Assembly: GCA_050118655.1 (NCBI GenBank) | Contig: JASFKL010000001.1 | Location: 186-64,185 of the forward strand | Length of the DNA stretch: 64,000 nucleotides | Reading direction: 5' to 3' | Source of the DNA: Gammaproteobacteria bacterium | Lineage (GTDB): Bacteria; Pseudomonadota; Gammaproteobacteria; GCA-001735895 | Shown: positions 1-64,000 of the stretch, one piece after another | Numbering within the stretch: the first letter of the stretch is position 1 | Layout: every line of letters begins with the position of its first letter | The notes under the pieces: model-generated | The model's input: the letters and a program-made list of their open reading frames with translations, nothing else | The model's database searches: none | Told to the model about the DNA's origin: nothing | Position numbers and translations under genes: made by a program

Positions 1-50
1 ACGGCATTCAGGCAGAGGGTCAGCGGCACGCCGATCAAAATCAGCAGCAT
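1..50 (-). CDS. N-terminus (partial, runs off window start) of a hydrophobic/membrane protein; minus-strand ATG at 48-50 gives MLLILIGVPLTLCLNA...
   Basis: Reverse-complement translation of nt 1-50 is strongly hydrophobic; only 16 codons visible. Confidence 0.25.
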   Translation of the reverse strand, partial: MLLILIGVPLTLCLNA

Positions 51-756
51 AACCGGCCATAGCACCAGTTCATTCAGCACCTGGGGCTGCGAAATGTATG
101 AATACAATAGTCCCGCAACGAGAAATACCGTCGCACAACCCAGCGCGATTCTGCCGAATAGCGGATGGCTATCGAGATTGATGCTTGTATCGGCCTTGTC
201 TTTATTCAATGTCGTTTTCTATCGCGTCTGGGAAGCCGGATTCCGATATTTGCTTGGCAAGGTTGAACGCTGTTCCGAAATGCCTGCTGTTATAGTACTT
301 AACGCTTATGGGCGCAAAAGCCTGGTAACGATGTATTCATAAGTTGACGTAACGATTTCCAATCCTGGAAAAATCGGGGTCGGATCAGAAATTCCGTGAG
401 CGCCCTGCCCATAGCCTTCGAGAGTCGGCGAAGTCCGCGATGCAAGCGCGTTCCGGCGGGCTCGCCGAAGCCGCCGGTTATCCGCTTACCCGGCTCCGGG
501 AAAAAGGTTCCGTAAACCGGAGTCCTTCCGGTAAATCGGATTGGTCCCGGCTCTGCAAAGCTTGTTCAGAATTGTCGATCTTCCCGAAATGTTGCCAGAA
601 TCCGCCCGGTGCGACCTTCGGCCGCACTCGAGGAAGCGTCGAGATGCTTCGCTCTCTTCGAAGGGGACGGAGTTGCTATCGGTAACTGCGGAGACAACAG
701 GAGATGGTCGCCGAAAGCTACTCTGCCCCCCGGCCTCCCGGTTCTGGAACTCTCCC

Positions 757-1455
757 TCACTTCCAGGCGGGATCATCGTGCTGCGTGGCGAGAAACTCGA
801 TATATTCCCGGTTGGCCTGCCTGGCGCTTTCGTCCACCTGCCACAACGGCAGCGGCCGACCCGCCGCGATACGCTGAACCTCGGCTCCGGCGCGCCGGTT
901 CTCGGCGCCCTGCCCGGGCTCGAGCCCGAGACTGGTCTGACCGCCAGTCATCACCAGGTACACGTCCGCGAGTATGCGCGCATCGAGCAGCGCGCCGTGC
1001 AGGCTGCGGCCGCTATTGTCGATTTCGTAACGCTTGCAAAGCGCATCGAGGCTGTTTTTTTGGCCCGGGTGTTTCTGCCGTGCGAGCACCAGCGTATCGA
1101 GAATACTGCAGCTCTCCTCCAGGGTCGCAGGCGGCGGCTGCAGGCGTGCCAGCTCGCGTTCGAGAAACTCGACGTCGAAAGGCGCGTTATGAATCACCAG
1201 CTCGGCGCCGGCGACGTACTCGAGAAAATCCTCGGCAAGCTCGGCGAAGCGCGGCTTGTCCTGCAGGAACTCGCCGCTGATCCCGTGCACCTCGAACGCA
1301 CCCGGATCGATCTCGCGTTCCGGATTAATGTAATGGTGCCAGTGGTTGCCGGTGACTCGCCGGTTAATCAGTTCGACGCAGCCGATCTCGATGATACGGT
1401 GCCCCTGGCTGGCTTCGAGCCCCGTGGTTTCGGTATCGAGAACGATTTGTCTCAT
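757..1455 (-). CDS. dnaQ: DNA polymerase III epsilon subunit (3'-5' proofreading exonuclease)
   Basis: [13 protein letters not shown]...[15 protein letters not shown] exo I-III motifs; the listed ORF has a spurious Arg-rich N-extension, so start is set at MRQ (ATG 1453-1455), a 4-nt overlap with the rnhA stop. Confidence 0.9.
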
Positions 1456-1895
1456 GCGGAACCTCCTGCGTCGATGGCGGCGTTCGCCAGTTGATCGGCC
1501 CGTTCGTTGCCGTGGACCCCGGAATGTCCCTTGACCCATTTCCAGCTAACGCGGTGGCGGGCGGCCTCGTCGTCGAGCCGTTTCCAGAGATCGTAATTCT
1601 TGACCGGCTTGCGGGCCGCGGTTTTCCAGCCGTTACGCTTCCAGGTCTGGATCCACTCGTTGATTCCCTGCATCACGTATTTCGAATCGGTGTGCAATTC
1701 GACCTCGCAGGGACGCTTGAGTGCGCGTAAACCTTCGATCACCGCGGTCAACTCCATGCGGTTGTTGGTGGTTTGCGCCTCGAAACCCTTCAAGGTCTTG
1801 TCGTTGCCGCGGTAATGCAGCACCACGCCCCAGCCGCCCGGACCGGGATTCCCGCGGCAGGCGCCGTCGGTATACATTACGACTTTATCCGCCAT
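1452..1895 (-). CDS. rnhA: Ribonuclease HI
   Basis: [26 protein letters not shown]...[14 protein letters not shown]...[14 protein letters not shown] is canonical RNase H; adjacent and overlapping dnaQ as in Pseudomonas. Confidence 0.92.
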
Positions 1896-1900
1896 CGAAA

Positions 1901-2665
1901 CTAGCGGTCATACTTCATGCTGCGCCCGACGCTGGGCCGGGCCATCTTGCCGGGCAGTATCTTGCGCGCGACCCAGCGATGGCGCACGGGTGTCAGGGGG
2001 GCGATATTCTTGCTGTATACCATCAGGTTGATCGCGCCGAGCAGCGGCGACAGGATACGCGTGCTCTTTTCCAGCCAGCCCAGGTGCCGAATCACCGAAG
2101 GCCGCTGAATCGGCGGCAGATAACCGACCCGGATGTGCCTGTCCTGATCGAAACCGAGCAGTTGCATCCAGTCGTCGATCCGCCGGGCCGTGTAGAGGTG
2201 GCCGGTAAAGGGAACATGCTCGAGCCAGGACTGGCAGTAGTGCCTGAAGCCCCAGAGCGAAACGGGATTGAAATCGATGATCACCAGCTTACCCTCGGGA
2301 ATCAGGACTCGAAAAGCCTCGCGCAGGACCGCGTGCGGTTCATCGGTATTCGCCAGGTGATGCATCAGGATGACCAGGTCGACGCTGTCCGAAGCGACCG
2401 GCAGCATCGAGGGGTTGGCCCTGATCTTGGACCCCGAATCCAGCTCGTCGAGCGTGAACTGGTGCTTGATGCGACAACTCTGTTGCAGGCTGGCTGCCAT
2501 GCCCGGACAACCGATTTGCAGCGAGTAATAGCCGAAAGTCGTCGACAATATCGGATTGATGCGCTCTTCCAGCTCTTTGAACAGATGTTGACCGGTTTCC
2601 GCCTGATACCAGTCGTCCATACAGGCAAATCTTTTGCTATCAGTGCCTTGTCGGTCAAATCTCAT
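1901..2665 (-). CDS. Class I SAM-dependent methyltransferase (YafS-like)
   Basis: Conserved position next to rnhA (E. coli yafS / Pseudomonas PA1814-like); motif [10 protein letters not shown]...[10 protein letters not shown]; alternative start at MDDWYQ (2620). Confidence 0.78.
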
Positions 2666-2730
2666 TTGAAAGTTACGAATCGCGAGTTACAATCAAGTAT
2701 ATTCTAGCCACTAAAAACAATCGATACTAA

Positions 2731-4500
2731 ATGTTTCCCATTTCGAAGCCCCTGCCCGGGGACCGTAATCTGTTGGCCTATCCGCTGTTCGCGCTGTTGG
2801 TGGCGGGATGCGCGAACCTGCAACCCGCGCCCGATGCCGGCGGAGCGGACGCGGAGCCGATCCGGGCTCAGGACGCAGGCGACAACAGGCAGCAAATTGA
2901 CTCGCGCCTCGATGCGGTGGCGCTGGCTTCGGCCGGCTCGGTATATGTCGCTTACGATTTCGATTTCGAAAGCCAGCTGAAAATGGCCGAGACAGAGGCC
3001 GCCGAAAGACAGCGCGCGGCCGAGGCCGAAGCCAGGGCGGAAGCGGAGATCGTCGCCGCGATCAAGGCGGACCTGGAAGCGACCCGCAAGAAACACGATG
3101 CCTGGCTCAGGCTGCAACAGGGCATGCAATTGTCCGAGGTCCACAATGAGCGCGTCAACGCCCAGCTCAAATGGTTCGTCGATCACCCCGGATACATGCA
3201 ACGCGTGATGGAGCGCGCCCGTCCGATCCTGCCGTTCGTGCTCGACGAGCTCGAAGCGCGCAACCTCCCCAGCGAACTGGCCCTGCTGCCGATCGTCGAG
3301 TCGGCTTACCAGGCATTCGCCTATTCCCACGGACGCGCCTCGGGCATGTGGCAAATCATCCCCTCGACCGGCCGCTTCCTCGGGCTCAAGCAAAACTGGT
3401 GGTACGACGGACGTCGAGACATCATCGAGTCGACGCGCGCGGCGATCAATTATCTGCAGCAGTTGTCGCAGGAATTCGACGGCGACTGGGAACTCGCGCT
3501 CGCGGCCTACAACGCGGGGCCCGGCAGGATCCGCAGCGCGGTTCGCTACAACCGCTATCGGGACCGGCCGACCGATTTCTGGAGTCTGACCCGTATTCGC
3601 AAGGAGACCCAGGCTTACGTGCCGAAGATGTTCGCGCTCAAGGAAATGTTTACTCATCCGGAGAAGTACCAGCTCGACCTGTTGCCGATCAACAACCAGG
3701 TCAGTTACGAAATCGTCGAGCTCGACGGCCAGATCGATCTCGCGCTGGCCGCGGACCTGGCCGGAATCTCGGTGAATCAACTCTATCAGTTGAACCCGGC
3801 CTTCAATCGCTGGGCGACCGCGCCCGACGGGCCGCATCGCCTGCTGCTGCCGCGCGGCAAGGCGGATCATTTCAGGCACGAAGTCTCCAAGGTACCGAGT
3901 ACCAAGCGCATCAACTGGGTGCGGCACAAGATCAAGAGCGGTGAAACGCTGAGTGAAATCTCGCGACACTACCGGACTTCGGTGGCGCTGATCAGGGAAG
4001 TCAACAATATCCGCGGCAGCCATATCCGCGCCGGCAAATACCTGATGGTTCCGACGGCCACCAAATCGCTGAGAACCTATACCCTGAGCGCGAGTTCGCG
4101 GCTGGCAGCCCTGCAGAACACCGACCGCGGCGGAACCCGCCAGGAGCACATCGTGCGTCCGGGACAGAGCCTGTGGAGCATCTCGCGGAGCTACGGCGTC
4201 ACCACGCGGGCGCTCGCCAAGTGGAACGGCATGGCGCCGATCGATACCCTGCAGGTGGGACAGAAGCTCGTCGTATGGACCAGCGCCCAGGCGCGCAAGG
4301 TCAGTATCAGTCAGACGCGGCCCAGTAACGCATTACACGCGCTGCGCTACACTGTCCGCAAGGGAGATTCACTGTATCTCATCGCGGATCGCTTCAATGT
4401 CAGCATCGCGGATATCAGGCGCTGGAACCGGCTCGGCAAATATTTGCATCCCGGGCAAAAAATCAAACTTTACGTCGACATCACCAGTCAGTCCGGCTAG
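2731..4500 (+). CDS. mltD: Membrane-bound lytic murein transglycosylase D (lipoprotein, SLT domain + C-terminal LysM repeats)
   Basis: Lipobox LLVAGC; SLT catalytic region ...ESAYQAFAYSHGRASGMWQIIPSTG...; at least three LysM-like repeats in the C-terminal third; synteny with rnhA/dnaQ. Confidence 0.9.
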   Translation: MFPISKPLPGDRNLLAYPLFALLVAGCANLQPAPDAGGADAEPIRAQDAGDNRQQIDSRLDAVALASAGSVYVAYDFDFESQLKMAETEAAERQRAAEAEARAEAEIVAAIKADLEATRKKHDAWLRLQQGMQLSEVHNERVNAQLKWFVDHPGYMQRVMERARPILPFVLDELEARNLPSELALLPIVESAYQAFAYSHGRASGMWQIIPSTGRFLGLKQNWWYDGRRDIIESTRAAINYLQQLSQEFDGDWELALAAYNAGPGRIRSAVRYNRYRDRPTDFWSLTRIRKETQAYVPKMFALKEMFTHPEKYQLDLLPINNQVSYEIVELDGQIDLALAADLAGISVNQLYQLNPAFNRWATAPDGPHRLLLPRGKADHFRHEVSKVPSTKRINWVRHKIKSGETLSEISRHYRTSVALIREVNNIRGSHIRAGKYLMVPTATKSLRTYTLSASSRLAALQNTDRGGTRQEHIVRPGQSLWSISRSYGVTTRALAKWNGMAPIDTLQVGQKLVVWTSAQARKVSISQTRPSNALHALRYTVRKGDSLYLIADRFNVSIADIRRWNRLGKYLHPGQKIKLYVDITSQSG

Positions 4501-4617
4501 ATCCGGCGCTGCCATGGCGTTGCCGCGAGAATTTGTCCGCAGGTAGTTGCTTTATCCCGACCCAGACGCCAAAATAGACTTTTACGTGCGAACGACGAAG
4601 GGTTCCCCAACAAGATT

Positions 4618-5673
4618 ATGAGCCTTGAAATTGATCCCAAACAAATAAAATCCTTCTCTCCGATCAATTCTCTGAATCCAGAAAACGCTCAAGAATTAGT
4701 CAACAAAATTACCGCTACCCCGATCCAGGCGGGCCACTATATCTTCAAGAAAGGTGATATGGACAAGGCGCACGTCTACGTGCTCTCGGGCGAAGTGGAG
4801 CTGGTGCAGGACAAAAAGGTGGTCAAGACCATCAAGGCGGGCTCCCCGGAAGGCATGCAACCGCTGGCGCACGGATTTCCCCGGCCGGTGTCGGCGCGCG
4901 CCAAGGTCGCCTCGGTGGTCACCAAGATCAACAGCGACATGCTCGACATCATGCTGACCTGGGACCAGTCGGGCAGTTACTCGGTAGAACCCGTCGACGA
5001 AGAAGACGAAGAAACCGACTGGATGACCCGCATCCTGCAAACCCGGGCCTTCCATCGCATTCCGCCGGCCAATATCCAGGCGATGTTCATGCGCATGGAA
5101 TCGGTCAGCTTCAAGCCCGGCGAGAAAGTGATCGAACAGGATGCCGAGGGCGATTATTTCTACATCATCAAGGAAGGCCGTTGCCTGGTCACCCGCTCCA
5201 CGCCGGCCAACCCGAATGGCGTCAAGCTGGCGACCCTGTCGGTGGGCGACAGTTTCGGCGAGGAAGCGCTGATCTCCGACAGCAAGCGCAACGCGACGAT
5301 CACGATGCTGTCCGAGGGGCATTTGATGCGCCTCAACAAGGAGGATTTCAACTCGCTGCTGAACGAACCGCTGCTCAACTGGGTCGATTACGACGAGGCC
5401 AGGAAACTGGTCGATGCGGGCGCCGTCTGGTTCGACGTACGCCTGCCTACCGAGCACAAGGCCAAGCACATCAAGGGCAGTATCAATATCCCGCTGATTT
5501 TCCTGCGCATGAAGGCCAATTCGCTCGATACCGAAAAGAAATACGTCATCTATTGCGATACCGGCCGGCGCAGCTCCGCGGCCTCTTTTCTACTCAACGA
5601 AAAGGATATCGAGACCTTCGTATTGCGCGACGGCGTCGATACCGCCGAGCCCTCCGACCTGGTTACCAGCTAA
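4618..5673 (+). CDS. Tandem cyclic-nucleotide-binding (CAP-ED) domains fused to a C-terminal rhodanese domain with catalytic Cys (CDTGRRS)
   Basis: Two cNMP-binding cores (YIFKKGDMDKAHVYVLSGEVELV... and YFYIIKEGRCLV...VGDSFGEEALI with the hallmark FGEEAL); rhodanese motif VWFDVRLPTEH...YVIYCDTGRRSSAAS. Confidence 0.8.
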   Translation: MSLEIDPKQIKSFSPINSLNPENAQELVNKITATPIQAGHYIFKKGDMDKAHVYVLSGEVELVQDKKVVKTIKAGSPEGMQPLAHGFPRPVSARAKVASVVTKINSDMLDIMLTWDQSGSYSVEPVDEEDEETDWMTRILQTRAFHRIPPANIQAMFMRMESVSFKPGEKVIEQDAEGDYFYIIKEGRCLVTRSTPANPNGVKLATLSVGDSFGEEALISDSKRNATITMLSEGHLMRLNKEDFNSLLNEPLLNWVDYDEARKLVDAGAVWFDVRLPTEHKAKHIKGSINIPLIFLRMKANSLDTEKKYVIYCDTGRRSSAASFLLNEKDIETFVLRDGVDTAEPSDLVTS

Positions 5674-5702
5674 CGCGCCTCGACGCCGTCGGATCCCGCC
5701 GC

Positions 5703-7307
5703 TCAGCCGGCGTAGCCCGGGATTAGCGATTCGTCTATTTCGTCGATCTGCTCCGGATCGAGAAACTCCTCGGCGTAGTCGAGGTAAACCCGCTCGCGAA
5801 TGAAGATCTCGAAGATATCGGGATCGATGTGATTGTCCTTTTTCATGAATCCCATGATGCGCAGGCACTCGGACAGTTTCTTGCCATGCTTGTATGGCCG
5901 ATCGCTGGCGGTCAGGGCCTCGAAAATATCGGCCACCGCCATAATCCGGGCCTGTACCGACATTTCCTCCCTTTTGAGCCCGCGCGGGTATCCCGTGCCA
6001 TCCATTTTTTCATGATGTCCGCCGGCATACTCGGGTACGTTTTGCAAATTGCGGGGAAACGGCAGCGATTCCAGCATCTTGATGGTCGCGACGATATGGT
6101 TGTTGATGACTTCCCGCTCTTCATCGTTCAGCGTGCCGCGCTTGATACACAGGTTCATGACCTCGTCGTCGGTCAAAAGCGGCCGCGTCTCGCCGGACCC
6201 GTCCACCCATTCGAGCCCGGCGAGTTGCTTTACCCGGTCGATATCCTCGTCGCTCATGAATTCGCCGCCGACATTGGCCTTGCGCAAAAATTCGAAATCC
6301 TGCCGGTATTGCTCGCGACGGGATTCGAGATCCCTGTCCAGTTGTTCGACATCGGCCTTCGATCCGTTTGCCGCTAGACGTTTTTTCAAGTATTCGATTT
6401 CGGCGTCGCGCTGCAGGATCACGAAACGGGTTTCCAGCGCATTGATACGATCGTAAATCGTTTCCAGCTTGGTGGCCTTGTCCATCACGTACTCGGGGGT
6501 AACCACCTTGCCGCAATCGTGCAACCAGGCAGCGGTCTCGAGTTCGTAGCGATCCTTGTCGGTAATTCTGAAATCCTTCAGCGGCCCCTTGTCGTCCTGG
6601 TGCGCGGCCTCGGCAAGCATCATCGTCAATACCGGAATCCGCCGGCAATGACCGCCGGTATAGGGCGACTTGTCGTCGATCGCCGAGGCGATCATGCGGA
6701 TAAAAGATTCGAACAGGATTTGCAGTTCCGAGATCAGTCTCCGCTGGGTCAGCGCGACGGCTGCCTGGGAAGCCAGTGACTCGGCGAGTTGCTGTTCGAC
6801 GGCGCTGAAAACTTTGACCTCGCCGGTTTGCTCGTTCCTGGCATTGATCAATTGCAGCACGCCGATGATTTCCTTCTCGTGGTCCTTGAGCGGAAAGGTC
6901 AGCATGGAGCGGGTGCGGTAACCGGTCTTTTCGTCGAAGGCCCGCGTGCCCGAGAAATCGAAGCCGTCCTCGTTATAGGCGTCGGCAATGTTGATGGTTT
7001 CTCCGGACAGTACGCAGTGGGAGACGACGTTGGCATGGTTATCCTTGCCTTCGATCGACAGCGGTATCGCCGGAAAAGTGATTTCGTTACCCGAGGTACC
7101 GCCCATCTGTATATCGAGCGAATCGTTGGAAATGATCTCGAATCTGAGTTCGCCGTCGTTCAGAAAATACAGCGAGCCGCCATCCGCGTGGGTGAGCGAT
7201 TTTGCTCCCATCATGATCAGCTCGAGCAGCTTGGGCGTATCGTTTTCCGCCGACAGCGCGATGCCGATTTCATTTAACCGATCAATCCTGTCGAGCAATT
7301 CTGACAT
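5703..7307 (-). CDS. GAF-domain / HD-GYP-domain phosphodiesterase (probable c-di-GMP-specific)
   Basis: N-terminal GAF-like fold; HD motif AAWLHDCGKVVTPEY and GYP motif GGHHEKMDGTGYPRGL. Confidence 0.85.
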   Translation of the reverse strand: MSELLDRIDRLNEIGIALSAENDTPKLLELIMMGAKSLTHADGGSLYFLNDGELRFEIISNDSLDIQMGGTSGNEITFPAIPLSIEGKDNHANVVSHCVLSGETINIADAYNEDGFDFSGTRAFDEKTGYRTRSMLTFPLKDHEKEIIGVLQLINARNEQTGEVKVFSAVEQQLAESLASQAAVALTQRRLISELQILFESFIRMIASAIDDKSPYTGGHCRRIPVLTMMLAEAAHQDDKGPLKDFRITDKDRYELETAAWLHDCGKVVTPEYVMDKATKLETIYDRINALETRFVILQRDAEIEYLKKRLAANGSKADVEQLDRDLESRREQYRQDFEFLRKANVGGEFMSDEDIDRVKQLAGLEWVDGSGETRPLLTDDEVMNLCIKRGTLNDEEREVINNHIVATIKMLESLPFPRNLQNVPEYAGGHHEKMDGTGYPRGLKREEMSVQARIMAVADIFEALTASDRPYKHGKKLSECLRIMGFMKKDNHIDPDIFEIFIRERVYLDYAEEFLDPEQIDEIDESLIPGYAG

Positions 7308-7400
7308 CTACTGGCACCTGCCCCTCGCGGAGGCCGAGCTACGCGAGCTTCGAAAGTCGCTCTATTCTAGGTGAATCCCCGGGCATTTCAATTCCGGGCC

Positions 7401-7416
7401 GGTTAAATTTTTAACC
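7401..7416. promoter_or_regulatory. Inverted repeat GGTTAAA-TT-TTTAACC in the divergent promoter region between the HD-GYP gene and the CHASE2 kinase operon
   Basis: 7-bp perfect arms with 2-bp spacer, seen directly in an AT-rich 327-bp intergenic region. Confidence 0.3.
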
Positions 7417-7634
7417 CCAAGCACTGGTAAAAAAGCGCATTCAACCTTATAGTTTAGAGGCATCACGATTCATAAGAATACCGGGGGGGATCCAAGCTGT
7501 TAACCAGTTCAAGGTGTTCGCATAAACTATTGAATATTATACGAATCGGATTTCTTCATTTTCCGGTCGCACACCCAGTAAAGTACGACTATAACAAGCT
7601 GGGTGACTAATAAGAATCAAACTATGGAGACGGT

Positions 7635-10265
7635 ATGAAAACCCGTTTTTGGAGTAGCGACTGGTTCGCCGGGCTGCTGATTACCATCGTGATTGTGGCG
7701 GTCTCGGGTTCCGGCCCCTTCCAAAGCCTGGAGCGCTCGTTTTACGACTGGGGCGTGCGCTCGACCGACAGGACTCCCTCCGACAAGATTGCGATCATCG
7801 CCATCGACGACGAGAGTATCGACAACCTGGGCCGCTGGCCCTGGCCGCGCGACCTCCACGCCGAATTGATCAACCGGCTTTCCGAGGGCGGAGCCAAGGT
7901 CATCGGTCAAACCGTATTTTTCCTCGAACCCCAGGTCGATCCGGGGTTGACCTATATCCGCGAACTGATCGAGTTTTTCTCTACCGCGAGCTTCGGCGAC
8001 GTTCCCGCCGATATCGATGCGCTGGGCGCGATGCTGGAACTGGGCGGCAACAATCGCAAGATAAACGATATCCTCGAATTCTATCTCCAATCGAGCCTGA
8101 ATACGCGTCTCAACCAGGATATCGAAACCCTGAAATCCCGAATGTTCGAAGCCGAGCAGGCGCTCAACACCGACGCCAAGCTCGCCGAGAGCATGGAAAA
8201 AGCCAAGAACGTCGTGCTGGCGATGGTCTTTTACCTGGGCATCCCGCGCGGCAAGCCCGACGAGGAACTGCCCGACTACGTGCTGAAAAACTCGATCAGC
8301 CAGATCCGTGACCGCGTATCGGCACAACCCAACGGCCTGTTCCCGATTCCGACCATCGATGCGCTGACACCGATTCCGGAAATCGGCCGCTACGCGGCGG
8401 CGATCGGCCATCTCAATACCCTGCCCGATATCGACGGCGGGGTTCGTTCAGAGCCGCTGGTGCTGCAGTACTACGACCGCTTCTTCCCGTCGATATCGCT
8501 GCAAATCGCCGCGCGCAGCCTGAACCTCGACACCAACGACATCCGCGTCAATCTGGCGGAGAGCGTCGAACTCGGCAGTCTGGCAATCAAGACCGATACC
8601 CAGCTGCAGATGAATACCTTTTACTACTCGAATCGCGATGGTTTTCCGGCATTTCCGGTGGATTCGTTTTACGACGTATTCACCGGCAAGATTCCGATCG
8701 AAAAGTATCGCGGCAAGATCGTTTTGATCGGCCCCACCGCCACCGGCGTCGGTACGCCGCAGGTCACTCCCATCGATCCCGCAATGGCGCCGGTACTGAC
8801 GCTCGCACACTCGGTTTCGAGCATCCTCAAGGAGGATTTTTTCATCGAGCCCGAATGGGGCTTCTGGGCGCGCATGGGTACCTTCCTCGTGGTTGCGCTC
8901 TACCTGATGCTGCTGATGCCGCGGTTAAAGGCCGGTGTCGCTTTCGTGGTCACCACGGTGCTGGTGCTGGCACTGATCGCCACCCATTACATACTGATGA
9001 CCGGCAGCACGATGTGGATTCAGTTGATGACCCCGGGGGCCCTGCTGGTGATCGGTTACCTGTTGATCACCACCAAGAGATTCCTGGTCACCGAGCGCGG
9101 CAAGGCCAAATCCGACGTGGAATCGGCCGAGAGCAACCGGATGCTGGGTATCGCATTTCAAACCCAGGGTCAACTCGACATGGCGTTCGAAAAATTCCGC
9201 AAGTGCAGCCCGGTCGACGAACAGGTGCTCGAGGCGATGTACAACCTGGCGCTGGATTTCGAGCGCAAGCGGCAATTCAACAAGGCCACTTCGGTGTACC
9301 AGTACATGGCCAAGCACGACAAGAGCTTCCGTGATATCGAAACCCGTATGAACCGCGCGCAGAAGATGGAAGAAACCGTCATGCTCGGCGGTAGCGGCGG
9401 ACATGCGGGCGGCACCCTGCTGCTCGATGGCAGCGGTGTCGAAAAACCGATGCTGGGCCGTTACGAAGTCGAAAAGGAACTCGGCAAGGGCGCCATGGGT
9501 ATCGTCTACCTGGGCAAGGACCCCAAGATCAGCCGGGTCGTGGCGATCAAGACCATGGCCCTGGCGCAGGAGTTCGAAGCCGACGAACTCGACGAGGTCA
9601 AGGAGCGGTTCTTCCGCGAGGCGGAAACCGCGGGGCGCCTGAATCATCCCAATATCGTAACCATTTACGATGCCGGCGAGGAGCACGATCTCGCCTATAT
9701 CGCGATGGAATTTCTCAAGGGCTACGACCTTACGAAACACTGCAAGCCCGATAACCTGCTGGAAATGAATACCGTGGTCAGCATCGTCCAGCGCGCCGCC
9801 GAGGGCCTCGATTTCGCGCACCGGCAAAACGTCGTGCACCGCGATATCAAGCCGGCCAACATCATGTACGAGCCGGAATCGGATACCATCAAGATTACCG
9901 ATTTCGGTATCGCGAGAATTACCGATTCGAGCAAGACCAAGACCGGGATGGTACTCGGCACGCCCTCTTACATGTCTCCCGAACAACTGGCGGGCAAAAA
10001 AGTCGATGGACGTTCCGACCTGTTTTCACTCGGCGTCATGCTTTACCAGATGCTTTGCGGATCCCTGCCCTTCAAGGCGGATTCGATGGCCAGTCTGATG
10101 TTCAAGATCACCAACGAAGAGGCCCCGGACATTCGCAGCGTGCGCGAGGATATACCCCATGGCCTGGTCGAAGTAATCGCCTTGGCCATGACCAAGGATG
10201 CCGACCAGCGATATCAGACAGGAGCCGATTTTGCCAATGCATTGAAAGCATTTCTGAATAATTGA
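7635..10265 (+). CDS. CHASE2 sensor domain - transmembrane - TPR-like linker - Hanks-type Ser/Thr protein kinase
   Basis: CHASE2 signature IIAIDDESIDNLGRWPWPRDLHAELI; hydrophobic helices around residues 410-470; kinase motifs LGKGAMGIVY, HRDIKPANIM, DFGIA, GTPSYMSPE; RBS GGAGA upstream of the ATG. Confidence 0.85.
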   Translation: MKTRFWSSDWFAGLLITIVIVAVSGSGPFQSLERSFYDWGVRSTDRTPSDKIAIIAIDDESIDNLGRWPWPRDLHAELINRLSEGGAKVIGQTVFFLEPQVDPGLTYIRELIEFFSTASFGDVPADIDALGAMLELGGNNRKINDILEFYLQSSLNTRLNQDIETLKSRMFEAEQALNTDAKLAESMEKAKNVVLAMVFYLGIPRGKPDEELPDYVLKNSISQIRDRVSAQPNGLFPIPTIDALTPIPEIGRYAAAIGHLNTLPDIDGGVRSEPLVLQYYDRFFPSISLQIAARSLNLDTNDIRVNLAESVELGSLAIKTDTQLQMNTFYYSNRDGFPAFPVDSFYDVFTGKIPIEKYRGKIVLIGPTATGVGTPQVTPIDPAMAPVLTLAHSVSSILKEDFFIEPEWGFWARMGTFLVVALYLMLLMPRLKAGVAFVVTTVLVLALIATHYILMTGSTMWIQLMTPGALLVIGYLLITTKRFLVTERGKAKSDVESAESNRMLGIAFQTQGQLDMAFEKFRKCSPVDEQVLEAMYNLALDFERKRQFNKATSVYQYMAKHDKSFRDIETRMNRAQKMEETVMLGGSGGHAGGTLLLDGSGVEKPMLGRYEVEKELGKGAMGIVYLGKDPKISRVVAIKTMALAQEFEADELDEVKERFFREAETAGRLNHPNIVTIYDAGEEHDLAYIAMEFLKGYDLTKHCKPDNLLEMNTVVSIVQRAAEGLDFAHRQNVVHRDIKPANIMYEPESDTIKITDFGIARITDSSKTKTGMVLGTPSYMSPEQLAGKKVDGRSDLFSLGVMLYQMLCGSLPFKADSMASLMFKITNEEAPDIRSVREDIPHGLVEVIALAMTKDADQRYQTGADFANALKAFLNN

Positions 10266-10279
10266 GCCCAGACTGTTTG

Positions 10280-11104
10280 ATGAATTTGCAAAACAAGATA
10301 ACCATCCAGGGCCTGACTGACACGGGGATAGTGCGCGGCAAGAACGAGGACGCGATCGGTTATGACAGCGCGCTGGGTCTCGTGGTTCTCGCCGATGGCA
10401 TGGGAGGTCATCGCGGCGGCGAAATAGCCAGCAGTATGACCGTCGATACGGTTATCAATCTCCTGCAGCAGCGGCTGCCGGAAATCAACTCCGGCGACGT
10501 CGACGAAGCCAGTGGATTTTCGATGGAGTCGATTTGTATCCAGGATGCCGTGGTCGCGGCCAACGAACTGGTCTACAAGACCGCCGAGGCCAATCCCGAA
10601 CACAAGGGAATGGGCACCACGATCGTGGTATTGCAGTTCTACAACAATTCCTTCTCCCTCGCCCATATCGGCGACTCGCGCTGTTATCGTCTGCGCAATG
10701 ACAAGCTCGAACAGATTACCAAGGATCACTCCCTGTTACAGGAACTCATCGACCGCGGCTTCTATACGCCCGAAGAAGCGCGCAATTCGATGAACAAGAA
10801 TCTCGTGACGCGTGCCCTGGGCATCGATCCGATCGTCATGCCGGACATACAGGAGGATATAGTCCTGAAAAATGACATATATTTGCTATGTTCAGATGGG
10901 TTAACGGATTTAGTCGAAGACGAAGATATATACTTAACTATTAAGCAATTTAGTGCTAATCTAGAAGAAGCTGCCAAGCAATTGATTACAAAGGCAAACC
11001 AGAATGGCGGAAAGGATAATATTTCGGTAATGCTGTGCCGGATTGACGATGATTTTTCGTCCCGGCAAGGCTGGTTCAACAAGATTGTCGGCTGGTTCGA
11101 CTAA
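10280..11104 (+). CDS. PP2C-family Ser/Thr protein phosphatase
   Basis: GLTDTGIVRGKNEDA...VLADGMGGHRGGEIAS...LLCSDGLTD; the track ORF starts at TTG 10262, but the ATG at 10280 is preferred; immediately downstream of the kinase stop (10265), within 4 nt of it in the TTG model. Confidence 0.85.
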   Translation: MNLQNKITIQGLTDTGIVRGKNEDAIGYDSALGLVVLADGMGGHRGGEIASSMTVDTVINLLQQRLPEINSGDVDEASGFSMESICIQDAVVAANELVYKTAEANPEHKGMGTTIVVLQFYNNSFSLAHIGDSRCYRLRNDKLEQITKDHSLLQELIDRGFYTPEEARNSMNKNLVTRALGIDPIVMPDIQEDIVLKNDIYLLCSDGLTDLVEDEDIYLTIKQFSANLEEAAKQLITKANQNGGKDNISVMLCRIDDDFSSRQGWFNKIVGWFD

Positions 11105-11150
11105 CGGATTACACACCCAGTACAAACTACTCTACAGGCTGGATAATAAA

Positions 11151-11873
11151 ATGGTCGCAAAACTGATCACTACTTCAAGCACGGGCGAAAAAACCGAGTA
11201 TGAACTGGTCAATGAAACCACCACGATTGGGCGTAAGCCGGGTAACGATATTCAAATCGATAATCTGTCAGTCAGCGGCAGGCATGCGCAGGTAATCACC
11301 ATCCTCGAAGATTCATTTCTGGAAGATCTCGGCAGCACCAACGGCACTTACGTCAACGGCAAACTGGTAAAAAAACACGCGCTCGAAGACGGCGACAGTA
11401 TCACCCTGGGCAAGTATCAAATCACCTACCAGAATAACTCCGGCGGCGGTGAACAGGATTTCGAACAAACCATGATTATCCGCCCCGGCGAAGCGGGCAT
11501 GCCCGAAGAAGCCGGCAGCAAGGAAATCGACAAGTCGGTGCAAAAAATTTCAGCGGCGATCGCCTCGGAGGCAGCCAGCACAGCCTCGTCGCCGATGTCT
11601 AACAAGGAAGCCTGCCTGCAATTGCTCAGCGGCGCCAACGCCGGCAAGGAGCTGGTATTGACCAAGGCCCTGACCACCATCGGCCAGCCGGGTGTGCAGG
11701 TGGCGGCGATCACCCGCCGTCCGCAAGGCTTTTTCCTGATTCACGTCGATGGCGGCCCGAACAACAATGTCCCGAAAGTCGGCGGCTCGGAGATCGGCTC
11801 GAACGCGCACGAACTCAAGAGCCACGACATTATCGAAGTAGCCGGCGTAAAAATGGAGTTCTACCTCAAATAA
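11151..11873 (+). CDS. FHA-domain protein (phospho-Thr reader); second half is FHA-like
   Basis: TTIGRKPGNDIQIDNLSVSGRHAQV...STNGTYVNGKLV is an FHA core; start chosen at MVAKL (11151), after the PP2C stop at 11104. Confidence 0.75.
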   Translation: MVAKLITTSSTGEKTEYELVNETTTIGRKPGNDIQIDNLSVSGRHAQVITILEDSFLEDLGSTNGTYVNGKLVKKHALEDGDSITLGKYQITYQNNSGGGEQDFEQTMIIRPGEAGMPEEAGSKEIDKSVQKISAAIASEAASTASSPMSNKEACLQLLSGANAGKELVLTKALTTIGQPGVQVAAITRRPQGFFLIHVDGGPNNNVPKVGGSEIGSNAHELKSHDIIEVAGVKMEFYLK

Positions 11874-11913
11874 AGCCGTTCCTGCTCGTCCGCATTGAAA
11901 CCGGGGGCAAACA

Positions 11914-14145
11914 ATGCAATTACAGCGCATAGTCAGGCTGGTGCTTAGCGCACTGATCCTGCTGGTCATCCTGCTCGACACCTCCGGAGTTTACAAGTAT
12001 CCATTCATCAAGCAGCTGGAAAACTGGACTTACGACGCGCGGCTGAACTTTACCCGTCCCGATACCGTCGACGATCGCGTGGTTATCGTCGATATCGACG
12101 AAACCTCGCTCGCCGAGGTCGGCCGCTGGCCCTGGGGTCGCGACCAGCTCGCGCGCATCGTCGACAACCTGTTCGACTTTTACGGGGCCGACGTGGTCGC
12201 CTTCGATATCGTATTCGCCGAAAAAGACGAGAGCTCCGGACTGGAACAGTTCGAGCAGCTGGCGCGAACCACGTTGCGCGGCGACGAGGAATATATCGAG
12301 GCGCTCGATAAGATCCGGCCGAGCCTCAAACACGACGAAATTTTCGCGCAGAGCCTGGTCGGTAAAAACGTCGTTCTCGGCTATTACTTCAAGTCCAGGT
12401 TGCAGGAAGGAGAAAGCGGTGTCACCGGCCTCCTGCCCCCCGCATTGACCAGGATGGACAGGCAGTGGAGCGAACGCCTGCCGATCAACAAGGCGGTAGG
12501 CTACGGCGGCAACCTGGAAATACTGCAAACCTCGGCACGCTCCGGCGGCTACTTCGACAACCCCTTCGTCGATGCCGACGGCGTATTTCGCCGCGTGCCG
12601 CTGGTGCAGTCCTACCAGGGCTACCTGTTCGCCTCGCTGGCTCTCGCCACTACCCAGGCGTATCTCGACGCCGACGGTATCGAGCTGGCGATCGAAACCG
12701 AGGGAACGCGCGGCGAGAACGAATATTTCGCGCTGGAGACGATTAACCTGAAGAATCACAAGATTCCCGTGGACGCCAACGGCGCGGTGTTCGTGCCCTA
12801 CCGCGGCAGGCAGGGAAGCTTTCCCTATATCCCCGCCCACGAAGTGCTGAGCCGCAAGACCAACCCGCTGGCGCTAAAGAACAAGATCGTACTGATCGGC
12901 ACCTCGGCACCGGGCCTGCTCGACCTGCGCTCTACTCCAGTACAAAACATTTATCCCGGGGTCGAGGTCCATGCCAATATCATTTCCGGCATCCTCGACG
13001 ATCGTATCAAGCACAAGCCGGCCTGGACGGTGGGTTACGAACTCGTGTTACTGATAGTCATCGCGGTCAGCATGGCCTTGCTGTTGCCGCTGGTTTCGCC
13101 GCTGCTGGCGGCGACCGGGACGCTCGGGATTACCGGCCTGGTGGTCGCCGGAACCTTCGTCGCCTGGAACAACAACCTGATCCTGCCGCTGGCGAGCCCG
13201 CTGCTGCTGATTCTGTTGCTGTTCATGCTGCACATGTCCTACGGATTCTTCATCGAGTCCCGTGGCAAGCGGCAGCTCGCTAACCTGTTCGGGCACTACA
13301 TACCGCCCGAACTGGTCGACGAGATGAGCGAATCGCCCGAGGAATATTCGCTCGAGGGCGAGAACCGTGAAATGACCGTGCTGTTTTCGGACGTGCGCGG
13401 ATTCACGTCGATCTCGGAAGGCATGGACCCGAAACAGTTGACCCAGCTCATGAACGCGCTGTTGACGCCGATGACGCGCGTCATCCACAAGAACCGGGGT
13501 ACGATAGACAAGTACATGGGAGATGCCATCATGGCCTTCTGGGGCGCGCCGCTGGCCAATGCCGAGCATGCCCGGCACGCGCTCTATGCCGCACTCCAGA
13601 TGATGGAAGAACTGAAGATAATGCAGGAAGACTTCAAGCAACGCGGCTGGCCGACGGTCAACATCGGTATCGGCTTGAACACCGGCGACATGAACGTCGG
13701 CAACATGGGATCGGAATTCCGCATGGCTTATACCGTGCTCGGCGACGCGGTCAACCTGGGTTCGAGGCTCGAGGGCCTGACCAAGGAATACGGCGTCAAC
13801 ATCATCGTCAGCGAATCCACCAAGGCGGCGATACCCGAATTCGTATTCCGAGAACTCGACCTGGTCAGGGTGAAAGGCAAGAACGAACCGGTCGCAATTT
13901 TCGAACCGGTCGGGCACAAAAACGATCTCGACAAGTCGGTCACCTCGGAGATCAGCGAATACCGCAAGGCATTGATGAACTTTCGCTCCCAGTCCTGGGA
14001 CAAGGCCGAGCTCGATTTCTTCAACCTCAACCGCATCAACCCGGACCGGCAGCTATACCAGGTCTACCTCGAACGTATCGCGGTCTACCGCAGGGAGCCG
14101 CCCGGAGAGGGCTGGGACGGCGTTTTTACGCACACCACGAAGTAA
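11914..14145 (+). CDS. CHASE2 sensor domain - transmembrane - class III nucleotidyl cyclase (probable adenylate cyclase)
   Basis: CHASE2 signature VVIVDIDETSLAEVGRWPWGRDQLARIV; TM segments around residues 365-440; cyclase core MTVLFSDVRGFTSISE...TIDKYMGDAIMAFWGAP...YTVLGDAVNLGSRLE with Lys in KxxGD. Confidence 0.85.
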   Translation: MQLQRIVRLVLSALILLVILLDTSGVYKYPFIKQLENWTYDARLNFTRPDTVDDRVVIVDIDETSLAEVGRWPWGRDQLARIVDNLFDFYGADVVAFDIVFAEKDESSGLEQFEQLARTTLRGDEEYIEALDKIRPSLKHDEIFAQSLVGKNVVLGYYFKSRLQEGESGVTGLLPPALTRMDRQWSERLPINKAVGYGGNLEILQTSARSGGYFDNPFVDADGVFRRVPLVQSYQGYLFASLALATTQAYLDADGIELAIETEGTRGENEYFALETINLKNHKIPVDANGAVFVPYRGRQGSFPYIPAHEVLSRKTNPLALKNKIVLIGTSAPGLLDLRSTPVQNIYPGVEVHANIISGILDDRIKHKPAWTVGYELVLLIVIAVSMALLLPLVSPLLAATGTLGITGLVVAGTFVAWNNNLILPLASPLLLILLLFMLHMSYGFFIESRGKRQLANLFGHYIPPELVDEMSESPEEYSLEGENREMTVLFSDVRGFTSISEGMDPKQLTQLMNALLTPMTRVIHKNRGTIDKYMGDAIMAFWGAPLANAEHARHALYAALQMMEELKIMQEDFKQRGWPTVNIGIGLNTGDMNVGNMGSEFRMAYTVLGDAVNLGSRLEGLTKEYGVNIIVSESTKAAIPEFVFRELDLVRVKGKNEPVAIFEPVGHKNDLDKSVTSEISEYRKALMNFRSQSWDKAELDFFNLNRINPDRQLYQVYLERIAVYRREPPGEGWDGVFTHTTK

Positions 14146-14151
14146 TACCGT

Positions 14152-15390
14152 TTACCAGCAGGCGCGTAATTCCCGCGCCAGTATGCCGACGCCTTTTTCG
14201 AGTTCCTCCTCGCTCTGCGCATAGTTCATGCGCACGCAACTCTCGGCGTGCGCGGACACGTTCTGCTGCCCGGGAAAGAAGTACTTGCCAGGCACGACCA
14301 GTAAACCGTTGCGCTTGAGCCGCTGGTAGAGTTCGGTAGTGGTCACGCCGAGATCTTCGAACCACAGCCACAGGAACATCGATCCCTCGGGTTTGTGGAT
14401 GTGCAGCCGCGGATCCTCGATCGCCTCGCGCAGCAGCCTGACCGCGAGTTCCGAGCGCTGCAGGTAAAACGGCCGGATGATATCGTCGCAAAGCGGTTGC
14501 AGGGCATCGTCGACGATCAGCTGGCGGACGATTTCGGCGCCGAGACCCGCCGGCGCGAGGCTGGTTATCGCGGTCATGTTGGAAAAATAGCGAATCAACT
14601 CCTCGTTGGCGATCACGATCCCGGTACGCGCGCCGGGCAACCCGAGCTTCGACAGGCTCATGCAAACGATGCAGTTATCGTTCCAGAAGGGATTGACGCC
14701 GGTGAATATGATGTTCGGGAAAGGCGTGCCGTAGGCATTGTCGATCAACAGCGGAACGTCGTGGTCGCGGGCGATCTGGTCGAGTTGCCCGCACTCGGCG
14801 TCGGTGAGCACGTTGCCGCTCGGATTGGTAGGCCGAGAAACGCAAATCAGGCCCACGGAATCGTCGGCCTCGAGCTGCTCGAAGTCGACCTGGTACTTGA
14901 AAAACCCGTCATCGAGGTGCTGAATCCTGGCCTCCTGGCTGGCGAGCAATCCCTCTTCGATACCGACGTCGCAGTAGCCGATATACTCGGGCACCAGCGG
15001 GATCAGAACGCGTTTACGGCCTTGCCTCGAGCGGCCGGCAAAAGAATTGAATAGAATGAAGAACGAACTCTGGCTACCGTGGGTCAAGGCGATATTGCGG
15101 CTGCTGATCGGCCAGCCGTAACGATCCCGGAAGTACTCGGCCAGCGCTTCGAGAAAGCCCGCCCTGCCCTGCGGCGCATCGTAGTTGGAAAGCGCCTCGA
15201 CCAGGGCGCCCGATTCCCGCAGTTTGTCGAGCACCTGGCCCACTATCTTCTTGACCTCGGGGATCGAAGCGGGATTGCCGCCGCCGAGCATGACCACGCC
15301 GGGTTGCGCGAGACCCTCGCTCAAATCGTCCATCAGGTGGGTAATACCGGAGTAACCGTTGAAATGTTCGCCGAATTCAGAAAATTTCAT
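14152..15390 (-). CDS. avtA: Valine--pyruvate aminotransferase (class I/II aminotransferase)
   Basis: Near full-length collinearity with E. coli AvtA: FGEHFNGYSGITHLMDDL...MLGGGNPASIPE...CMSLSKLGLPGARTGIV. Confidence 0.88.
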   Translation of the reverse strand: MKFSEFGEHFNGYSGITHLMDDLSEGLAQPGVVMLGGGNPASIPEVKKIVGQVLDKLRESGALVEALSNYDAPQGRAGFLEALAEYFRDRYGWPISSRNIALTHGSQSSFFILFNSFAGRSRQGRKRVLIPLVPEYIGYCDVGIEEGLLASQEARIQHLDDGFFKYQVDFEQLEADDSVGLICVSRPTNPSGNVLTDAECGQLDQIARDHDVPLLIDNAYGTPFPNIIFTGVNPFWNDNCIVCMSLSKLGLPGARTGIVIANEELIRYFSNMTAITSLAPAGLGAEIVRQLIVDDALQPLCDDIIRPFYLQRSELAVRLLREAIEDPRLHIHKPEGSMFLWLWFEDLGVTTTELYQRLKRNGLLVVPGKYFFPGQQNVSAHAESCVRMNYAQSEEELEKGVGILARELRACW

Positions 15391-15533
15391 TACGCCTGCT
15401 TAGAGTCGATAACAATTACAATTACTGACAGCATTTGAGAAAAATGCAACCGTTTTCGATCCCGCAACAACCACCCGGTTGACTGGCCCGTCCAATCTGG
15501 CAAGATTTGCGCGACGATAAATCCGGTGCGCGC

Positions 15534-15944
15534 ATGCAATATACCCACGATCTGGAATTCAAGGTACGCGATTACGAATGCGACATGCAAGGCGTGGTCA
15601 ACAACGGCGTCTACCAGAATTATCTCGAGCATGCGCGCCACGAGTTCCTGCAGGCCGAGGGTATCAACTTCGCTCAGGTGACTGCTTCGGGAATCAACCT
15701 GGTGGTGATTCGCGCGCAACTGGATTACCGGAAATCGCTGGTTTCGAACGACCGTTTCGTGGTGCGTAGCCTGTTGCGGCGGATATCCAGGGTCCGCTTC
15801 GAATTCCAGCAGGACATTTTTCGCTTGCCGGATGAAGAACTCGTGCTCAACGCGCTGATCACCGGCACCGCGGTCAACCGCAACGGCCGGCCCTGCGTGC
15901 CGGGCGAACTCGAAAAGCTGTTCAGCGCCGCCGAAGACGCCTGA
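15534..15944 (+). CDS. Acyl-CoA thioesterase, 4HBT/YbgC hot-dog family
   Basis: MQYTHDLEFKVRDYECDMQGVVNNGVYQNYLEHARHEF is a typical 4HBT N-terminus; start chosen at the internal Met of the listed ORF. Confidence 0.7.
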   Translation: MQYTHDLEFKVRDYECDMQGVVNNGVYQNYLEHARHEFLQAEGINFAQVTASGINLVVIRAQLDYRKSLVSNDRFVVRSLLRRISRVRFEFQQDIFRLPDEELVLNALITGTAVNRNGRPCVPGELEKLFSAAEDA

Positions 15945-16116
15945 GCCTTGCGGACAGGCTCGCCGGCGCGACGATCGCAAGGAATACTCGCCGCGTCGTG
16001 ATCTTGTCCCGACGGATTACGGCGCGAGGCTCTTCGCCGGTATTCCGTACGCTGCAGTTTGTATTTGCATGCGAACCGGGACGCTGAGAAAATAGTCTTC
16101 ATTTTCGGGAGATGAT

Positions 16117-16902
16117 ATGGGTTTATTATCCGGCAAGAAGGCATTGATCGTCGGCATCGCCAGCAATCGCTCTATCGCTTACGGGATAGCGCAGGCCATG
16201 CATCGCGAAGGCGCCGAACTCGCCTTCAGTTATGCCAATGACAAGCTCAAACCCCGAGTGGAGAAATTCGCCGCCCAATTCGAATCCAGTATCGTGCTTC
16301 CCTGCGACGTCACCATCGACGACGAAATCACCGGCCTGTTCGACCAATTGTCGGATCACTGGTCCAGCCTCGACGTGCTGGTGCACTCGGTGGCTTTCGC
16401 GCCGCGCGAGGCCCTGTCGGGCGACTACCTGAATAATCTCGATCGCGAGGGATTTCGCATCGCCCACGACATCAGTTCCTACAGCCTGGCGGCGCTGGCC
16501 AAGGCAGCCCGGCCGATGATGCAAAATACCCGAGGCGCGATCGTTACCATGTCTTACCTGGGCTCGGAACGCGCACTGCCGAACTACAACATCATGGGGG
16601 TAGCCAAGGCCAGTCTCGAGGCCAACGTGCGTTACCTGTCGGCGGCACTGGGTCCGGAAGGCATCCGCGTGAATTCGATATCCGCGGGACCGATCAAAAC
16701 CCTGGCGGCGGCCGGTATAGGGGATTTCAAGAAGATTCTCGACGAGGTTGCCACCAATGCACCGCTGCGCAGAAACGTCACTATCGAGGACGTGGGCAAC
16801 GCGGCGGCATTTTTGTGCTCGGATTACGCCGCCGGTATCACCGGCGAGAATATCTACGTCGATTCCGGCTATAACATCGTCAGTATGGGGGTGCTCGAGT
16901 AG
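16117..16902 (+). CDS. fabI: Enoyl-[acyl-carrier-protein] reductase (NADH)
   Basis: [27 protein letters not shown]...[24 protein letters not shown]; RBS GGGAGA. Confidence 0.93.
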
Positions 16903-16921
16903 CCGCCGTCGGCGGCGAGGG

Positions 16922-18799
16922 CTATTGCTCCTCCAGAGGCGTCCTGGTGACCTCCGCACGGCTGGTAATCAGATTGACCGTCGATCGGTACTCGGCTGCC
17001 GCTTCGGCCGTTTTAAGCCCTTCCAGGGCCTTCTCGTCGACGTTTGCGTCATTCGACATCACCGCGGACAATTCGACCACCACATATTCCCCTCCGGCCA
17101 GCACGAGGCCATCGTAAACCAGCCCCTGGTCGGGCTTCGGCATACTGAAAGCGAGATTGCGCACCGAGGCGTCGATATCGGCCTGATCGCGGGCGACGAA
17201 ACCGCGGTCCGTGATCTTCGCATTCCATTTGCCGGCCAGCTCTTCCAGCGACTCGCCGTTTTTGAGCGCCGCCAGCGCTTCGCGACCGGTGGTGGTGGCC
17301 AGTTCGCGCATCTTGCTGCGCCTGAGATCCTCGAGCACGAGATCGCGAACTTCCTCCAGAGGCTGTTGCTGCGACGGACGATGCTCGTTGAGGCGGATAA
17401 ATACGATTCGATTTTTATCCAGCTCGATACCCTCGCTATTCAGACCCTTTTGCAGCACCTCGTCGGAAAACGCCTGTTGACGAACCTTCGGCTCGGCGGC
17501 GATACCCTGGCCCGAAAAGCGGCTGAACCAGTCGCTGGTCTGCAATTTCAGCCCGAGTTGGTCGGCCGCCGGTAGCAGCGAATCCGGTTGTTCGTAGGCG
17601 AGATTGGAGACCGTTTCGATCAAATCGTAAATCTGGTTCTCTGCGCGTTGGGTCTTGATCTCGTCCTCGAGTTCCGCCTTGACCTCGTCGAACGGGCGTG
17701 TCTTCCCCCCCTCGATCGAATTCAGTTGGATCAGATGCCAACCGAAACTGGTCTTGACCGGTTCGCTGAGTTCGCCAACCTTCATCGAAAACAGCGCCGA
17801 TTCGAAACTCGGCACCATGTCTCCTTTTTCGATCTCGCCCAGGTTGCCGCCGTCGGCGGCCGATGCCGGATCCTCGGAATATTCCTTCGCCATCTCCGCA
17901 AAGCTTTCTCCATCGACGATCCGTTTACGGATCTTCTCGATTTGCGCGAGCGCCTGTTCGCTGTTCGAATCGTCCGCCTTGATCAGGATATGGCTGGCGG
18001 TTCGGGTCTCGGGCGTGGTGTAGGCAGCGATATTTGCCTCGTAACGGGCGCGAACGTCCTTCTCCGGTACCTCGATCGATTTCTTGACGTTTTCCAGGCT
18101 GAGCTCGATATAGTCGATTTTCACCTCTTCCGGAGTCATGTAGCGCTCCTTCTGGGACTGGTAACGGCTTTCGATTTCCGCATCGTCGATCTCGATACTC
18201 GCCGGGTCGACGCTGTAGCCGAGCGTTCTCAGTTTGCGGGTCTGGTTGCGCAGGCTGGCGAACTGCTTTTGCTCCGCGGGCACCAGAAATGCGGTTGCTT
18301 CCAGTCCCGTCTGAAACTGCTGCCTCGCGCCATTGACTCTCATTTCCTGCTCGAAGCCGAGCGGCGAGTATCCCAGCGAACGGAGCTGGGCCTCGTAAAC
18401 CTGGCTTTCGAATTTACCGTCGCGCTGGAACACGTCCATCGCTCGTATCATGCGGTTCAATTCGGCATCGCCGATTCGGTAGCGTTGCTTCTCGACGTAC
18501 TGGCGCAGCGCGTTTTCCTCGATCATTTGATTGAGAACTTGCTCGCGCAGCATTTGTTCGGTACCGAAGGATGCGGGAATGCTGCCGCCGAACAGGCGGG
18601 ACAGGCGCTGGCGATATCTGCTGTAAGCCTGATCGAGGTCCTGGGTGGTGATTTCCTGGCCGTTGACGGTCGCCGCGGGCGCGGCTTCGCCGCCGCCGAG
18701 ATAGGAATTGACTCCCCACAGGGCGAAGGGGATGCTGATCAGGAAAATAACGCCGTAGGCAATCCAGCCAGTTACTTTTTCTCGAATTGCTTGCAGCAT
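16922..18799 (-). CDS. ppiD: Periplasmic chaperone / peptidyl-prolyl isomerase PpiD
   Basis: N-terminal anchor MLQAIREKVTGWIAYGVIFLISIPFALWG; SurA-like and parvulin-like regions; position after hupB as in E. coli/Pseudomonas. Confidence 0.9.
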   Translation of the reverse strand: MLQAIREKVTGWIAYGVIFLISIPFALWGVNSYLGGGEAAPAATVNGQEITTQDLDQAYSRYRQRLSRLFGGSIPASFGTEQMLREQVLNQMIEENALRQYVEKQRYRIGDAELNRMIRAMDVFQRDGKFESQVYEAQLRSLGYSPLGFEQEMRVNGARQQFQTGLEATAFLVPAEQKQFASLRNQTRKLRTLGYSVDPASIEIDDAEIESRYQSQKERYMTPEEVKIDYIELSLENVKKSIEVPEKDVRARYEANIAAYTTPETRTASHILIKADDSNSEQALAQIEKIRKRIVDGESFAEMAKEYSEDPASAADGGNLGEIEKGDMVPSFESALFSMKVGELSEPVKTSFGWHLIQLNSIEGGKTRPFDEVKAELEDEIKTQRAENQIYDLIETVSNLAYEQPDSLLPAADQLGLKLQTSDWFSRFSGQGIAAEPKVRQQAFSDEVLQKGLNSEGIELDKNRIVFIRLNEHRPSQQQPLEEVRDLVLEDLRRSKMRELATTTGREALAALKNGESLEELAGKWNAKITDRGFVARDQADIDASVRNLAFSMPKPDQGLVYDGLVLAGGEYVVVELSAVMSNDANVDEKALEGLKTAEAAAEYRSTVNLITSRAEVTRTPLEEQ

Positions 18800-18865
18800 T
18801 TAATCTTCGGTCACTTATTCAGGTGCTGCCAAATTGAAGCGCTCGAATGAGAGCGCTTTCAATAT

Positions 18866-18942
18866 TGGCGGAGTGGACGGGACTCGAACCCGCGACCCCC
18901 GGCGTGACAGGCCGGTATTCTAACCAACTGAACTACCACTCC
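18866..18942 (-). tRNA. tRNA-Asp (GTC)
   Basis: Manual fold: 77 nt, anticodon loop cuGUCac, 3' CCA encoded; near-identical to E. coli tRNA-Asp. Confidence 0.85.
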
Positions 18943-18950
18943 AGATTAGG

Positions 18951-19026
18951 TGGTGGGTGCTGACGGGATCGAACCGCCGACCCTCGCCTTGTAAGGGCGA
19001 TGCTCTCCCAGCTGAGCTAAGCACCC
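18951..19026 (-). tRNA. tRNA-Val (TAC)
   Basis: Manual fold: 76 nt, anticodon loop cuUACaa, 3' CCA encoded; close to E. coli tRNA-Val(UAC). Confidence 0.85.
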
Positions 19027-19047
19027 GGTGTCGCTAAAAAAGGGGCG

Positions 19048-19320
19048 CTAGTTTACTGCGTCCTTCAGAGCTTTGCCAGCCTTAAATGCAGGGACTTTCG
19101 AGGCTTTAATCTGGATGGTTTCTCCGGTACGGGGGTTGCGACCCGAACGAGCTTCGCGCTGCCTGACTAAAAAGGTACCAAAGCCGACGATCGTAACCTG
19201 GTCGCCTGATTTCAAAGCTTCCGTCACTGCCGCAATGACACCATCCACTGCACGCGACGCATCGGCTTTGTTCAAATCGGCACCGCTGGCAACAGCATCA
19301 ATCAATTCGGATTTATTCAT
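19048..19320 (-). CDS. hupB: DNA-binding protein HU-beta
   Basis: [11 protein letters not shown]...[45 protein letters not shown]; the true start is the internal Met, and the listed ORF carries a 55-aa artefactual extension. Confidence 0.92.
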
Positions 19321-19528
19321 TAGATTTTTCCATTTGGTTAGGTTGATATATTTATAGCCCGAAGGGCGGACAGGCAACGTAAACAGATCTGTTTGTTGTG
19401 CTCTCTTCGGCGAGTATTTTACTCGCGACATCCCCCGTCCAGAGCGACGAATTAAACCAACAGCAGCCTTTACGGTCAACCACAAAAGCCCAAAAAGATT
19501 AAATAAGTCGCATTATTTCACTGCGCCG

Positions 19529-21967
19529 CTAGTGCGCCCTGACCCGCGAAGACTTCTTGTCCTTCTCTTTCGGTTTCGGCGTTTCGTCGTCGCTGCCCGA
19601 TGCTTTCGGCAGCGGCGTCGGCTGATGCGCCAACGCCACTTCCAGAACCTGGTCGATCCAGCGCACCGGGATAATTTCCAGCTTGGCCTTGATGTTGTCC
19701 GGAATTTCCGCGAGATCCTTTTCGTTTTCTTCCGGGATCAACACCTTGGTGATACCGCCCCGGTGCGCCGCCAGCAACTTCTCCTTGAGTCCGCCGATCG
19801 GCAGCACTTCGCCACGCAGAGTGATCTCGCCGGTCATCGCAACCTCGGCCTTGACCGGGATACCGGTGAGCGCGGAGACCAGCGCCGTGCACATACCGAC
19901 ACCGGCACTCGGGCCGTCTTTCGGGGTCGCGCCCTCGGGAACGTGGATATGTATATCCTTGTTCTCGTTGAAATCCGGGTTTACACCGAGTATCGAAGCG
20001 CGGCTGCGAACCACGGTCATCGCGGCCTGGATCGATTCCTTCATGACATCGCCCAGCTGACCGGTCTGTACGAATTTTCCCTTGCCGTCGACCACCGCCG
20101 ACTCGATCGTCAGCAGTTCGCCCCCGACCTCGGTCCAGGCGAGGCCCGTGACCTGGCCGACCTGATCTTTCTCGTCGGCCGATCCGAAACGGAAGCGTTT
20201 GACGCCGAGATACTTTTCGATGTTCTTGGCACTGACGGTGACCTTTTTGGTACTCGACTTCAACAGCATCGACTTGACCGCCTTGCGGCAGATTTTGGAA
20301 ATTTCGCGCTCGAGGTTACGCACGCCGGCTTCGCGCGTGTAGCGCTGAATGATTTCGCGCACCGCGTTTTGCTTGATATCGATTTCCTCGGGCTTGAGAC
20401 CGTTTTCCTTGATCTGTTTGGGGATCAGGTACTTGAGGGCGATATTGAGTTTTTCGTCCTCGGTATAGCCGGGAATACGAATGACCTCCATGCGGTCGAG
20501 CAGCGGCCCGGGGATGTTCATGCTATTCGAGGTAGCGACGAACATGGTGTCCGAAAGATCGAATTCGACCTCGAGGTAATGATCGGAAAAGGTGTTGTTT
20601 TGCTCCGGGTCGAGGACCTCGAGCAACGCCGAGGCCGGATCGCCGCGGAAATCCATCGCCATCTTGTCGATCTCGTCGAGCAAAAACAGCGGGTTACGAA
20701 CCTTGACCCGTGCCAGGTTTTGAATGATCTTGCCCGGCATCGAACCGATATAAGTCCTGCGGTGACCGCGGATCTCGGACTCGTCGCGCACGCCGCCGAG
20801 CGACATGCGGGAAAACTTGCGGTTGGTGGCCCTGGCGATGGAGCGGCCGATCGAGGTCTTGCCCACGCCCGGCGGACCGACGAGGCACAAAATCGGGCCC
20901 TTGAGCTTGCGCACACGCTGCTGTACGGCGAGATATTCGAGAATCCGTTCCTTGACCTTTTCGAGACCGTAATGATCTTCTTCGAGCACCTTTTCGGCCT
21001 GCGCGAGATCGCGCCTGATCTTGGACTTTTTCTTCCAGGGCACGCTGACCAGCCAGTCGATATAATTGCGCACCACGGTCGCCTCCGCGGACATCGGCGA
21101 CATCATTTTTAATTTGTTGAGTTCCGAATCGGCCTTTTCCCGGGCTTCCTTGGGCATACCCGATTCTTCGATCTTGTTTTGCAGATCCTCGACCTCGTTG
21201 GGCGCATCGTCCATGTCGCCGAGTTCCTTCTGGATCGCCTTCATCTGCTCGTTGAGATAGTATTCCCGCTGGCTTTTCTCCATTTGCTGCTTGACCCGGC
21301 CGCGGATGCGCTTCTCGATCTGCATCAGGTCGATCTCGCCTTCGATCTTGCTCATGATGTGCTCGATACGCTCGCGCGGATCCTGGATTTCGAGGATCTC
21401 CTGCTTTTCATCGAGTTTCAGCGACATGTGCGCGGCGATGGTATCGGCCAGGCGGCTGGGATCGTCGATCCCCGACAGCGAGGTCAGGATTTCCGGCGGA
21501 ACCTTCTTGTTGAGCTTGACGTACTGGTCGAACAGGTTGAGCACCGAGCGCAGCAGCACCTCGGCCTCGCGATCGTCGACCGCACCGGATTTCTCCAGCA
21601 TATTGATCGCCGCGGAGTAGTATTCGTTGGTTTCCAGCAGGCTGTCGACCACCACGCGCTCACCGCCCTCCACGAGCACCTTGATGGTCCCGTCCGGAAG
21701 CTTGAGCATTTGAAGAATCGTCGACAGGGTACCGATCTGGTACAGGTCTGCCTGGCCGGGATCGTCTACCTCGGCATTTTTCTGCGCCAACAGCAGGATT
21801 TTCTTGTTGTCGGCCATCGCCGCTTCGAGCGCGAGTATCGATTTTTCGCGGCCGACGAACAGCGGGATTACCATGTGCGGGTAAACCACCACATCGCGCA
21901 AGGGCAAAACGGGAATCAATTGCCGTTCCTGCGGTTCGGCGAGAAGATTATTCTGAAAGTCTGACAT
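19529..21967 (-). CDS. lon: ATP-dependent Lon protease
   Basis: Lon N-domain, AAA+ Walker [10 protein letters not shown], protease Ser motif PKDGPSAG. Confidence 0.95.
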
Positions 21968-22004
21968 AGATGCCTCGGTACTGGTTGTCGGGACTATATG
22001 GGTG

Positions 22005-22032
22005 TCGACGGTTCGTTTTCAACCCGGCTCTC
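22005..22032 (-). promoter_or_regulatory. Putative sigma-32 (heat-shock) promoter of lon: gTTGAAAA-N13-CCCATATA
   Basis: Minus-strand read GGTTGAAAACGAACCGTCGACACCCATATAGT matches the sigma-32 consensus CTTGAAA-N13-15-CCCCATnT about 35 nt upstream of the lon start. Confidence 0.5.
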
Positions 22033-22057
22033 CGCCCCGCGCACGACCAGCTGAGGC

Positions 22058-23338
22058 TTAATCGTCAGAGGCCACCCGTTGCATATCGCCGCCCTCGTAA
22101 ATCACGTAGGGCTGGGCATGGCCTTCGATAACCGCGGCGTCGACGACGACCTTGCTGACGTTTTCCATCGCGGGCAGGTCGTACATGATTTCCAGCAGGG
22201 TATTTTCGAGAATGGTGCGCAATCCGCGGGCGCCGGTCTTGCGTTCCATGGCTTTCCTGGCCACGGCAGCAAGCGAATCGTTGCGAAACTCGATCTCGCA
22301 GCCCTCGATTTCGAACATTTTCTGGTATTGCTTGGTGATCGCGTTCTTGGGCTCGGTCAGGATCTGCACCAGCGCGTTTTCGTCGAGTTCCTCGAGCGTC
22401 GCCACTACCGGCAACCGGCCGACGAATTCCGGGATTAGCCCGTACTTGATCAGATCTTCGGGCTCGACCTTGGCGATTACCTCGCCGAACAGGTCTTTCT
22501 TGTCCTTGCTCTTGAGGTCGGCGCCGAAGCCGATTCCGCCCTTCTCCGAGCGATTCAGTATGACCTTGTCGAGCCCGGCGAAGGCGCCGCCGCAAATAAA
22601 CAGGATCTTGCCGGTGTCGACCTGCAGGAATTCCTGCTGCGGATGCTTTCTGCCGCCTTGCGGGGGAACCGACGCGATCGTGCCCTCGATCAGTTTCAGC
22701 AGCGCCTGCTGCACGCCTTCCCCGGAAACGTCGCGGGTAATCGACGGGTTATCGGATTTTCGCGAAATCTTGTCGATCTCGTCGATATACACGATTCCGG
22801 TCTGCGCCTTGTCGACGTCGTAGTCGCATTTCTGCAGCAATTTCTGAATGATGTTTTCGACGTCTTCGCCGACATAGCCGGCTTCGGTCAGGGTCGTCGC
22901 ATCGGCGATCGCGAACGGTACGTTGAGCAGTCTCGCGAGCGTCTCGGCGAGCAGCGTCTTGCCCGAACCGGTCGGTCCGATCAGCAGGATATTGCTCTTG
23001 GAAAGCTCGATATCGTCCTTGACATGCCCCACTTCGAGGCGTTTGTAGTGGTTGTATACCGCTACCGAAAGCACCTTTTTGGCGCGACTCTGGCCGATAA
23101 CGTATTCGTCGAGGACCTTGTAGATCTCGTGGGGGATCGGCAGCTTGCTCTCGGCGTCCTCGCCGTTTTCGTGGATTTCCTCACGAATGATGTCGTTGCA
23201 GAGGTCGACGCATTCGTCGCAGATAAACACCGAGGGCCCTGCAATCAGCTTTCTGACTTCGTGCTGGCTCTTGCCGCAGAACGAGCAGTAAAGCAGTTTT
23301 TCGTCCTTATTTTTGGATCTCTCGTCACTCATACACAA
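22058..23338 (-). CDS. clpX: ATP-dependent Clp protease ATP-binding subunit ClpX
   Basis: Zinc-finger [14 protein letters not shown]; Walker [12 protein letters not shown]. Confidence 0.95.
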
Positions 23339-23450
23339 CTACCGGAATCTTTATGCCCACGCTTTGATAATATTAGACCAAACCGCCAAGCACAACCGAA
23401 AAAACCGCTTTTTGATCAACGATTCACAGTTAAATCGGTAGACCGGGAGC

Positions 23451-24125
23451 TTATTCGTCGTCGGCTTTCTCGACCGGTTCGGTACGCGACGTCAGGACTT
23501 TGTCGATGATACCGTATTCGACCGACTCTTCGGCGCTCATGAAGTTGTCCCTTTCGGTATCGCGCTCGATGACGCTCTCCTTCTTGCCGGTGTGCGCGGC
23601 GAGCAATTTATTGAGCCTCGCGCGTACCGCGAGGATTTCCCTGGCATGGATCTCGAAATCGCTGGCCTGTCCCTGGAATCCGCCCAGCGGCTGGTGGATC
23701 ATGACCCGCGAATGCGGCAGTCCGTAACGCTTGCCGTGGCTGCCGCCGGCCAGCAGGATCGCGCCCATGCTGGCGGCCTGGCCGGTGCAGAGCGTACTGA
23801 CGTCGGGCTTGATGAACTGCATGGTGTCGTAAATCGCCAGTCCCGCGGTCACCGAGCCGCCGGGGCTGTTGATATACAGGGAGATATCCTTGTCGGGATT
23901 TTCCGACTCCAGAAACAGGAGCTGGGCGACGATCAGGTTGGCCATGTGGTCCTCGATCGGGCCGACCACGAAAATCACCCGCTCCTTGAGCAGGCGCGAG
24001 TAAATATCGTAGGCACGCTCGCCGCGAGCGGATTGCTCGACGACCATCGGTACCAGATTGGCCTGTATTTCCGGGTAACCGGACAGGATAGCGCTCAGCT
24101 CTGAACTACTGGGGTAATCTTTCAT
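23451..24125 (-). CDS. clpP: ATP-dependent Clp protease proteolytic subunit ClpP
   Basis: [28 protein letters not shown]...[12 protein letters not shown]...IMIHQPLGG (Ser-His-Asp triad context). Confidence 0.93.
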
Positions 24126-24151
24126 GGGTTAGCTTGCAACTCCTCGGTGAA

Positions 24152-25456
24152 TTAGATGTTACCGTTCATCAAGTCTTCGAAACTCGCCTTTTTCTCGGTA
24201 ACCTTTGCCTTGTCCAGGATGTGGTTGACCACCTGATCTTCAAGCACCATGTTCTCGATACCGGTGCGCGCCTGGCGGTTCTGCCGATAGTATTCCCTGA
24301 CCTGCTCCGGCTGTTCGTAGGCGACCGCCATCTCCTCGATGGCTGCGTCGACAAGCGATTGATCCAGCTCGATTTTTTCCTGCCTGATGACTTCGCCGAC
24401 CAGCAATCCGAGCTGCACCCGGCGGTTTGCCTCGGCGATGAACATGTGGTCGGGCAACTGGTTTTCGTCGACCGTGGCCGGATCCTGCCCCATACGCTGC
24501 GCCGCCTGCTGTCGCAGGGCCTTGATCTCCTCGCCGATCAACGCGGTCGGGGCGATGATTTCATTGTGCTCGAGCAGCCCCTCCATGACCTTGTTCTTGA
24601 GATCCATCTTGAGCCGTTCGTTCTTTTCCTTTTCCATGTTGGCGCGGATGTCGGTGCGCATTTTCTCGAGGTCGCCGTCGGCGATGCCGAAACTCCTGGC
24701 GAATTCCTCGTCGAGTTCGGGCAATTGCGGTTCCGACACGCGGCTAGCCCTGAGGGTGAATTTCGCGGTTTTGCCGGCGACGTCCTTACCGTGATAATCC
24801 TCCGGAAAATTGACCTCGACTTCCCGTTCCTCGCCCGCTTTTATACCTTCCAGGCCTTCCTCGAACTCGGGCAGCATCTGCCCGGCGCCGATTTCCACCG
24901 GCATGTCCTTGCCGCTGCCGCCCTCGAATATCTCGCCGTCGATTCGCCCCTCGAAGTCCACCGTCACCTGGTATCCGGATTTGGCCGCGGCATCGACTTC
25001 TTTCCAGGTCTTGCGCTGCTCGCGCAGCTTTTCGAGCATATCCTCGAAATCCGAATCGGTGATTTCGACCTGCGGTTTCTCGATCTCGATGGCTTCGAGT
25101 TCGAGCTTGTCGATCTCGGGATAGACTTCGAAGGTCGCGGTAAAGGACATGTCTTCCTTTTCTTCGCTGCTGATCGAGTCGATGCTGGGCATGCCCGCCG
25201 GGCGTACCTGCTCCTGGATCAGCGCTTCCTGGTAGCTGGATTCGATGACGTCGCCGATGACTTCCTGGCGCACGTGGCCGCCGAACTTCTGCTGCACCAC
25301 CTTCAGCGGCACCTTGCCCGGCCGGAAACCGTCGATTCGCACCGTCTTGCTCAGGTCCCTGAGCTTCTTTTCGACCGCCTCGGTAACTCGCTCGGACGGG
25401 ATCTGCACCGTCATCCTGCGTTCCAGGCCCTCGAGGGTTTCGATTGATACTTGCAT
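24152..25456 (-). CDS. tig: Trigger factor
   Basis: MQVSIETLEGLERRMTVQIPSERV... full-length collinear with trigger factor; classic tig-clpP-clpX-lon order. Confidence 0.93.
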   Translation of the reverse strand: MQVSIETLEGLERRMTVQIPSERVTEAVEKKLRDLSKTVRIDGFRPGKVPLKVVQQKFGGHVRQEVIGDVIESSYQEALIQEQVRPAGMPSIDSISSEEKEDMSFTATFEVYPEIDKLELEAIEIEKPQVEITDSDFEDMLEKLREQRKTWKEVDAAAKSGYQVTVDFEGRIDGEIFEGGSGKDMPVEIGAGQMLPEFEEGLEGIKAGEEREVEVNFPEDYHGKDVAGKTAKFTLRASRVSEPQLPELDEEFARSFGIADGDLEKMRTDIRANMEKEKNERLKMDLKNKVMEGLLEHNEIIAPTALIGEEIKALRQQAAQRMGQDPATVDENQLPDHMFIAEANRRVQLGLLVGEVIRQEKIELDQSLVDAAIEEMAVAYEQPEQVREYYRQNRQARTGIENMVLEDQVVNHILDKAKVTEKKASFEDLMNGNI

Positions 25457-25705
25457 GTCGGAGACTCGTGAATTTACTGAGAGATATTATCTAGATTAGC
25501 GCCGGTCGAAAGCGGCCGACCGCTTCGTGACGACAGTGTTGCAACACTGGGCGATGTCCAAAGTGGCGCGGATTATACCCACGTCGATGCAGGATGTCAG
25601 CCAATTTTTGCCCCTCCACGGCGACGCCCGCGGCGGCTTTCGGGTACCGATTGAACGCGGCCCCAGGCAATTTATCGAGGCCGGTGCATTTGCATTCGAC
25701 GGGGC

Positions 25706-25791
25706 TGGTGCGAAAGGAGAGACTCGAACTCTCACATCGTAAAGATACCAGAACCTAAATCTGGCGCGTCTACCAATTCCGCCACTTTCGC
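25706..25791 (-). tRNA. tRNA-Leu (TAG)
   Basis: Manual fold: 86 nt with long variable arm, begins GCGAAAGTGGCGGAATTGGTAGACGC, anticodon loop uuUAGgu, CCA encoded. Confidence 0.8.
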
Positions 25792-25892
25792 AGTCGTTTC
25801 GTGCCTGCCTGATTACCGGACGCCGTGCCGCGCTCCGCGTCGCCGCGCGGAGTCGAAAACTAACGGCGCCTGCATCGCAGGCGCCGTGTGTA

Positions 25893-25969
25893 TGGGGTGG
25901 ACGATGGGGATCGAACCCACGACAACAAGAATCACAATCTTGCACTCTACCAACTGAGCTACGCCCACC
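25893..25969 (-). tRNA. tRNA-His (GTG)
   Basis: Manual fold: 77 nt including the -1 G, anticodon loop uuGUGau, ends ...CCACCCCA as in E. coli tRNA-His. Confidence 0.85.
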
Positions 25970-25975
25970 ATAATT

Positions 25976-26052
25976 TGGCACGCCCGGCAGGATTCGAACC
26001 TGCTACCCTCGGCTTAGAAGGCCGATGCTCTATCCAAATGAGCTACGGGCGC
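25976..26052 (-). tRNA. tRNA-Arg (TCT)
   Basis: Manual fold: 77 nt, anticodon loop cuUCUaa, CCA encoded. Confidence 0.83.
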
Positions 26053-26055
26053 TTC

Positions 26056-26195
26056 GGATACCTCTCTCACGGCGTATTTTAGCCGATTGCTGCGTTGCCG
26101 CCGTGCTCGGATCCTCATGTATGTCTTTATACACTGCGGTCCTGCGCGCGGCGGCGCCTTGCACTCAACTAAAATACGCCGTGAGAGAGGCATCC
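26056..26195. repeat. About 140-bp element bounded by 27-bp terminal inverted repeats (1 mismatch; 22-bp perfect core CCTCTCTCACGGCGTATTTTAG / CTAAAATACGCCGTGAGAGAGG) with a nested inner IR; MITE-like or large RNA hairpin in the tRNA operon spacer
   Basis: Perfect 22-bp IR at 26061-26082 vs 26169-26190 seen directly; inner IR GCCGCCGTGC / GCGCGGCGGC; abuts the 5' end of tRNA-Arg. Confidence 0.6.
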
Positions 26196-26393
26196 TCCAG
26201 TTCAAATTCCGACCGGTCATCCTAAACCTTTTGTATCCCCGGATTGCCGCCGTAGGGGAGGCAACCTGGATTCGTCTTGCCGGCGATAATTCCATTAATA
26301 TACGCGCCAATCGCGTATTCGGATGCCGGGAACCTGCCGTTTCCTCGAACCCCCGATATCCGGGGTGCAATGATAGCAAATTCCCGACAAAAT

Positions 26394-26470
26394 TGGTCGG
26401 GGTGGAGAGATTCGAACTCCCGACCCACTGCTCCCAAAGCAGTTGCGCTACCAGGCTGCGCTACACCCCG
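26394..26470 (-). tRNA. tRNA-Pro (TGG)
   Basis: Manual fold: 77 nt, anticodon loop uuUGGga, CCA encoded. Confidence 0.85.
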
Positions 26471-26538
26471 TGTCACCCGCGCGGGCAAGGCGCGGAATCA
26501 TACGCCTAAGCCGACAGGCCGTCAATTCGACCCGGTCT

Positions 26539-27924
26539 CTACTTTCGTCTCCAGCGGGTGCCCTCGGGGCCGTCTTCGATCTCGATGCCGGCGGCGGACA
26601 ACCGGTCGCGTATACGGTCGGCCTCGGCCCAGTTCTTTTGCCCGCGCGCCTGCAGGCGTTCCTCTACCAGCGCCTCGATTTCGGCATCGTCGAGACCGCT
26701 CTCCCGGCCCGCCCGGGATTTCAGAAATGCCTCCGGATCGTCCTGCAACAGTCCGATCACGCCGCCGAGGTAACGCAACAGGCTGGCGAGTTCGTGAACC
26801 CGCTCGTCGCCGGCGCGCTTCGCGCGGTTGATATCGCGCACCAGGTCGAACAGCACGGCTACGGCGCCCGCGGTATTGAAATCGTCGCAAAGCGCCGCAT
26901 CGAAACGCTGTTGATATTCGCTCTCGGCCGCTATCTCTGCGCTGCGCGTATCCAGCAACGCCGCGTACAGGCGCTGCAGGGCGGCGCGCGCATGGTCCAG
27001 CTGCTCCTCGGAATAGTTCAGCTGGCTGCGGTAGTGGCTGCTGACGATGAAGTAGCGAATTTCTTCGGCGCGATAACTCTCGAGTACGTCTCGCAGGACG
27101 AAAAAATTACCCAGCGACTTGGACATTTTCTCTTCGTTGACGCGCACGAAGCCATTGTGCATCCAGTAATTGACGAACTTTTCGCCGCTGCAGGCCTCGC
27201 TCTGGGCGATTTCGTTTTCGTGATGGGGAAATTGCAGGTCCTGGCCGCCGCCGTGGATATCGAAGTGATTACCGAGCAGGCTGGTCGACATCGCCGAACA
27301 CTCGATATGCCATCCCGGCCGGCCCGGCCCGTAACGCGAAGGCCAGCTCGGTTCGCCCGGCTTGGCGGCCTTCCAGAGCACGAAGTCGAGCGGATCCCGC
27401 TTGCCGGGATCGACCTCGACTCGCTCGCCGGCGCGCAACTCGTCGAGCTTCTTGCCCGACAGGCGGCCGTACTCGGCAAATTTCGAGACCGAGAAATAAA
27501 CGTCGCCATTGTCCGCCAGGTAAGCGTAGCCGCCTCGCTCGAGCTCCTCGATCATCCCGAGGATCGGTGTAATGGTCTCGGTGGCGCGCGGCTCGCGGTC
27601 GGGGCGCAGGACTCCGAGTGCGTCCGCGTCCTGGTGCATGGCCTCGATGAAGCGCCCGGTCAGGCTGTCGACTGCCTCGCCGTTCTCGCGCGCCCGGTTG
27701 ATGATCTTGTCGTCGATATCGGTAATGTTTCTGACGTAGGTCACGTCGTAACCCAGGTGCTTCAGAAACCGGTAAACGACATCGAACACTACCAGTACGC
27801 GGGCATGACCGATATGGCAATAGTCGTAAACCGTCATCCCGCAGACGTACATCCTGACCTTGCCGGGCTCGATCGGTTCGAAGGCTTCCTTTTGCCTCGT
27901 CAGGCTGTTGTAGATGGTCAGCAT
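26539..27924 (-). CDS. cysS: Cysteine--tRNA ligase
   Basis: HIGH motif [21 protein letters not shown] motif, conserved cysS-ppiB-lpxH neighbourhood. Confidence 0.95.
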
Positions 27925-28081
27925 ATGTCGGTATCACGAGGGCCGCGTAAAAAAGGTGGATTCTAAAAGATGCACTCTGCGAGCGAAACTGTTTATTGCC
28001 GTCGACCGGCGCCTACCCCTCTCCCCTGCTTTCATCCGGGCCGCGAAATCAGTAGAATTCGCAGCCTTGGAAATTGGTGGA

Positions 28082-28696
28082 ATGCTGATGAAAAAAATAC
28101 TGCTCCCGATCGCGGTGGTACTTGCAGCTATTCTGTCGCTGATCCTTTATCCCAACTTCAAAGGTGAAAAATCAATGAATCAGACCCCTGCAGGCAATCC
28201 GACCGTGCTGATCGAAACCACCATGGGCAACATCACCGTCGAACTCGATATGCAAAACGCCCCCAATACCGGCGAGAACTTTCTCGCCTATGTCGACGAC
28301 GGTTATTTCGTCGGCACCACTTTTCACCGCGTGATCCCCAATTTCATGATCCAGGGCGGCGGCCTTACCGCGGACATGCAGGACAAGCCCAGCGGACGTG
28401 CACCGATCCAGAACGAGGCCAACAACGGTCTCGAGAACGACCGCGGCACGCTGGCGATGGCGCGTACCGGCGACCCCCACTCGGCGACCTCGCAATTTTT
28501 CATCAATCTCAAGGATAACGATTTCCTCAATTTCACCGCTGAAACCGTGCAGGGCTGGGGATATGCCGTATTCGCCAGGGTGATCGACGGCATGGACGTG
28601 GTCGACGCGATTGCGCAGGTGCCGACCGGCAACAAGGGCGGCCATCAGAACGTGCCGCTGGAACCGATCACGATCACCGCGGTCAGCCGGCAGTAA
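28082..28696 (+). CDS. ppiB: Cyclophilin-type peptidyl-prolyl cis-trans isomerase (PpiB/PpiA-like) with an N-terminal hydrophobic segment
   Basis: Core [14 protein letters not shown]...[22 protein letters not shown] is collinear with E. coli PpiB/PpiA; start MLMKK with RBS GGTGG; the N-terminal [18 protein letters not shown] looks like a signal peptide or anchor. Confidence 0.85.
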
Positions 28697-28711
28697 CCCG
28701 GACCGTCTTGG

Positions 28712-29431
28712 ATGACGGGCGAAACGCTTTTCATCTCGGATTGCCACCTCGACAGCGGGCGGCCGGATATCACGCAGGCGCTGAGCGAATTTCTCGGCCG
28801 GCGAGCCGCGCGGGCTGATTGTCTCTACATTCTCGGCGACCTGTTCGAGGTCTGGCTCGGAGACGACGACCCGCTAGAGGCGCAGCAACCCGTGGTCGAC
28901 GCACTGCGAAGCCTGGCAAAACGCATCCCGGTTTATTTCATCGCCGGCAACCGGGATTTTCTGCTCGGCAGCGAGTTCGCCGGGAGCGTCGGCCTGCAAC
29001 TGCTCGACGAACCCCGGGTGCTGCAGCTTGACCGCCATCGCGTGCTGTTGATCCACGGCGATACGCTGTGCACGGACGATCACGATTACCAGCGGTTTCG
29101 CGCCCTGGTCCGGTCACCCGAATGGCAGGCCGAATTTCTCGCCCGACCGCTTGCCGAACGCCGGCAGATCGCCGCGCAATTGCGTAGCGAGAGCGCCGGC
29201 GCGATGGCGCAAAAGGCCGCCGAAATCATGGATGTAAACCTGCAGGCCGTCGAATCCTGCTTCCGGGAAAACGGGGTCGATACGATCATCCACGGGCACA
29301 CGCACCGGCCGGCCGTGCACCGCTATCCCGGTGACCTGACCCGTTATGTTCTCGGCGACTGGAATCCGGGACCGAGCTTTCTCTGCTGGCACCCCGATAG
29401 AGGTTTCGACCTGCGGGATCCGCGCGTCTAG
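28712..29431 (+). CDS. lpxH: UDP-2,3-diacylglucosamine hydrolase
   Basis: Metallophosphatase motifs FISDCHLD, GDLFEVW, GNRD, HGHTH; synteny with ppiB. Confidence 0.9.
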   Translation: MTGETLFISDCHLDSGRPDITQALSEFLGRRAARADCLYILGDLFEVWLGDDDPLEAQQPVVDALRSLAKRIPVYFIAGNRDFLLGSEFAGSVGLQLLDEPRVLQLDRHRVLLIHGDTLCTDDHDYQRFRALVRSPEWQAEFLARPLAERRQIAAQLRSESAGAMAQKAAEIMDVNLQAVESCFRENGVDTIIHGHTHRPAVHRYPGDLTRYVLGDWNPGPSFLCWHPDRGFDLRDPRV

Positions 29432-29446
29432 TTTCGCGCCGCGGAA

Positions 29447-30295
29447 TTATCCGGCCCCGTGCCGTTGGCGTTGATTACCGGATCGGGTCGCCGATTTCCG
29501 CCCGCGCCGTTCGAGAGCCTCTAGCTCGGCGCTCTCGAAGCCGGCCTCGATGCGCGCGCTCCAGTTGAAGGGCCCGCGCAGGCCTTCCCCCAGGTATTCG
29601 TCGATCAGGGTTTTGAAGGTCGACATCGGTTCCAGGCCCTGCTGCCGGCATAACTCGCGGTACCAGTAATTGCCGATACGAACGTGCCCGATCTCGTCGC
29701 GGTAAATAACTTCGAGTATCTCCGCGGCCGCCGGATCGCCGAATTGACGAAAGCGCTCGACCATGCCGGGAGTGACATCGAGGCCGCGCGCTTCCATCAC
29801 CCGGGGCACCAGCGCGATGCGATGCAACAGGTTGTCGCGGGTCTTGCAGACCATGTCCCAGAGGCCGCCGTGAGCCGAGAGGGCCCCGTAAAAACTGCCG
29901 CGTCGCCGCAGCTCGGTCTCGAGCATCGCGTAATGCTCCGCTTCCTCGGCGGCCACGCCGAGCCAGTCGCCGATATAGCTTTCCGGCACCTCGCGAAATC
30001 GATATACCGCATCCAGGGCGATGTTGACGGCGTTGAATTCGATGTGCGCGAAGGCATGCAACAGACGCAGGCGCCCCTCCTCGCTGGAAAAACTTCGCCG
30101 CGGCAGGTTTCGCGGATCGACCAGTCGCGGCAGCGGCGGCCTGCCCGGATCGTCGATGGGCAGGATCGGCGATACCGCATCGCGCGCCAGCACGCCCTGC
30201 CGCCAGTCCCGCAACAATCGCCGGGTCTGCTCGCACTTGGCCCGCGCATCGCGCTCGAGAATCGCGGCCTCGGCCCGCCGGTAGAGTTCAGGCAT
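29447..30295 (-). CDS. Ferritin-like domain protein (DUF455 family)
   Basis: Helical, EAEHYAMLE / HAFAHIEFNAVN motifs resemble the ferritin-like DUF455 family; start set at MPELYRR (30295), an 8-nt overlap with the metZ stop; the upstream extension in the listed ORF is rejected. Confidence 0.6.
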   Translation of the reverse strand: MPELYRRAEAAILERDARAKCEQTRRLLRDWRQGVLARDAVSPILPIDDPGRPPLPRLVDPRNLPRRSFSSEEGRLRLLHAFAHIEFNAVNIALDAVYRFREVPESYIGDWLGVAAEEAEHYAMLETELRRRGSFYGALSAHGGLWDMVCKTRDNLLHRIALVPRVMEARGLDVTPGMVERFRQFGDPAAAEILEVIYRDEIGHVRIGNYWYRELCRQQGLEPMSTFKTLIDEYLGEGLRGPFNWSARIEAGFESAELEALERRGRKSATRSGNQRQRHGAG

Positions 30296-31466
30296 CCAGA
30301 CCGCGCGACAGATCGGTAAAAATATCCTCCAGGTTTTCGAGACCCACCGCGACGCGAACCAGTCCCTCGACGATTCCGGCGCGCGCCTTGAGTTCGTCGC
30401 TGACACGGCCGTGGGTGGTCGTGGCGGGATGCGTGATCGTGGTTTTGACATCGCCGAGATTGGCGGTAATCGACAACAAGCGCGTCTCGTCGATGACTCG
30501 CCAGGCCGCCTCGCGGCCGCCCTTGACCACGAAAGAGACCACGCCGCCGAACCCCTGTTGCTGGCGAAGGGCGAGATCGTGCTGGGGATGGGATACGAGA
30601 CCCGGGTGGTAGACCCGCTCGATCGCGGGGTGCTGGCTGAGAAAATCCGCCAGCGACTGCGCCTGCCGGGAAATCGCCTGCATCCGCAGGTTCAGCGTCT
30701 CCAGGCCCTTCAACGCGACCCAGGCATTGAAAGGGCTCAGGCTCGGCCCGGTGGTGCGCAGCACGCCGAAGATCTCCTCGCCGACCAGCTGCCCGGGACC
30801 GACCACGGCGCCGCCGACGATGCGCCCCTGGCCGTCCAGATACTTGGTGGCAGAATGCACCACCAGATCGGCGCCGAAGTTCAGCGGGCGTTGCAACGCC
30901 GGCGTACAGAAACAGTTGTCGACCACCAGCAGGCAGCCGTGCGCATGCGCCAGTTCCGCCAGGCCGGCGATATCGGCGATTTCCATCAACGGATTGGACG
31001 GGGTTTCCAGAAACAACAGCCGCGTATTGGCGCGGATGGCGCGTTCCCAGTCCGCGAGATCGGTCATCGCGACGAAGCTGGTTTCGATACCGTAGCGCGG
31101 CAGGTATTTCTCGAACAGCGTGGTCGTGGTACCGAATATCGACTGCGAACTGACGATGTGGTCGCCCGATTTCAATAGCGCCAGGCAAATGCTGGTAATC
31201 GCGGCCATGCCCGAGGCGGTCGCGACGCAGGCCTCGCCGCCTTCGAGCGCGGCCAGACGTTGCTCGAATGCCCGCGTGGTGGGATTGCTGAACCGGGAGT
31301 AAATGTTGCCGGGATCTTCGCCGGCGAAGCGCGCGGCCGCCTGGGCCGCATTTTCGAACACGAAGCTCGAGGTCGCGAAAATCGCCTCGCTGTGCTCGAG
31401 TTCTGCAGTACGTTGCTGACCGCTCCTGACCGCGAGCGTGTCAAATCCTAGATTGTCGTTGTTCAC
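30288..31466 (-). CDS. metZ: O-succinylhomoserine sulfhydrylase (PLP-dependent Cys/Met metabolism family)
   Basis: FDTLAVRSGQ...SATKYLDGQGRIVGGAVV (PLP-lysine region); GTG start with GGAG RBS; next to purF as in Pseudomonas. Confidence 0.87.
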   Translation of the reverse strand: MNNDNLGFDTLAVRSGQQRTAELEHSEAIFATSSFVFENAAQAAARFAGEDPGNIYSRFSNPTTRAFEQRLAALEGGEACVATASGMAAITSICLALLKSGDHIVSSQSIFGTTTTLFEKYLPRYGIETSFVAMTDLADWERAIRANTRLLFLETPSNPLMEIADIAGLAELAHAHGCLLVVDNCFCTPALQRPLNFGADLVVHSATKYLDGQGRIVGGAVVGPGQLVGEEIFGVLRTTGPSLSPFNAWVALKGLETLNLRMQAISRQAQSLADFLSQHPAIERVYHPGLVSHPQHDLALRQQQGFGGVVSFVVKGGREAAWRVIDETRLLSITANLGDVKTTITHPATTTHGRVSDELKARAGIVEGLVRVAVGLENLEDIFTDLSRGLDA

Positions 31467-31707
31467 GGAGTTTCTCCATAATAGAAAAAACTCGGGAGGG
31501 AATGGGCACGGAAGGACTTCGGAACCACCCTCTTTAGCAAATTTGTTTTCGGATCCGTCCCCGGACCCTGGGCGCCTGCAAGCCGAGTAACAAATCGGCG
31601 CCGATCGCAGAAGATATTACCTCGCCCTAACCATGTCAAGCATCTCCGGGACGGTTTGTGCCGGATCCGGATCGGCGACCGCTTCCGGCGTTGCCGGGCG
31701 CGGGGCT

Positions 31708-32247
31708 CTAGCGGATCAGCACCAGGTCGTCGACCAGGACCTCGTCGAACAATTCGATCACCTCGTCGTTGGTCATGCGGATACAGCCGGCCGACACCGG
31801 CTGGCCGATGCGTTTCTCGTCGCTGGTGCCGTGTATGTAGATGTAACGCGAATAGGTGTCGTTATCGCCGCCGCGATTGACGCCCTCCTCGAGGCCGTCG
31901 AGCCACAGGATCCGCGAGGTGATTTCATCCTTTTCGCGGTTATCCAGGTTGCCGGCTATCCTGCCGGTGGGTTCGCGCGCCTCGAACACCATGCCCCGCG
32001 GTTGCCCGCCGCCGATTTTCTGCCGGATGCGGTGAATACCGAAGGGCGTGCGGAAGGAATCGCTGCGATTGCCGATGCCGTTAGCGGCAGTCGAAATCGT
32101 ATAGCTGCGGTTGTTTTCTTCGTCGGTATCCAGCCAGTGCAAACGTTGCGCGGCGGAATCGACGTAAATGATCGGCCGCTGGTCGGCGAGCGCCGGGTTG
32201 CCGTGCAGCCTGGGCGCGATTTCCCGATTGATATCCTGCCAGCGCAT
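31708..32247 (-). CDS. L,D-transpeptidase (YkuD) catalytic-domain protein without an obvious signal peptide
   Basis: YIYIHGTSDE...GQPVSAGCIRMTNDEV is the YkuD His/Cys motif; start codon overlaps the purF stop (ATGA). Confidence 0.7.
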   Translation of the reverse strand: MRWQDINREIAPRLHGNPALADQRPIIYVDSAAQRLHWLDTDEENNRSYTISTAANGIGNRSDSFRTPFGIHRIRQKIGGGQPRGMVFEAREPTGRIAGNLDNREKDEITSRILWLDGLEEGVNRGGDNDTYSRYIYIHGTSDEKRIGQPVSAGCIRMTNDEVIELFDEVLVDDLVLIR

Positions 32248-33764
32248 CAGGCGTTGTTGTGCAGTTCCATCCCGATCACGGTAACCTGCTCCTCGCCGTT
32301 ATCCTTCGCCGAGTCGCTTCTCAAGTGACTGATTTTATTAAGGTATTCGTCATCGACGGTCTTCGTGACATACTTGCCGTCGAAGCAGGAGCAATCGAAT
32401 TTCTTGATCTGCCGGTTGCCCTTTTGCACCGCGTCGACGAGGTCTTCGAGGTCCTGGTAAATCAGCCAGTCCGCGCCGATGTACTCGGCGATCTCCGCCT
32501 CGCTGCGGTCGTGGGCGACCAGTTCGTCGGCCGCGGGCATGTCGATCCCGTAGACGTTCGGATAGCGCACCGGCGGCGCCGCCGAGGCGATGTAAACTTT
32601 CCTGGCGCCGGCCTCGCGGGCCATCTGGATGATTTGCTGCGAGGTGGTGCCGCGAACGATGGAATCGTCGACCAGCAGCACGTTCTTGCCCTTGAACTCG
32701 ATATCGATCGGGTTCAGTTTCCGCCGTACCGATTTCTTGCGCATGGTCTGGCCCGGCATGATGAAGGTGCGGCCTATATAACGGTTCTTGATGAACCCCT
32801 CGCGAAACTTGACGCCGAGATGAAACGCGAGTTCCATCGCCGCGGGGCGGCTGGTGTCGGGGATCGGAATCACCACGTCGATATCGTGATCCGGCCTTTG
32901 CCGCTGTATCTTGCGCGCCAGCTTGACGCCCATGCGAAGGCGGGCCTTGTAAACATAAATATCGTCGATGATCGAATCGGGGCGCGCGAGGTAGACATAC
33001 TCGAAGATACACGGCCTGAGCTTCGGATTCGCGGCGCACTGGCGACGGTGGACGTTGCCGGAGCTATCGATGTAAACCGCCTCGCCGGGCTGCAGGTCGC
33101 CGATCAGTTCGAAGCCGGAGGCCTGCAGGGCCACGCTCTCGGAAGCGATCATGTATTCCGGGCCATCGCTGGAATCGCGCTTGCCGTAGACCACGGGACG
33201 AATGCCGTGGGGGTCGCGGAAACCCAGTATGCCCTTGCCGGTCAGCATCAGGACGACGGCGTAGGCGCCCTCGATCCGTTTGTGGGTCTCGGTCACGGCG
33301 GTGAAAATTTCGTCGGGAGTCAACTTCAGGCTGCCGCAGCGCTGCAGCTCGTGGGCGAAAACGTTGAGCAATACCTCGGAATCGGACTCGGTATTGATGT
33401 GGCGCAGATCCGACTGATAAAGCTCCGCCTTGAGTTGCTCCATGTTGGTCAGGTTACCGTTGTGGGCCAGGCTGATGCCGTATGGCGAATTGACGTAGAA
33501 CGGCTGCGCCTCGGCTGACGACGAACAGCCGGCGGTCGGGTAGCGGACGTGTCCGATACCCATATTACCGGTCAGCTTGAGCATGTGGCGGGTGTGGAAC
33601 ACGTCGCTGACCTGGCCGTTATCCTTGCGCAGATTCAGCTTCTTGTTCTGGTCGCAGACCACGATTCCGGCCGAATCCTGTCCGCGGTGCTGCAAAACCA
33701 GCAAGGCATCGTAGATTGTCTGCGCCACTTCCTGATAGCTGACGATTCCGACTATTCCACACAT
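32247..33764 (-). CDS. purF: Amidophosphoribosyltransferase
   Basis: MCGIVGIV N-terminal nucleophile; PRPP-binding [13 protein letters not shown]. Confidence 0.95.
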
Positions 33765-33790
33765 ATTGCTCTACCTGGGTTGTAACCCGT

Positions 33791-34279
33791 TCAGAATTTG
33801 AAGCTGTCCGCGGCGGTGTCGGGAATGATTCCCTTGAGCCACCCCGCCAGTTGCTGGAAAAATCCGATCATCGCCGAATCCTGCCACCAGGACGCCTCGG
33901 GCATCGGCGTCAGGCTGGCCAGCAATACGATCATGGTGACGATCAGTACGCCGCGGGCAGCGCCGAAAATGACGCCGAGCGCCTTGTCGGTGCCGCTGAG
34001 GCCGGTTCGATTTACCAGCTGATTCATAATAAAGTTGATGATAGCGCCGATTACAAGGGTGCTGATGAATAAAACCGCGAACGCGGTGATATTACGGATC
34101 GTCGGCGCACCGACGTAAGGTTCGAGTATTTCCGCCAGCGGGGCGAAGTATCGAAACGCGAGGATGCCCGCGACGATCCAGGTAATCAGCGAAATCGTCT
34201 CCTTGACGAAACCGCGAATGACACTGATCAGCGCGGACAGCACGATGATCACGATGATGACGACGTCCAGCCAGCTCAT
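33791..34279 (-). CDS. cvpA: Colicin V production membrane protein CvpA
   Basis: MSWLDVVIIVIIVLSALISVIRGF, four TM helices; cvpA-purF order. Confidence 0.85.
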   Translation of the reverse strand: MSWLDVVIIVIIVLSALISVIRGFVKETISLITWIVAGILAFRYFAPLAEILEPYVGAPTIRNITAFAVLFISTLVIGAIINFIMNQLVNRTGLSGTDKALGVIFGAARGVLIVTMIVLLASLTPMPEASWWQDSAMIGFFQQLAGWLKGIIPDTAADSFKF

Positions 34280-34366
34280 CCGCCTGCTCTCGCCGCAAGC
34301 CGTATCGGGGGCCGAGTCCCGGGGCAACAGTCGCTCAAGGCTTTCCTCCGGACAAAGAAGCGCAGA

Positions 34367-34972
34367 TTATCTTTCATACTTCATAATAATGCCATCGATG
34401 TCGTGCTTGGCCTTGATCTTGTTTTGCGCCACCCGGGTCTGTTCGCGGTTCAGGAAAGGCCCGAGCCGGACCCGATAACTATCCTTGCCCTGGTACTCGA
34501 ATCGCTCGATGAATACCGCGGCGATATTGGACTTGCGCAGTTTGTCGCGCTGCTTGAGCGCCTTGTCGCGATCCTGAAAGCTGCCGACCTGCAATACCCA
34601 GCTCTCGCCGCCGGTCCTGGTGGCGGGCTCGGGCTCGGGCTCGGCTGAGGTCTGGTTCCCGGATGCGGACGTCGCCTTCGCCGTCCGGGCAGGCTCCTCG
34701 GCGGCCCCGGTCCCCGTCTGATCGGCCTGGGGGTCGGAACTCTCGTCGACGAAGCGTGACTCGAGCTCGGGCACATCGTCGACTTTCGACTGCAATTCGA
34801 CGATTTTCGGCTCGAATTCGGGATTGGCGGTAACCAGCGGTTGCGGCGGGATCACCACCTCGTCCTTGTTTTTGCGCATCCCCGAACCGTCGAGGATCAT
34901 CGGCAGGAAGATGACCGCAAGCGCGAAAATAACGATCACGCCAACCAGGCGATTTTTAATATTCGGGTCCAT
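34367..34972 (-). CDS. dedD: SPOR-domain cell-division protein (DedD-like)
   Basis: N-terminal TM segment, Pro/acidic linker, C-terminal SPOR ...WVLQVGSFQDRDKALKQRDKL...YRVRLGPF. Confidence 0.75.
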   Translation of the reverse strand: MDPNIKNRLVGVIVIFALAVIFLPMILDGSGMRKNKDEVVIPPQPLVTANPEFEPKIVELQSKVDDVPELESRFVDESSDPQADQTGTGAAEEPARTAKATSASGNQTSAEPEPEPATRTGGESWVLQVGSFQDRDKALKQRDKLRKSNIAAVFIERFEYQGKDSYRVRLGPFLNREQTRVAQNKIKAKHDIDGIIMKYER

Positions 34973-36254
34973 ATTGGTTCAATTCACGGGAATCGGGTAA
35001 CGCACGCAGGAGCAGTTCGACAGTAACGAAGGAGCCGGTGGCCAGCATTATATCCTTATTGCCCAAAGATGACAGTGCATGAGCCAGCGCGGCGGCCGGA
35101 TTTTCGAATTGCGCCTCGATTTCGGCCGCCGAACCGATTCTTTCCCGCAACCGATCGGCATCGAGGCCGCGGTCGCAGTCCAGCGAGGTCAACCACCAGG
35201 CGTCGACTGTCGGCGCCAGCGCAGCGACGAATTCCCGCGGCAGCTTGTCTTCGAGCATGCCGAGCAGCACCACGATGCGGCCCTGCTCCGGCCTGATTCG
35301 CTCCAGGCTGGCGGCCAGAACCCGGGCGGCGTCGGGGTTGTGTCCGACGTCCAGATACAGGCTGCCGGCGAGCGGACTGCGCACGGACTCGAATCGGCCG
35401 GCCACCCGCATACCTCGAAAATACGCGTTTATCTGCTCGGGCCGATAATCGTCGAGCGACAGGATCTGCGACAACCCGGCGATCACGCCGGCCAGGTTGA
35501 GTTCCTGGTGGGCCCCGGGCAGCACGCAATCGATCTCGATTTCGCACTCGGCGGACTGCCAGCGGAATCGCCCGTCAGTTCCCGGCAAGACCCGGTAATC
35601 CCGGCCCAGCTGCAGGCAGTCGCACCCGCGCCGCTCGATTTCGTCGAGTACGGATTGCGGCGGGTCCGGATCGTTCAATACGACCTTGATACCGTCGCGC
35701 AGCACGCCGGCTTTCTCGAATCCGATTTGCTCCCGCCCCTCGCCGAGCCAGGCCTGGTGATCGATGCCTATCGGCGTCAGGTGAACGAGATCGGCATCGA
35801 TGATATTGACCGCGTCCAGCCGGCCGCCGAGGCCGACCTCCAGCAGTGCGTAGTCGGGCTGCCATTGCTGGAACAGGTAAAGCGCCGCCAGGGTGCCGAA
35901 TTCGAAATAAGTCAGCGTGGTCCCGCCGCGGGCCTCCTCGACTGCGGCGAAAGCCGCGCAAAGCTCGCTATCTCCGACCGCTTCGAGATTGCGCTTGATA
36001 CGCTCGTTATAACGCAACAGGTGCGGCGAGGTATAGCTCGCGACTTCGAAACCGGCCTGCCGCAGCCAGGTTTCGTAAGCGGCAACCGTGGATCCCTTGC
36101 CGTTGGTGCCCGCAACCGTAATTACGTTGCGCGCAATCCGCTCCAGGCCGAGTCGATCGCCGACCCGCCGCACGCGATCGAGCCCCAGGTCGATGGCTTT
36201 GCCGTGCAACTGCATTTGCCATTCGAGCCACTGGTCGAGAGTATCGAAACGCAT
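34956..36254 (-). CDS. folC: Bifunctional dihydrofolate synthase / folylpolyglutamate synthase
   Basis: VAGTNGKGST P-loop; start at MRFDTLDQ (36254); the 136-aa upstream extension of the listed ORF overlaps accD and is rejected. Confidence 0.88.
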   Translation of the reverse strand: MRFDTLDQWLEWQMQLHGKAIDLGLDRVRRVGDRLGLERIARNVITVAGTNGKGSTVAAYETWLRQAGFEVASYTSPHLLRYNERIKRNLEAVGDSELCAAFAAVEEARGGTTLTYFEFGTLAALYLFQQWQPDYALLEVGLGGRLDAVNIIDADLVHLTPIGIDHQAWLGEGREQIGFEKAGVLRDGIKVVLNDPDPPQSVLDEIERRGCDCLQLGRDYRVLPGTDGRFRWQSAECEIEIDCVLPGAHQELNLAGVIAGLSQILSLDDYRPEQINAYFRGMRVAGRFESVRSPLAGSLYLDVGHNPDAARVLAASLERIRPEQGRIVVLLGMLEDKLPREFVAALAPTVDAWWLTSLDCDRGLDADRLRERIGSAAEIEAQFENPAAALAHALSSLGNKDIMLATGSFVTVELLLRALPDSRELNQYGPEY

Positions 36255-36277
36255 CGGCGAGGCCGGAAAACCGGATC

Positions 36278-37144
36278 TTACTGGGGCCGCGCCTGCCCCA
36301 TCATCATGGTGCAAAGCGAGCTGATCTTGTCGCGCATCTTGCGACGGTCGACGATCATGTCGACGGCGCCGTGGTCGAGCAGGAATTCGCTGCGCTGAAA
36401 GCCCTCGGGCAAGGTCTCGCGAACCGTCTGCTCGATGACCCGCGGCCCGGCAAATCCGATCAGCGCCCCGGGTTCGGCGATATGAATGTCGCCGAGCATG
36501 GCAAAACTCGCCGATACCCCTCCCATGGTGGGATCGGTGAGCACGCAGATATACGGCAGTCCGCGTCTCGAGAGGCGTGTCAGGGCGGCACTGGTCTTGG
36601 CCATTTGCAGCAGCGAAAACAGGGCTTCCTGCATGCGCGCGCCGCCGCTGGCGGTAAAGCACACCAGCGGTATTCCGTGCTCCACCGCGGCGTTTGCCGC
36701 GCGCACGAATTTTTCACCGACCACGGATCCCATCGAACCGCCCATGAACCGGAATTCGAATGCCGCGGCAACCATTTCCACGCCCGTCACGGTTCCGCGC
36801 ATCACCACCAGGGCATCTTTCTCGCCGGTTTGTTTCTGCGCCTGGCTAAGGCGTTCGCGATAACGCCGGTCGTCCCGGAATTTGAGAATGTCCTCGGCTT
36901 CGAGTTCGGCACCGATTTCGCTGCGCTCTTCCTCGTCGAAAAACGATTCCAGCCGGCGGCGCGCACCGATACGCATGTGAAAGTCGCACTTGGTGCAAAC
37001 TTCCTGGTTACGCTCGAGTTCGGCACGGTAAATAATCGCATCGCAGGAATCGCATTTTGCCCACAGGCCCTCGGGCACGTTTTTCTTATCGTTGCCGCCC
37101 GAAGTTCTGATTTTCGAGGGTAACAACATTTCGAACCAGTTCAT
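36278..37144 (-). CDS. accD: Acetyl-CoA carboxylase carboxyltransferase beta subunit
   Basis: Zn-ribbon [26 protein letters not shown]; carboxyltransferase domain. Confidence 0.93.
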
Positions 37145-37183
37145 GCAATGCTCCAGTTAACGGGACCGGTGGAACCGATCGGG

Positions 37184-37822
37184 TTATGCGTCATAGCCAT
37201 CGCCGCGTCTGACCTGCTCGATGAAAGCCTCGACCAGGCCGGCGTTTTTGATCCCACTGGAATCTTCCACGCCGCTGCTCACATCCACCCCCCAGGGTTT
37301 GACACGGGAGATAGCCTCGGCAACGTTCGACGGATTCAAACCACCCGCCAGAACCACGGGATAAGCGAATGAAGTGGGGATTTTCGACCATTCAAATGTA
37401 TCACCAGAGCCACCCAGGCGTCCAGCGGCGTTGCTGTCGAGCAGGAAACCCTGCGCTGTCTCGAAACGCGCGGCATACTGCAGCGGATCGTCGATGCTGC
37501 CCATCGGAATCGCCTTCAGATAGGGCAGCCCCCAGGCCGCGCAAAACTCTTCCGACTCGTTGCCGTGAAACTGCAGGCAATCCGGCTTGACGCGATGCAA
37601 AACTTGCGCGATCAGGTCCTCGCTGTCGTCGAGAAACACCGCGGTCGCGGTGACGAAAGGCGGCAGCGAGTGCCTGATTTCGATCGCCCGGTCGAGGGAA
37701 AGCGCGCGTGAACTCGGCGGATGCATCATCAATCCAATCGAATCTGCGCCCGCCGCCGCGGCATGCCGCGCATCCTCGATCCGGGTGATTCCGCAGATTT
37801 TAACTCGTGTACGCTGTTTCAT
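37184..37822 (-). CDS. trpF: N-(5'-phosphoribosyl)anthranilate isomerase
   Basis: VKICGITRIEDA...QFHGNES...LAGGLNPSNV; truA-trpF-accD order as in Pseudomonas. Confidence 0.88.
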   Translation of the reverse strand: MKQRTRVKICGITRIEDARHAAAAGADSIGLMMHPPSSRALSLDRAIEIRHSLPPFVTATAVFLDDSEDLIAQVLHRVKPDCLQFHGNESEEFCAAWGLPYLKAIPMGSIDDPLQYAARFETAQGFLLDSNAAGRLGGSGDTFEWSKIPTSFAYPVVLAGGLNPSNVAEAISRVKPWGVDVSSGVEDSSGIKNAGLVEAFIEQVRRGDGYDA

Positions 37823-38610
37823 GGCCCGAATAATACGGGTTTTTTGCCCCGCGTGGGCAGCTTATATCGAGATTCGTACCAGGCACGCAAAAGGTACAAA
37901 CCCGCGGCGGAGGCGGTTACATCCGCGAGATTACGGTCCCGCGCCGCAAAAACCCCGCGGAACCACTCGCGGTCCTGCTCGCCCTTGCCGACGGCAATCA
38001 GGCTGCCGGCTATATTGCGAACCATGTGGTAAAGGAAAGCATTGGCCTTGACGTCCAGGATAATCAACTCGCCGTGCCGCTGAACGGAAATTTCCTGCAC
38101 TTCGCGTTGCGCGGATTTGGCCTGGCAGCCGACGGCGCGAAAGCTGCTGAAATCGTGCTCGCCGAGCAGCAACTGGGCGCAATCGTGCATCGCCTGGTGA
38201 TCGAGTGGCCGGTGTTCCCAGCTCGCGCGGTCGTGGAAGATAGCGCTCGGCACCGGAGAATTGACGATCAGGTAACGATAGGCACGGGCGCGGGCGCTGA
38301 ACCGGGCGTGGAAATCGTCGTCGACCGGCACTACCCAGAGCAGGCGAATGTCGGCTGGCAAGCGGCAATTGGTGCCGAGCACCCAGGCGCGTTCACTGCG
38401 CTCGGAGTCGCTTTCGAAATGAGCGACCTGTTCTATCGCATGTACTCCGGCGTCGGTGCGTCCGGCGCATACCAGCTCGACGGGATGGTTGGCGACGAAG
38501 CCGAGCGCTGACTCCAGATGCTGCTGGATCGATGCGCAGTGCGGCTGGCGTTGCCAGCCGCAATACGCGCTTCCCGCATATTCGACTCCGACCGCGTATT
38601 TCATGCGCAC
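37819..38610 (-). CDS. truA: tRNA pseudouridine(38-40) synthase
   Basis: YAGSAYCGWQRQP...CAGRTDAGVHA (catalytic Asp). Confidence 0.9.
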   Translation of the reverse strand: MRMKYAVGVEYAGSAYCGWQRQPHCASIQQHLESALGFVANHPVELVCAGRTDAGVHAIEQVAHFESDSERSERAWVLGTNCRLPADIRLLWVVPVDDDFHARFSARARAYRYLIVNSPVPSAIFHDRASWEHRPLDHQAMHDCAQLLLGEHDFSSFRAVGCQAKSAQREVQEISVQRHGELIILDVKANAFLYHMVRNIAGSLIAVGKGEQDREWFRGVFAARDRNLADVTASAAGLYLLRAWYESRYKLPTRGKKPVLFGP

Positions 38611-38803
38611 GCGGTGTGAGCGCCCGCCGCCGGCATCCGGGTCCGGCCACAGGGCTGCTGTAGACAGTGTTTATCGGGTATCACGATTGCGGCGATTCGC
38701 GTGCAGAAAAACGAGGAGCGGAGTCTAGCAAAAACCGCGACTGCTTTGCGGGCCAATTTACGCGCCCGCGGTCCGGCCAGGCTCGGGAGAGGATCTCTCG
38801 AGC

Positions 38804-41800
38804 CTAGATCTGTTCCAGCAGTGCCTGCGCCTCTTCCTTTTGCGCATCGTTGCCTTCGGCGATGACTTCCTCCAGGCTGCCGCGGGCGCCTTCGGTATCG
38901 CCCATGTCGATGAACGCGCGCGCCAGATCGAGCTTGGTCGACACCTCGTCCACGTCGTCCGGCAACATCAGGTCGTCGATATCGTCGAGATCGGCAGCAT
39001 CGGCTACCGCGGTCGGCTCGTCGAAGTCGCCGGGCGCGAAAGTACCGGTCCTGGCTTCCTCGTCGTCATCCTCCATGTCGACATCGATCGACAGGGAATC
39101 GTCGTCGCCGGCGGATTCCACCAGTGCCGTGGGCTCTTCGAAATCGTCGGCGCCGAAATCGAGTATCGATACATCCTCGTCGTCGTCGATATCCCCGTCG
39201 TCATCCGTCGGCAGCTGCAATTCACCGGTATCCAGCGACGGATCGTTGAGATCCATGATTCCGGTATCGTCCATACCGAGATCTATGCCCTCGTCGTCAT
39301 CGCTTTCGGAATCGTCGCCGCCGAGCAACGAGGCTTCCAGCTCATCGGAAGACACCACCGCGGTTGCTTCCAGGAAATCGTCGGCACCGTCTTCTTCGGG
39401 CACCTCCAGTTCGATCGAATCCTCGATTTCGTCACCGCCGTCGTCGTCATCCGCGAAACCCAGGTCTTCACCGAGATCGAAATCGGAGGGATCGTCGTCG
39501 GTGGTGCCGTCATCGAGGTCGAAATCCATCGCCATGTCGAGTTCGTCGTCTGCCTGGTCAGCCGATTCCCCGGCGCCGACGGTATCTTCGTCGTCTATCG
39601 AAAACTCGAGTTCGTCGCCGATATCATCGGGCAAGTCGAGGCCGCTGTCCTCCGGCTCTTCCGCCCGCTGATTCAGATTCGTTTCGTCGTCCTCGCCGAG
39701 GTCGGGGAAATCGCCGACTTGCTGGACCACCTGGGTGGCCGCGACTTCTTCCTCGCCCAATTCCGGCAACTCGTCGACTTGCTGGATGACCTGGGTAGGC
39801 GGTAAGCTGTCGTCGTCACCCCCCGATTCGTCTTCGTTGAAATCCCCTCCGGTATCGTCGGCGCCGAGATCGAAATCGGTAGTCGAGAAGCTGGTATCGT
39901 CATCATCGGCGCCGAGATCGAAATCAGCCTCCTGGGGGTTGGCGATCTCCAGATCCGCGGCACTCAGATCACTGTCCTTGGCCTCCGAGAACAGCGGATT
40001 GTCTGGCGCCAGTTCGTAGCCCATGATTTGCACGCGATCCCAGTAACGTGTCGCCGCATCGCCCATCGACTTGAGTTTTTCCGCTTCCTTGACGAAAGCC
40101 GATTCGTTCTTGGTCGCGAAATAGGTATCGAGCAGTTTCGAGCGGTAATCGGCGCGATCCGGATTATCGGTCAGGCTGCTGTTGAGTAATTCCTCGGCAT
40201 TGTCGTACAGGCCATAGGCGAGGTAGACATCGACCTCGTTGAGCACGTCGTCCTGTTCGGCGGGCTCTGCCGTGGCCGCCGGAGCGGGTGCTTCGGGCTC
40301 CGGCATATCGGTTGCCGAAATGATCGAGGTCTGCGCAAAATCATCCTCGGCTTGGGGCGGCACTTCGGCGGTAACTTCCGCCGTCGAGGTCATCGTATCC
40401 AGTTCGTCGGCGGACGGGATATCCTCGTCCGACGGTGTCTTGATGTCGGTATCTTCGGGGAGTTCGACATCCGCGAGATGAATCGGGGTCAGTTCTTCTT
40501 CGTCGTCGGCGAAAAGATCCTCGTCGCCGCTCGCGGTTATCGTCGATTCGCTGTCACTGCTGTTTTTTTTTCTCTTGATTACCAGCAGGGCCACCAGGAG
40601 CAGGACTACCCCGCCGAGCGCGGCGAGCGTAATCGGGTCGCTGAAGATTCCGCCCATAGAAGGCATCGACGGAATCATGTCGGCGGCGCCGGCCGGGAGA
40701 ATTCCATCCAGGAAGGACGGCTCGCGTTTCGTCTGTTCGGTTACTATTACGGGCGCCGGCGGAGTGGTCTGCTGTGCGGCCTGTCCCTGGTCGTCCGACT
40801 GCCCGCCGGTGGCGGCTTCTTCGCCCTCGTCGGCGGCCATCCCCTCGGTGGAACCCATTTCGGCGGCAGGCGCCTGCCCGGCAGCTTCGTCTTCGACCAT
40901 GCCGCCTGCAGTTCCCTCGTCGCTGACCATGCCGTCGTCGCTGGCCGCCGGGGCTTTCGCAGCCTCTTCCTCGGCCTGGGCCGCGGCCTCTTCGGCAAGT
41001 AATTCCTCGATGAGCGCATCCTCGCTGGACTCCACCTTCCCGTTACCCGCTTCAGCCGGTGGTTCCTCGACAGGCTCGCCACCTTCGGATGCTCCAGCTT
41101 CCGGTTGCTGGGCGGACTGATCGGCCTGCAGCCTGGCCAGGCTGTCATCCTCGATCTCGACCATTTTTTGCAGTTCTTCGACCTTGGACAGGCGTGCCTG
41201 GAGATCCGAGATACGCGATTCGAGTTCGCGATTCTCGATTCGGGAGGCCTCGAGTTCTTCCTCGGCCATCGCCAGCTTGGTGCGTAACTCTTCAACCTCG
41301 GCACCATCGCCGGTTCCCGCCGAATCGCCGCCGCCGTCGGCGGGCAACAGCAGGCTCAATTCGCCACCAGACTCGCCGGTATCGGCGGTCTCGCCGCCGG
41401 CGGATTCGGTGGATTCGGCGGACTCGCCCTGATCGACCGCGGCCGTCGTCGAAACGCCGGTTACCCGTGCGACATACTCGTCCCACAGACCATTCTGGAC
41501 CAGGACTTCCGCGTAGGCTTCCTGCTCACCCATGGCATCGAGTTCGGCGGCATCGGGAGCGCGCAGAATCGCGCCCTCCTTCATATTGTTGATATTACCG
41601 TCATTGAAGGCATCCGGGTTGGCGCGCTGAAAGGCGAGCATAACCTGCGACATGCTGTGACGGTCGTCCTTATAGAGCTTGGCGATACTCCAGAGGGTGT
41701 CGCCCTTATTGACGTATACCTCCTGGTCGAGGCCGGTCTGCGAACTGGAGGGCGTGTACTGGTAACTGCTCGAGTCGGCTATCGGCTCGGGCTCCGGTTG

Positions 41801-42418
41801 GGCTACCGGCTCGGGCGTCGCGATCTCGTTGCCAGAGCCGTCATCCGACAAGGCGATCGGCTCGCTGAGCTGCTCGCCGGTTTCGGCAGACTCGGCGGAT
41901 TCGGATTCCATGGTGCTGGTCACGCCGGTCTGCTCGACGATATCGCTGACACTCGATTCGTCGCTGATCGGTGCGGCGGCCTGCTGGCTGGCAGGCTCTA
42001 CGGGCGGCGGCTGATCGGCATAGAACGGCGGGTCGAGCAAGACCGTGAATTCGCGCAGTACCCTGCCCTTGGCCCAATCGGCCTCGATGAGGAAATTCAG
42101 AAAGGGTTCCTTGACGCCGTCCTTGGTGGACACCACGATGACGGCCTCGTCGCCGGCCTCGTTCTTCCTGACGGAAAAACGCAGGTCCAGAAGATTGCGC
42201 GGGCGTGCCAGGCCGGCGCGGGAAAATGCTTCGCGGGAAGCGAGGCTGACCAGTAAATCGTCGATCTCGCCGGGACGGGCGGAAATAACCGGGATCTCCG
42301 CTTCTAGCGGCTGGTTCAGGAATGACTTGACTTCGATCTCACCCAAACCCAAGGCGAGCGCGTTGGTCGGCAAGATCGCCGTTAGCCACAATGCAACTAT
42401 TAGTCCCAGATTACGCAC
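38804..42418 (-). CDS. fimV: FimV-like peptidoglycan-binding pilus/polar-organisation protein (signal peptide, LysM, hyper-acidic repetitive linker, TM helix, C-terminal FimV TPR motif)
   Basis: LysM YVNKGDTLWSIAKLY...; TM MGGIFSDPITLAALGGVVLLLVALLVI; C-terminal DLARAFIDMGDTEGARGSLEEVIAEG; asd-fimV-truA synteny. Confidence 0.85.
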   Translation of the reverse strand: MRNLGLIVALWLTAILPTNALALGLGEIEVKSFLNQPLEAEIPVISARPGEIDDLLVSLASREAFSRAGLARPRNLLDLRFSVRKNEAGDEAVIVVSTKDGVKEPFLNFLIEADWAKGRVLREFTVLLDPPFYADQPPPVEPASQQAAAPISDESSVSDIVEQTGVTSTMESESAESAETGEQLSEPIALSDDGSGNEIATPEPVAQPEPEPIADSSSYQYTPSSSQTGLDQEVYVNKGDTLWSIAKLYKDDRHSMSQVMLAFQRANPDAFNDGNINNMKEGAILRAPDAAELDAMGEQEAYAEVLVQNGLWDEYVARVTGVSTTAAVDQGESAESTESAGGETADTGESGGELSLLLPADGGGDSAGTGDGAEVEELRTKLAMAEEELEASRIENRELESRISDLQARLSKVEELQKMVEIEDDSLARLQADQSAQQPEAGASEGGEPVEEPPAEAGNGKVESSEDALIEELLAEEAAAQAEEEAAKAPAASDDGMVSDEGTAGGMVEDEAAGQAPAAEMGSTEGMAADEGEEAATGGQSDDQGQAAQQTTPPAPVIVTEQTKREPSFLDGILPAGAADMIPSMPSMGGIFSDPITLAALGGVVLLLVALLVIKRKKNSSDSESTITASGDEDLFADDEEELTPIHLADVELPEDTDIKTPSDEDIPSADELDTMTSTAEVTAEVPPQAEDDFAQTSIISATDMPEPEAPAPAATAEPAEQDDVLNEVDVYLAYGLYDNAEELLNSSLTDNPDRADYRSKLLDTYFATKNESAFVKEAEKLKSMGDAATRYWDRVQIMGYELAPDNPLFSEAKDSDLSAADLEIANPQEADFDLGADDDDTSFSTTDFDLGADDTGGDFNEDESGGDDDSLPPTQVIQQVDELPELGEEEVAATQVVQQVGDFPDLGEDDETNLNQRAEEPEDSGLDLPDDIGDELEFSIDDEDTVGAGESADQADDELDMAMDFDLDDGTTDDDPSDFDLGEDLGFADDDDGGDEIEDSIELEVPEEDGADDFLEATAVVSSDELEASLLGGDDSESDDDEGIDLGMDDTGIMDLNDPSLDTGELQLPTDDDGDIDDDEDVSILDFGADDFEEPTALVESAGDDDSLSIDVDMEDDDEEARTGTFAPGDFDEPTAVADAADLDDIDDLMLPDDVDEVSTKLDLARAFIDMGDTEGARGSLEEVIAEGNDAQKEEAQALLEQI

Positions 42419-42933
42419 GTTATAGTCTCCCAGCTCCCCGACCTATTTGTTATAAAAGTGCCTTAAATTCCATGCACCTATGATTGCAGCCAGAGAATTT
42501 ACTTTAAAGAAAGCACTTTCACAAGTAGATGTAAATACAGATTGTAGAAAAGATTTTAGCAAAATCTCTAAAACATTCACGAAATTATTGGTGAGCCCTG
42601 AAATCGCACTTTCCACGGTCTATCCCGCAGGGCCGCGGGAACGACGGTACGGAGCTTGTTGCAGGAGGCTTATAGCATAGCTAAACAATTGATTCCAATC
42701 GAAATACCCTGTTCTTCGAACCCTGTCACCTGGACCCCGAAAAAGGCTTCCGAGCGCCGTTTAAAGCAGGCCAGGCCGCGAATTCCCGCCAGAATAAGGC
42801 CCCGAGACCGGCGCCGATACCCGCAAACGCGTCGAATCCGGCCTTAACGGCCGCCTGGAATATGAAATATTTCCCAAAAAGGCTTTTCCCGGCGAGAACC
42901 TGACCGCCTCATCGAGGTTCGCGATCCGCTCGC

Positions 42934-44049
42934 CTAGCGTTGTTGCAAAATGTTCAGCATCCGGCGCAACGGCTCGGCGGCGCCCCACAGCAACTGGTCG
43001 CCCACGGTAAAAGCCGCCAGATATTCGCCGCCCATGTTCAGCTTGCGCAGTCTGCCGACCGGTATGTCCAGCGTGCCGGTTACCGCTGCCGGCGACAATG
43101 CATCCAGGGTTATCTGCCTGTCGTTTTCGAGCACCCGCACCCAGTCGTTCGAGGCCGCAAGCATTTCGTGGATCTCGTCGAGCGGCACATCCCGCTTGAG
43201 CTTGACGGTCAGCGCCTGCGAATGACAACGCATCGCGCCGACGCGCACGCACAGCCCGTCGATCGGGATCTGGTCGTCGCCGCGTCCGAGGATCTTGTTC
43301 GCCTCGACGCCCGCCTTCCACTCTTCGCGGCTTTGCCCGTTGTCGAGCTGCGCGTCGATCCAGGGGATCAGGCTGCCGGCCAGCGGCACGCCGAACTCCT
43401 GGCACGGAAAATCCGCCGCGCGCAACTGCTCGGTAACCCGCCGATCGATATCGAGGATCGCCGATGCGGGATCGTCCAGCCGATCGGCCACACTTCGATA
43501 GAGACTGCCCATGCCGGCGATCAGCTCGCGCATGTGGCGGGCGCCGCCGCCGGAAGCAGCCTGGTAAGTCATTACGCTCATCCAGTCGACCAGTTCGTGC
43601 TCGAACAGGCCGCCCATGGCCATCATCATCAGGCTAACCGTACAGTTGCCGCCGATGAAATCTCGGCAGCCGCCGTCGAGCGCCCGGTCGATGACCTTGC
43701 GGTTAACCGGGTCGAGAATGATGATACTGTCGCTTTCCATGCGCAACGCAGAAGCCGCGTCGATCCAGAATCCCTGCCAGCCGCTGCCGCGCAGATCCGC
43801 GTAAACCTGCTTGGTGTAATCCCCGCCCTGGCAGCTGACGATCGCATCCATGGTTTTCAGTTGCGCAAAATCGCCTGCATCCTGAAGCGGCGGTACCTCG
43901 CGGCCTATATCGGGCCCCGGCTCGCCTGCCTGCGAGGTGGTAAAAAATACCGGTTCGTCGATACGATCGAAATCGCGCTCCTCGAGCATGCGTTGCATCA
44001 ACACCGAACCGACCATACCGCGCCAGCCGACAAAACCTACTCTTTTCAT
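42934..44049 (-). CDS. asd: Aspartate-semialdehyde dehydrogenase
   Basis: [21 protein letters not shown]...; catalytic Cys region. Confidence 0.93.
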
Positions 44050-44071
44050 GTTTCAATCTCCGCCGGGCCAT

Positions 44072-45157
44072 TCATTTCCCGTGTTCACCGAGCGCCGCCA
44101 CCACGGCATCCCCCATTGCCGCGGTACCGACTGACTCGCCGTCGCCGGCGATGTCGGCGGTGCGCAGTCCCCGATCGAGCACCGTGCCAACCGCTTCTTC
44201 GATCGCACTTGCGAGTTCGGTTTGTCGCAGGCTGTAACGCAGCATCATAGCCAGGGAAAGAATCGTCGCCAGCGGGTTGGCGAGGCCCTTGCCGGCGATG
44301 TCGGGCGCCGAGCCGTGCACCGGCTCGTAAAGGCCCTTGCCGTTTTCGTCCAGCGATGCCGAAGGCAGCATGCCGATGGATCCGGTCAGCATCGCCGCGG
44401 TGTCCGAGAGAATATCGCCGAACATGTTGCTGGTGACGATGACATCGAATTGCTTCGGCGCTCGCACCAGTTGCATGGATGCGTTGTCGACATACATGTG
44501 GCTCAGCTCGACGTCGGGATAATCGCCGGCGACCCGCTCGACCACCTCGCGCCAGAGCTCGGATACCTCGAGGACGTTGGCCTTGTCGACCGAGCACAGG
44601 CGGCGGTTGCGCAGCATCGCGGCCTCGAGCGCCGCGCGCGCGATGCGCTCGACTTCGTGCTCGGCATAGACCAGCGTGTTGTAGCCCTGGCGTTCTCCGT
44701 TGTCGAGTTCTCGAATACCGCGCGGCTCGCCGAAATAGATACCGCCGGTCAGCTCCCGCACGATCAGGATATTGAGCCCCGAGACCAGCCCGGGCTTGAG
44801 GCTGGACGCCTCGGCGAGCTGCGGGTACAGGATCGCGGGTCGCAGGTTGGCGAACAGGTCCAGCGACGAGCGCAACTGGAGCAAGCCTTTTTCCGGCCGC
44901 AGCTCGCGCGGCAGCGAATCGTACTGCGGCCCGCCGATCGCGCCGAACAGGATGGCGTCCGCTTGCCGGCAAATTTCCAGGGTCTCGTCGGGCAGCGGTT
45001 TGCCGGATTGATCGTAGCCCGCGCCGCCGATGGCCGCGGGTTCGAGCTCGGCGTCGAAACGGAACTGCCGCTGCAGGCATTCGACGACCTTGACGGCCTC
45101 GGCGACGATTTCCGTTCCTATGCCGTCGCCTGCGAGTACTGCAATCTTGTGAGTCAT
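44072..45157 (-). CDS. leuB: 3-isopropylmalate dehydrogenase
   Basis: [15 protein letters not shown]...NLFGDILSD. Confidence 0.93.
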
Positions 45158-45166
45158 GGTTTTATC

Positions 45167-45802
45167 CTATTTCAGCCAGGGCATCGACTGGTAATACTGC
45201 TGCTCGAATTCGCGGATCTCGTCGGCATGCTGCATGGTCAGGCCGATATCGTCGAGGCCGTTCAACAGGCAATACTTGCGGAACTCGTCGATTTCGAATC
45301 TCATCTCCTCGCCGTCGGGAGTGCGCACCAGCTGGTTCTCGAGATCCACCGTCAGCCGGTAACCCTCGTTCTGCGCGACCGCGGCGAACAGCCGATCGAC
45401 CTCTTCGCCCGTCAGCGCCACGGGCAGCAAGCCGTTCTTGAACGAATTATTGTAAAAGATATCGGCGTAGCTCGGTGCGATGACGACCTTGATACCGAAA
45501 TCGAGCAGCGCCCAGACGGCGTGCTCGCGTGACGAGCCGCAAGCGAAGTTTTCGCGCGCCAGCAAAATCTGCGCCTGCCGGTAGGGTTCGCGATTGAGCA
45601 CGAAATCCGGATTCTTTCGCCGGGCCTCGTTATCCTGCCCGGGTTCGCCGGGGTCCAGGTAGCGCCAGTCGTCGAACAGGTTGATACCGAAGCCGGAGCG
45701 TTTGATCGACTTCAGGTATTGCTTCGGAATAATCGCGTCGGTATCGATATTGGCGCGATCGATCGCGGCGACGATGGCGGAAAAGGTTTCGAATTTATCC
45801 AT
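45167..45802 (-). CDS. leuD: 3-isopropylmalate dehydratase small subunit
   Basis: [14 protein letters not shown]...; directly downstream of leuC. Confidence 0.92.
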
Positions 45803-45814
45803 TACGACCTCGGC

Positions 45815-47218
45815 TCAAAAATTGCGTACATCGACGAAATGGCCCTCTACCGCGGCCGCGGCGGCCATCGCCGGCGATACCAGGTGAGTGCGCCCGCCCT
45901 GCCCTTGCCGGCCCTCGAAGTTGCGGTTCGAAGTCGAGGCGCAACGCTCTCCCGGCTCGAGCCGGTCGGCGTTCATACCCAGGCACATCGAGCAACCGGG
46001 TTCGCGCCATTCGAATCCGGCATCGATGAAAATCCGGTCCAGACCCTCGGACTCGGCCTGTTCCTTGACCAGCCCGGACCCCGGCACTACCAGCGCGAGC
46101 TTGATATTGTCCGCGATCTTGCGCCCCTTGACGACGCCGGCGGCGGCGCGCAGGTCTTCGATCCGCGAATTGGTGCAGGAACCGATGAATATCTTGTCCA
46201 GCCGGACCTGCTCAAGCGGCGTGTTGGGCTCGAGGCCCATGTAAGCGAGCGCGTTGCGGATACTCCCGGCCCGGGTGGGATCGGTTTCGGCGGCGGGATC
46301 GGGTACCTTGCCGCCGATACCACAAACCATTTCCGGGGAGGTTCCCCAGGTCACCTGCGGTGAAATATCGGCAGCGTCGATCTCGACTTCGCGGTCGAAC
46401 CGCGCATCGTCGTCCGAATGCAGATCGCTCCAGAATTCGACTGCACGGTCCCAGGTCTCTCCGCGGGGCGCGAACGGACGGCCCTTGATGTAATCGAGCG
46501 TGGTCTGATCGCAGGCAATCAGACCTGCACGGGCGCCGGCTTCTATGGTCATGTTGCAGACCGTCATGCGGCCTTCCATCGACAGATCGGTAATTGCATC
46601 GCCGGCGAATTCGATCGTGCAACCGGTGCCGCCGGCGGTGCCGATGACACCGATGATATGCAGCACGATATCCTTCGCGGTAATTCCCTCGGCTACCGAC
46701 CCCCTGACGCGCACGCGCATGTTTTTCGACTTTTTCTGAATCAGGCACTGGGTAGCCATGACATGCTCGACCTCGGAAGTGCCGATGCCGAAAGCCAGCG
46801 CCGCGAAAGCCCCGTGCGTCGAGGTGTGCGAATCCCCGCATACCACGGTCATGCCCGGCAGGGTCGCGCCCTGTTCCGGACCGATGACGTGCACGATGCC
46901 CTGGCGCACGTCGCCCATCTTGAATTCGGTGAGCGCATGCTTGTCGCAATTGGCGTTCAGCGTATCCACCTGCAGACGCGCGACCGGGTCGGTAATACCG
47001 TATTCGAGACCCGTGGTCGGTACGTTGTGATCGGGAACCGCGAGAATCGAGCGCTTGCGCCACAGCGGACGATGCGCGATTTCGAGTCCCTCGAAGGCCT
47101 GCGGCGAGGTAACCTCGTGAACCAGGTGACGGTCGATATACAGCAACGCGGTGCCGTCTTCGTCGAGGCGCACCTGGTGCAAATCCCAGATCTTGTCGTA
47201 CAGGGTCTTTCCGGACAT
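45815..47218 (-). CDS. leuC: 3-isopropylmalate dehydratase large subunit
   Basis: [14 protein letters not shown]...[20 protein letters not shown]; aconitase-family Cys ligands; start at the second Met (47218). Confidence 0.92.
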
Positions 47219-47314
47219 GTCGATTACCCGCAATAAAACTTGAGCGATTTTACGCCTGCATTTAAAATAACTCTAATTCATTATTTTCATAAATTTGATT
47301 CTATTTAGGAATAC

Positions 47315-48232
47315 ATGCAGCTCAACCAGATCCGCGCTTTTCTCGCTGTCGCCGAACTCGAGTCGTTTTCGCTCGCCGCCGAGCGCCTGCACGTCACCCA
47401 GCCCGCGGTCAGCAAGCGTGTCCGCCAACTCGAAAACAACCTGCGGGTGGAGCTGTTCGACCGTATCGGCAAGCGCAGCATCCTGACGCCCAACGGCCTC
47501 GCCTTCAAACCCCGCGCCGAGCGCATCCTCGAAGAATTGCAATCCTACCGCCAGGATCTCGCCCGGCAGCTGGGAACGCCCTCGGGCAGTCTGAGTTTCG
47601 CGACCAGCCACCACGTCGGGCTGCACCGCCTGCCGCAGGTGTTGCGCGAATTCAAGATCCGCTACCCGCAGGTCGACCTCGACCTGCAGTTCATGGATTC
47701 GGAGGATGCCTGCAGCGCGATCGCCGCCAACCAGCTGGAGCTGGCGATCGTCACCCTGCCCGAGGTCGTCGACGACAGGCTGATTTGCGAAACCGTCTGG
47801 ATAGACGAACTGGTCGCGGTCACCGCACCCGATCACGAACTCGCCGCGAGCGACGTGATCGATGCCGAAGAATTACTGCGCTACCCCGCCATCCTGCCGT
47901 CGCACGAAACCTTCACTCGCCGAATCATCGACAACCTGTTTGCCGACAACGACCGTCGGCTCGATATCATTCTCGAAACCAATTACCTGGAAACCATCAA
48001 GGTCATGGTGTCTGCCAACCTGGGATGGAGCATACTGCCGCGCAGCATGATCGACGCGAGCCTCATCGGGCATCGACTCGCCGGGCTCGACGCGCACCGT
48101 CGGCTGGGCATGGTGACGCGCAGGCATCGCAGCCTGTCCCCGGGTTCGAGCGCGATGCAGGAATTTTTGCGCGAGCTTGCCGCGACCCCGTCGCCGGCGG
48201 CCAATACGGCCGCCGGCCGGTCTACTGCATAA
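47315..48232 (+). CDS. LysR-family transcriptional regulator, divergent from leuC
   Basis: N-terminal wHTH LNQIRAFLAVAELESFSLAAERLHVTQPAVSKRV; LysR substrate-binding domain. Confidence 0.85.
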   Translation: MQLNQIRAFLAVAELESFSLAAERLHVTQPAVSKRVRQLENNLRVELFDRIGKRSILTPNGLAFKPRAERILEELQSYRQDLARQLGTPSGSLSFATSHHVGLHRLPQVLREFKIRYPQVDLDLQFMDSEDACSAIAANQLELAIVTLPEVVDDRLICETVWIDELVAVTAPDHELAASDVIDAEELLRYPAILPSHETFTRRIIDNLFADNDRRLDIILETNYLETIKVMVSANLGWSILPRSMIDASLIGHRLAGLDAHRRLGMVTRRHRSLSPGSSAMQEFLRELAATPSPAANTAAGRSTA

Positions 48233-48281
48233 CCCCTGGTTTGTTGCTATAGTCAGGACGTCACCATTCAAGGAGACTTCA

Positions 48282-48665
48282 ATGCGTCCTTTAATGAAAG
48301 TATCGATTCTTGTCGCTGCCATACTGCTCAGCGGCAACAGTTTCGCGGGTGAAGTCAGCCGGGCCATGTTCACCATCGGCATCGACAATCGCGAGCCCGT
48401 CATCATGGTCGACAGCATCGACAGCAGCGCCTACAACTCGATTTCTTTTTTCACCGAGTTGAAAGATCTCGAAGGTCATAACGTCACCCATCAATGGAAA
48501 TTCGACGGCAAGGTGATGTTCGAAAAAACCTTCGAGGTCAAGGGCGCCCGCTGGCGCGTGTGGACCAGCAAGACGCTGCTGCCTTCCTGGACCGGCGAGT
48601 GGACCGTCAACGTGCTCGATACCGATCGCACGGTACTCGCCAGCAAGACTTTCGAGTACCTGTAA
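48282..48665 (+). CDS. Secreted DUF2914-like protein
   Basis: Signal peptide MRPLMKVSILVAAILLSGNSFAG; RBS AAGGAGA 6 nt upstream; HQWKF...ARWRVWTSK...GEWTVNV pattern resembles DUF2914. Confidence 0.55.
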   Translation: MRPLMKVSILVAAILLSGNSFAGEVSRAMFTIGIDNREPVIMVDSIDSSAYNSISFFTELKDLEGHNVTHQWKFDGKVMFEKTFEVKGARWRVWTSKTLLPSWTGEWTVNVLDTDRTVLASKTFEYL

Positions 48666-48671
48666 ACTGTT

Positions 48672-48685
48672 CACGGCATGCCGTG
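48672..48685 (+). terminator. Short palindromic hairpin CACGGCATGCCGTG just after the DUF2914 stop (weak intrinsic-terminator candidate)
   Basis: Perfect 14-bp palindrome 7 nt after the stop; the downstream tract is only moderately U-rich. Confidence 0.25.
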
Positions 48686-48702
48686 CTTCATTCCCTGCCG
48701 GA

Positions 48703-49236
48703 GTGGAGAACGGCCCGCCGTTTCTGCCGTTTGCCGCGCTGACGACGATGTACTGGCCGAAGAAAATTTTCATCGCGTTGACCGCGATCGTCCTGCTGCA
48801 GTCGGTCTTCTACTACCCGAAGATGCCGGCGGTGGTCGCCTCGCATTTCGATGCGCAGGGCGCGGCCAACGGCTGGTCCGGCAAGGAAGTTTTCTTCGGG
48901 CTTTACCTGGCTATCGTCCTGTTGCTGTTCGGGGTCTTCGGCTGGGTACCGAAGTGGATCGAATCACGCCCCGGCAAAAGCGTTAACATTCCCAATCGCG
49001 ATTACTGGCTGGCCCCGGAACGCAGGGCCGAAACCTGGGCCTTCTTCCGCCGCCAGATGATGCTGATGGGTGACCTGCATCTGTTGCTGGCGATTTTCGC
49101 CTTCCAGCTGGCGATCCTCGCCAACTTCGATCGGCCTCCTCGATTGCATCCGGCGATCGGCTGGGCGCTGGCTTTTTACTTCATCGTTTTCACCGCCTGG
49201 CTGATCCACTTTTTCCTGCATTTCAAAAGGCCGTGA
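48703..49236 (+). CDS. DUF1648/SdpI-like integral membrane protein
   Basis: Four predicted TM helices; [14 protein letters not shown] motif; GTG start (ATG alternative at 48748); stop overlaps the start of the next gene (GTGA). Confidence 0.55.
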
Positions 49237-50264
49237 AGAGCCGCAAGATCATTCACGTGGTTTCCTGTCACGCCGAGGGCGAGGTCGGCGACGTTATCGT
49301 CGGCGGCGTCGCCCCGCCTCCCGGCGATAGCCTCTGGGAACAGTCGAGGTGGATCGACCGCGACGGCCGGCTGCGAAATTTCATGCTCAACGAACCCCGC
49401 GGCGGCGTGTTCAGGCATGTCAACCTGTTGCTGCCCGCGAGGCATCCCGACGCCGACTTCGGCTTCATCATCATGGAGCCCGAGCACACCCCGCCGATGT
49501 CCGGCTCCAACGCGATCTGCGTGGCGACCGTGCTGCTGGACAGCGGGCTGATCGAGATGCAGGAACCGGTCACCGAGTTTACGCTCGAAGCACCGGGCGG
49601 ACTGGTGCCGGTGAAGGCATTTTGCGAATACGGCAAGGCGCAGAGCATCGAGGTTGAAAACGTCGCGTGCTTCGCCGGGCGGCTCGATGCGCCGCTGGAA
49701 GTCGAAGGCGTCGGCACGCTCCGCGTCGACACCGCTTATGGCGGTGACAGTTTCGTCATCGTCGACGCCGCCGGCCTGGGCTTCGAGATTCGTCCCGAGG
49801 AGGCCGCCGAACTGGCGCGGACAGGCGGGCGCATCACGCGCGCGGCCAACGAACAGCTGGGCTTCGAACACCCGGAAAATCCGGACTGGTCGCATATCTC
49901 TTTTTGCCAGTTCGCATCGCCGATCGAGCAGGACGACGGCGTCCTGGTCAGCCGCAATGCCGTGGTCATCGACCCGGGCAAGCTGGACCGCTCTCCGACC
50001 GGCACCGGCTGCTCCGCGCGGATGGCGGTATTGCATGCCAGGGGCATGATGGGCACGGGCGACCGGCTGGTCGGCAAATCGATCCTCGGTTCGCGATTCG
50101 ATTGTCGTATCGTCGGCGAAACCCGGGTCGGCAGCAGGCCGGCGATCCTGCCCGCGATCCGCGGTCGCGCATGGATCACGGGCACCCATCAGTTATTGCT
50201 GGACCCCGACGATCCCTGGCCGGAGGGATACCGGCTCAGCGATACCTGGCCGCTGAAAACCTGA
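49233..50264 (+). CDS. Proline racemase / 4-hydroxyproline epimerase superfamily protein with a non-canonical Ser/Thr catalytic pair (possible hydroxyproline dehydratase or epimerase-like)
   Basis: [21 protein letters not shown]-terminus; MSGSNAIC aligns to the family MCGHN motif; [14 protein letters not shown] aligns to DRSPCGTG. Confidence 0.8.
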
Positions 50265-50392
50265 TGACCGCCGGGTATCGAAGCGGGACGCCGCGGATCG
50301 CCTTGATCCCGGTCAAATTGTATCCGCGGGTCATGCCGATATAATTGCGCATTCTCGAAACCGGAATACCGGATTCATTATCGTGCCCTGAA

Positions 50393-51820
50393 ATGCCCGA
50401 ATCGCCAATGGAAAAAAACGTCAGCAGCCGCAACACCCACGATAAGGCGCTGCGCATCAATCTCGACGAAAAGAAATACGGCACCATCGTCGAGATCGGC
50501 GCCGGCCAGGAAGTCGCGCGCCAGTTTTTCAAGGCCGGGGCGGCCGCGGGAACCATCGCCAAGACCATGTCGGCATACGACATGCAGTTTTCCGATGCGA
50601 TTTACGGGGTCCAGGAAGACCGCCGCTACGTCAGCCACAGCCGGGTGGAGGCGATGCTGAAAAAGGAATTCCAGCTGGTCATCGACCGGGTCAGCAAAAT
50701 TCGCTCGGCCTCGTCGCGCTATTTTTCCTATGCCGCCACGGTGGCCGCCAAGAGTTTCAAGGGCAACAACGAGTGCCATGCCTGGTGCGGTATCCGGGTG
50801 CAGATGTATCCGGGCGCGGAGCCGTCCGACATCGTCATCCACGTACGCATGCGCGACGGCGACGCGGATCGCCAGCAGCAGGCGCTGGGTGTGTTCGGTG
50901 TCAACGTGATTTACGCGGCCTATTACTACTTCGAAAACCCGCAAACCCTGATCGATTCGCTGACCGATAACCTCGAGCAGGGGCGCATCGAAATCGACTC
51001 GATCGAATTTCAGGGCCCCTACTTCGAAGAAGTCGACAATCGCGCCATCAACCTGCACCTGATCCGCAGCTGGAAAACCCGCGCCATCATGTTCCGGCCC
51101 GACGGTTCGGTCGCCGTTCCGGCCGAAATGCTTCACAAGAAAAACGTGCTCACGATTCGCGGTACCTTCAAACCGGTAACCCGCCTCAACGTGGACATGA
51201 TCGAGCAGGGCCTGAAGGCTTTCACGGGCATGGACGGCGTGACCGTGGAAAACAGCGTCGCACTGGCCGAAATATCGCTCAACGACATGCAGGGTAACGA
51301 TCTCGGGGTATCCGGAGAAGACTTGATCGAGCGCGTCAGCCTGCTGAACAAGCTCGGCTACAGCGTGATGGTTTCGGATTACACGCGGTACTTTTCGCTG
51401 CGCGCCTATTTCCGCCAGTTCACCAAGCTGCAGATCGGCATCGTCCTCGGGATCATGAACATCCGGCAGATTTTCGACGAGAACAGCTACCGCGGGGTCG
51501 AAGGCGGTATCCTCGAAGGTTTCGGCAAGCTGTTCCCCGATAATACGCGGCTGCTGGTTTACCCCGAAATCGACAACGCCGGGGAATATGTGGACTATCA
51601 AAGCGTCGTTTTACCGACGAATCTGCAATACCTGTATCGCCACCTGCTGGAGAACCATTTCATCTTCGGCATCGAAGCCAGCGACCGCGAACTGTTCAAG
51701 ATTCATTCGCGCGAGGTGCTCAAGCAATTGCCGGACGGCAGGGGCGACTGGGAAGCCTGTCTGCCCGAGGGTATAGCCGAGGAAATCATCGAGCGAAGGC
51801 TGTTCGGCTACCGGGACTGA
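50393..51820 (+). CDS. Conserved hypothetical protein (~470 aa), no family recognised
   Basis: Long uninterrupted ORF with coding-like composition; start ambiguous (TTG 50345, ATG 50393 or 50408); I could assign no diagnostic motif. Confidence 0.55.
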   Translation: MPESPMEKNVSSRNTHDKALRINLDEKKYGTIVEIGAGQEVARQFFKAGAAAGTIAKTMSAYDMQFSDAIYGVQEDRRYVSHSRVEAMLKKEFQLVIDRVSKIRSASSRYFSYAATVAAKSFKGNNECHAWCGIRVQMYPGAEPSDIVIHVRMRDGDADRQQQALGVFGVNVIYAAYYYFENPQTLIDSLTDNLEQGRIEIDSIEFQGPYFEEVDNRAINLHLIRSWKTRAIMFRPDGSVAVPAEMLHKKNVLTIRGTFKPVTRLNVDMIEQGLKAFTGMDGVTVENSVALAEISLNDMQGNDLGVSGEDLIERVSLLNKLGYSVMVSDYTRYFSLRAYFRQFTKLQIGIVLGIMNIRQIFDENSYRGVEGGILEGFGKLFPDNTRLLVYPEIDNAGEYVDYQSVVLPTNLQYLYRHLLENHFIFGIEASDRELFKIHSREVLKQLPDGRGDWEACLPEGIAEEIIERRLFGYRD

Positions 51821-51847
51821 AACGCCCGCGCACGGATTTGCCGGGGT

Positions 51848-53062
51848 TCAGGCGATAATCCCCGCAGCGCGGAGTTTTTCGAGATCTCCGGCGTCCAGCT
51901 CGAGCAATCGCGAGAGAACCTCGTCGGTGTGCTGGCCGAGCAACGGCGGGGCCTGCCGATAGTCGATCGGCGTACGCGACAGCCGGATCGGGTTGGCGAC
52001 GCTGGCGACGCTGCCGGCCGACGGGTGATCGAGCTGCAGCTGCAGACCGCGTGCCTTGACCTGCGGATCGTCGAAAACCTGATCGATTTCATTGATCGGT
52101 CCGCAGGGAATCCCCTCGGAGTTGAGTGCCTCCAGCCACGCGGCGGCGGATTTTTCACGCATGATTTCGGCGACCCGGGGAACCAGCAGGTCGCGATGCT
52201 CGACGCGCGCGCGATTGCTGCGAAAACGGGGGTCCTCCGCGAGTTCGGAGCGACCGGCGAGAGCGCAGAAGCGCGCGAACTGGGAATCGTTACCGACCGC
52301 CAGGATGATATAGCCGTCGCTGGTCTGAAACGCCTGGTAAGGGACGATATTGGGATGCGCATTGCCGAGCCGGCGCGGGTTTTCGCCGCTGGCGAGATAA
52401 TTCATCGCCTGGTTGGCGAGCGCGGCCACCTGCACGTCGAGCAGGGCCATATCGATATATTGTCCCTCGCCCGTCGCGCGCTGGTGAAGCAATGCCGCCT
52501 GGATCGCGTTGGCCGCGTACAGGCCGGTCAGGATGTCGGCCAGCGCCACGCCGATCTTCATCGGCTGACCGTCGGCCTCGCCGGTGACGCTCATCAATCC
52601 GCCCATCGCCTGGATCATGAAATCGTAGCCGGCGCGCGCCGCGTAAGGGCCGTCCTGGCCGAAACCGGTGATCGAGCAATACACCAGGGAAGGATTGATT
52701 TCTTGCAGGCTGTCGTAGTCGAGGCCGTATTTTTCCAGACCGCCGACCTTGAAGTTTTCGATCAATACGTCGGCGAGACGGGCGAGCTCGCGGATCAACT
52801 CCTGCCCGCCGGGTTGCGACATGTCGATGCATACCGACTGCTTGCCGCGGTTGGCGCTGTGAAAATAGGCCGATTCTGAACCCGGTTTGCCGTCGCGATC
52901 CGGCATGTAGGGCGGACCCCAGCCGCGCGTATCGTCGCCGCTGCCGGGACGCTCGACCTTGATCACCTCGGCGCCGAGATCGGCGAGCATCTGGCTGGCC
53001 CAGGGCCCGGCGAGGATGCGGCTCAGATCCAGTACCCGCACGCCGGCGAGTGGTCCAGACAT
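51848..53062 (-). CDS. Family III CoA-transferase (CaiB/BaiF; glutarate/succinate-type)
   Basis: GVRVLDLSRILAGPWASQMLADLGAEVIKVE...; start codon adjoins the gcdH stop. Confidence 0.85.
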   Translation of the reverse strand: MSGPLAGVRVLDLSRILAGPWASQMLADLGAEVIKVERPGSGDDTRGWGPPYMPDRDGKPGSESAYFHSANRGKQSVCIDMSQPGGQELIRELARLADVLIENFKVGGLEKYGLDYDSLQEINPSLVYCSITGFGQDGPYAARAGYDFMIQAMGGLMSVTGEADGQPMKIGVALADILTGLYAANAIQAALLHQRATGEGQYIDMALLDVQVAALANQAMNYLASGENPRRLGNAHPNIVPYQAFQTSDGYIILAVGNDSQFARFCALAGRSELAEDPRFRSNRARVEHRDLLVPRVAEIMREKSAAAWLEALNSEGIPCGPINEIDQVFDDPQVKARGLQLQLDHPSAGSVASVANPIRLSRTPIDYRQAPPLLGQHTDEVLSRLLELDAGDLEKLRAAGIIA

Positions 53063-54247
53063 CTAGAAGAATGCCTGGATGCCGGTTTGCGCCCTGCCCA
53101 GGATCAGGGCGTGGATATCGTGGGTACCCTCGTAGGTATTGACCGCCTCGAGGTTCATCGCGTGGCGGATGACGTGATACTCGTCGGCGACCCCGTTACC
53201 GCCGTGCATGTCGCGTGCGACGCGGGCGATGTCGAGCGCCTTGCCGCAGTTATTGCGTTTCATCATCGACACCAGCTCCACCGGGCAGTTGCCGGCATCC
53301 ATCAGGCGCCCCATTTGCAGGCAACCCTGCAACCCCAGGGTGATCTCGGTCTGCATGTCGGCGAGCTTCTTTTGCACCAGCTGGGTCGCCGCCAGCGGCC
53401 GGCCGAACTGGTTGCGGTCGAGCGTGTACTGGCGCGCGGCGTGCCAGCAGAATTCGGCCGCGCCCATGCTACCCCAGGCGATACCGAAACGCGCCCGCGT
53501 CAGGCAGCCGAAAGGCCCCTTCAGGCCCTCGACGTTCGGCAACAGGTTTTCCTCCGGCACGAAAACGTCCTGCATCGCGATTTCACCGGTTACCGAGGCG
53601 CGCAGCGAAAACTTGCCTTCGATCCCGGGTGTCGTCAATCCGTCCATGCCGCGCTCGAGGATAAAACCGCGAATCACGTCGTCGAGCTTGGCCCAGACAA
53701 CGAAAACGTCGGCGATCGGCGAATTGGTGATCCACATTTTGGCTCCCTTGAGCCGATATCCGCCGTCGACCGCGGTGGCCGTGGTTTTCATGCTCGCGGG
53801 ATCCGATCCGGCATCGGGTTCGGTGAGCCCGAAACATCCCACCAGCTCGCCGCTGGCGAGCCCGGGCAGATACTTGCCGCGCTGTTCGTCGCTACCGTAG
53901 GCATAAATCGGATACATGACCAGCGACGACTGCACGCTCATCGCCGAGCGGTAACCGCTGTCGACGCGCTCGACCTCGCGCGCGATCAACCCATAGGACA
54001 CGTAGTTGACGCCGGCACAGCCGTATTCCTCGGGAAGCGTCGCTCCCAGCAATCCCAGCTGGCCGAATTCGTTCATGATTTCGCGATCGAACACCTCGTC
54101 GCGATTGGCCCTGCGGATGCGCGGCATCAATTGCTGCTGGCAGTAGTCGCGGGCCGCATCGCGGATCAGGCGCTCCTCGTCGGCGAGCTGCTGCTCGAAA
54201 AACATCGGATCCTGCCAGTCGAAAGTTACGCGTTTTGCTTGGGTCAT
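53063..54247 (-). CDS. gcdH: Glutaryl-CoA dehydrogenase
   Basis: Acyl-CoA dehydrogenase fold with GcdH-type N-terminus [13 protein letters not shown]..., [13 protein letters not shown]; paired with a CoA-transferase as in Pseudomonas. Confidence 0.87.
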
Positions 54248-54306
54248 GGGTTATAGAGGCTCGAAGACGGAGACCAGATTTTATCGCCGTGCGCGCAGAT
54301 TGCCAG

Positions 54307-55638
54307 TCAATTTCCGCTCCCCGCGTTCGAACTCGCGGCACCGGGCCCGCGCCGATCGGCGATTTGCAACGCCAGGGTTCCGTAGTTGTAATAAGCGGCG
54401 CGAAGCTTGCGCCAGTGCTCGCGATGGACCGCCTCCACGGGAAACGGAAAATCGCGCAAATCGTCCCTGACCAGGGCCTCGGCCAGGTGTTTGCCGATCA
54501 CCGTGCCCGGACCGATACCGCGCCCGTTGTAACCCGCCGGCGCATAGATTCCCGGGGCGATCAGCTGCACGCGCAGAATCTTGCTGTCGGTAACCCCGAC
54601 CTGCCCGCTCCAGCGATACACCCAGCGCAGGCCCCGGGTTTGCGGAAACAGGCGGTTGCGATTGCGCGTCATCCAGTTTTCGCGCGGCGCGCGCTGGTAT
54701 CCGGCCAGTCTCCCCGCACTACTCATGATCAGCCTTCCGGCCGAATCGACCCGCGACGACGTCATCAGGCTCTGCGTATCCCAGAGACCCTGTCGCTGCG
54801 GGATGATGCGCGCGGCGAGCTCGGGCGACAGCGGTTCGCTGGCGCACTGGAAGATGAACACCGGCAGGGTCGACGCACGCACCTGCGCGTTATTTCGATC
54901 GGCATAGGCATTGGTCGCGAGGATGACCCGCGACGCGGAAACTTCGCCGGCGGCGGTGCTTGCCAGCCAGCGATCCTGCCTGCGCTCGAGACTCGATATA
55001 GCGGAGTCCTGGAAGATCCGCGCCCCCGCACCGAGCGCGGCCGCGGCCAGCGAGCGAGCGTAATTGAGCGGATGAATGGTGCCGGCACCGGGATCGAGGA
55101 TACCCCCATAGCGATAGCAGGGCGACGCCGATATCCTCGACGCGGCCGGGCCGTCGATCAGTTCGACCGCGGCGCCCAGCGCCTGCAGTTGGCTACAGCG
55201 ATCCTCGAGCGTCTTCATCGCCGCGGCACTGTGCGCGATATGTACCGTGCCGGCGCGCCGCGCTTCGCAGTTCATCGAAAACCGTTCGATCAGCTCGAAG
55301 ACCAGCGCCGGCGAGTCCCTTAGCGCCCGGTAGAATCGCTCGCCCTTGTCCGCGCCGAGTTGCCGGGCCACGTGACGCGGATCTTTCCACACTCCCGCGT
55401 TAACCAGGCCGGCGTTGCGCCCCGACCCGCCGAAGCCGATCGACCTGGCCTCCAGCAAGACCACGTCGACACCCTGCTCGGCGAGGTGCAGGGCGCTCGA
55501 CAGGCCCGTATACCCGCCGCCGACGACGAGCACGTCCGCGCGCAGCGATTCCCGCAGGCGATCGTCGACCGGGTTGTCGATTGCAGTTGCTCCCCAGAGC
55601 GAGTTTTCTCCGGGATCCTGCGGTAAAAAGTCTGCCAT
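54307..55638 (-). CDS. FAD-dependent oxidoreductase (DadA/PuuB-like amine oxidase family)
   Basis: Rossmann motif VLVVGGGYTGLSSALHLAEQG; start set at MADFLPQ (55638). Confidence 0.8.
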   Translation of the reverse strand: MADFLPQDPGENSLWGATAIDNPVDDRLRESLRADVLVVGGGYTGLSSALHLAEQGVDVVLLEARSIGFGGSGRNAGLVNAGVWKDPRHVARQLGADKGERFYRALRDSPALVFELIERFSMNCEARRAGTVHIAHSAAAMKTLEDRCSQLQALGAAVELIDGPAASRISASPCYRYGGILDPGAGTIHPLNYARSLAAAALGAGARIFQDSAISSLERRQDRWLASTAAGEVSASRVILATNAYADRNNAQVRASTLPVFIFQCASEPLSPELAARIIPQRQGLWDTQSLMTSSRVDSAGRLIMSSAGRLAGYQRAPRENWMTRNRNRLFPQTRGLRWVYRWSGQVGVTDSKILRVQLIAPGIYAPAGYNGRGIGPGTVIGKHLAEALVRDDLRDFPFPVEAVHREHWRKLRAAYYNYGTLALQIADRRGPGAASSNAGSGN

Positions 55639-55808
55639 GGCGTTGCTTCTGTGGACGACGCCGGAATTGTCCGCGATCCGTGGTTTTATTGCCAGTCCGC
55701 GCATTATATCAGCATTGCGCATGCACTCATTCGGCTCATGCGATATACGGGCTAGCCAAGGCAGGAAAAATCGATAAGAATCCGGGAATTGAAATCAGTG
55801 GAGCCTTC

Positions 55809-57245
55809 ATGAGCGTCGACGAGTTGTGTTATCTGACCGCCGCGCAGGCGATCGGCAAATTTACCGACGGCAGCCTGTCGCCGGTCGACCTGATGCAGGC
55901 GATAGCCAGCCGCACCGATGCCGTCGAGCCGTCGGTCAATGCCTTCACCGAAACCTGGTTCGAAGACGCGCTGGAAAAGGCGCGCGAGGCCGAGGCGCGT
56001 TACCGCAACGGAACCCAGCGCCCGCTCGAAGGCATTCCGCTCGCGGTCAAGGATGAATTCAAGCTCGCGGGCCGGCGGCGTACTTCGGGTTCGCTGGTTT
56101 ACCGCGATCGGGTCGACGACGAAAGCGACGTCATTATTCAACGATTGCTCGACGCCGGCGCGATCGCGCATGCGAAAACCGTGACACCCGAATTCTGCCT
56201 GCTGGGCTCCTGCCATTCGCGCCTCTGGGGGGTGACCCGAAACCCGTGGAACCTCGATATCACCAGCGGCGGTTCGTCCGGGGGTTCGGGAGTCTCGCTC
56301 GCCGCCGGCACCACGATCATCGCCACCGGCACCGATATCGGCGGATCGATTCGCATCCCGTCGGCACTCTGCGGAACCGTCGGTTACAAACCGCCTTACG
56401 GCAGGAACCCGGAAATCCCCGTATTCAACCTCGATTTCTACAGCCATTCGGGACCGATGACACGCAGTGTCGGCGATGCCGCGATGATGCAGAATATCGT
56501 CTCGGGCGTGCACAACCGCGATATCGCCAGTCTGCGCGAAAAACTGGTGCTCGACGCCTCGATCCCGGCCGATCTCTCGGGCTGGAAAATCGGCTATTCG
56601 CTCGATCTCGGCTTCATGGAAGTCGATGCCTCGGTGCGCGACAATACCCTCGCCGCGCTGGATATCCTGCGCGGACTCGGCGCGCAGGTCGACGAGGTCG
56701 AACTCGGCTGGGACGAAGCGATCATCCAGGCGGCGCACAGCTACTGGGCGCACGGCTGGGCCGCGCCGATGGAACGCCTGCTCGACGAACATCGCGATCA
56801 ACTCTGCGACTACACGGTCTGGTTCGTCGAAAACTCCCGCCGCTCGACGCCGCGCGACTACCTCGAATCGATCGAGACCGCGGTAGGTATGTACGACCGC
56901 TTCGGTCCGCTGATGGATGAGCTCGACCTGTTCGTCTGCCCGACCCTGATGACCACCGGGATACCGAACGACAGTACCTGGCCCGATAACGAGGTCGAAA
57001 TCAACGGCCGGATTCACCGGCTCAGCGAAGAGCACTGGTCGGCGACTTATCCGTTCAATATGCTGAGCCGTTGCCCGGTGATTTCGATGCCCAGCGGCCT
57101 GGCCGCCAACGGGGTGCCCACCGCGGTACAATTCGTCGCCCGGACTTACGACGATCAGCGGGTTTTCAGTGCCGCGCTGGCTTACGAGCAGGCCTTCGAG
57201 CGCCCCCTTTACCAACTCGATAAACGCATTTCAGCCGGAGAATAG
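55809..57245 (+). CDS. Amidase-signature family amidase
   Basis: GGSSGGSGVSLAAG Gly/Ser-rich amidase signature; Ser-cisSer-Lys context; RBS GGAG. Confidence 0.85.
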   Translation: MSVDELCYLTAAQAIGKFTDGSLSPVDLMQAIASRTDAVEPSVNAFTETWFEDALEKAREAEARYRNGTQRPLEGIPLAVKDEFKLAGRRRTSGSLVYRDRVDDESDVIIQRLLDAGAIAHAKTVTPEFCLLGSCHSRLWGVTRNPWNLDITSGGSSGGSGVSLAAGTTIIATGTDIGGSIRIPSALCGTVGYKPPYGRNPEIPVFNLDFYSHSGPMTRSVGDAAMMQNIVSGVHNRDIASLREKLVLDASIPADLSGWKIGYSLDLGFMEVDASVRDNTLAALDILRGLGAQVDEVELGWDEAIIQAAHSYWAHGWAAPMERLLDEHRDQLCDYTVWFVENSRRSTPRDYLESIETAVGMYDRFGPLMDELDLFVCPTLMTTGIPNDSTWPDNEVEINGRIHRLSEEHWSATYPFNMLSRCPVISMPSGLAANGVPTAVQFVARTYDDQRVFSAALAYEQAFERPLYQLDKRISAGE

Positions 57246-57247
57246 CG

Positions 57248-58279
57248 ATGCTTACGGTGTTTAGCGAAAAACACGCCCTGCGCGACGCCAAAACCGAACT
57301 CTACGGCGGCAAACTGGTGCCCCCGTTCGAATGCCCGGTGCGCGCCGAGCACGTACTCGATCGCGTGCGCGAGGTCGGGCTCGGCGAAATCCTTGCGCCG
57401 CGGGAATTCGGCATCGAGGCCGTGACTCGCGTGCACGATGCCGACTTCGTGCGTTTCCTCGAGACTTGCTGGAAGGAATGGACCGCGCTGGGTTACGACG
57501 GCGAGGCGATCGCCAACTGCTGGCCGGCGCGCGGCATGCATCTGGATCGGGTACCGCGGCATATCGAGGGTAAGCTCGGACATTATGCGATGGCCGCGGA
57601 AACCTCGATATCCAGCGGCACCTGGGAAGCGGCGCGCGCCAGCGTCGACGTCGCTTTGACCGCGCAGGCGGCGATACGGGACGGCGCCAGGGAAGCCTTT
57701 GCCCTGTGCCGGCCGCCGGGTCACCACGCGGCGGAGGATATGTTCGGCGGTTACTGCTTCATCAACAATGCCGCGGTTGCCTCGCAGGCATTCCTCGACC
57801 AGGGGGCCTCGAGGATCGCATTGCTCGACGTCGACTTTCACCACGGCAACGGCAGCCAGGCGATTTTTTATCAGCGCGACGACGTCATGTTCCTGTCGCT
57901 GCACGGCCACCCCGAAGATGCTTTCCCGCACTTCCTCGGTTACGCGGACGAAACCGGCGCCGGCGCCGGTGAGGGTTATAATCATAATTACCCGATGGGT
58001 CCGGGTACCAATTTCAGGACCTGGGGCAGCGCGCTCGACGACGCTTGCAAAAAAATCGCCGCCTATGCGCCCGATGCATTGCTGGTCTCGCTCGGTGTCG
58101 ACACTTTCGAGCACGACCCGATATCCTTTTTCAAGCTGACCAGCGACGACTTCAAGCGCTACGGAGCAACCCTCGGCCGGCTCGGTCTGCCGACACTGTT
58201 TTTGATGGAAGGCGGTTACGCGGTCGAGGAAATCGGCGTCAACGCGGTCAACGTGCTCGAAGGCTACGAGGGCCGGTGA
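57248..58279 (+). CDS. Histone-deacetylase-family amidohydrolase (acetylpolyamine amidohydrolase / AcuC-like)
   Basis: CRPPGHHA, DVDFHHGNG and EGGY motifs typical of the arginase/deacetylase fold. Confidence 0.85.
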   Translation: MLTVFSEKHALRDAKTELYGGKLVPPFECPVRAEHVLDRVREVGLGEILAPREFGIEAVTRVHDADFVRFLETCWKEWTALGYDGEAIANCWPARGMHLDRVPRHIEGKLGHYAMAAETSISSGTWEAARASVDVALTAQAAIRDGAREAFALCRPPGHHAAEDMFGGYCFINNAAVASQAFLDQGASRIALLDVDFHHGNGSQAIFYQRDDVMFLSLHGHPEDAFPHFLGYADETGAGAGEGYNHNYPMGPGTNFRTWGSALDDACKKIAAYAPDALLVSLGVDTFEHDPISFFKLTSDDFKRYGATLGRLGLPTLFLMEGGYAVEEIGVNAVNVLEGYEGR

Positions 58280-58340
58280 CCGGCGGCGCCTTTCGCCGAC
58301 TTACCGACCGCGCCTTTCCCGCGGTCGCGATACCCGGGGT

Positions 58341-59303
58341 ATGAAAAGCCTCGCCCTGCTCAGTCCCAATACTCGCGGCGTGCTCTGCCTGGTCGTCGCA
58401 ATCGCCTGCCTGACGGTCAGCGACGCGATCATCAAGTGGCTCAGTCCGGAGCTGGCACTGCACCAGATCACCCTGCTGCGCTCGTTAATCGCGCTGTTGC
58501 TGGTATTTCTGATCGCGTATCTCGAAGGTGGATGGCATACCCTGAAGACCCGCCGCCCGGTACTGCATTTCATCCGCGGATCGCTGCTGGTGCTGGCCAA
58601 CATGTTCTTTTTCACCGCCCTCGCGGCCCTGCCTTTGGCGGAAACCGTGACCCTGTTTTACACCGCGCCGCTGTTCATCTGCCTGCTGTCCTGGCCGGTA
58701 CTCGGCGAACGCGTCGGCGCATCGCGCTGGATCGCGATCGCGGCCGGAATGGCCGGGGTGGTGATCATGATGCGCCCGGGAGCCGAACTGTTTCGCTATA
58801 CCAGCCTGTTGCCGGTGCTGGCGGCACTCAGTTACGCGGCGATGACGATGCTGACGCGCAAGCTCGGGCTGCGAGAAACCGCGGGGGCGCTGACTTTTTA
58901 CATCCAGCTCGCGTTCATCTTCGTCAGCGCCGCGGCGGGGATTTTGATCGGCGACGGCGAATACGATATCTACGCAAACCCGTCGCTGCAATTCCTGCTG
59001 CGCGAGTGGCGCTGGCCCGACGCGACGCAACTGCAGCTGATCGCTGCCTGCGGAGTCATCGTCGCCTTCGGGGGCTACCTGATTTCACAGGCCTATCGGA
59101 TCGGCGAAGCCTCCGCCGTGGCGCCGTTCGAATACGCCTCGCTGCCGTTCGCGCTGCTGGTCGGCTATTACCTGTGGGCGGACTGGCCCGAGCCGCGCGC
59201 CTTTCTCGGCACCGGCCTGATCATCGGCAGCGGCCTGGTGGTCGTCTATCTCGACAACCGCGCATGGCGAAAATCGATGCGCCCGGCACAAATCGACTTT
59301 TAA
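58341..59303 (+). CDS. EamA/DMT-superfamily transporter
   Basis: 10 predicted TM helices in two EamA-like repeats. Confidence 0.8.
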   Translation: MKSLALLSPNTRGVLCLVVAIACLTVSDAIIKWLSPELALHQITLLRSLIALLLVFLIAYLEGGWHTLKTRRPVLHFIRGSLLVLANMFFFTALAALPLAETVTLFYTAPLFICLLSWPVLGERVGASRWIAIAAGMAGVVIMMRPGAELFRYTSLLPVLAALSYAAMTMLTRKLGLRETAGALTFYIQLAFIFVSAAAGILIGDGEYDIYANPSLQFLLREWRWPDATQLQLIAACGVIVAFGGYLISQAYRIGEASAVAPFEYASLPFALLVGYYLWADWPEPRAFLGTGLIIGSGLVVVYLDNRAWRKSMRPAQIDF

Positions 59304-59391
59304 CTTGTCCAACGTCAATGCTTACCGCGATCCGTAGCGCGATACTCGGATCGTTAAACCTTTCAAGTCAAATGCCAGTCCAACGGAGAAA

Positions 59392-59727
59392 TTGATGACC
59401 GACGAAGCCCGATTCAGACAGACCCTGCTCGATATGAAAAACGATCTGACCCGGCGTATAGACTCGATCGACAAGACCATTCGCCACGAGGGCATGTCCG
59501 CGGACTGGAGCGAACAGGCCAGCGAACGCGAAAACGACGAAGTCCTCGAGTCGCTGGGCAGCAATTCGGAAAAGGAATTGCAGATGATCAAATACGCGCT
59601 GAAACGAATCGAGGACGGCAGCTATTTCCTCTGCGACCGCTGCGGCGCGAAAATTCCCGAAGCCAGGCTGGAGCTGCTGCCTTTCACGCCTTACTGCGTC
59701 GACTGCGCCGAGAAAATCGAACCCTGA
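59392..59727 (+). CDS. DksA/TraR-family C4 zinc-finger protein
   Basis: C-terminal CDRCGAKIPEARLELLPFTPYCVDCA with an upstream coiled-coil-like region; RBS GGAGA. Confidence 0.7.
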   Translation: MMTDEARFRQTLLDMKNDLTRRIDSIDKTIRHEGMSADWSEQASERENDEVLESLGSNSEKELQMIKYALKRIEDGSYFLCDRCGAKIPEARLELLPFTPYCVDCAEKIEP

Positions 59728-59737
59728 GAAACTTATC

Positions 59738-59977
59738 ATGTTGACCGACAAGCACGATTTACTGCACGAGTTCCCCGAGTACAAGGACAAAATTCACGAT
59801 CTCAAGCTGAGCGACTCGCATTTCGCCAGGCTTTTCGACGAGTACCACGACCTCGACCACGAGGTGCATCGCATCGAGACCGGGGTCGAGAATACGTCCG
59901 ACGAATATCTCGAGGGACGCAAACTGCGCCGTCTGCACCTCAAGGACGAACTCTACCGGATAATCCGGGAAGACTGA
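59738..59977 (+). CDS. DUF465 (YdcH-like) small protein
   Basis: LLHEFPEYKDKIHDLKLSDSHFARLFDEYHDLDHEV matches the DUF465 pattern. Confidence 0.6.
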   Translation: MLTDKHDLLHEFPEYKDKIHDLKLSDSHFARLFDEYHDLDHEVHRIETGVENTSDEYLEGRKLRRLHLKDELYRIIRED

Positions 59978-60026
59978 CCTGCATACTGCCGGGTCATACC
60001 GGAGAACGGGGTAAAACGGCGTTCGC

Positions 60027-60046
60027 CCGGCCCAGCCACGGGCCGG
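60027..60046. terminator. GC-rich hairpin CCGGCCC-AGCCAC-GGGCCGG between convergent genes (possible bidirectional terminator)
   Basis: 7-bp perfect stem seen directly; no clear U-tract. Confidence 0.25.
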
Positions 60047-60090
60047 CAGCCTCGACTATGTCGGAAGCCGGGGCCCGGGCGGCAGGCCGG

Positions 60091-60447
60091 CTAATCGACG
60101 GACTTGCTGTCCGGCAGGTAGCAGACGACGATACAGCCGTTCTCGCTATAGGTCGTATGCTGGGTTCCGGATTTCAGCCACACCAGGTCGCCGGGGCGGT
60201 AAACCGTGCCGTCGTTATCCCTGGCATCGCCCCTGATCACGTAGAACTCCTCGGCGCCGAGATGCTCGTGCGGCAGCGTGGTGTATCCGGGGTCCATCTT
60301 GTAAAGGTGAAAACCCGTGCCCGGCGGCTTGCTCTTGTCGAGTTGCATGACATAACCGTCATGCTGGCCGCGATCGTTGACGAAGGGCTCGAATTCGTCC
60401 TCGTCGATATTGGCGATCAAACGCTCGCCTTCGGCGACTGCTTTCAT
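60091..60447 (-). CDS. Cupin-domain protein
   Basis: Beta-barrel motif HEHLGAEEFYVIRGD...GDLVWLKSGTQHTT. Confidence 0.65.
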   Translation of the reverse strand: MKAVAEGERLIANIDEDEFEPFVNDRGQHDGYVMQLDKSKPPGTGFHLYKMDPGYTTLPHEHLGAEEFYVIRGDARDNDGTVYRPGDLVWLKSGTQHTTYSENGCIVVCYLPDSKSVD

Positions 60448-60457
60448 ACTGCATACC

Positions 60458-60877
60458 TCATTTTTCGGATTCGGGTATTACGGCGATCACATCGATCTCC
60501 ATCAGCCATTCGGGCTGGCCGAGACCGGCGACTACGAGTCCCGTGGATATCGGGAAAACTCCCTTGAGCCACTTGCCGACCTCCTGGTATACCGGTTCGC
60601 GATAACGCGGATCGGTGATATAGGTCGTGGTCTTGACGACGTGACCGAGCTCGCTGCCACATTCGGTAAGCAGCTGGCTGACGTTTTTCATCGCCTGCTC
60701 GGCCTGCGCGCGGGGATCTCCGAGGCCCACCAGCTTACCGTCGAAGTCGGTACCCACCTGGCCGCGCAGATAGACCGTGTTGCCGGCGACTACCGCCTGG
60801 CAAAGGTCGTTGTCGAGCGACTGGTTCGGATAGGTATCCCGCGTGTTGAACATGCGGATGCGTTTGTGAGTCGGCAT
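60458..60877 (-). CDS. RidA/YjgF-family protein
   Basis: VYLRGQVGTD...NVSQLLTECGSELGHVVKTTTYITD...EIDVIAV; start set at MPTHK; the Arg-rich upstream extension is rejected. Confidence 0.72.
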   Translation of the reverse strand: MPTHKRIRMFNTRDTYPNQSLDNDLCQAVVAGNTVYLRGQVGTDFDGKLVGLGDPRAQAEQAMKNVSQLLTECGSELGHVVKTTTYITDPRYREPVYQEVGKWLKGVFPISTGLVVAGLGQPEWLMEIDVIAVIPESEK

Positions 60878-61113
60878 CGAGTCTCCGGACGGGAGGCTGA
60901 CGACGGACAGCCGCCGACTGCGCCTCCGGTTAACATGACTGTTTTCGAAACCTGGAATTCTAAAGCAAATCCCGGATTCGCGCAGCTTTCGATCGCGCAC
61001 CGACAAGACGCGATAGACGAAAACAAAAGGCCCTGCCCCCGAATCGGCGCGGATGAATTCGACCGTCGCCATGTTATCCTTCGTTATTACGGTCCTGGTA
61101 ACGAGGAATTGAA

Positions 61114-61785
61114 ATGACCCTGTCCATCGCCGCGTGGGACGAACGGAGCGGCCAGCTCGGCGCGGCAATCGCCTCGTCGAGCATCAGCGTCGCCGCGCGC
61201 TGCCTGCACTGGCGCTCCGGCGTCGGCATCGCGCTGAGCCAGAATATCACCGACCCGAGGCTCGGCCCGCGCCTGCTCGCGCTGCTCGCCGACGGCGTCG
61301 ATGCGAATGCCGCGATGGACGCCGTCAGGCACAGCACGCCCCATATCGCCTATCGACAGCTCGGCCTCGTCGACAATACTGGAAATACCAGCCGGTTCAC
61401 GGGTGACGCGGTACTCGGCTGCTTCGCTTCGGGCGAGGGCAGGCACTGCGTGGCCGTCGGCAACCTGCTCGAAAACGACGGCGTTCCCGCGGCCATGATC
61501 CGCGCCTTCGAACAGGCTTCGGGTTCCCTCGGCGCGCGCCTGCTCGAAGCGCTGCGAGCCGGTGCCGAGGCCGGCGGAGAAGCGGGTCCTCTGCACTCGG
61601 CGGGACTGCTCCTCGGCGGCGAACCGAGCTGGCCGCTGGCGGAACTGCGCATCGACTGGAGCCCGGACCCGATCGCCGCCATAGTCGAGGGATGGGCGGT
61701 CTACGAACCGCAAATCGACGACTATGTGCTGCGCGCCTACAACCCCGTCGAGGCACCGTCTTACGGTGTACCGGGGGACCCTTAA
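61114..61785 (+). CDS. DUF1028-family protein (Ntn-hydrolase-like)
   Basis: MTLSIAAWDERSGQLGAAIASSS is a characteristic DUF1028 N-terminus; stop overlaps the next gene's start (TAAATG). Confidence 0.68.
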   Translation: MTLSIAAWDERSGQLGAAIASSSISVAARCLHWRSGVGIALSQNITDPRLGPRLLALLADGVDANAAMDAVRHSTPHIAYRQLGLVDNTGNTSRFTGDAVLGCFASGEGRHCVAVGNLLENDGVPAAMIRAFEQASGSLGARLLEALRAGAEAGGEAGPLHSAGLLLGGEPSWPLAELRIDWSPDPIAAIVEGWAVYEPQIDDYVLRAYNPVEAPSYGVPGDP

Positions 61786-62949
61786 ATGAACAGCCAGGAA
61801 ATTCTCGCGCGCCTGGTCGCCTTCGATACCACGAGCACGAAATCGAATCTGGAGTTGATCGACTTCGTGCGCAACCTGCTCGACGACCACGGCATCGAAT
61901 CGCAACTGGTACACAACGACGAGCAAACCTGCGCCAACCTCTATGCCACCATCGGTCCCGACGACCGCGGCGGGATCATGCTCTCCGGTCATACAGACGT
62001 CGTGCCGACCGCCGGACAGGACTGGCACAGCGATCCCTATCGGATGAAAACCGGCGACGATCGACTCTTCGGACGCGGTTGCTGCGATATGAAAGGCTTT
62101 ATCGCCTGCACGCTCGCGGCCCTGCCCCGCCTCGCGGCCGAACCGCTGCAGACGCCCGTGCACCTCGCGTTTTCCTATGACGAGGAAATCGGCTGCGTCG
62201 GCGCCAGGCGCCTGGCCGCGGCGATGTCGGGTTTCGAGGTCAGACCGCGGCTGGGATTGATCGGCGAACCCACCGGCATGAAACTGGTGCTCGGCCACAA
62301 GGGCAAGGTTTCCTATCGCGTCACGGTCGGCGGCCTGTCCTGCCATTCGGCCTATATCGACCAGGGCGTCAACGCGGTCGAATACGCAGCCGAACTGATC
62401 GCCTTTATTCGCTCCATGAACGAGCGGGCAAGCGAACTCCTCCGCGACCCGTCCTACTCGGTACCCCATACGACCTTCCACGTCGGCAACATCATCGGCG
62501 GCACGGCGCTCAATATCGTCCCCAGACAATGCAGCTTCGAATTCGAAATCCGCAACCTGCCGCAACAGGACCTCGAATCGCTGGTCCACGAAATCCGCCA
62601 TTATGCCGACGATACGCTGTTGCCGGACATGCAGTCGCGTTATCCCGAAAGCCGTATCGACTTCGAGGAAATCGCTTCCTACCCGGGCCTGCACACCGAC
62701 CCGACCGCCGCCATCATCGGCTACACCAGCGCCATCAACCCGGTTGCCGAGATCGGCGATAACGTAAGCTTCGGTACCGAGGCCGGGCTGTTCGACGGCA
62801 TCGGCGTGGAGTGCCTGGTCTGCGGTCCGGGCAGTATCGAGCAAGCGCACAAGCCCGACGAGTTCGTCAGCCGCGAGCAATTGCAGCATTGCGACCGCAT
62901 GCTGGAAAATCTTGCGCAACGCTGTCGCGAAACGGCAGAATTCGATTAA
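61786..62949 (+). CDS. M20-family metallopeptidase / acetylornithine-deacetylase-like (ArgE/DapE family)
   Basis: LSGHTDVVP, GRGCCDMKG, GEPTG and HSAY motifs. Confidence 0.85.
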   Translation: MNSQEILARLVAFDTTSTKSNLELIDFVRNLLDDHGIESQLVHNDEQTCANLYATIGPDDRGGIMLSGHTDVVPTAGQDWHSDPYRMKTGDDRLFGRGCCDMKGFIACTLAALPRLAAEPLQTPVHLAFSYDEEIGCVGARRLAAAMSGFEVRPRLGLIGEPTGMKLVLGHKGKVSYRVTVGGLSCHSAYIDQGVNAVEYAAELIAFIRSMNERASELLRDPSYSVPHTTFHVGNIIGGTALNIVPRQCSFEFEIRNLPQQDLESLVHEIRHYADDTLLPDMQSRYPESRIDFEEIASYPGLHTDPTAAIIGYTSAINPVAEIGDNVSFGTEAGLFDGIGVECLVCGPGSIEQAHKPDEFVSREQLQHCDRMLENLAQRCRETAEFD

Positions 62950-62971
62950 ATCCGCAGATTAAAAAGGTCCC

Positions 62972-63445
62972 ATGCCGACAGACACCGACAAGCTTTGTAT
63001 CGGATGGCGCGAATGGGTCGCGCTGCCCGATCTTAACCTGCCCGCGATCAAGGCCAAGGTCGATACCGGCGCGCGCACCTCGGCACTGCACGCCTTCCTG
63101 ATCGAACCCTACACGCGCGACGGCACCGACATGCTGCGCTTCATGATTCACCCGATACAGCGAAACCAGGAGCTGGCCATCGAATGCCATTGCCCGGTTT
63201 TCGACTACCGCGAGGTAACGGATTCCGGCGGCCATCGCGAGATGCGCTACGTAATCCAGAGCCTGATCGAAATCGGCGGCCGGCAATGGCCCATTGAACT
63301 CACCCTGACCAACCGTGATACAATGCGCTTTCGCATGCTGCTGGGGCGGCGCGCCATGGAAGACCGTTTCATCGTCGATCCGGGCGCGTCTTACGTCAAT
63401 GGCAGATTGAGACCCCGCCAACTCTACGGGATCCACCAAGGATAA
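62972..63445 (+). CDS. RimK-associated retropepsin-like/ATP-dependent zinc protease family protein (DUF785, RimB-like)
   Basis: [16 protein letters not shown] (Asp-Thr-Gly) motif; immediately upstream of rimK. Confidence 0.72.
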
Positions 63446-63449
63446 CTGC

Positions 63450-64000
63450 ATGAAAATCGCCCTCCTCTCGCGCAACCGGAAGCTTTATTCCTCTCGTCGG
63501 ATCATCGAGGCCGCCGAAGAGCACGGGCACGAAATCGTCGTCATCGACGTGCTGCGCGCCTACATGAATATCGCCGCGCACAAGCCGTCGATCCATTACA
63601 AGGGCGAAGCTCTCGAAGGTTTCGATGCCGTGATACCCCGTATCGGTGCCTCGGTAACCAGCTACGGTACCGCGGTTCTGCGGCAGTTCGAAATGATGGG
63701 CGTGGTGTCGCTCAACGAATCCGTGGCGATTACCCGCTCGCGCGACAAGCTGCGCTCGCTGCAGCTGCTGTCGCGCCGCGGCATCGGCATGCCGCTGACC
63801 GGTTATGCCAATAAACCCGACGATATCAAGGACGTGATCGAGATGGTCGGCGGCGCGCCCGTGGTGATCAAGCTGCTGCAGGGCACCCAGGGTATCGGCG
63901 TGGTGCTCGCGGAAACGCGCAAGGCCGCCGAAAGCGTGATCGAGGGTTTCATGGGCGTCAAGGCCGACATCCTGATCCAGGAATTCATCAAGGAGGCCGG
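63450..64000 (+). CDS. rimK: Ribosomal protein S6--L-glutamate ligase RimK (ATP-grasp), 3'-truncated by the window end
   Basis: [34 protein letters not shown]...[17 protein letters not shown]; runs to the last base, so not in the ORF track. Confidence 0.88.

Follow-up and report, generated by a model that had tools for sequence, protein, structure and literature searches.

The 140-nt hairpin element found between the genes for tRNA-Pro and tRNA-Arg(UCU) can be read, with moderate confidence, as an old, immobile ERIC-like palindromic repeat, retained in the pre-tRNA as a spacer module that folds on itself. In the 64-kb stretch of DNA that was analysed, hereafter called the window, no other inverted repeat is nearly as long, and none is as strong. 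The element stands within a cluster of tRNA genes, in the gene order cysS, tRNAs, tig, clpP and clpX, all on the minus strand. Positions in the window are as follows.

26497-26525, minus strand: promoter-like site TTGACG-17-TATGAT, upstream of tRNA-Pro (consensus match only)
26394-26470, minus strand: tRNA-Pro(UGG), first gene of the operon (ARAGORN, Rfam)
26056-26195, minus strand, which is the tRNA-sense strand: hairpin element, 140 nt (inverted-repeat scan, fold, covariance models)
25976-26052, minus strand: tRNA-Arg(UCU), directly downstream of the hairpin (ARAGORN, Rfam)
25893-25968, minus strand: tRNA-His(GUG) (ARAGORN, Rfam)
25706-25791, minus strand: tRNA-Leu(UAG) (ARAGORN, Rfam)

An earlier note, made from the letters of this DNA, had remarked that the hairpin adjoins the 5' end of tRNA-Arg and that the spacer is long for a tRNA operon. 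Both remarks hold: 3 nt (26053-26055) separate the hairpin from tRNA-Arg, and the Pro-Arg spacer measures 341 nt, versus 21-64 nt in distant bacteria having the Pro-Arg-His order. No promoter-like site was found on the minus strand between tRNA-Pro and tRNA-Arg. An intrinsic terminator was rejected, as the hairpin is followed by GAAGCGCCCG, without a U-tract; the terminator-like call at 26176-26193 is just a part of the hairpin 5' arm. A coding reading was rejected as well. The 121-aa ORF at 26014-26379 overlaps tRNA-Arg, and relatives carry indels across the stretch that it covers; the only ORFs at the element are spurious ones overlapping tRNAs. Inspection of the ORFs in 6.5 kb of DNA surrounding the element revealed no transposase. 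When the region was searched with Rfam 15 at E values up to 10, tRNAs only were returned and no other RNA family. The best match overlapping the hairpin was Metazoa_SRP, at 12.6 bits versus a gathering score of 70. An identity as 6S, SRP, Y RNA-like or RtT RNA was rejected, no Rfam 15 match coming near the gathering score.

The arms of the hairpin are those that the earlier note had described. The perfect 22-nt arm, CCTCTCTCACGGCGTATTTTAG, reads on the plus strand at 26061-26082 and on the minus strand at 26169-26190 (2 matches versus 0.00 expected in shuffles), with no third site within the 64-kb window. The extension to 27 nt with one mismatch is present, and the arms reach 35 nt at 89% (26056-26090 and 26161-26195). 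The nested inner inverted repeat was recovered by the inverted-repeat scan. Folding of the minus-strand RNA, which the same note had proposed, gave -94.7 kcal/mol versus a shuffle mean of -46.9 (z -11.7), and none of 200 shuffles was equally good. The parts of the hairpin, all on the minus strand, are the following.

26196-26228: 33-nt stretch directly upstream of the hairpin, conserved in relatives and part of the repeated module of locus L086 (see below)
26189-26195: conserved stem base, 5' side GGAUGCC, pairing with 26056-26062, a conserved G·U included
26176-26188: fast-evolving 13-nt stem section, 5' side UCUCUCACGGCGU, pairing with 26063-26075
26155-26162: conserved internal-loop motif, 5' half GCAAGGCG, clade-invariant
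26104-26148: conserved apex, CGCGCAGGACCGCAG-UGUAU-loop-AUACA-UGAGGAUCCGAGCA (clade alignment)
26089-26097: conserved internal-loop motif, 3' half CAACGCAGC (clade and distant-member comparison)
26056-26086: 3' arm of the 31-bp lower stem, ending 3 nt short of the tRNA-Arg 5' end

The lower stem is a predicted duplex of 31 bp, in which the pairs that are not Watson-Crick are all G·U, and thereby exceeds the near-perfect double-stranded RNA of about 20 bp that an RNase III processing site requires. In helix 1, 5 of the 9 pairs are invariant across the clade. The apex contains two GCA/GA internal loops, and its apical stem is closed by a G·U. The hairpin begins and ends with GGAUGCC...GGUAUCC, and GA flanks it on both sides.

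The source organism is an uncultured gammaproteobacterium, whose closest CysS among 185,579 species-representative genomes shows 66% identity and whose trigger factor has 80% identity with the one of the Olavius algarvensis Gamma3 symbiont. Over this region, other contigs of its population match it at 100% identity. Orthologous loci were recovered via trigger-factor relatives (Tig 80-84% identity), together with one metagenome match. In five related lineages of uncultured marine gammaproteobacteria, a homologous hairpin is present 2-3 nt upstream of tRNA-Arg(UCU).

L086: orthologous hairpin upstream of tRNA-Arg(UCU)
L092: orthologous hairpin, partly lost in a 100-N gap
L094: orthologous hairpin upstream of tRNA-Arg(UCU)
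L103: orthologous hairpin of about 200 nt, with apex insertions
L108-L110: orthologous hairpin with a 13-nt duplication in the 5' arm

Between lineages, the element sequences are only about 80-85% identical. The hairpin is absent in L089, in L106 and in the Gamma3 symbiont (L099-L102), where spacers of about 50-120 nt are found. Presence and absence interleave on a neighbour-joining tree of the trigger factor, which suggests that the clade inherited the element from its ancestor and that it disappeared on several occasions; one ancient gain followed by several losses is the simplest history. The hairpin-less spacers of L089 and L099 retain GCAAGGCGG or GCAAGGCAG, the most conserved motif of the element. 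Because such GCAAGGCGG-like remnants persist, these spacers look like deletion remnants more than like empty sites, and the presence/absence comparison advised by the earlier note yielded no clean empty site. Judged from these comparisons of sequence, the element appears to be old and vertically inherited, and not a recent insertion. It is also dispensable, having been lost from three lineages.

Covariation was measured in an alignment (A2) of seven clade copies, using the structure predicted for the window copy. In A2, 93.3% of cells pair, and 26-43% do so when the partners are slid by 1-3 columns. Altogether 21 of the 55 pairs are altered on both sides, and for none of the measures did any of 500 shuffles attain the observed value. 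The outer 7 bp (GGAUGCC/GGUAUCC) are conserved across lineages. The next 13-17 bp vary by lineage, reading UCUCUCACGGCGU in the window, UUUCUAAGGGGCU in L086 and CUAGGCCCCAGAU in L110, and the partner arm is always complementary; the second stem, of 7 bp, likewise keeps its pairing with a lineage-variable sequence. Conservation of the sequence itself is seen in the internal loop GCAAGGCG/CAACGCAGC and in the apex, CAGGACCGCAG-stem-loop-stem-UGAGGAUCCGAGCAC. The terminal-repeat sequence is the part least conserved between lineages, and the interior is the conserved one.

The pairs that depart from Watson-Crick rules are biased in kind: 23 G·U cells versus 1 A·C were counted in five complete hairpins. 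The lower stem of L103 is held by G·U pairs specific to this lineage, and its fold reaches -100.0 kcal/mol on the sense strand versus -69.4 on the antisense strand. Since each G·U reads as A·C on the complementary strand, this points to a constraint on the tRNA-sense strand. Selection may well act on the RNA of that strand, as the favoured explanation (see below) has it. Against this, hairpin-templated repair can keep the arms of a palindrome complementary in the absence of selection, and a transcription-linked C-to-T bias on the non-template strand would likewise favour G·U over A·C. The structured element that the earlier note had offered as one of its two readings fits with a structure maintained on the tRNA-sense strand.

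Upstream of the hairpin, L086 carries three further modules of about 135-150 nt, and L094 carries one. In these modules the 5' arm is retained and the 3' arm is gone. One of the decayed L086 modules carries exactly the 13-nt section of the window, UCUCUCACGGCGU. The L086 upstream modules fold like shuffles (z -0.4 to +1.0) and, since they also miss the 3' arm, are taken as decayed duplicates. In both L086 and L094, it is the copy next to tRNA-Arg that remains intact. Such an effect of position is difficult to account for in terms of DNA, and it gives the strongest hint that the hairpin is of importance to the precursor. A small-RNA array with variable 13-nt 'seeds' was considered for the L086 half-modules and rejected, as these have no fold beyond that of shuffles and no 3' arm. 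A tRNA-pseudogene origin of the modules was also rejected, ARAGORN calling none there.

A covariance model, R1, was built from the clade copies. It scores 166 bits on the minus strand of the window hairpin and 64 bits on the plus strand. R1 also matches at the cysS loci of a Desulfobacterales MAG (L076, 49.1 bits), of a member of Thermodesulfobacteriota (L078, 28.4 bits) and of Methylonatrum kenyense (L008, 26.4 bits). Beyond the shape of a hairpin, the distant matches of R1 share the unpaired motifs CAAGG, ACCGnAG, UGAGGAU and ACGCAGnnAU. In L076, the element occupies the whole of the 155-nt cysS-uvrB spacer (the identity of UvrB was confirmed) between the two copies of an exact 11-nt direct repeat, GACATTACCTA. 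As this repeat duplicates the start region of uvrB, it is read as the signature of an insertion.

Viral contigs were scanned with a two-motif pattern, which matched at least 120 stretches, for the most part by chance, and 80 of these were fetched as loci (676 kb). Among the 80, L173 alone matches R1 (48.8 bits); the absence of a match in the other 79, although chosen by the pattern, indicates that R1 is silent on ordinary hairpins. With a three-motif pattern, L173 was again the only viral contig found. This copy sits in a P2-like prophage, with the genes for the small terminase (gpM) and for head completion (gpL) on its two sides, and its apex, CGUAUCAGAGACAUACGUGAG, is nearly identical to that of the window copy and to that of L094. 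The internal-loop motif GCAAGGCG is common to L173, L008 and L068, the last being a marginal, truncated member on a Burkholderiaceae contig, and is near CAAGG in L076.

A second model, R2, was built from L110 and four distant members only, leaving out the window sequence. It scores 126.7 bits on the window hairpin, on the minus strand only; elsewhere in the window, and in the relatives that lack the hairpin, it detects no copy. Across the five distant members, 91% of cells are paired and 45 of the 55 pairs are altered on both sides, figures that lean towards structure since the model had guided this alignment. All five keep the G·U that closes the apical stem. The strand that folds better in L076 and L173 runs antisense to the genes on either side, so that the strand asymmetry would in part be inherited with the element, and not stem from host transcription. 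No clear promoter was seen by eye at either of these two elements. These comparisons point to a scattered and undescribed family of palindromic hairpin repeats, 115-210 nt long. The mobile origin proposed in the earlier note is supported in this sense, homologous hairpins being present at unrelated loci (L076 with its 11-nt direct repeat, and the L173 prophage).

The closest analogue among known repeats is ERIC (IRU, RU-1), which may also be a distant relative; the resemblance is suggestive, and does not establish a family assignment. ERICs are MITEs of about 127 bp that are co-transcribed with their neighbours and form long RNA stem-loops (PMC3184786, PMC2229807). They alter transcript stability via an RNase E site, in an orientation-dependent manner (PMC3184786, PMC2229807, citing De Gregorio et al. 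2005), and their hallmark is 5'-TA-3' at both termini with a TA duplication (PMC3184786, PMC2229807). Both ERIC and the present element are imperfect palindromes of similar size (127 versus 140 nt). Both lie in intergenic DNA that is transcribed, presumably so in the case of the element, and both form one long RNA stem-loop. Each prefers one folding strand, E. coli ERIC reaching -60.0 versus -49.3 kcal/mol, and orthologous ERIC copies persist between species, as here. The order of motifs is also equal: terminal AUACC/GGUAU, AAGGCGGC, an apical AGC-stem-loop-stem-GUGA, and GAGC...CAACGCA. The internal-loop motif GCAAGGCG is close to the AAGGCGGC of ERIC. Unlike ERIC, the element has no TA at its termini. 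ERIC belongs to Enterobacteriaceae and Vibrionaceae, whereas the hosts of the hairpins described here, among them uncultured gammaproteobacteria of the sulfur cycle and Desulfobacterota, do not belong to its known range. A further difference is that the stems of the element vary between lineages, its apex being conserved.

For a direct comparison, the 127-nt ERIC consensus was verified in E. coli (92% identity, 5424 of 5426 genomes). R1 and R2 align E. coli ERIC end to end, as the top match of its locus (15.6 and 15.0 bits, respectively), and the model match to E. coli ERIC has an E value of 0.0045 in 3.1 kb. By sequence alone, nhmmer and blastn detected no ERIC similarity; global alignment against ERIC in its '+' orientation gave z values of -0.5 to 4.8. 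Two further ERIC matches that were fetched proved to be one yeiL-psuT locus. Given the low model scores, the empty nhmmer search and the absence of TA termini, ERIC is treated here as the closest analogue and as a possible distant relative.

The Correia/nemis elements of Neisseria are 100-155 bp long, have long inverted repeats and are co-transcribed with genes, and they provide a mechanistic model for the long duplex seen here. Their RNA hairpins are reportedly cut by RNase III (De Gregorio et al. 2002, 2003). They have no sequence relation to the element, and differ by their own conserved TIRs of 24-26 bp, by TA duplications and by hundreds of copies. Stable RNAs are also released from tRNA operons, such as RtT, from the tyrT repeats, and 3'ETS-leuZ. 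These are likewise repeated or structured non-tRNA segments of a tRNA operon, freed by tRNA-processing nucleases, and the tandem copies between tRNAs in L086 and L094 parallel the repeats of the tyrT operon. In contrast to RtT, for which no Rfam match was obtained here, the element is a perfect long hairpin, and it is found outside tRNA operons too. The RNase III stems of rRNA operons are likewise near-perfect duplexes of more than 20 bp in a stable-RNA precursor; those stems flank a mature RNA, whereas the element is a stand-alone spacer hairpin enclosing none.

According to the explanation that we favour, the repeat would have lodged between tRNA-Pro and tRNA-Arg(UCU) before the marine gammaproteobacterial clade diversified. 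Presumably co-transcribed inside the Pro-Arg-His-Leu precursor, it would fold there into a near-perfect lower stem of 31 bp, two small internal loops and the conserved apex. Its stems would drift yet stay paired, mismatches being almost always G·U, and the copy abutting tRNA-Arg would be the only one kept intact. As a self-contained module for folding and processing, it would sequester the 140 nt of spacer from tRNA folding. The long duplex could be offered to RNase III, to RNase E at a flanking site, as in ERIC, or to both. An RNase P cut 3 nt downstream, at the 5' end of tRNA-Arg, would then free the hairpin and part tRNA-Pro from tRNA-Arg-His-Leu. We infer this processing of the hairpin by RNase III/RNase E and RNase P from its anatomy and by analogy with the known systems, and the same holds for any benefit to the host. 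A further observation counts against the explanation: the conservation of the apex across phyla is not explained by a mere processing stem.

The same observation speaks for a possible but doubtful alternative, in which the hairpin is a dedicated structured ncRNA, which acts in trans after being cut from the tRNA precursor, its 3' end generated by RNase P. The apex and the GCAAGGCG/CAACGCAGC loop would then be a protein- or RNA-binding site, and the stem a stabilising handle. This would fit with a sequence of apex and internal loop that is conserved in very distant bacteria while the stems covary, with the invariant G·U closing the apical stem, with the strand specificity of the models and with the intactness of the tRNA-proximal copy alone; RtT and 3'ETS-leuZ give it a precedent. 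It fits less easily with the loss of the hairpin in three lineages, with the insertion-type direct repeat at L076, and with the L076 and L173 copies, which are antisense to both neighbours and have no clear promoter by eye. Nor did the searches provide such an RNA with an Rfam family, or the loci seen with a linked partner protein gene.

The other reading of the earlier note, a MITE, is quite unlikely if it means an element that is currently or recently mobile, with its transposase encoded elsewhere and the hairpin a by-product of the terminal inverted repeats. A non-coding element of 140 nt with inverted termini of 27-35 nt has the appearance of a MITE, members of the family are present at unrelated loci, one of them with an 11-nt direct repeat, and a weak possible remnant of a duplication is seen at the clade copies (GAACCGA upstream versus GAAGCGC downstream). 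Looking for a target-site duplication, as had been advised, revealed none that is clean, the window showing only a degenerate resemblance between GAAC(T)GGA and GAAGCGC. Further copies were searched for at several scales. Within the 64-kb window, no second copy was found by a 3-mismatch pattern, blastn-short, the inverted-repeat scan or the two covariance models, and about 113 kb of relatives' loci contained no extra copy, local tandem remnants aside. The 19-nt arm had no match in species-representative genomes. In metagenome contigs it had three, of which the one in L086, an ortholog, is alone homologous; the single-arm matches in L084 and L085 are probably due to chance, the latter overlapping an unrelated tRNA-Gly gene. 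Plasmids and phages gave no blastn match, either to the element or to the prophage copy.

The distribution within the clade also argues against recent mobility. The site is shared by five lineages though the elements are only about 80-85% identical, the hairpin-less relatives carry deletion remnants and not empty sites, and variable termini around a conserved interior are the reverse of what a transposase-bound TIR would give. According to the earlier note, an element single in the genome and conserved in sequence and position across distant relatives would be a native structure and not a mobile one; within the clade the position is conserved, and the copy is single in the scope of the 64-kb window. 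Thus, from its proposal of a MITE or a structured processing element, the origin from a dispersed family and the structure of the precursor are retained, and a recent or active MITE is not, given the same site in five lineages, one copy in 64 kb and termini that are the least conserved part.

An element acting as single-stranded DNA, being either the site of a HUH/Y1-type enzyme (REP/RAYT, IS200/IS605 ends) or a single-strand priming signal, is very unlikely: which strand folds better is indeed set by the element, irrespective of how the adjacent genes are oriented, one member resides in a P2-like prophage, and the palindrome has a size typical of such sites, in whose hairpins G·T pairs are tolerated, but in L103 the tRNA-sense strand acquired new G·U pairs in situ, the intact copy always abuts tRNA-Arg, a position effect that fits RNA and not DNA, and the ORFs in the 6.5 kb inspected include no transposase.

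Taken as an old repeat kept in a pre-tRNA spacer, the hairpin would constitute a natural experiment, in which one copy was fixed in a highly expressed tRNA operon and can be traced through several diverged lineages. At this locus, strong compensatory change on the transcribed strand goes together with losses in several lineages and with the decay of those duplicates that do not adjoin tRNA-Arg. Relatives far beyond the enterobacteria, in Desulfobacterota and in a P2-like prophage, share an internal loop and an apex that are absent from RNA-family libraries. A bolder view, which we consider unlikely, is that they all belong to an unnamed and widespread class of structured RNA, made of the GCAAGGCG/CAACGCAGC loop and the conserved apex on a freely covarying long stem, with ERIC as one enterobacterial branch. 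If this were true, the class would span Gammaproteobacteria, Burkholderiaceae, Desulfobacterota and P2-like phage, and its conserved core would have a function as RNA, either as a site where a protein binds or as the signal by which the element propagates. ERIC-type palindromic repeats, which have been in use for typing for 35 years, would gain a function at the RNA level and a deep origin, and in the present organism the module would have been co-opted to control the maturation of tRNA-Arg(UCU). If confirmed, the family would count as a new candidate among structured RNAs and might be deeply related to ERIC; otherwise the hairpin would be a well-documented case of a repeat that was domesticated, or merely tolerated, as a spacer hairpin of a pre-tRNA.

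Several relatives carry an orthologous tRNA-Arg(UCU) that is interrupted in the anticodon loop (ggccuU/...G/cuaagcc), which is not the case in the window. The inserts, 220-400 nt long, were located as follows.

L089 (relative without the hairpin), 1991-2214: tRNA-Arg(UCU) insert
L099-L102 (without the hairpin), about 2006-2402: tRNA-Arg(UCU) insert
L106 (without the hairpin), L108-L110 (with the orthologous hairpin) and L088: tRNA-Arg(UCU) insert

The Olavius algarvensis Gamma3 symbiont (L099-L102) is among the relatives with a split gene. The insert matched the group I intron model RF00028 over its full length, with a score of 31.3 bits (E = 2.3e-6) that is below the gathering score, and at the split genes of the insert-bearing relatives ARAGORN called no tRNA. 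Among intron-bearing lineages with an intact spacer, the hairpin was missing in three out of four; it was kept in all five lineages without the intron. In L088 (1-400), the place of the 5' half of the intron-containing tRNA-Arg, ahead of its 3' part, is taken by an AT-rich, ORF-like stretch; a homing endonuclease carried by the intron may explain it, as may a rearrangement.

The weaker, distant family members L008 (Methylonatrum kenyense) and L078 (Thermodesulfobacteriota) sit within larger palindromes, whose outer inverted repeats are perfect over 18-19 nt.

L008, 2205-2223 and 2459-2477: outer inverted repeat GGGAAACACTGATTTATTC
L078, about 2944-2927 and 2755-2738 (- strand reading): outer inverted repeat GATGGCAAAGTAAAAAGT

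A second GCAAGGCG motif, inverted, is present in L008. In L173, the member found in the gpM-gpL spacer of a P2-like prophage is adjoined, within that spacer, by a second near-perfect palindrome unrelated to it (6317-6383, GAGAGACTGGCTTTTTCAAAAGC...GTTTTTGAAAAGCCAGTCTTCTC).

On the - strand of the window, the tRNA-His/tRNA-Leu interval contains a G+C-rich hairpin of 11 perfect base pairs (25863-25887, ACGGCGCCTGC/GCAGGCGCCGT, then TAGTTTTCGA), conserved in L086 and L088. Its role within the operon could be that of a weak terminator or of a processing stem. Extensive structure is likewise predicted for the rest of the long Pro-Arg spacer, some 165 nt (26229-26393, - strand), with hairpins CCCCGGAUAUCGGGGG and AUACGCGAUUGGCGCGUAU; this segment includes a GGCAUCCGAA stretch similar to the 3' end of the element, and gave no match to the family models and no clear homology to the relatives' spacers.

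Upstream of the intact hairpin, two relatives, L086 and L094, show decayed tandem copies of the hairpin module with a period of about 135-150 nt, and one L086 module contains the window's exact 13-nt stem section.

L086, 1381-960 (- strand): decayed tandem hairpin modules
L094, 137-262: decayed tandem hairpin module

The 100-N assembly gap in the 5' half of the L092 hairpin was possibly caused by such repeats.

Pro-Arg spacers devoid of the hairpin, including that of a distant Competibacteraceae MAG, contain the 9-mer GCAAGGCGG, in L099 as GCAAGGCAG.

L021, 5562-5597: hairpin-less spacer with 9-mer
L089, 1917-1969: hairpin-less spacer with 9-mer
L099, 1854-1973: hairpin-less spacer with 9-mer

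This 9-mer is either a native motif of the spacer, or the leftover of a much older hairpin at the same site.

Follow-up and report, generated by a model that had tools for sequence, protein, structure and literature searches.

[quoted passage not shown]

The window, by which we mean the whole 64-kb stretch of DNA that was analyzed (64,000 nucleotides), is part of an ordinary gammaproteobacterial chromosome with a GC content of 60%, carrying rnt, tig-clpP-clpX-lon-ppiD, cysS, ppiB, purF-cvpA-folC, truA, fimV, asd and leuB-leuD-leuC. After leuC, a run of genes on the forward strand encodes a LysR-family regulator, a DUF2914 protein, a DUF1648 protein, a protein of the proline racemase superfamily (PRS) and a conserved protein of 470 amino acids. 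The genes that follow, for a CoA-transferase and an acyl-CoA dehydrogenase, are convergent with this run and thus form a separate transcription unit; also on the reverse strand is a gene for an AmaA-like FAD oxidase (409 bits, cut-off 600), after which come an amidase and a deacetylase-family gene on the forward strand. Pfam thereby bears out the LysR regulator and the glutaryl-CoA pathway genes that the initial annotation of this DNA had listed as neighbors of the PRS gene. The features considered here are the following:

47315..48232, forward strand: LysR-family regulator (Pfam HTH_1 and LysR_substrate), at the head of the same-strand run and divergent from leuC
48282..48665, forward strand: DUF2914 protein, 127 amino acids (Pfam PF11141, 66 bits), with a hydrophobic N-terminal stretch resembling a signal peptide
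48703..49236, forward strand: DUF1648 protein, 177 amino acids (Pfam PF07853, 43 bits), small, hydrophobic and probably a membrane protein
49233..50264, forward strand: PRS gene of the Ser/Thr type, 343 amino acids (Pfam PF05544, 435 bits; NCBIfam NF047722, 615.7 bits)
49500..49502, forward strand: codon TCC of Ser90 (PPMSGSN), at the first catalytic Cys position in alignments; proposed catalytic residue for dehydration
49509..49511, forward strand: codon AAC of Asn93, the Ser-positioning residue by analogy with 4K7G; invariant in 205 of 205 sequences
49986..49988, forward strand: codon GAC of Asp252 (DRSP), equivalent to the Asp by which the prolyl nitrogen is coordinated; the same in all 205 sequences
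49998..50000, forward strand: codon ACC of Thr256 (DRSPTGTGC), at the second catalytic Cys position in alignments; non-catalytic in 4K7G
50408..51820, forward strand: conserved protein of 470 amino acids, starting 143 nt past the PRS stop, with no Pfam, NCBIfam or clear PDB match
51848..53062, reverse strand: family III CoA-transferase (Pfam annotation of the identical contigs L001 and L002)
53063..54247, reverse strand: acyl-CoA dehydrogenase of the glutaryl-CoA type (Pfam annotation of L001 and L002)

The PRS open reading frame begins with a GTG codon, and within its first four bases, GTGA, lies the TGA stop codon of the DUF1648 frame, as the initial annotation had described and as is seen in the sequence. 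This start is supported by homologs, which align with the protein from residue 1, and by the public gene calls, which are identical in five public contigs and place the start where it lies in the window. The product, previously proposed as a proline-racemase-superfamily enzyme, is indeed a full-length one: the Pro_racemase profile (Pfam PF05544) matched residues 9-334 with 435 bits, spanning profile positions 1-325 of 325, which together with the two-domain fold places the protein in the superfamily (PF05544 / InterPro IPR008794). Its AF2 model (pLDDT 74.3) matched 38 PRS chains in Foldseek at TM scores of 0.67-0.80, with 4k7g_B as the best PDB match (E 3e-43, TM 0.80), followed by 1TM0, 4K8L, Ser/Cys epimerases, the T. 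litoralis and human dehydratases and T. cruzi PRAC. Among the NCBIfam models, the protein passed the equivalog NF047722 (T3LHypDht; 615.7 bits versus a cut-off of 550), which assigns the subfamily and not the dyad because it has no specificity for Ser/Thr, the Ser/Cys relatives L021, L019, L025 and L041 scoring as high (614-651 bits). The ProR and 4HypE models gave only 87-240 bits, well under their cut-offs of 376-556, and NF045511, which describes Type I (Cys/Thr) T3LHyp dehydratases, gave 207.6 bits versus a cut-off of 540.

In a MAFFT alignment against Cys/Cys paralogs from related loci, Ser90 shared a column with the MCGH Cys and Thr256 with the DRSPCGTG Cys, from which it follows that the motifs are correctly registered and that no canonical cysteine was missed. 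Gap-free HMMER alignments to 4K7G_B, 1TM0 and 4K8L revealed the same Ser and Thr in these three, the closest of the solved structures, and the motifs PPMSGSN and DRSPTGTGC are common to 4K8L, 1TM0, chain B of 4K7G and the window protein. The initial annotation had read Ser in place of the Cys of MCGHN and Thr in place of the Cys of SPCGTG, naming alignment as the means by which a slip in register would come to light; its reading held against both the paralogs and the structures. The spacing from Asp252 to residue 256 is four residues, as it is from Asp232 to Cys236 in Q4KGU2. With Ser90 and Thr256 filling the two columns, the protein falls outside the Cys/Cys racemases and 4-hydroxyproline 2-epimerases and, its first site being Ser, outside the Type I (Cys/Thr) dehydratases as well. 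It carries the Type II dyad, with Ser in SGSN accompanied by Asn93 and with Thr rather than Cys at the second site of DRSP-T-GTG. The Ser/Thr pair is conserved and is no sequencing accident; Ser90, Asn93 and Asp252 were invariant in all 205 sequences of a set of close relatives, and mean column identity was 83% across 38 relatives.

The initial annotation had treated a Ser/Thr pair as uncharacterized and had guessed at a non-racemase chemistry, perhaps that of a hydroxyproline dehydratase. The guess agrees with the literature, but the combination itself is already known, as a published, structurally characterized (4K7G) and database-modeled class (Type II, NF047722). In the account of Zhao et al. 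2014 (eLife; PMC4113996), the Ser-Thr dyad corresponds to cluster 3 of the PRS network, and 4K7G is the structure of B9K4G4, with Ser90, Thr256 and bound pyrrole-2-carboxylate. Ser90 is described there (including the legend to their Figure 5) as the residue that catalyzes dehydration and is kept in position by hydrogen bonds from Asn93, and Thr256 as mimicking the usual Cys in a non-catalytic orientation; dehydration of trans-3-hydroxy-L-proline (t3-Hyp) by B9K4G4 is reported from 1H NMR. Ser-Thr-type proteins were annotated as 'Type II T3LHypD' by Watanabe et al. 2015 (PMC4364671), and S/T paralogs in three Brucella species, including Q8YFD6 (1TM0), were tabulated by Goytia et al. 2007 (PMC1964878).

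The window protein and B9K4G4 align over 340 residues with no internal gaps at 66.5% identity (E ~1e-156), and the two have in common the Ser90/Thr256 numbering, SGSN with Asn93, the Asp of DRSP and the TGTGC motif, B9K4G4 also being the best structural match. They differ in that dehydratase activity was measured for B9K4G4, whereas the window protein is known from sequence, and in that the source of the window gene is an uncultured gammaproteobacterium, in which it lies beside housekeeping leu and asd genes and genes for DUF2914 and DUF1648 proteins, outside any hydroxyproline catabolic cluster. The same Ser/Thr dyad is found at 66.7-67.6% identity in Q8YFD6 of Brucella melitensis (1TM0) and A6WW16 of Ochrobactrum anthropi (4K8L), of which the former is called 'putative t3HypD' by Zhao et al. 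(PMC4113996) and the latter 'putative 4HypE/t3HypD' in its PDB title. Like the window protein, the proteins of 4K7G, 1TM0 and 4K8L all exceed the NF047722 cut-off. The Type I Cys/Thr dehydratases (human L3HYPDH 7QPO, Thermococcus litoralis 6R76 and Azospirillum brasilense) have the same fold (TM 0.74-0.77), the second-site Thr and, as predicted for the window protein, the same reaction, but they are only 26-32% identical to it and their first catalytic residue is Cys rather than Ser; the ligand-binding residues of Type I and Type II are completely different, pointing to convergent evolution (Watanabe 2015, PMC4364671). The Cys/Cys proteins TcPRAC (1W61), PA1268 (2AZP) and Q4KGU2 (4J9W) share the two-domain fold (TM 0.67-0.77) and the DRSP.GTG motif at 28-30% identity.

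On this evidence the window protein is probably a Ser/Thr-type t3-Hyp dehydratase yielding delta1-pyrroline-2-carboxylate (Pyr2C). Family membership, residue registration, conservation and close homology to a characterized enzyme are matters of observation, and from them we infer, by analogy with B9K4G4 (PDB 4K7G), the likely substrate, chemistry and physiological role in the window organism. By the same analogy, Ser90, positioned by Asn93, would abstract the C-alpha proton of t3-L-Hyp, with Asp252 binding the ring nitrogen. The conjugate acid of Ser90 would assist the departure of the 3-hydroxyl in a syn elimination, the product of which would tautomerize to Pyr2C. Thr256 would lie on the opposite face, where racemases have their second Cys, and no proton would be returned from there; being unable to reprotonate, it would suppress 2-epimerization. 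In known pathways, a reductase of the OCD or Ldh_2 family turns Pyr2C into L-proline.

A mechanism in which Thr256 prevents formation of the 2-epimer fits the behavior of a Thr-to-Cys mutant of the human dehydratase, which is reported to gain t3-Hyp epimerase activity (Visser 2012, as cited in PMC3958920), and that of the Ser/Cys protein B9JQV3, described by Zhao et al. as a 4-Hyp epimerase (PMC4113996). A natural Ser/Cys protein, PA1255 of Pseudomonas aeruginosa (LhpL, Q9I489), belongs to the same superfamily, has the same first-site Ser (S/C in Table 1 of Goytia, PMC1964878) and is bifunctional, but its second residue is Cys; with Thr at this position, the window protein would be expected to carry out dehydration alone. 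As NF047722 merges Ser/Thr and Ser/Cys proteins, it is Thr256 itself that argues for this restriction.

The main rival to the dehydratase assignment is that the window protein acts mainly or additionally as a 3-hydroxyproline or 4-hydroxyproline 2-epimerase, like some members of cluster 3, which Zhao et al. (PMC4113996) portray as diverse in function and showing some promiscuity for 4HypE and t3HypD, the cluster 3 protein D0B556 epimerizing 3-Hyp. The inability of the NCBIfam model to separate the subtypes leaves room for this reading. However, epimerization requires a proton donor on the opposite face, where the window protein has the residue described as non-catalytic in 4K7G, and both the gain of epimerase activity by the human enzyme and the bifunctionality of PA1255 go with a Cys at that site. 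We consider an epimerase unlikely, and the variation at residue 256 among relatives bears on the same point.

This variation was followed in the 205-sequence set, which comprises 120 database matches (74-100% identity), 81 genome loci (66-77%), three PDB sequences and the window protein. Residue 256 was Thr in 142 of the 205 and Cys in the other 63, with no other residue occurring. The two states were interleaved, with at least about 20 changes (at least 23 by Fitch parsimony on a neighbor-joining tree, a rough count because such topologies are uncertain at this divergence), and the nearest neighbor had the other state for 25 of 204 sequences. Close mixed pairs are real; for example, L007 has Thr and P0048 has Cys, with 95.9% identity over the rest of the sequence. 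Codons for the residue were ACN or TGY, so that two substitutions are needed per switch. The Thr and Cys versions are orthologs that occupy the same genomic slot, among them the Ser/Cys relatives L021, L170 and L172, with identities of up to 79% to the window protein, and the neighborhoods of Ser/Thr and Ser/Cys relatives showed no clear difference. Residue 256 may be a fast evolutionary switch that turns an enzyme limited to t3-Hyp dehydration into a dehydratase/2-epimerase and back. The presence of Cys256 in about 30% of close relatives could explain the heterogeneity that Zhao et al. found in cluster 3, and the current NCBIfam equivalog lumps two probable activity classes.

The surroundings of the window gene differ from those of many relatives at 66-77% identity, which lie in typical hydroxyproline clusters with genes for an ABC transporter (32 loci), DAO (15), DHDPS (14), aconitase X (AcnX; 13), Ldh_2 (8) and MR/MLE (8) and, in many cases, a second, Cys/Cys PRS gene nearby. 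Among the approximately 50 Pfam-scanned open reading frames spanning the 64-kb window (a few short ones excepted), there was no OCD, Ldh_2, DHDPS or hydroxyproline ABC transporter, so the local context gives no pathway support; a Pyr2C reductase or hydroxyproline catabolic genes within the window would have been supportive of the assignment, though not defining. The missing reductase and transporter genes would favor a different cyclic imino acid as the substrate (for example, hydroxypipecolate or another proline analog), tied to the lysine/pipecolate/glutarate neighbors or to the DUF1648 and 470-aa proteins. The nearby genes for the AmaA-like FAD oxidase (below its cut-off), glutaryl-CoA dehydrogenase and CoA-transferase point the same way, as does a DUF1648–PRS–470-aa block that recurs in several lineages and is kept in L172 despite a different downstream flank. 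Nevertheless, the glutarate genes are convergent and on the opposite strand; each of the genes for PRS, DUF1648 and the 470-aa protein has been gained or lost independently within the clade; distant homologs of the 470-aa and DUF1648 proteins do not adjoin PRS genes; and the identity to a characterized t3HypD is high, with Ser90, Asn93 and Asp252 kept. Such a substrate is thus very unlikely in our judgment.

An inactive relic or a binding protein, left without either catalytic cysteine, is an exceedingly improbable alternative: Goytia et al. 2007 saw no PRAC/HyPRE activity in the Cys-Thr and Ser-Cys proteins that they tested, but their assays covered proline and 4-Hyp only (PMC1964878), Ser/Thr and Cys/Thr proteins were later reported to be dehydratases (by Zhao et al., PMC4113996, and in PMC4364671), and the family is strongly conserved, with invariant active-site residues.

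Beyond correct annotation, the assignment as a t3-Hyp dehydratase has little importance. Through it a characterized subfamily reaches uncultured marine Gammaproteobacteria and a setting that lacks the usual hydroxyproline genes, and the residual novelty lies in the Thr/Cys alternation, in this unusual context and in the uncharacterized 470-aa family.

With regard to context, the overlap between the DUF1648 and PRS genes had been taken in the initial annotation as a sign of coupling to transport. Contigs that have public gene calls and carry both genes keep the 4-nt overlap, so the two are probably co-translated, and enzymes of the Ser/Thr and of the Ser/Cys type alike are found in the slot. 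The case for transport coupling is nonetheless weak, and the proposal found no support: of 80 metagenomic DUF1648 loci, 58 had at least 500 nt downstream, and a PRS gene was found there in only two, while each gene occurs without the other in the clade. DUF1648 is a domain of unknown function, and to our knowledge no role in transport is known for it. Recurrence of the pairing with PRS is confined to a single gammaproteobacterial clade. There, the complete set of DUF1648, PRS and 470-aa genes is found in the window, L086, L166/L167, L170/L171 and L172; DUF1648 and PRS are present in L173, where the contig ends directly after PRS, and in L089 and L008 without the 470-aa gene. In L169 the DUF1648 gene has decayed to a 51-aa open reading frame, PRS stands alone in L006, L007, L009, L010, L013, L016 and L021, and L087 has DUF1648 without PRS. 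An earlier impression from 80 GTDB representative loci, that the DUF1648 and 470-aa genes are unique to the window lineage, was overturned by the finding of the block in several metagenomic lineages.

The most constant upstream neighbor of PRS in the clade is DUF2914, present in most of the syntenic loci long enough to show it. The PRS enzyme, the DUF1648 protein with its probable translational coupling, a putatively secreted DUF2914 protein and the 470-aa protein may form an undescribed module in this marine gammaproteobacterial clade, and the substrate of the enzyme within it may then be an imino acid different from t3-Hyp; taken together, this proposal and that of a switch at residue 256 are decidedly unlikely. 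The LysR gene adjoins leuC at syntenic loci throughout the clade, an arrangement that presumably resembles the leuC-LysR order of Pseudomonas. Being conserved beside leuC clade-wide, it is weak evidence for regulation of the PRS gene, and a scan of 47100..52000 for promoters and terminators turned up no signal beyond shuffled expectation that would define an operon.

The 470-aa protein adjoins PRS only in the clade of the window. In three distant members of its family (43-57% identity) no PRS gene is adjacent, and the adjacency therefore looks like clade-level synteny. A role for it as the missing Pyr2C reductase or as a functional partner of the PRS enzyme is unsupported, given that it has no Pfam, NCBIfam or PDB match and that its distant homologs are not linked to PRS. 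The AF2 model (pLDDT 52.6) is too poor for use, and the only fused domains that Pfam revealed in longer homologs were one Hpt and one EF-hand. Close homologs are named 'TonB-dependent receptor' by NCBI, a label that looks wrong. Overall, the family comprises 3296 clusters at 50% identity (E up to 1e-3), and a profile of 60 diverse members gave weak, consistent matches to the phosphopantetheine (PPAT) and NMN (NMNAT) adenylyltransferases (best E 0.002), with these nucleotidyltransferase matches centered on an RGTF.P.T motif.

Residue 256 of the proline racemase superfamily (PRS) protein, the second catalytic Cys position, occurred in two states among 205 close relatives (window protein included), with Thr in 142, Cys in 63 and no third residue. 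On a neighbor-joining tree of these proteins, Fitch parsimony required at least 23 Thr/Cys changes, and the state differed between pairs as close as 95.9% identity. Two substitutions separate the Thr codons (ACN) from the Cys codons (TGY). The codon for Thr256 (window 49998-50000) varied among relatives that include L007, L021, L170, L172 and P0048, and a single genomic slot was found to hold both Thr256 and Cys256 versions. [quoted passage not shown] Gene content at L033, L037 and 11 further related loci suggests that cis-3-Hyp and trans-3-Hyp catabolic clusters are combined there.

Within the gammaproteobacterial clade of the window, content differed between the DUF2914 and CoA-transferase genes, with DUF1648, PRS and the 470-aa gene each there or missing in differing combinations. 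At L169, DUF1648 was reduced to a decayed 51-aa ORF, and at L013 the gap was occupied by a minus-strand ORF encoding a 271-aa membrane protein. The window carries the following features in and beyond this slot:

48282..49236, plus strand: DUF2914 and DUF1648 genes, at the variable slot (other loci: L087, L089 and L166-L173)
50408..51820, plus strand: 470-aa protein, immediately 3' of the PRS gene
51848..53062, minus strand: family III CoA-transferase
53063..54247, minus strand: glutaryl-CoA-type dehydrogenase
54307..55638, minus strand: AmaA-like FAD oxidase, scoring 409 bits against the model for L-pipecolate oxidase, short of its 600-bit cut-off
55809..57245, plus strand: amidase, following the minus-strand set
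57248..58279, plus strand: histone-deacetylase-family protein, after the amidase

The 470-aa protein had no sequence match in Pfam, NCBIfam or PDB. At 50% identity, its family (E up to 1e-3) falls into 3296 clusters. NCBI labels the close homologues, which share at least 80% identity, 'TonB-dependent receptor', a name that looks wrong. The family profile weakly matched PPAT/NMNAT nucleotidyltransferases at approximately residues 243-275 (best E, 0.002), and the AF2 model reached a pLDDT of only 52.6.

The oxidase, dehydrogenase and CoA-transferase genes probably form one operon, and the set looks like a pipecolate/lysine-to-glutarate catabolic unit.

Elsewhere in the window, a signalling gene cluster occupies 7635..14145 (plus strand), with two further genes nearby:

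4618..5673: cNMP-binding/rhodanese protein, near the cluster
5703..7307, minus strand: GAF-HD protein, near the cluster
7635..10265, plus strand: CHASE2 Ser/Thr protein kinase
10262..11104, plus strand: PP2C phosphatase
11914..14145, plus strand: CHASE2 adenylate/guanylate cyclase
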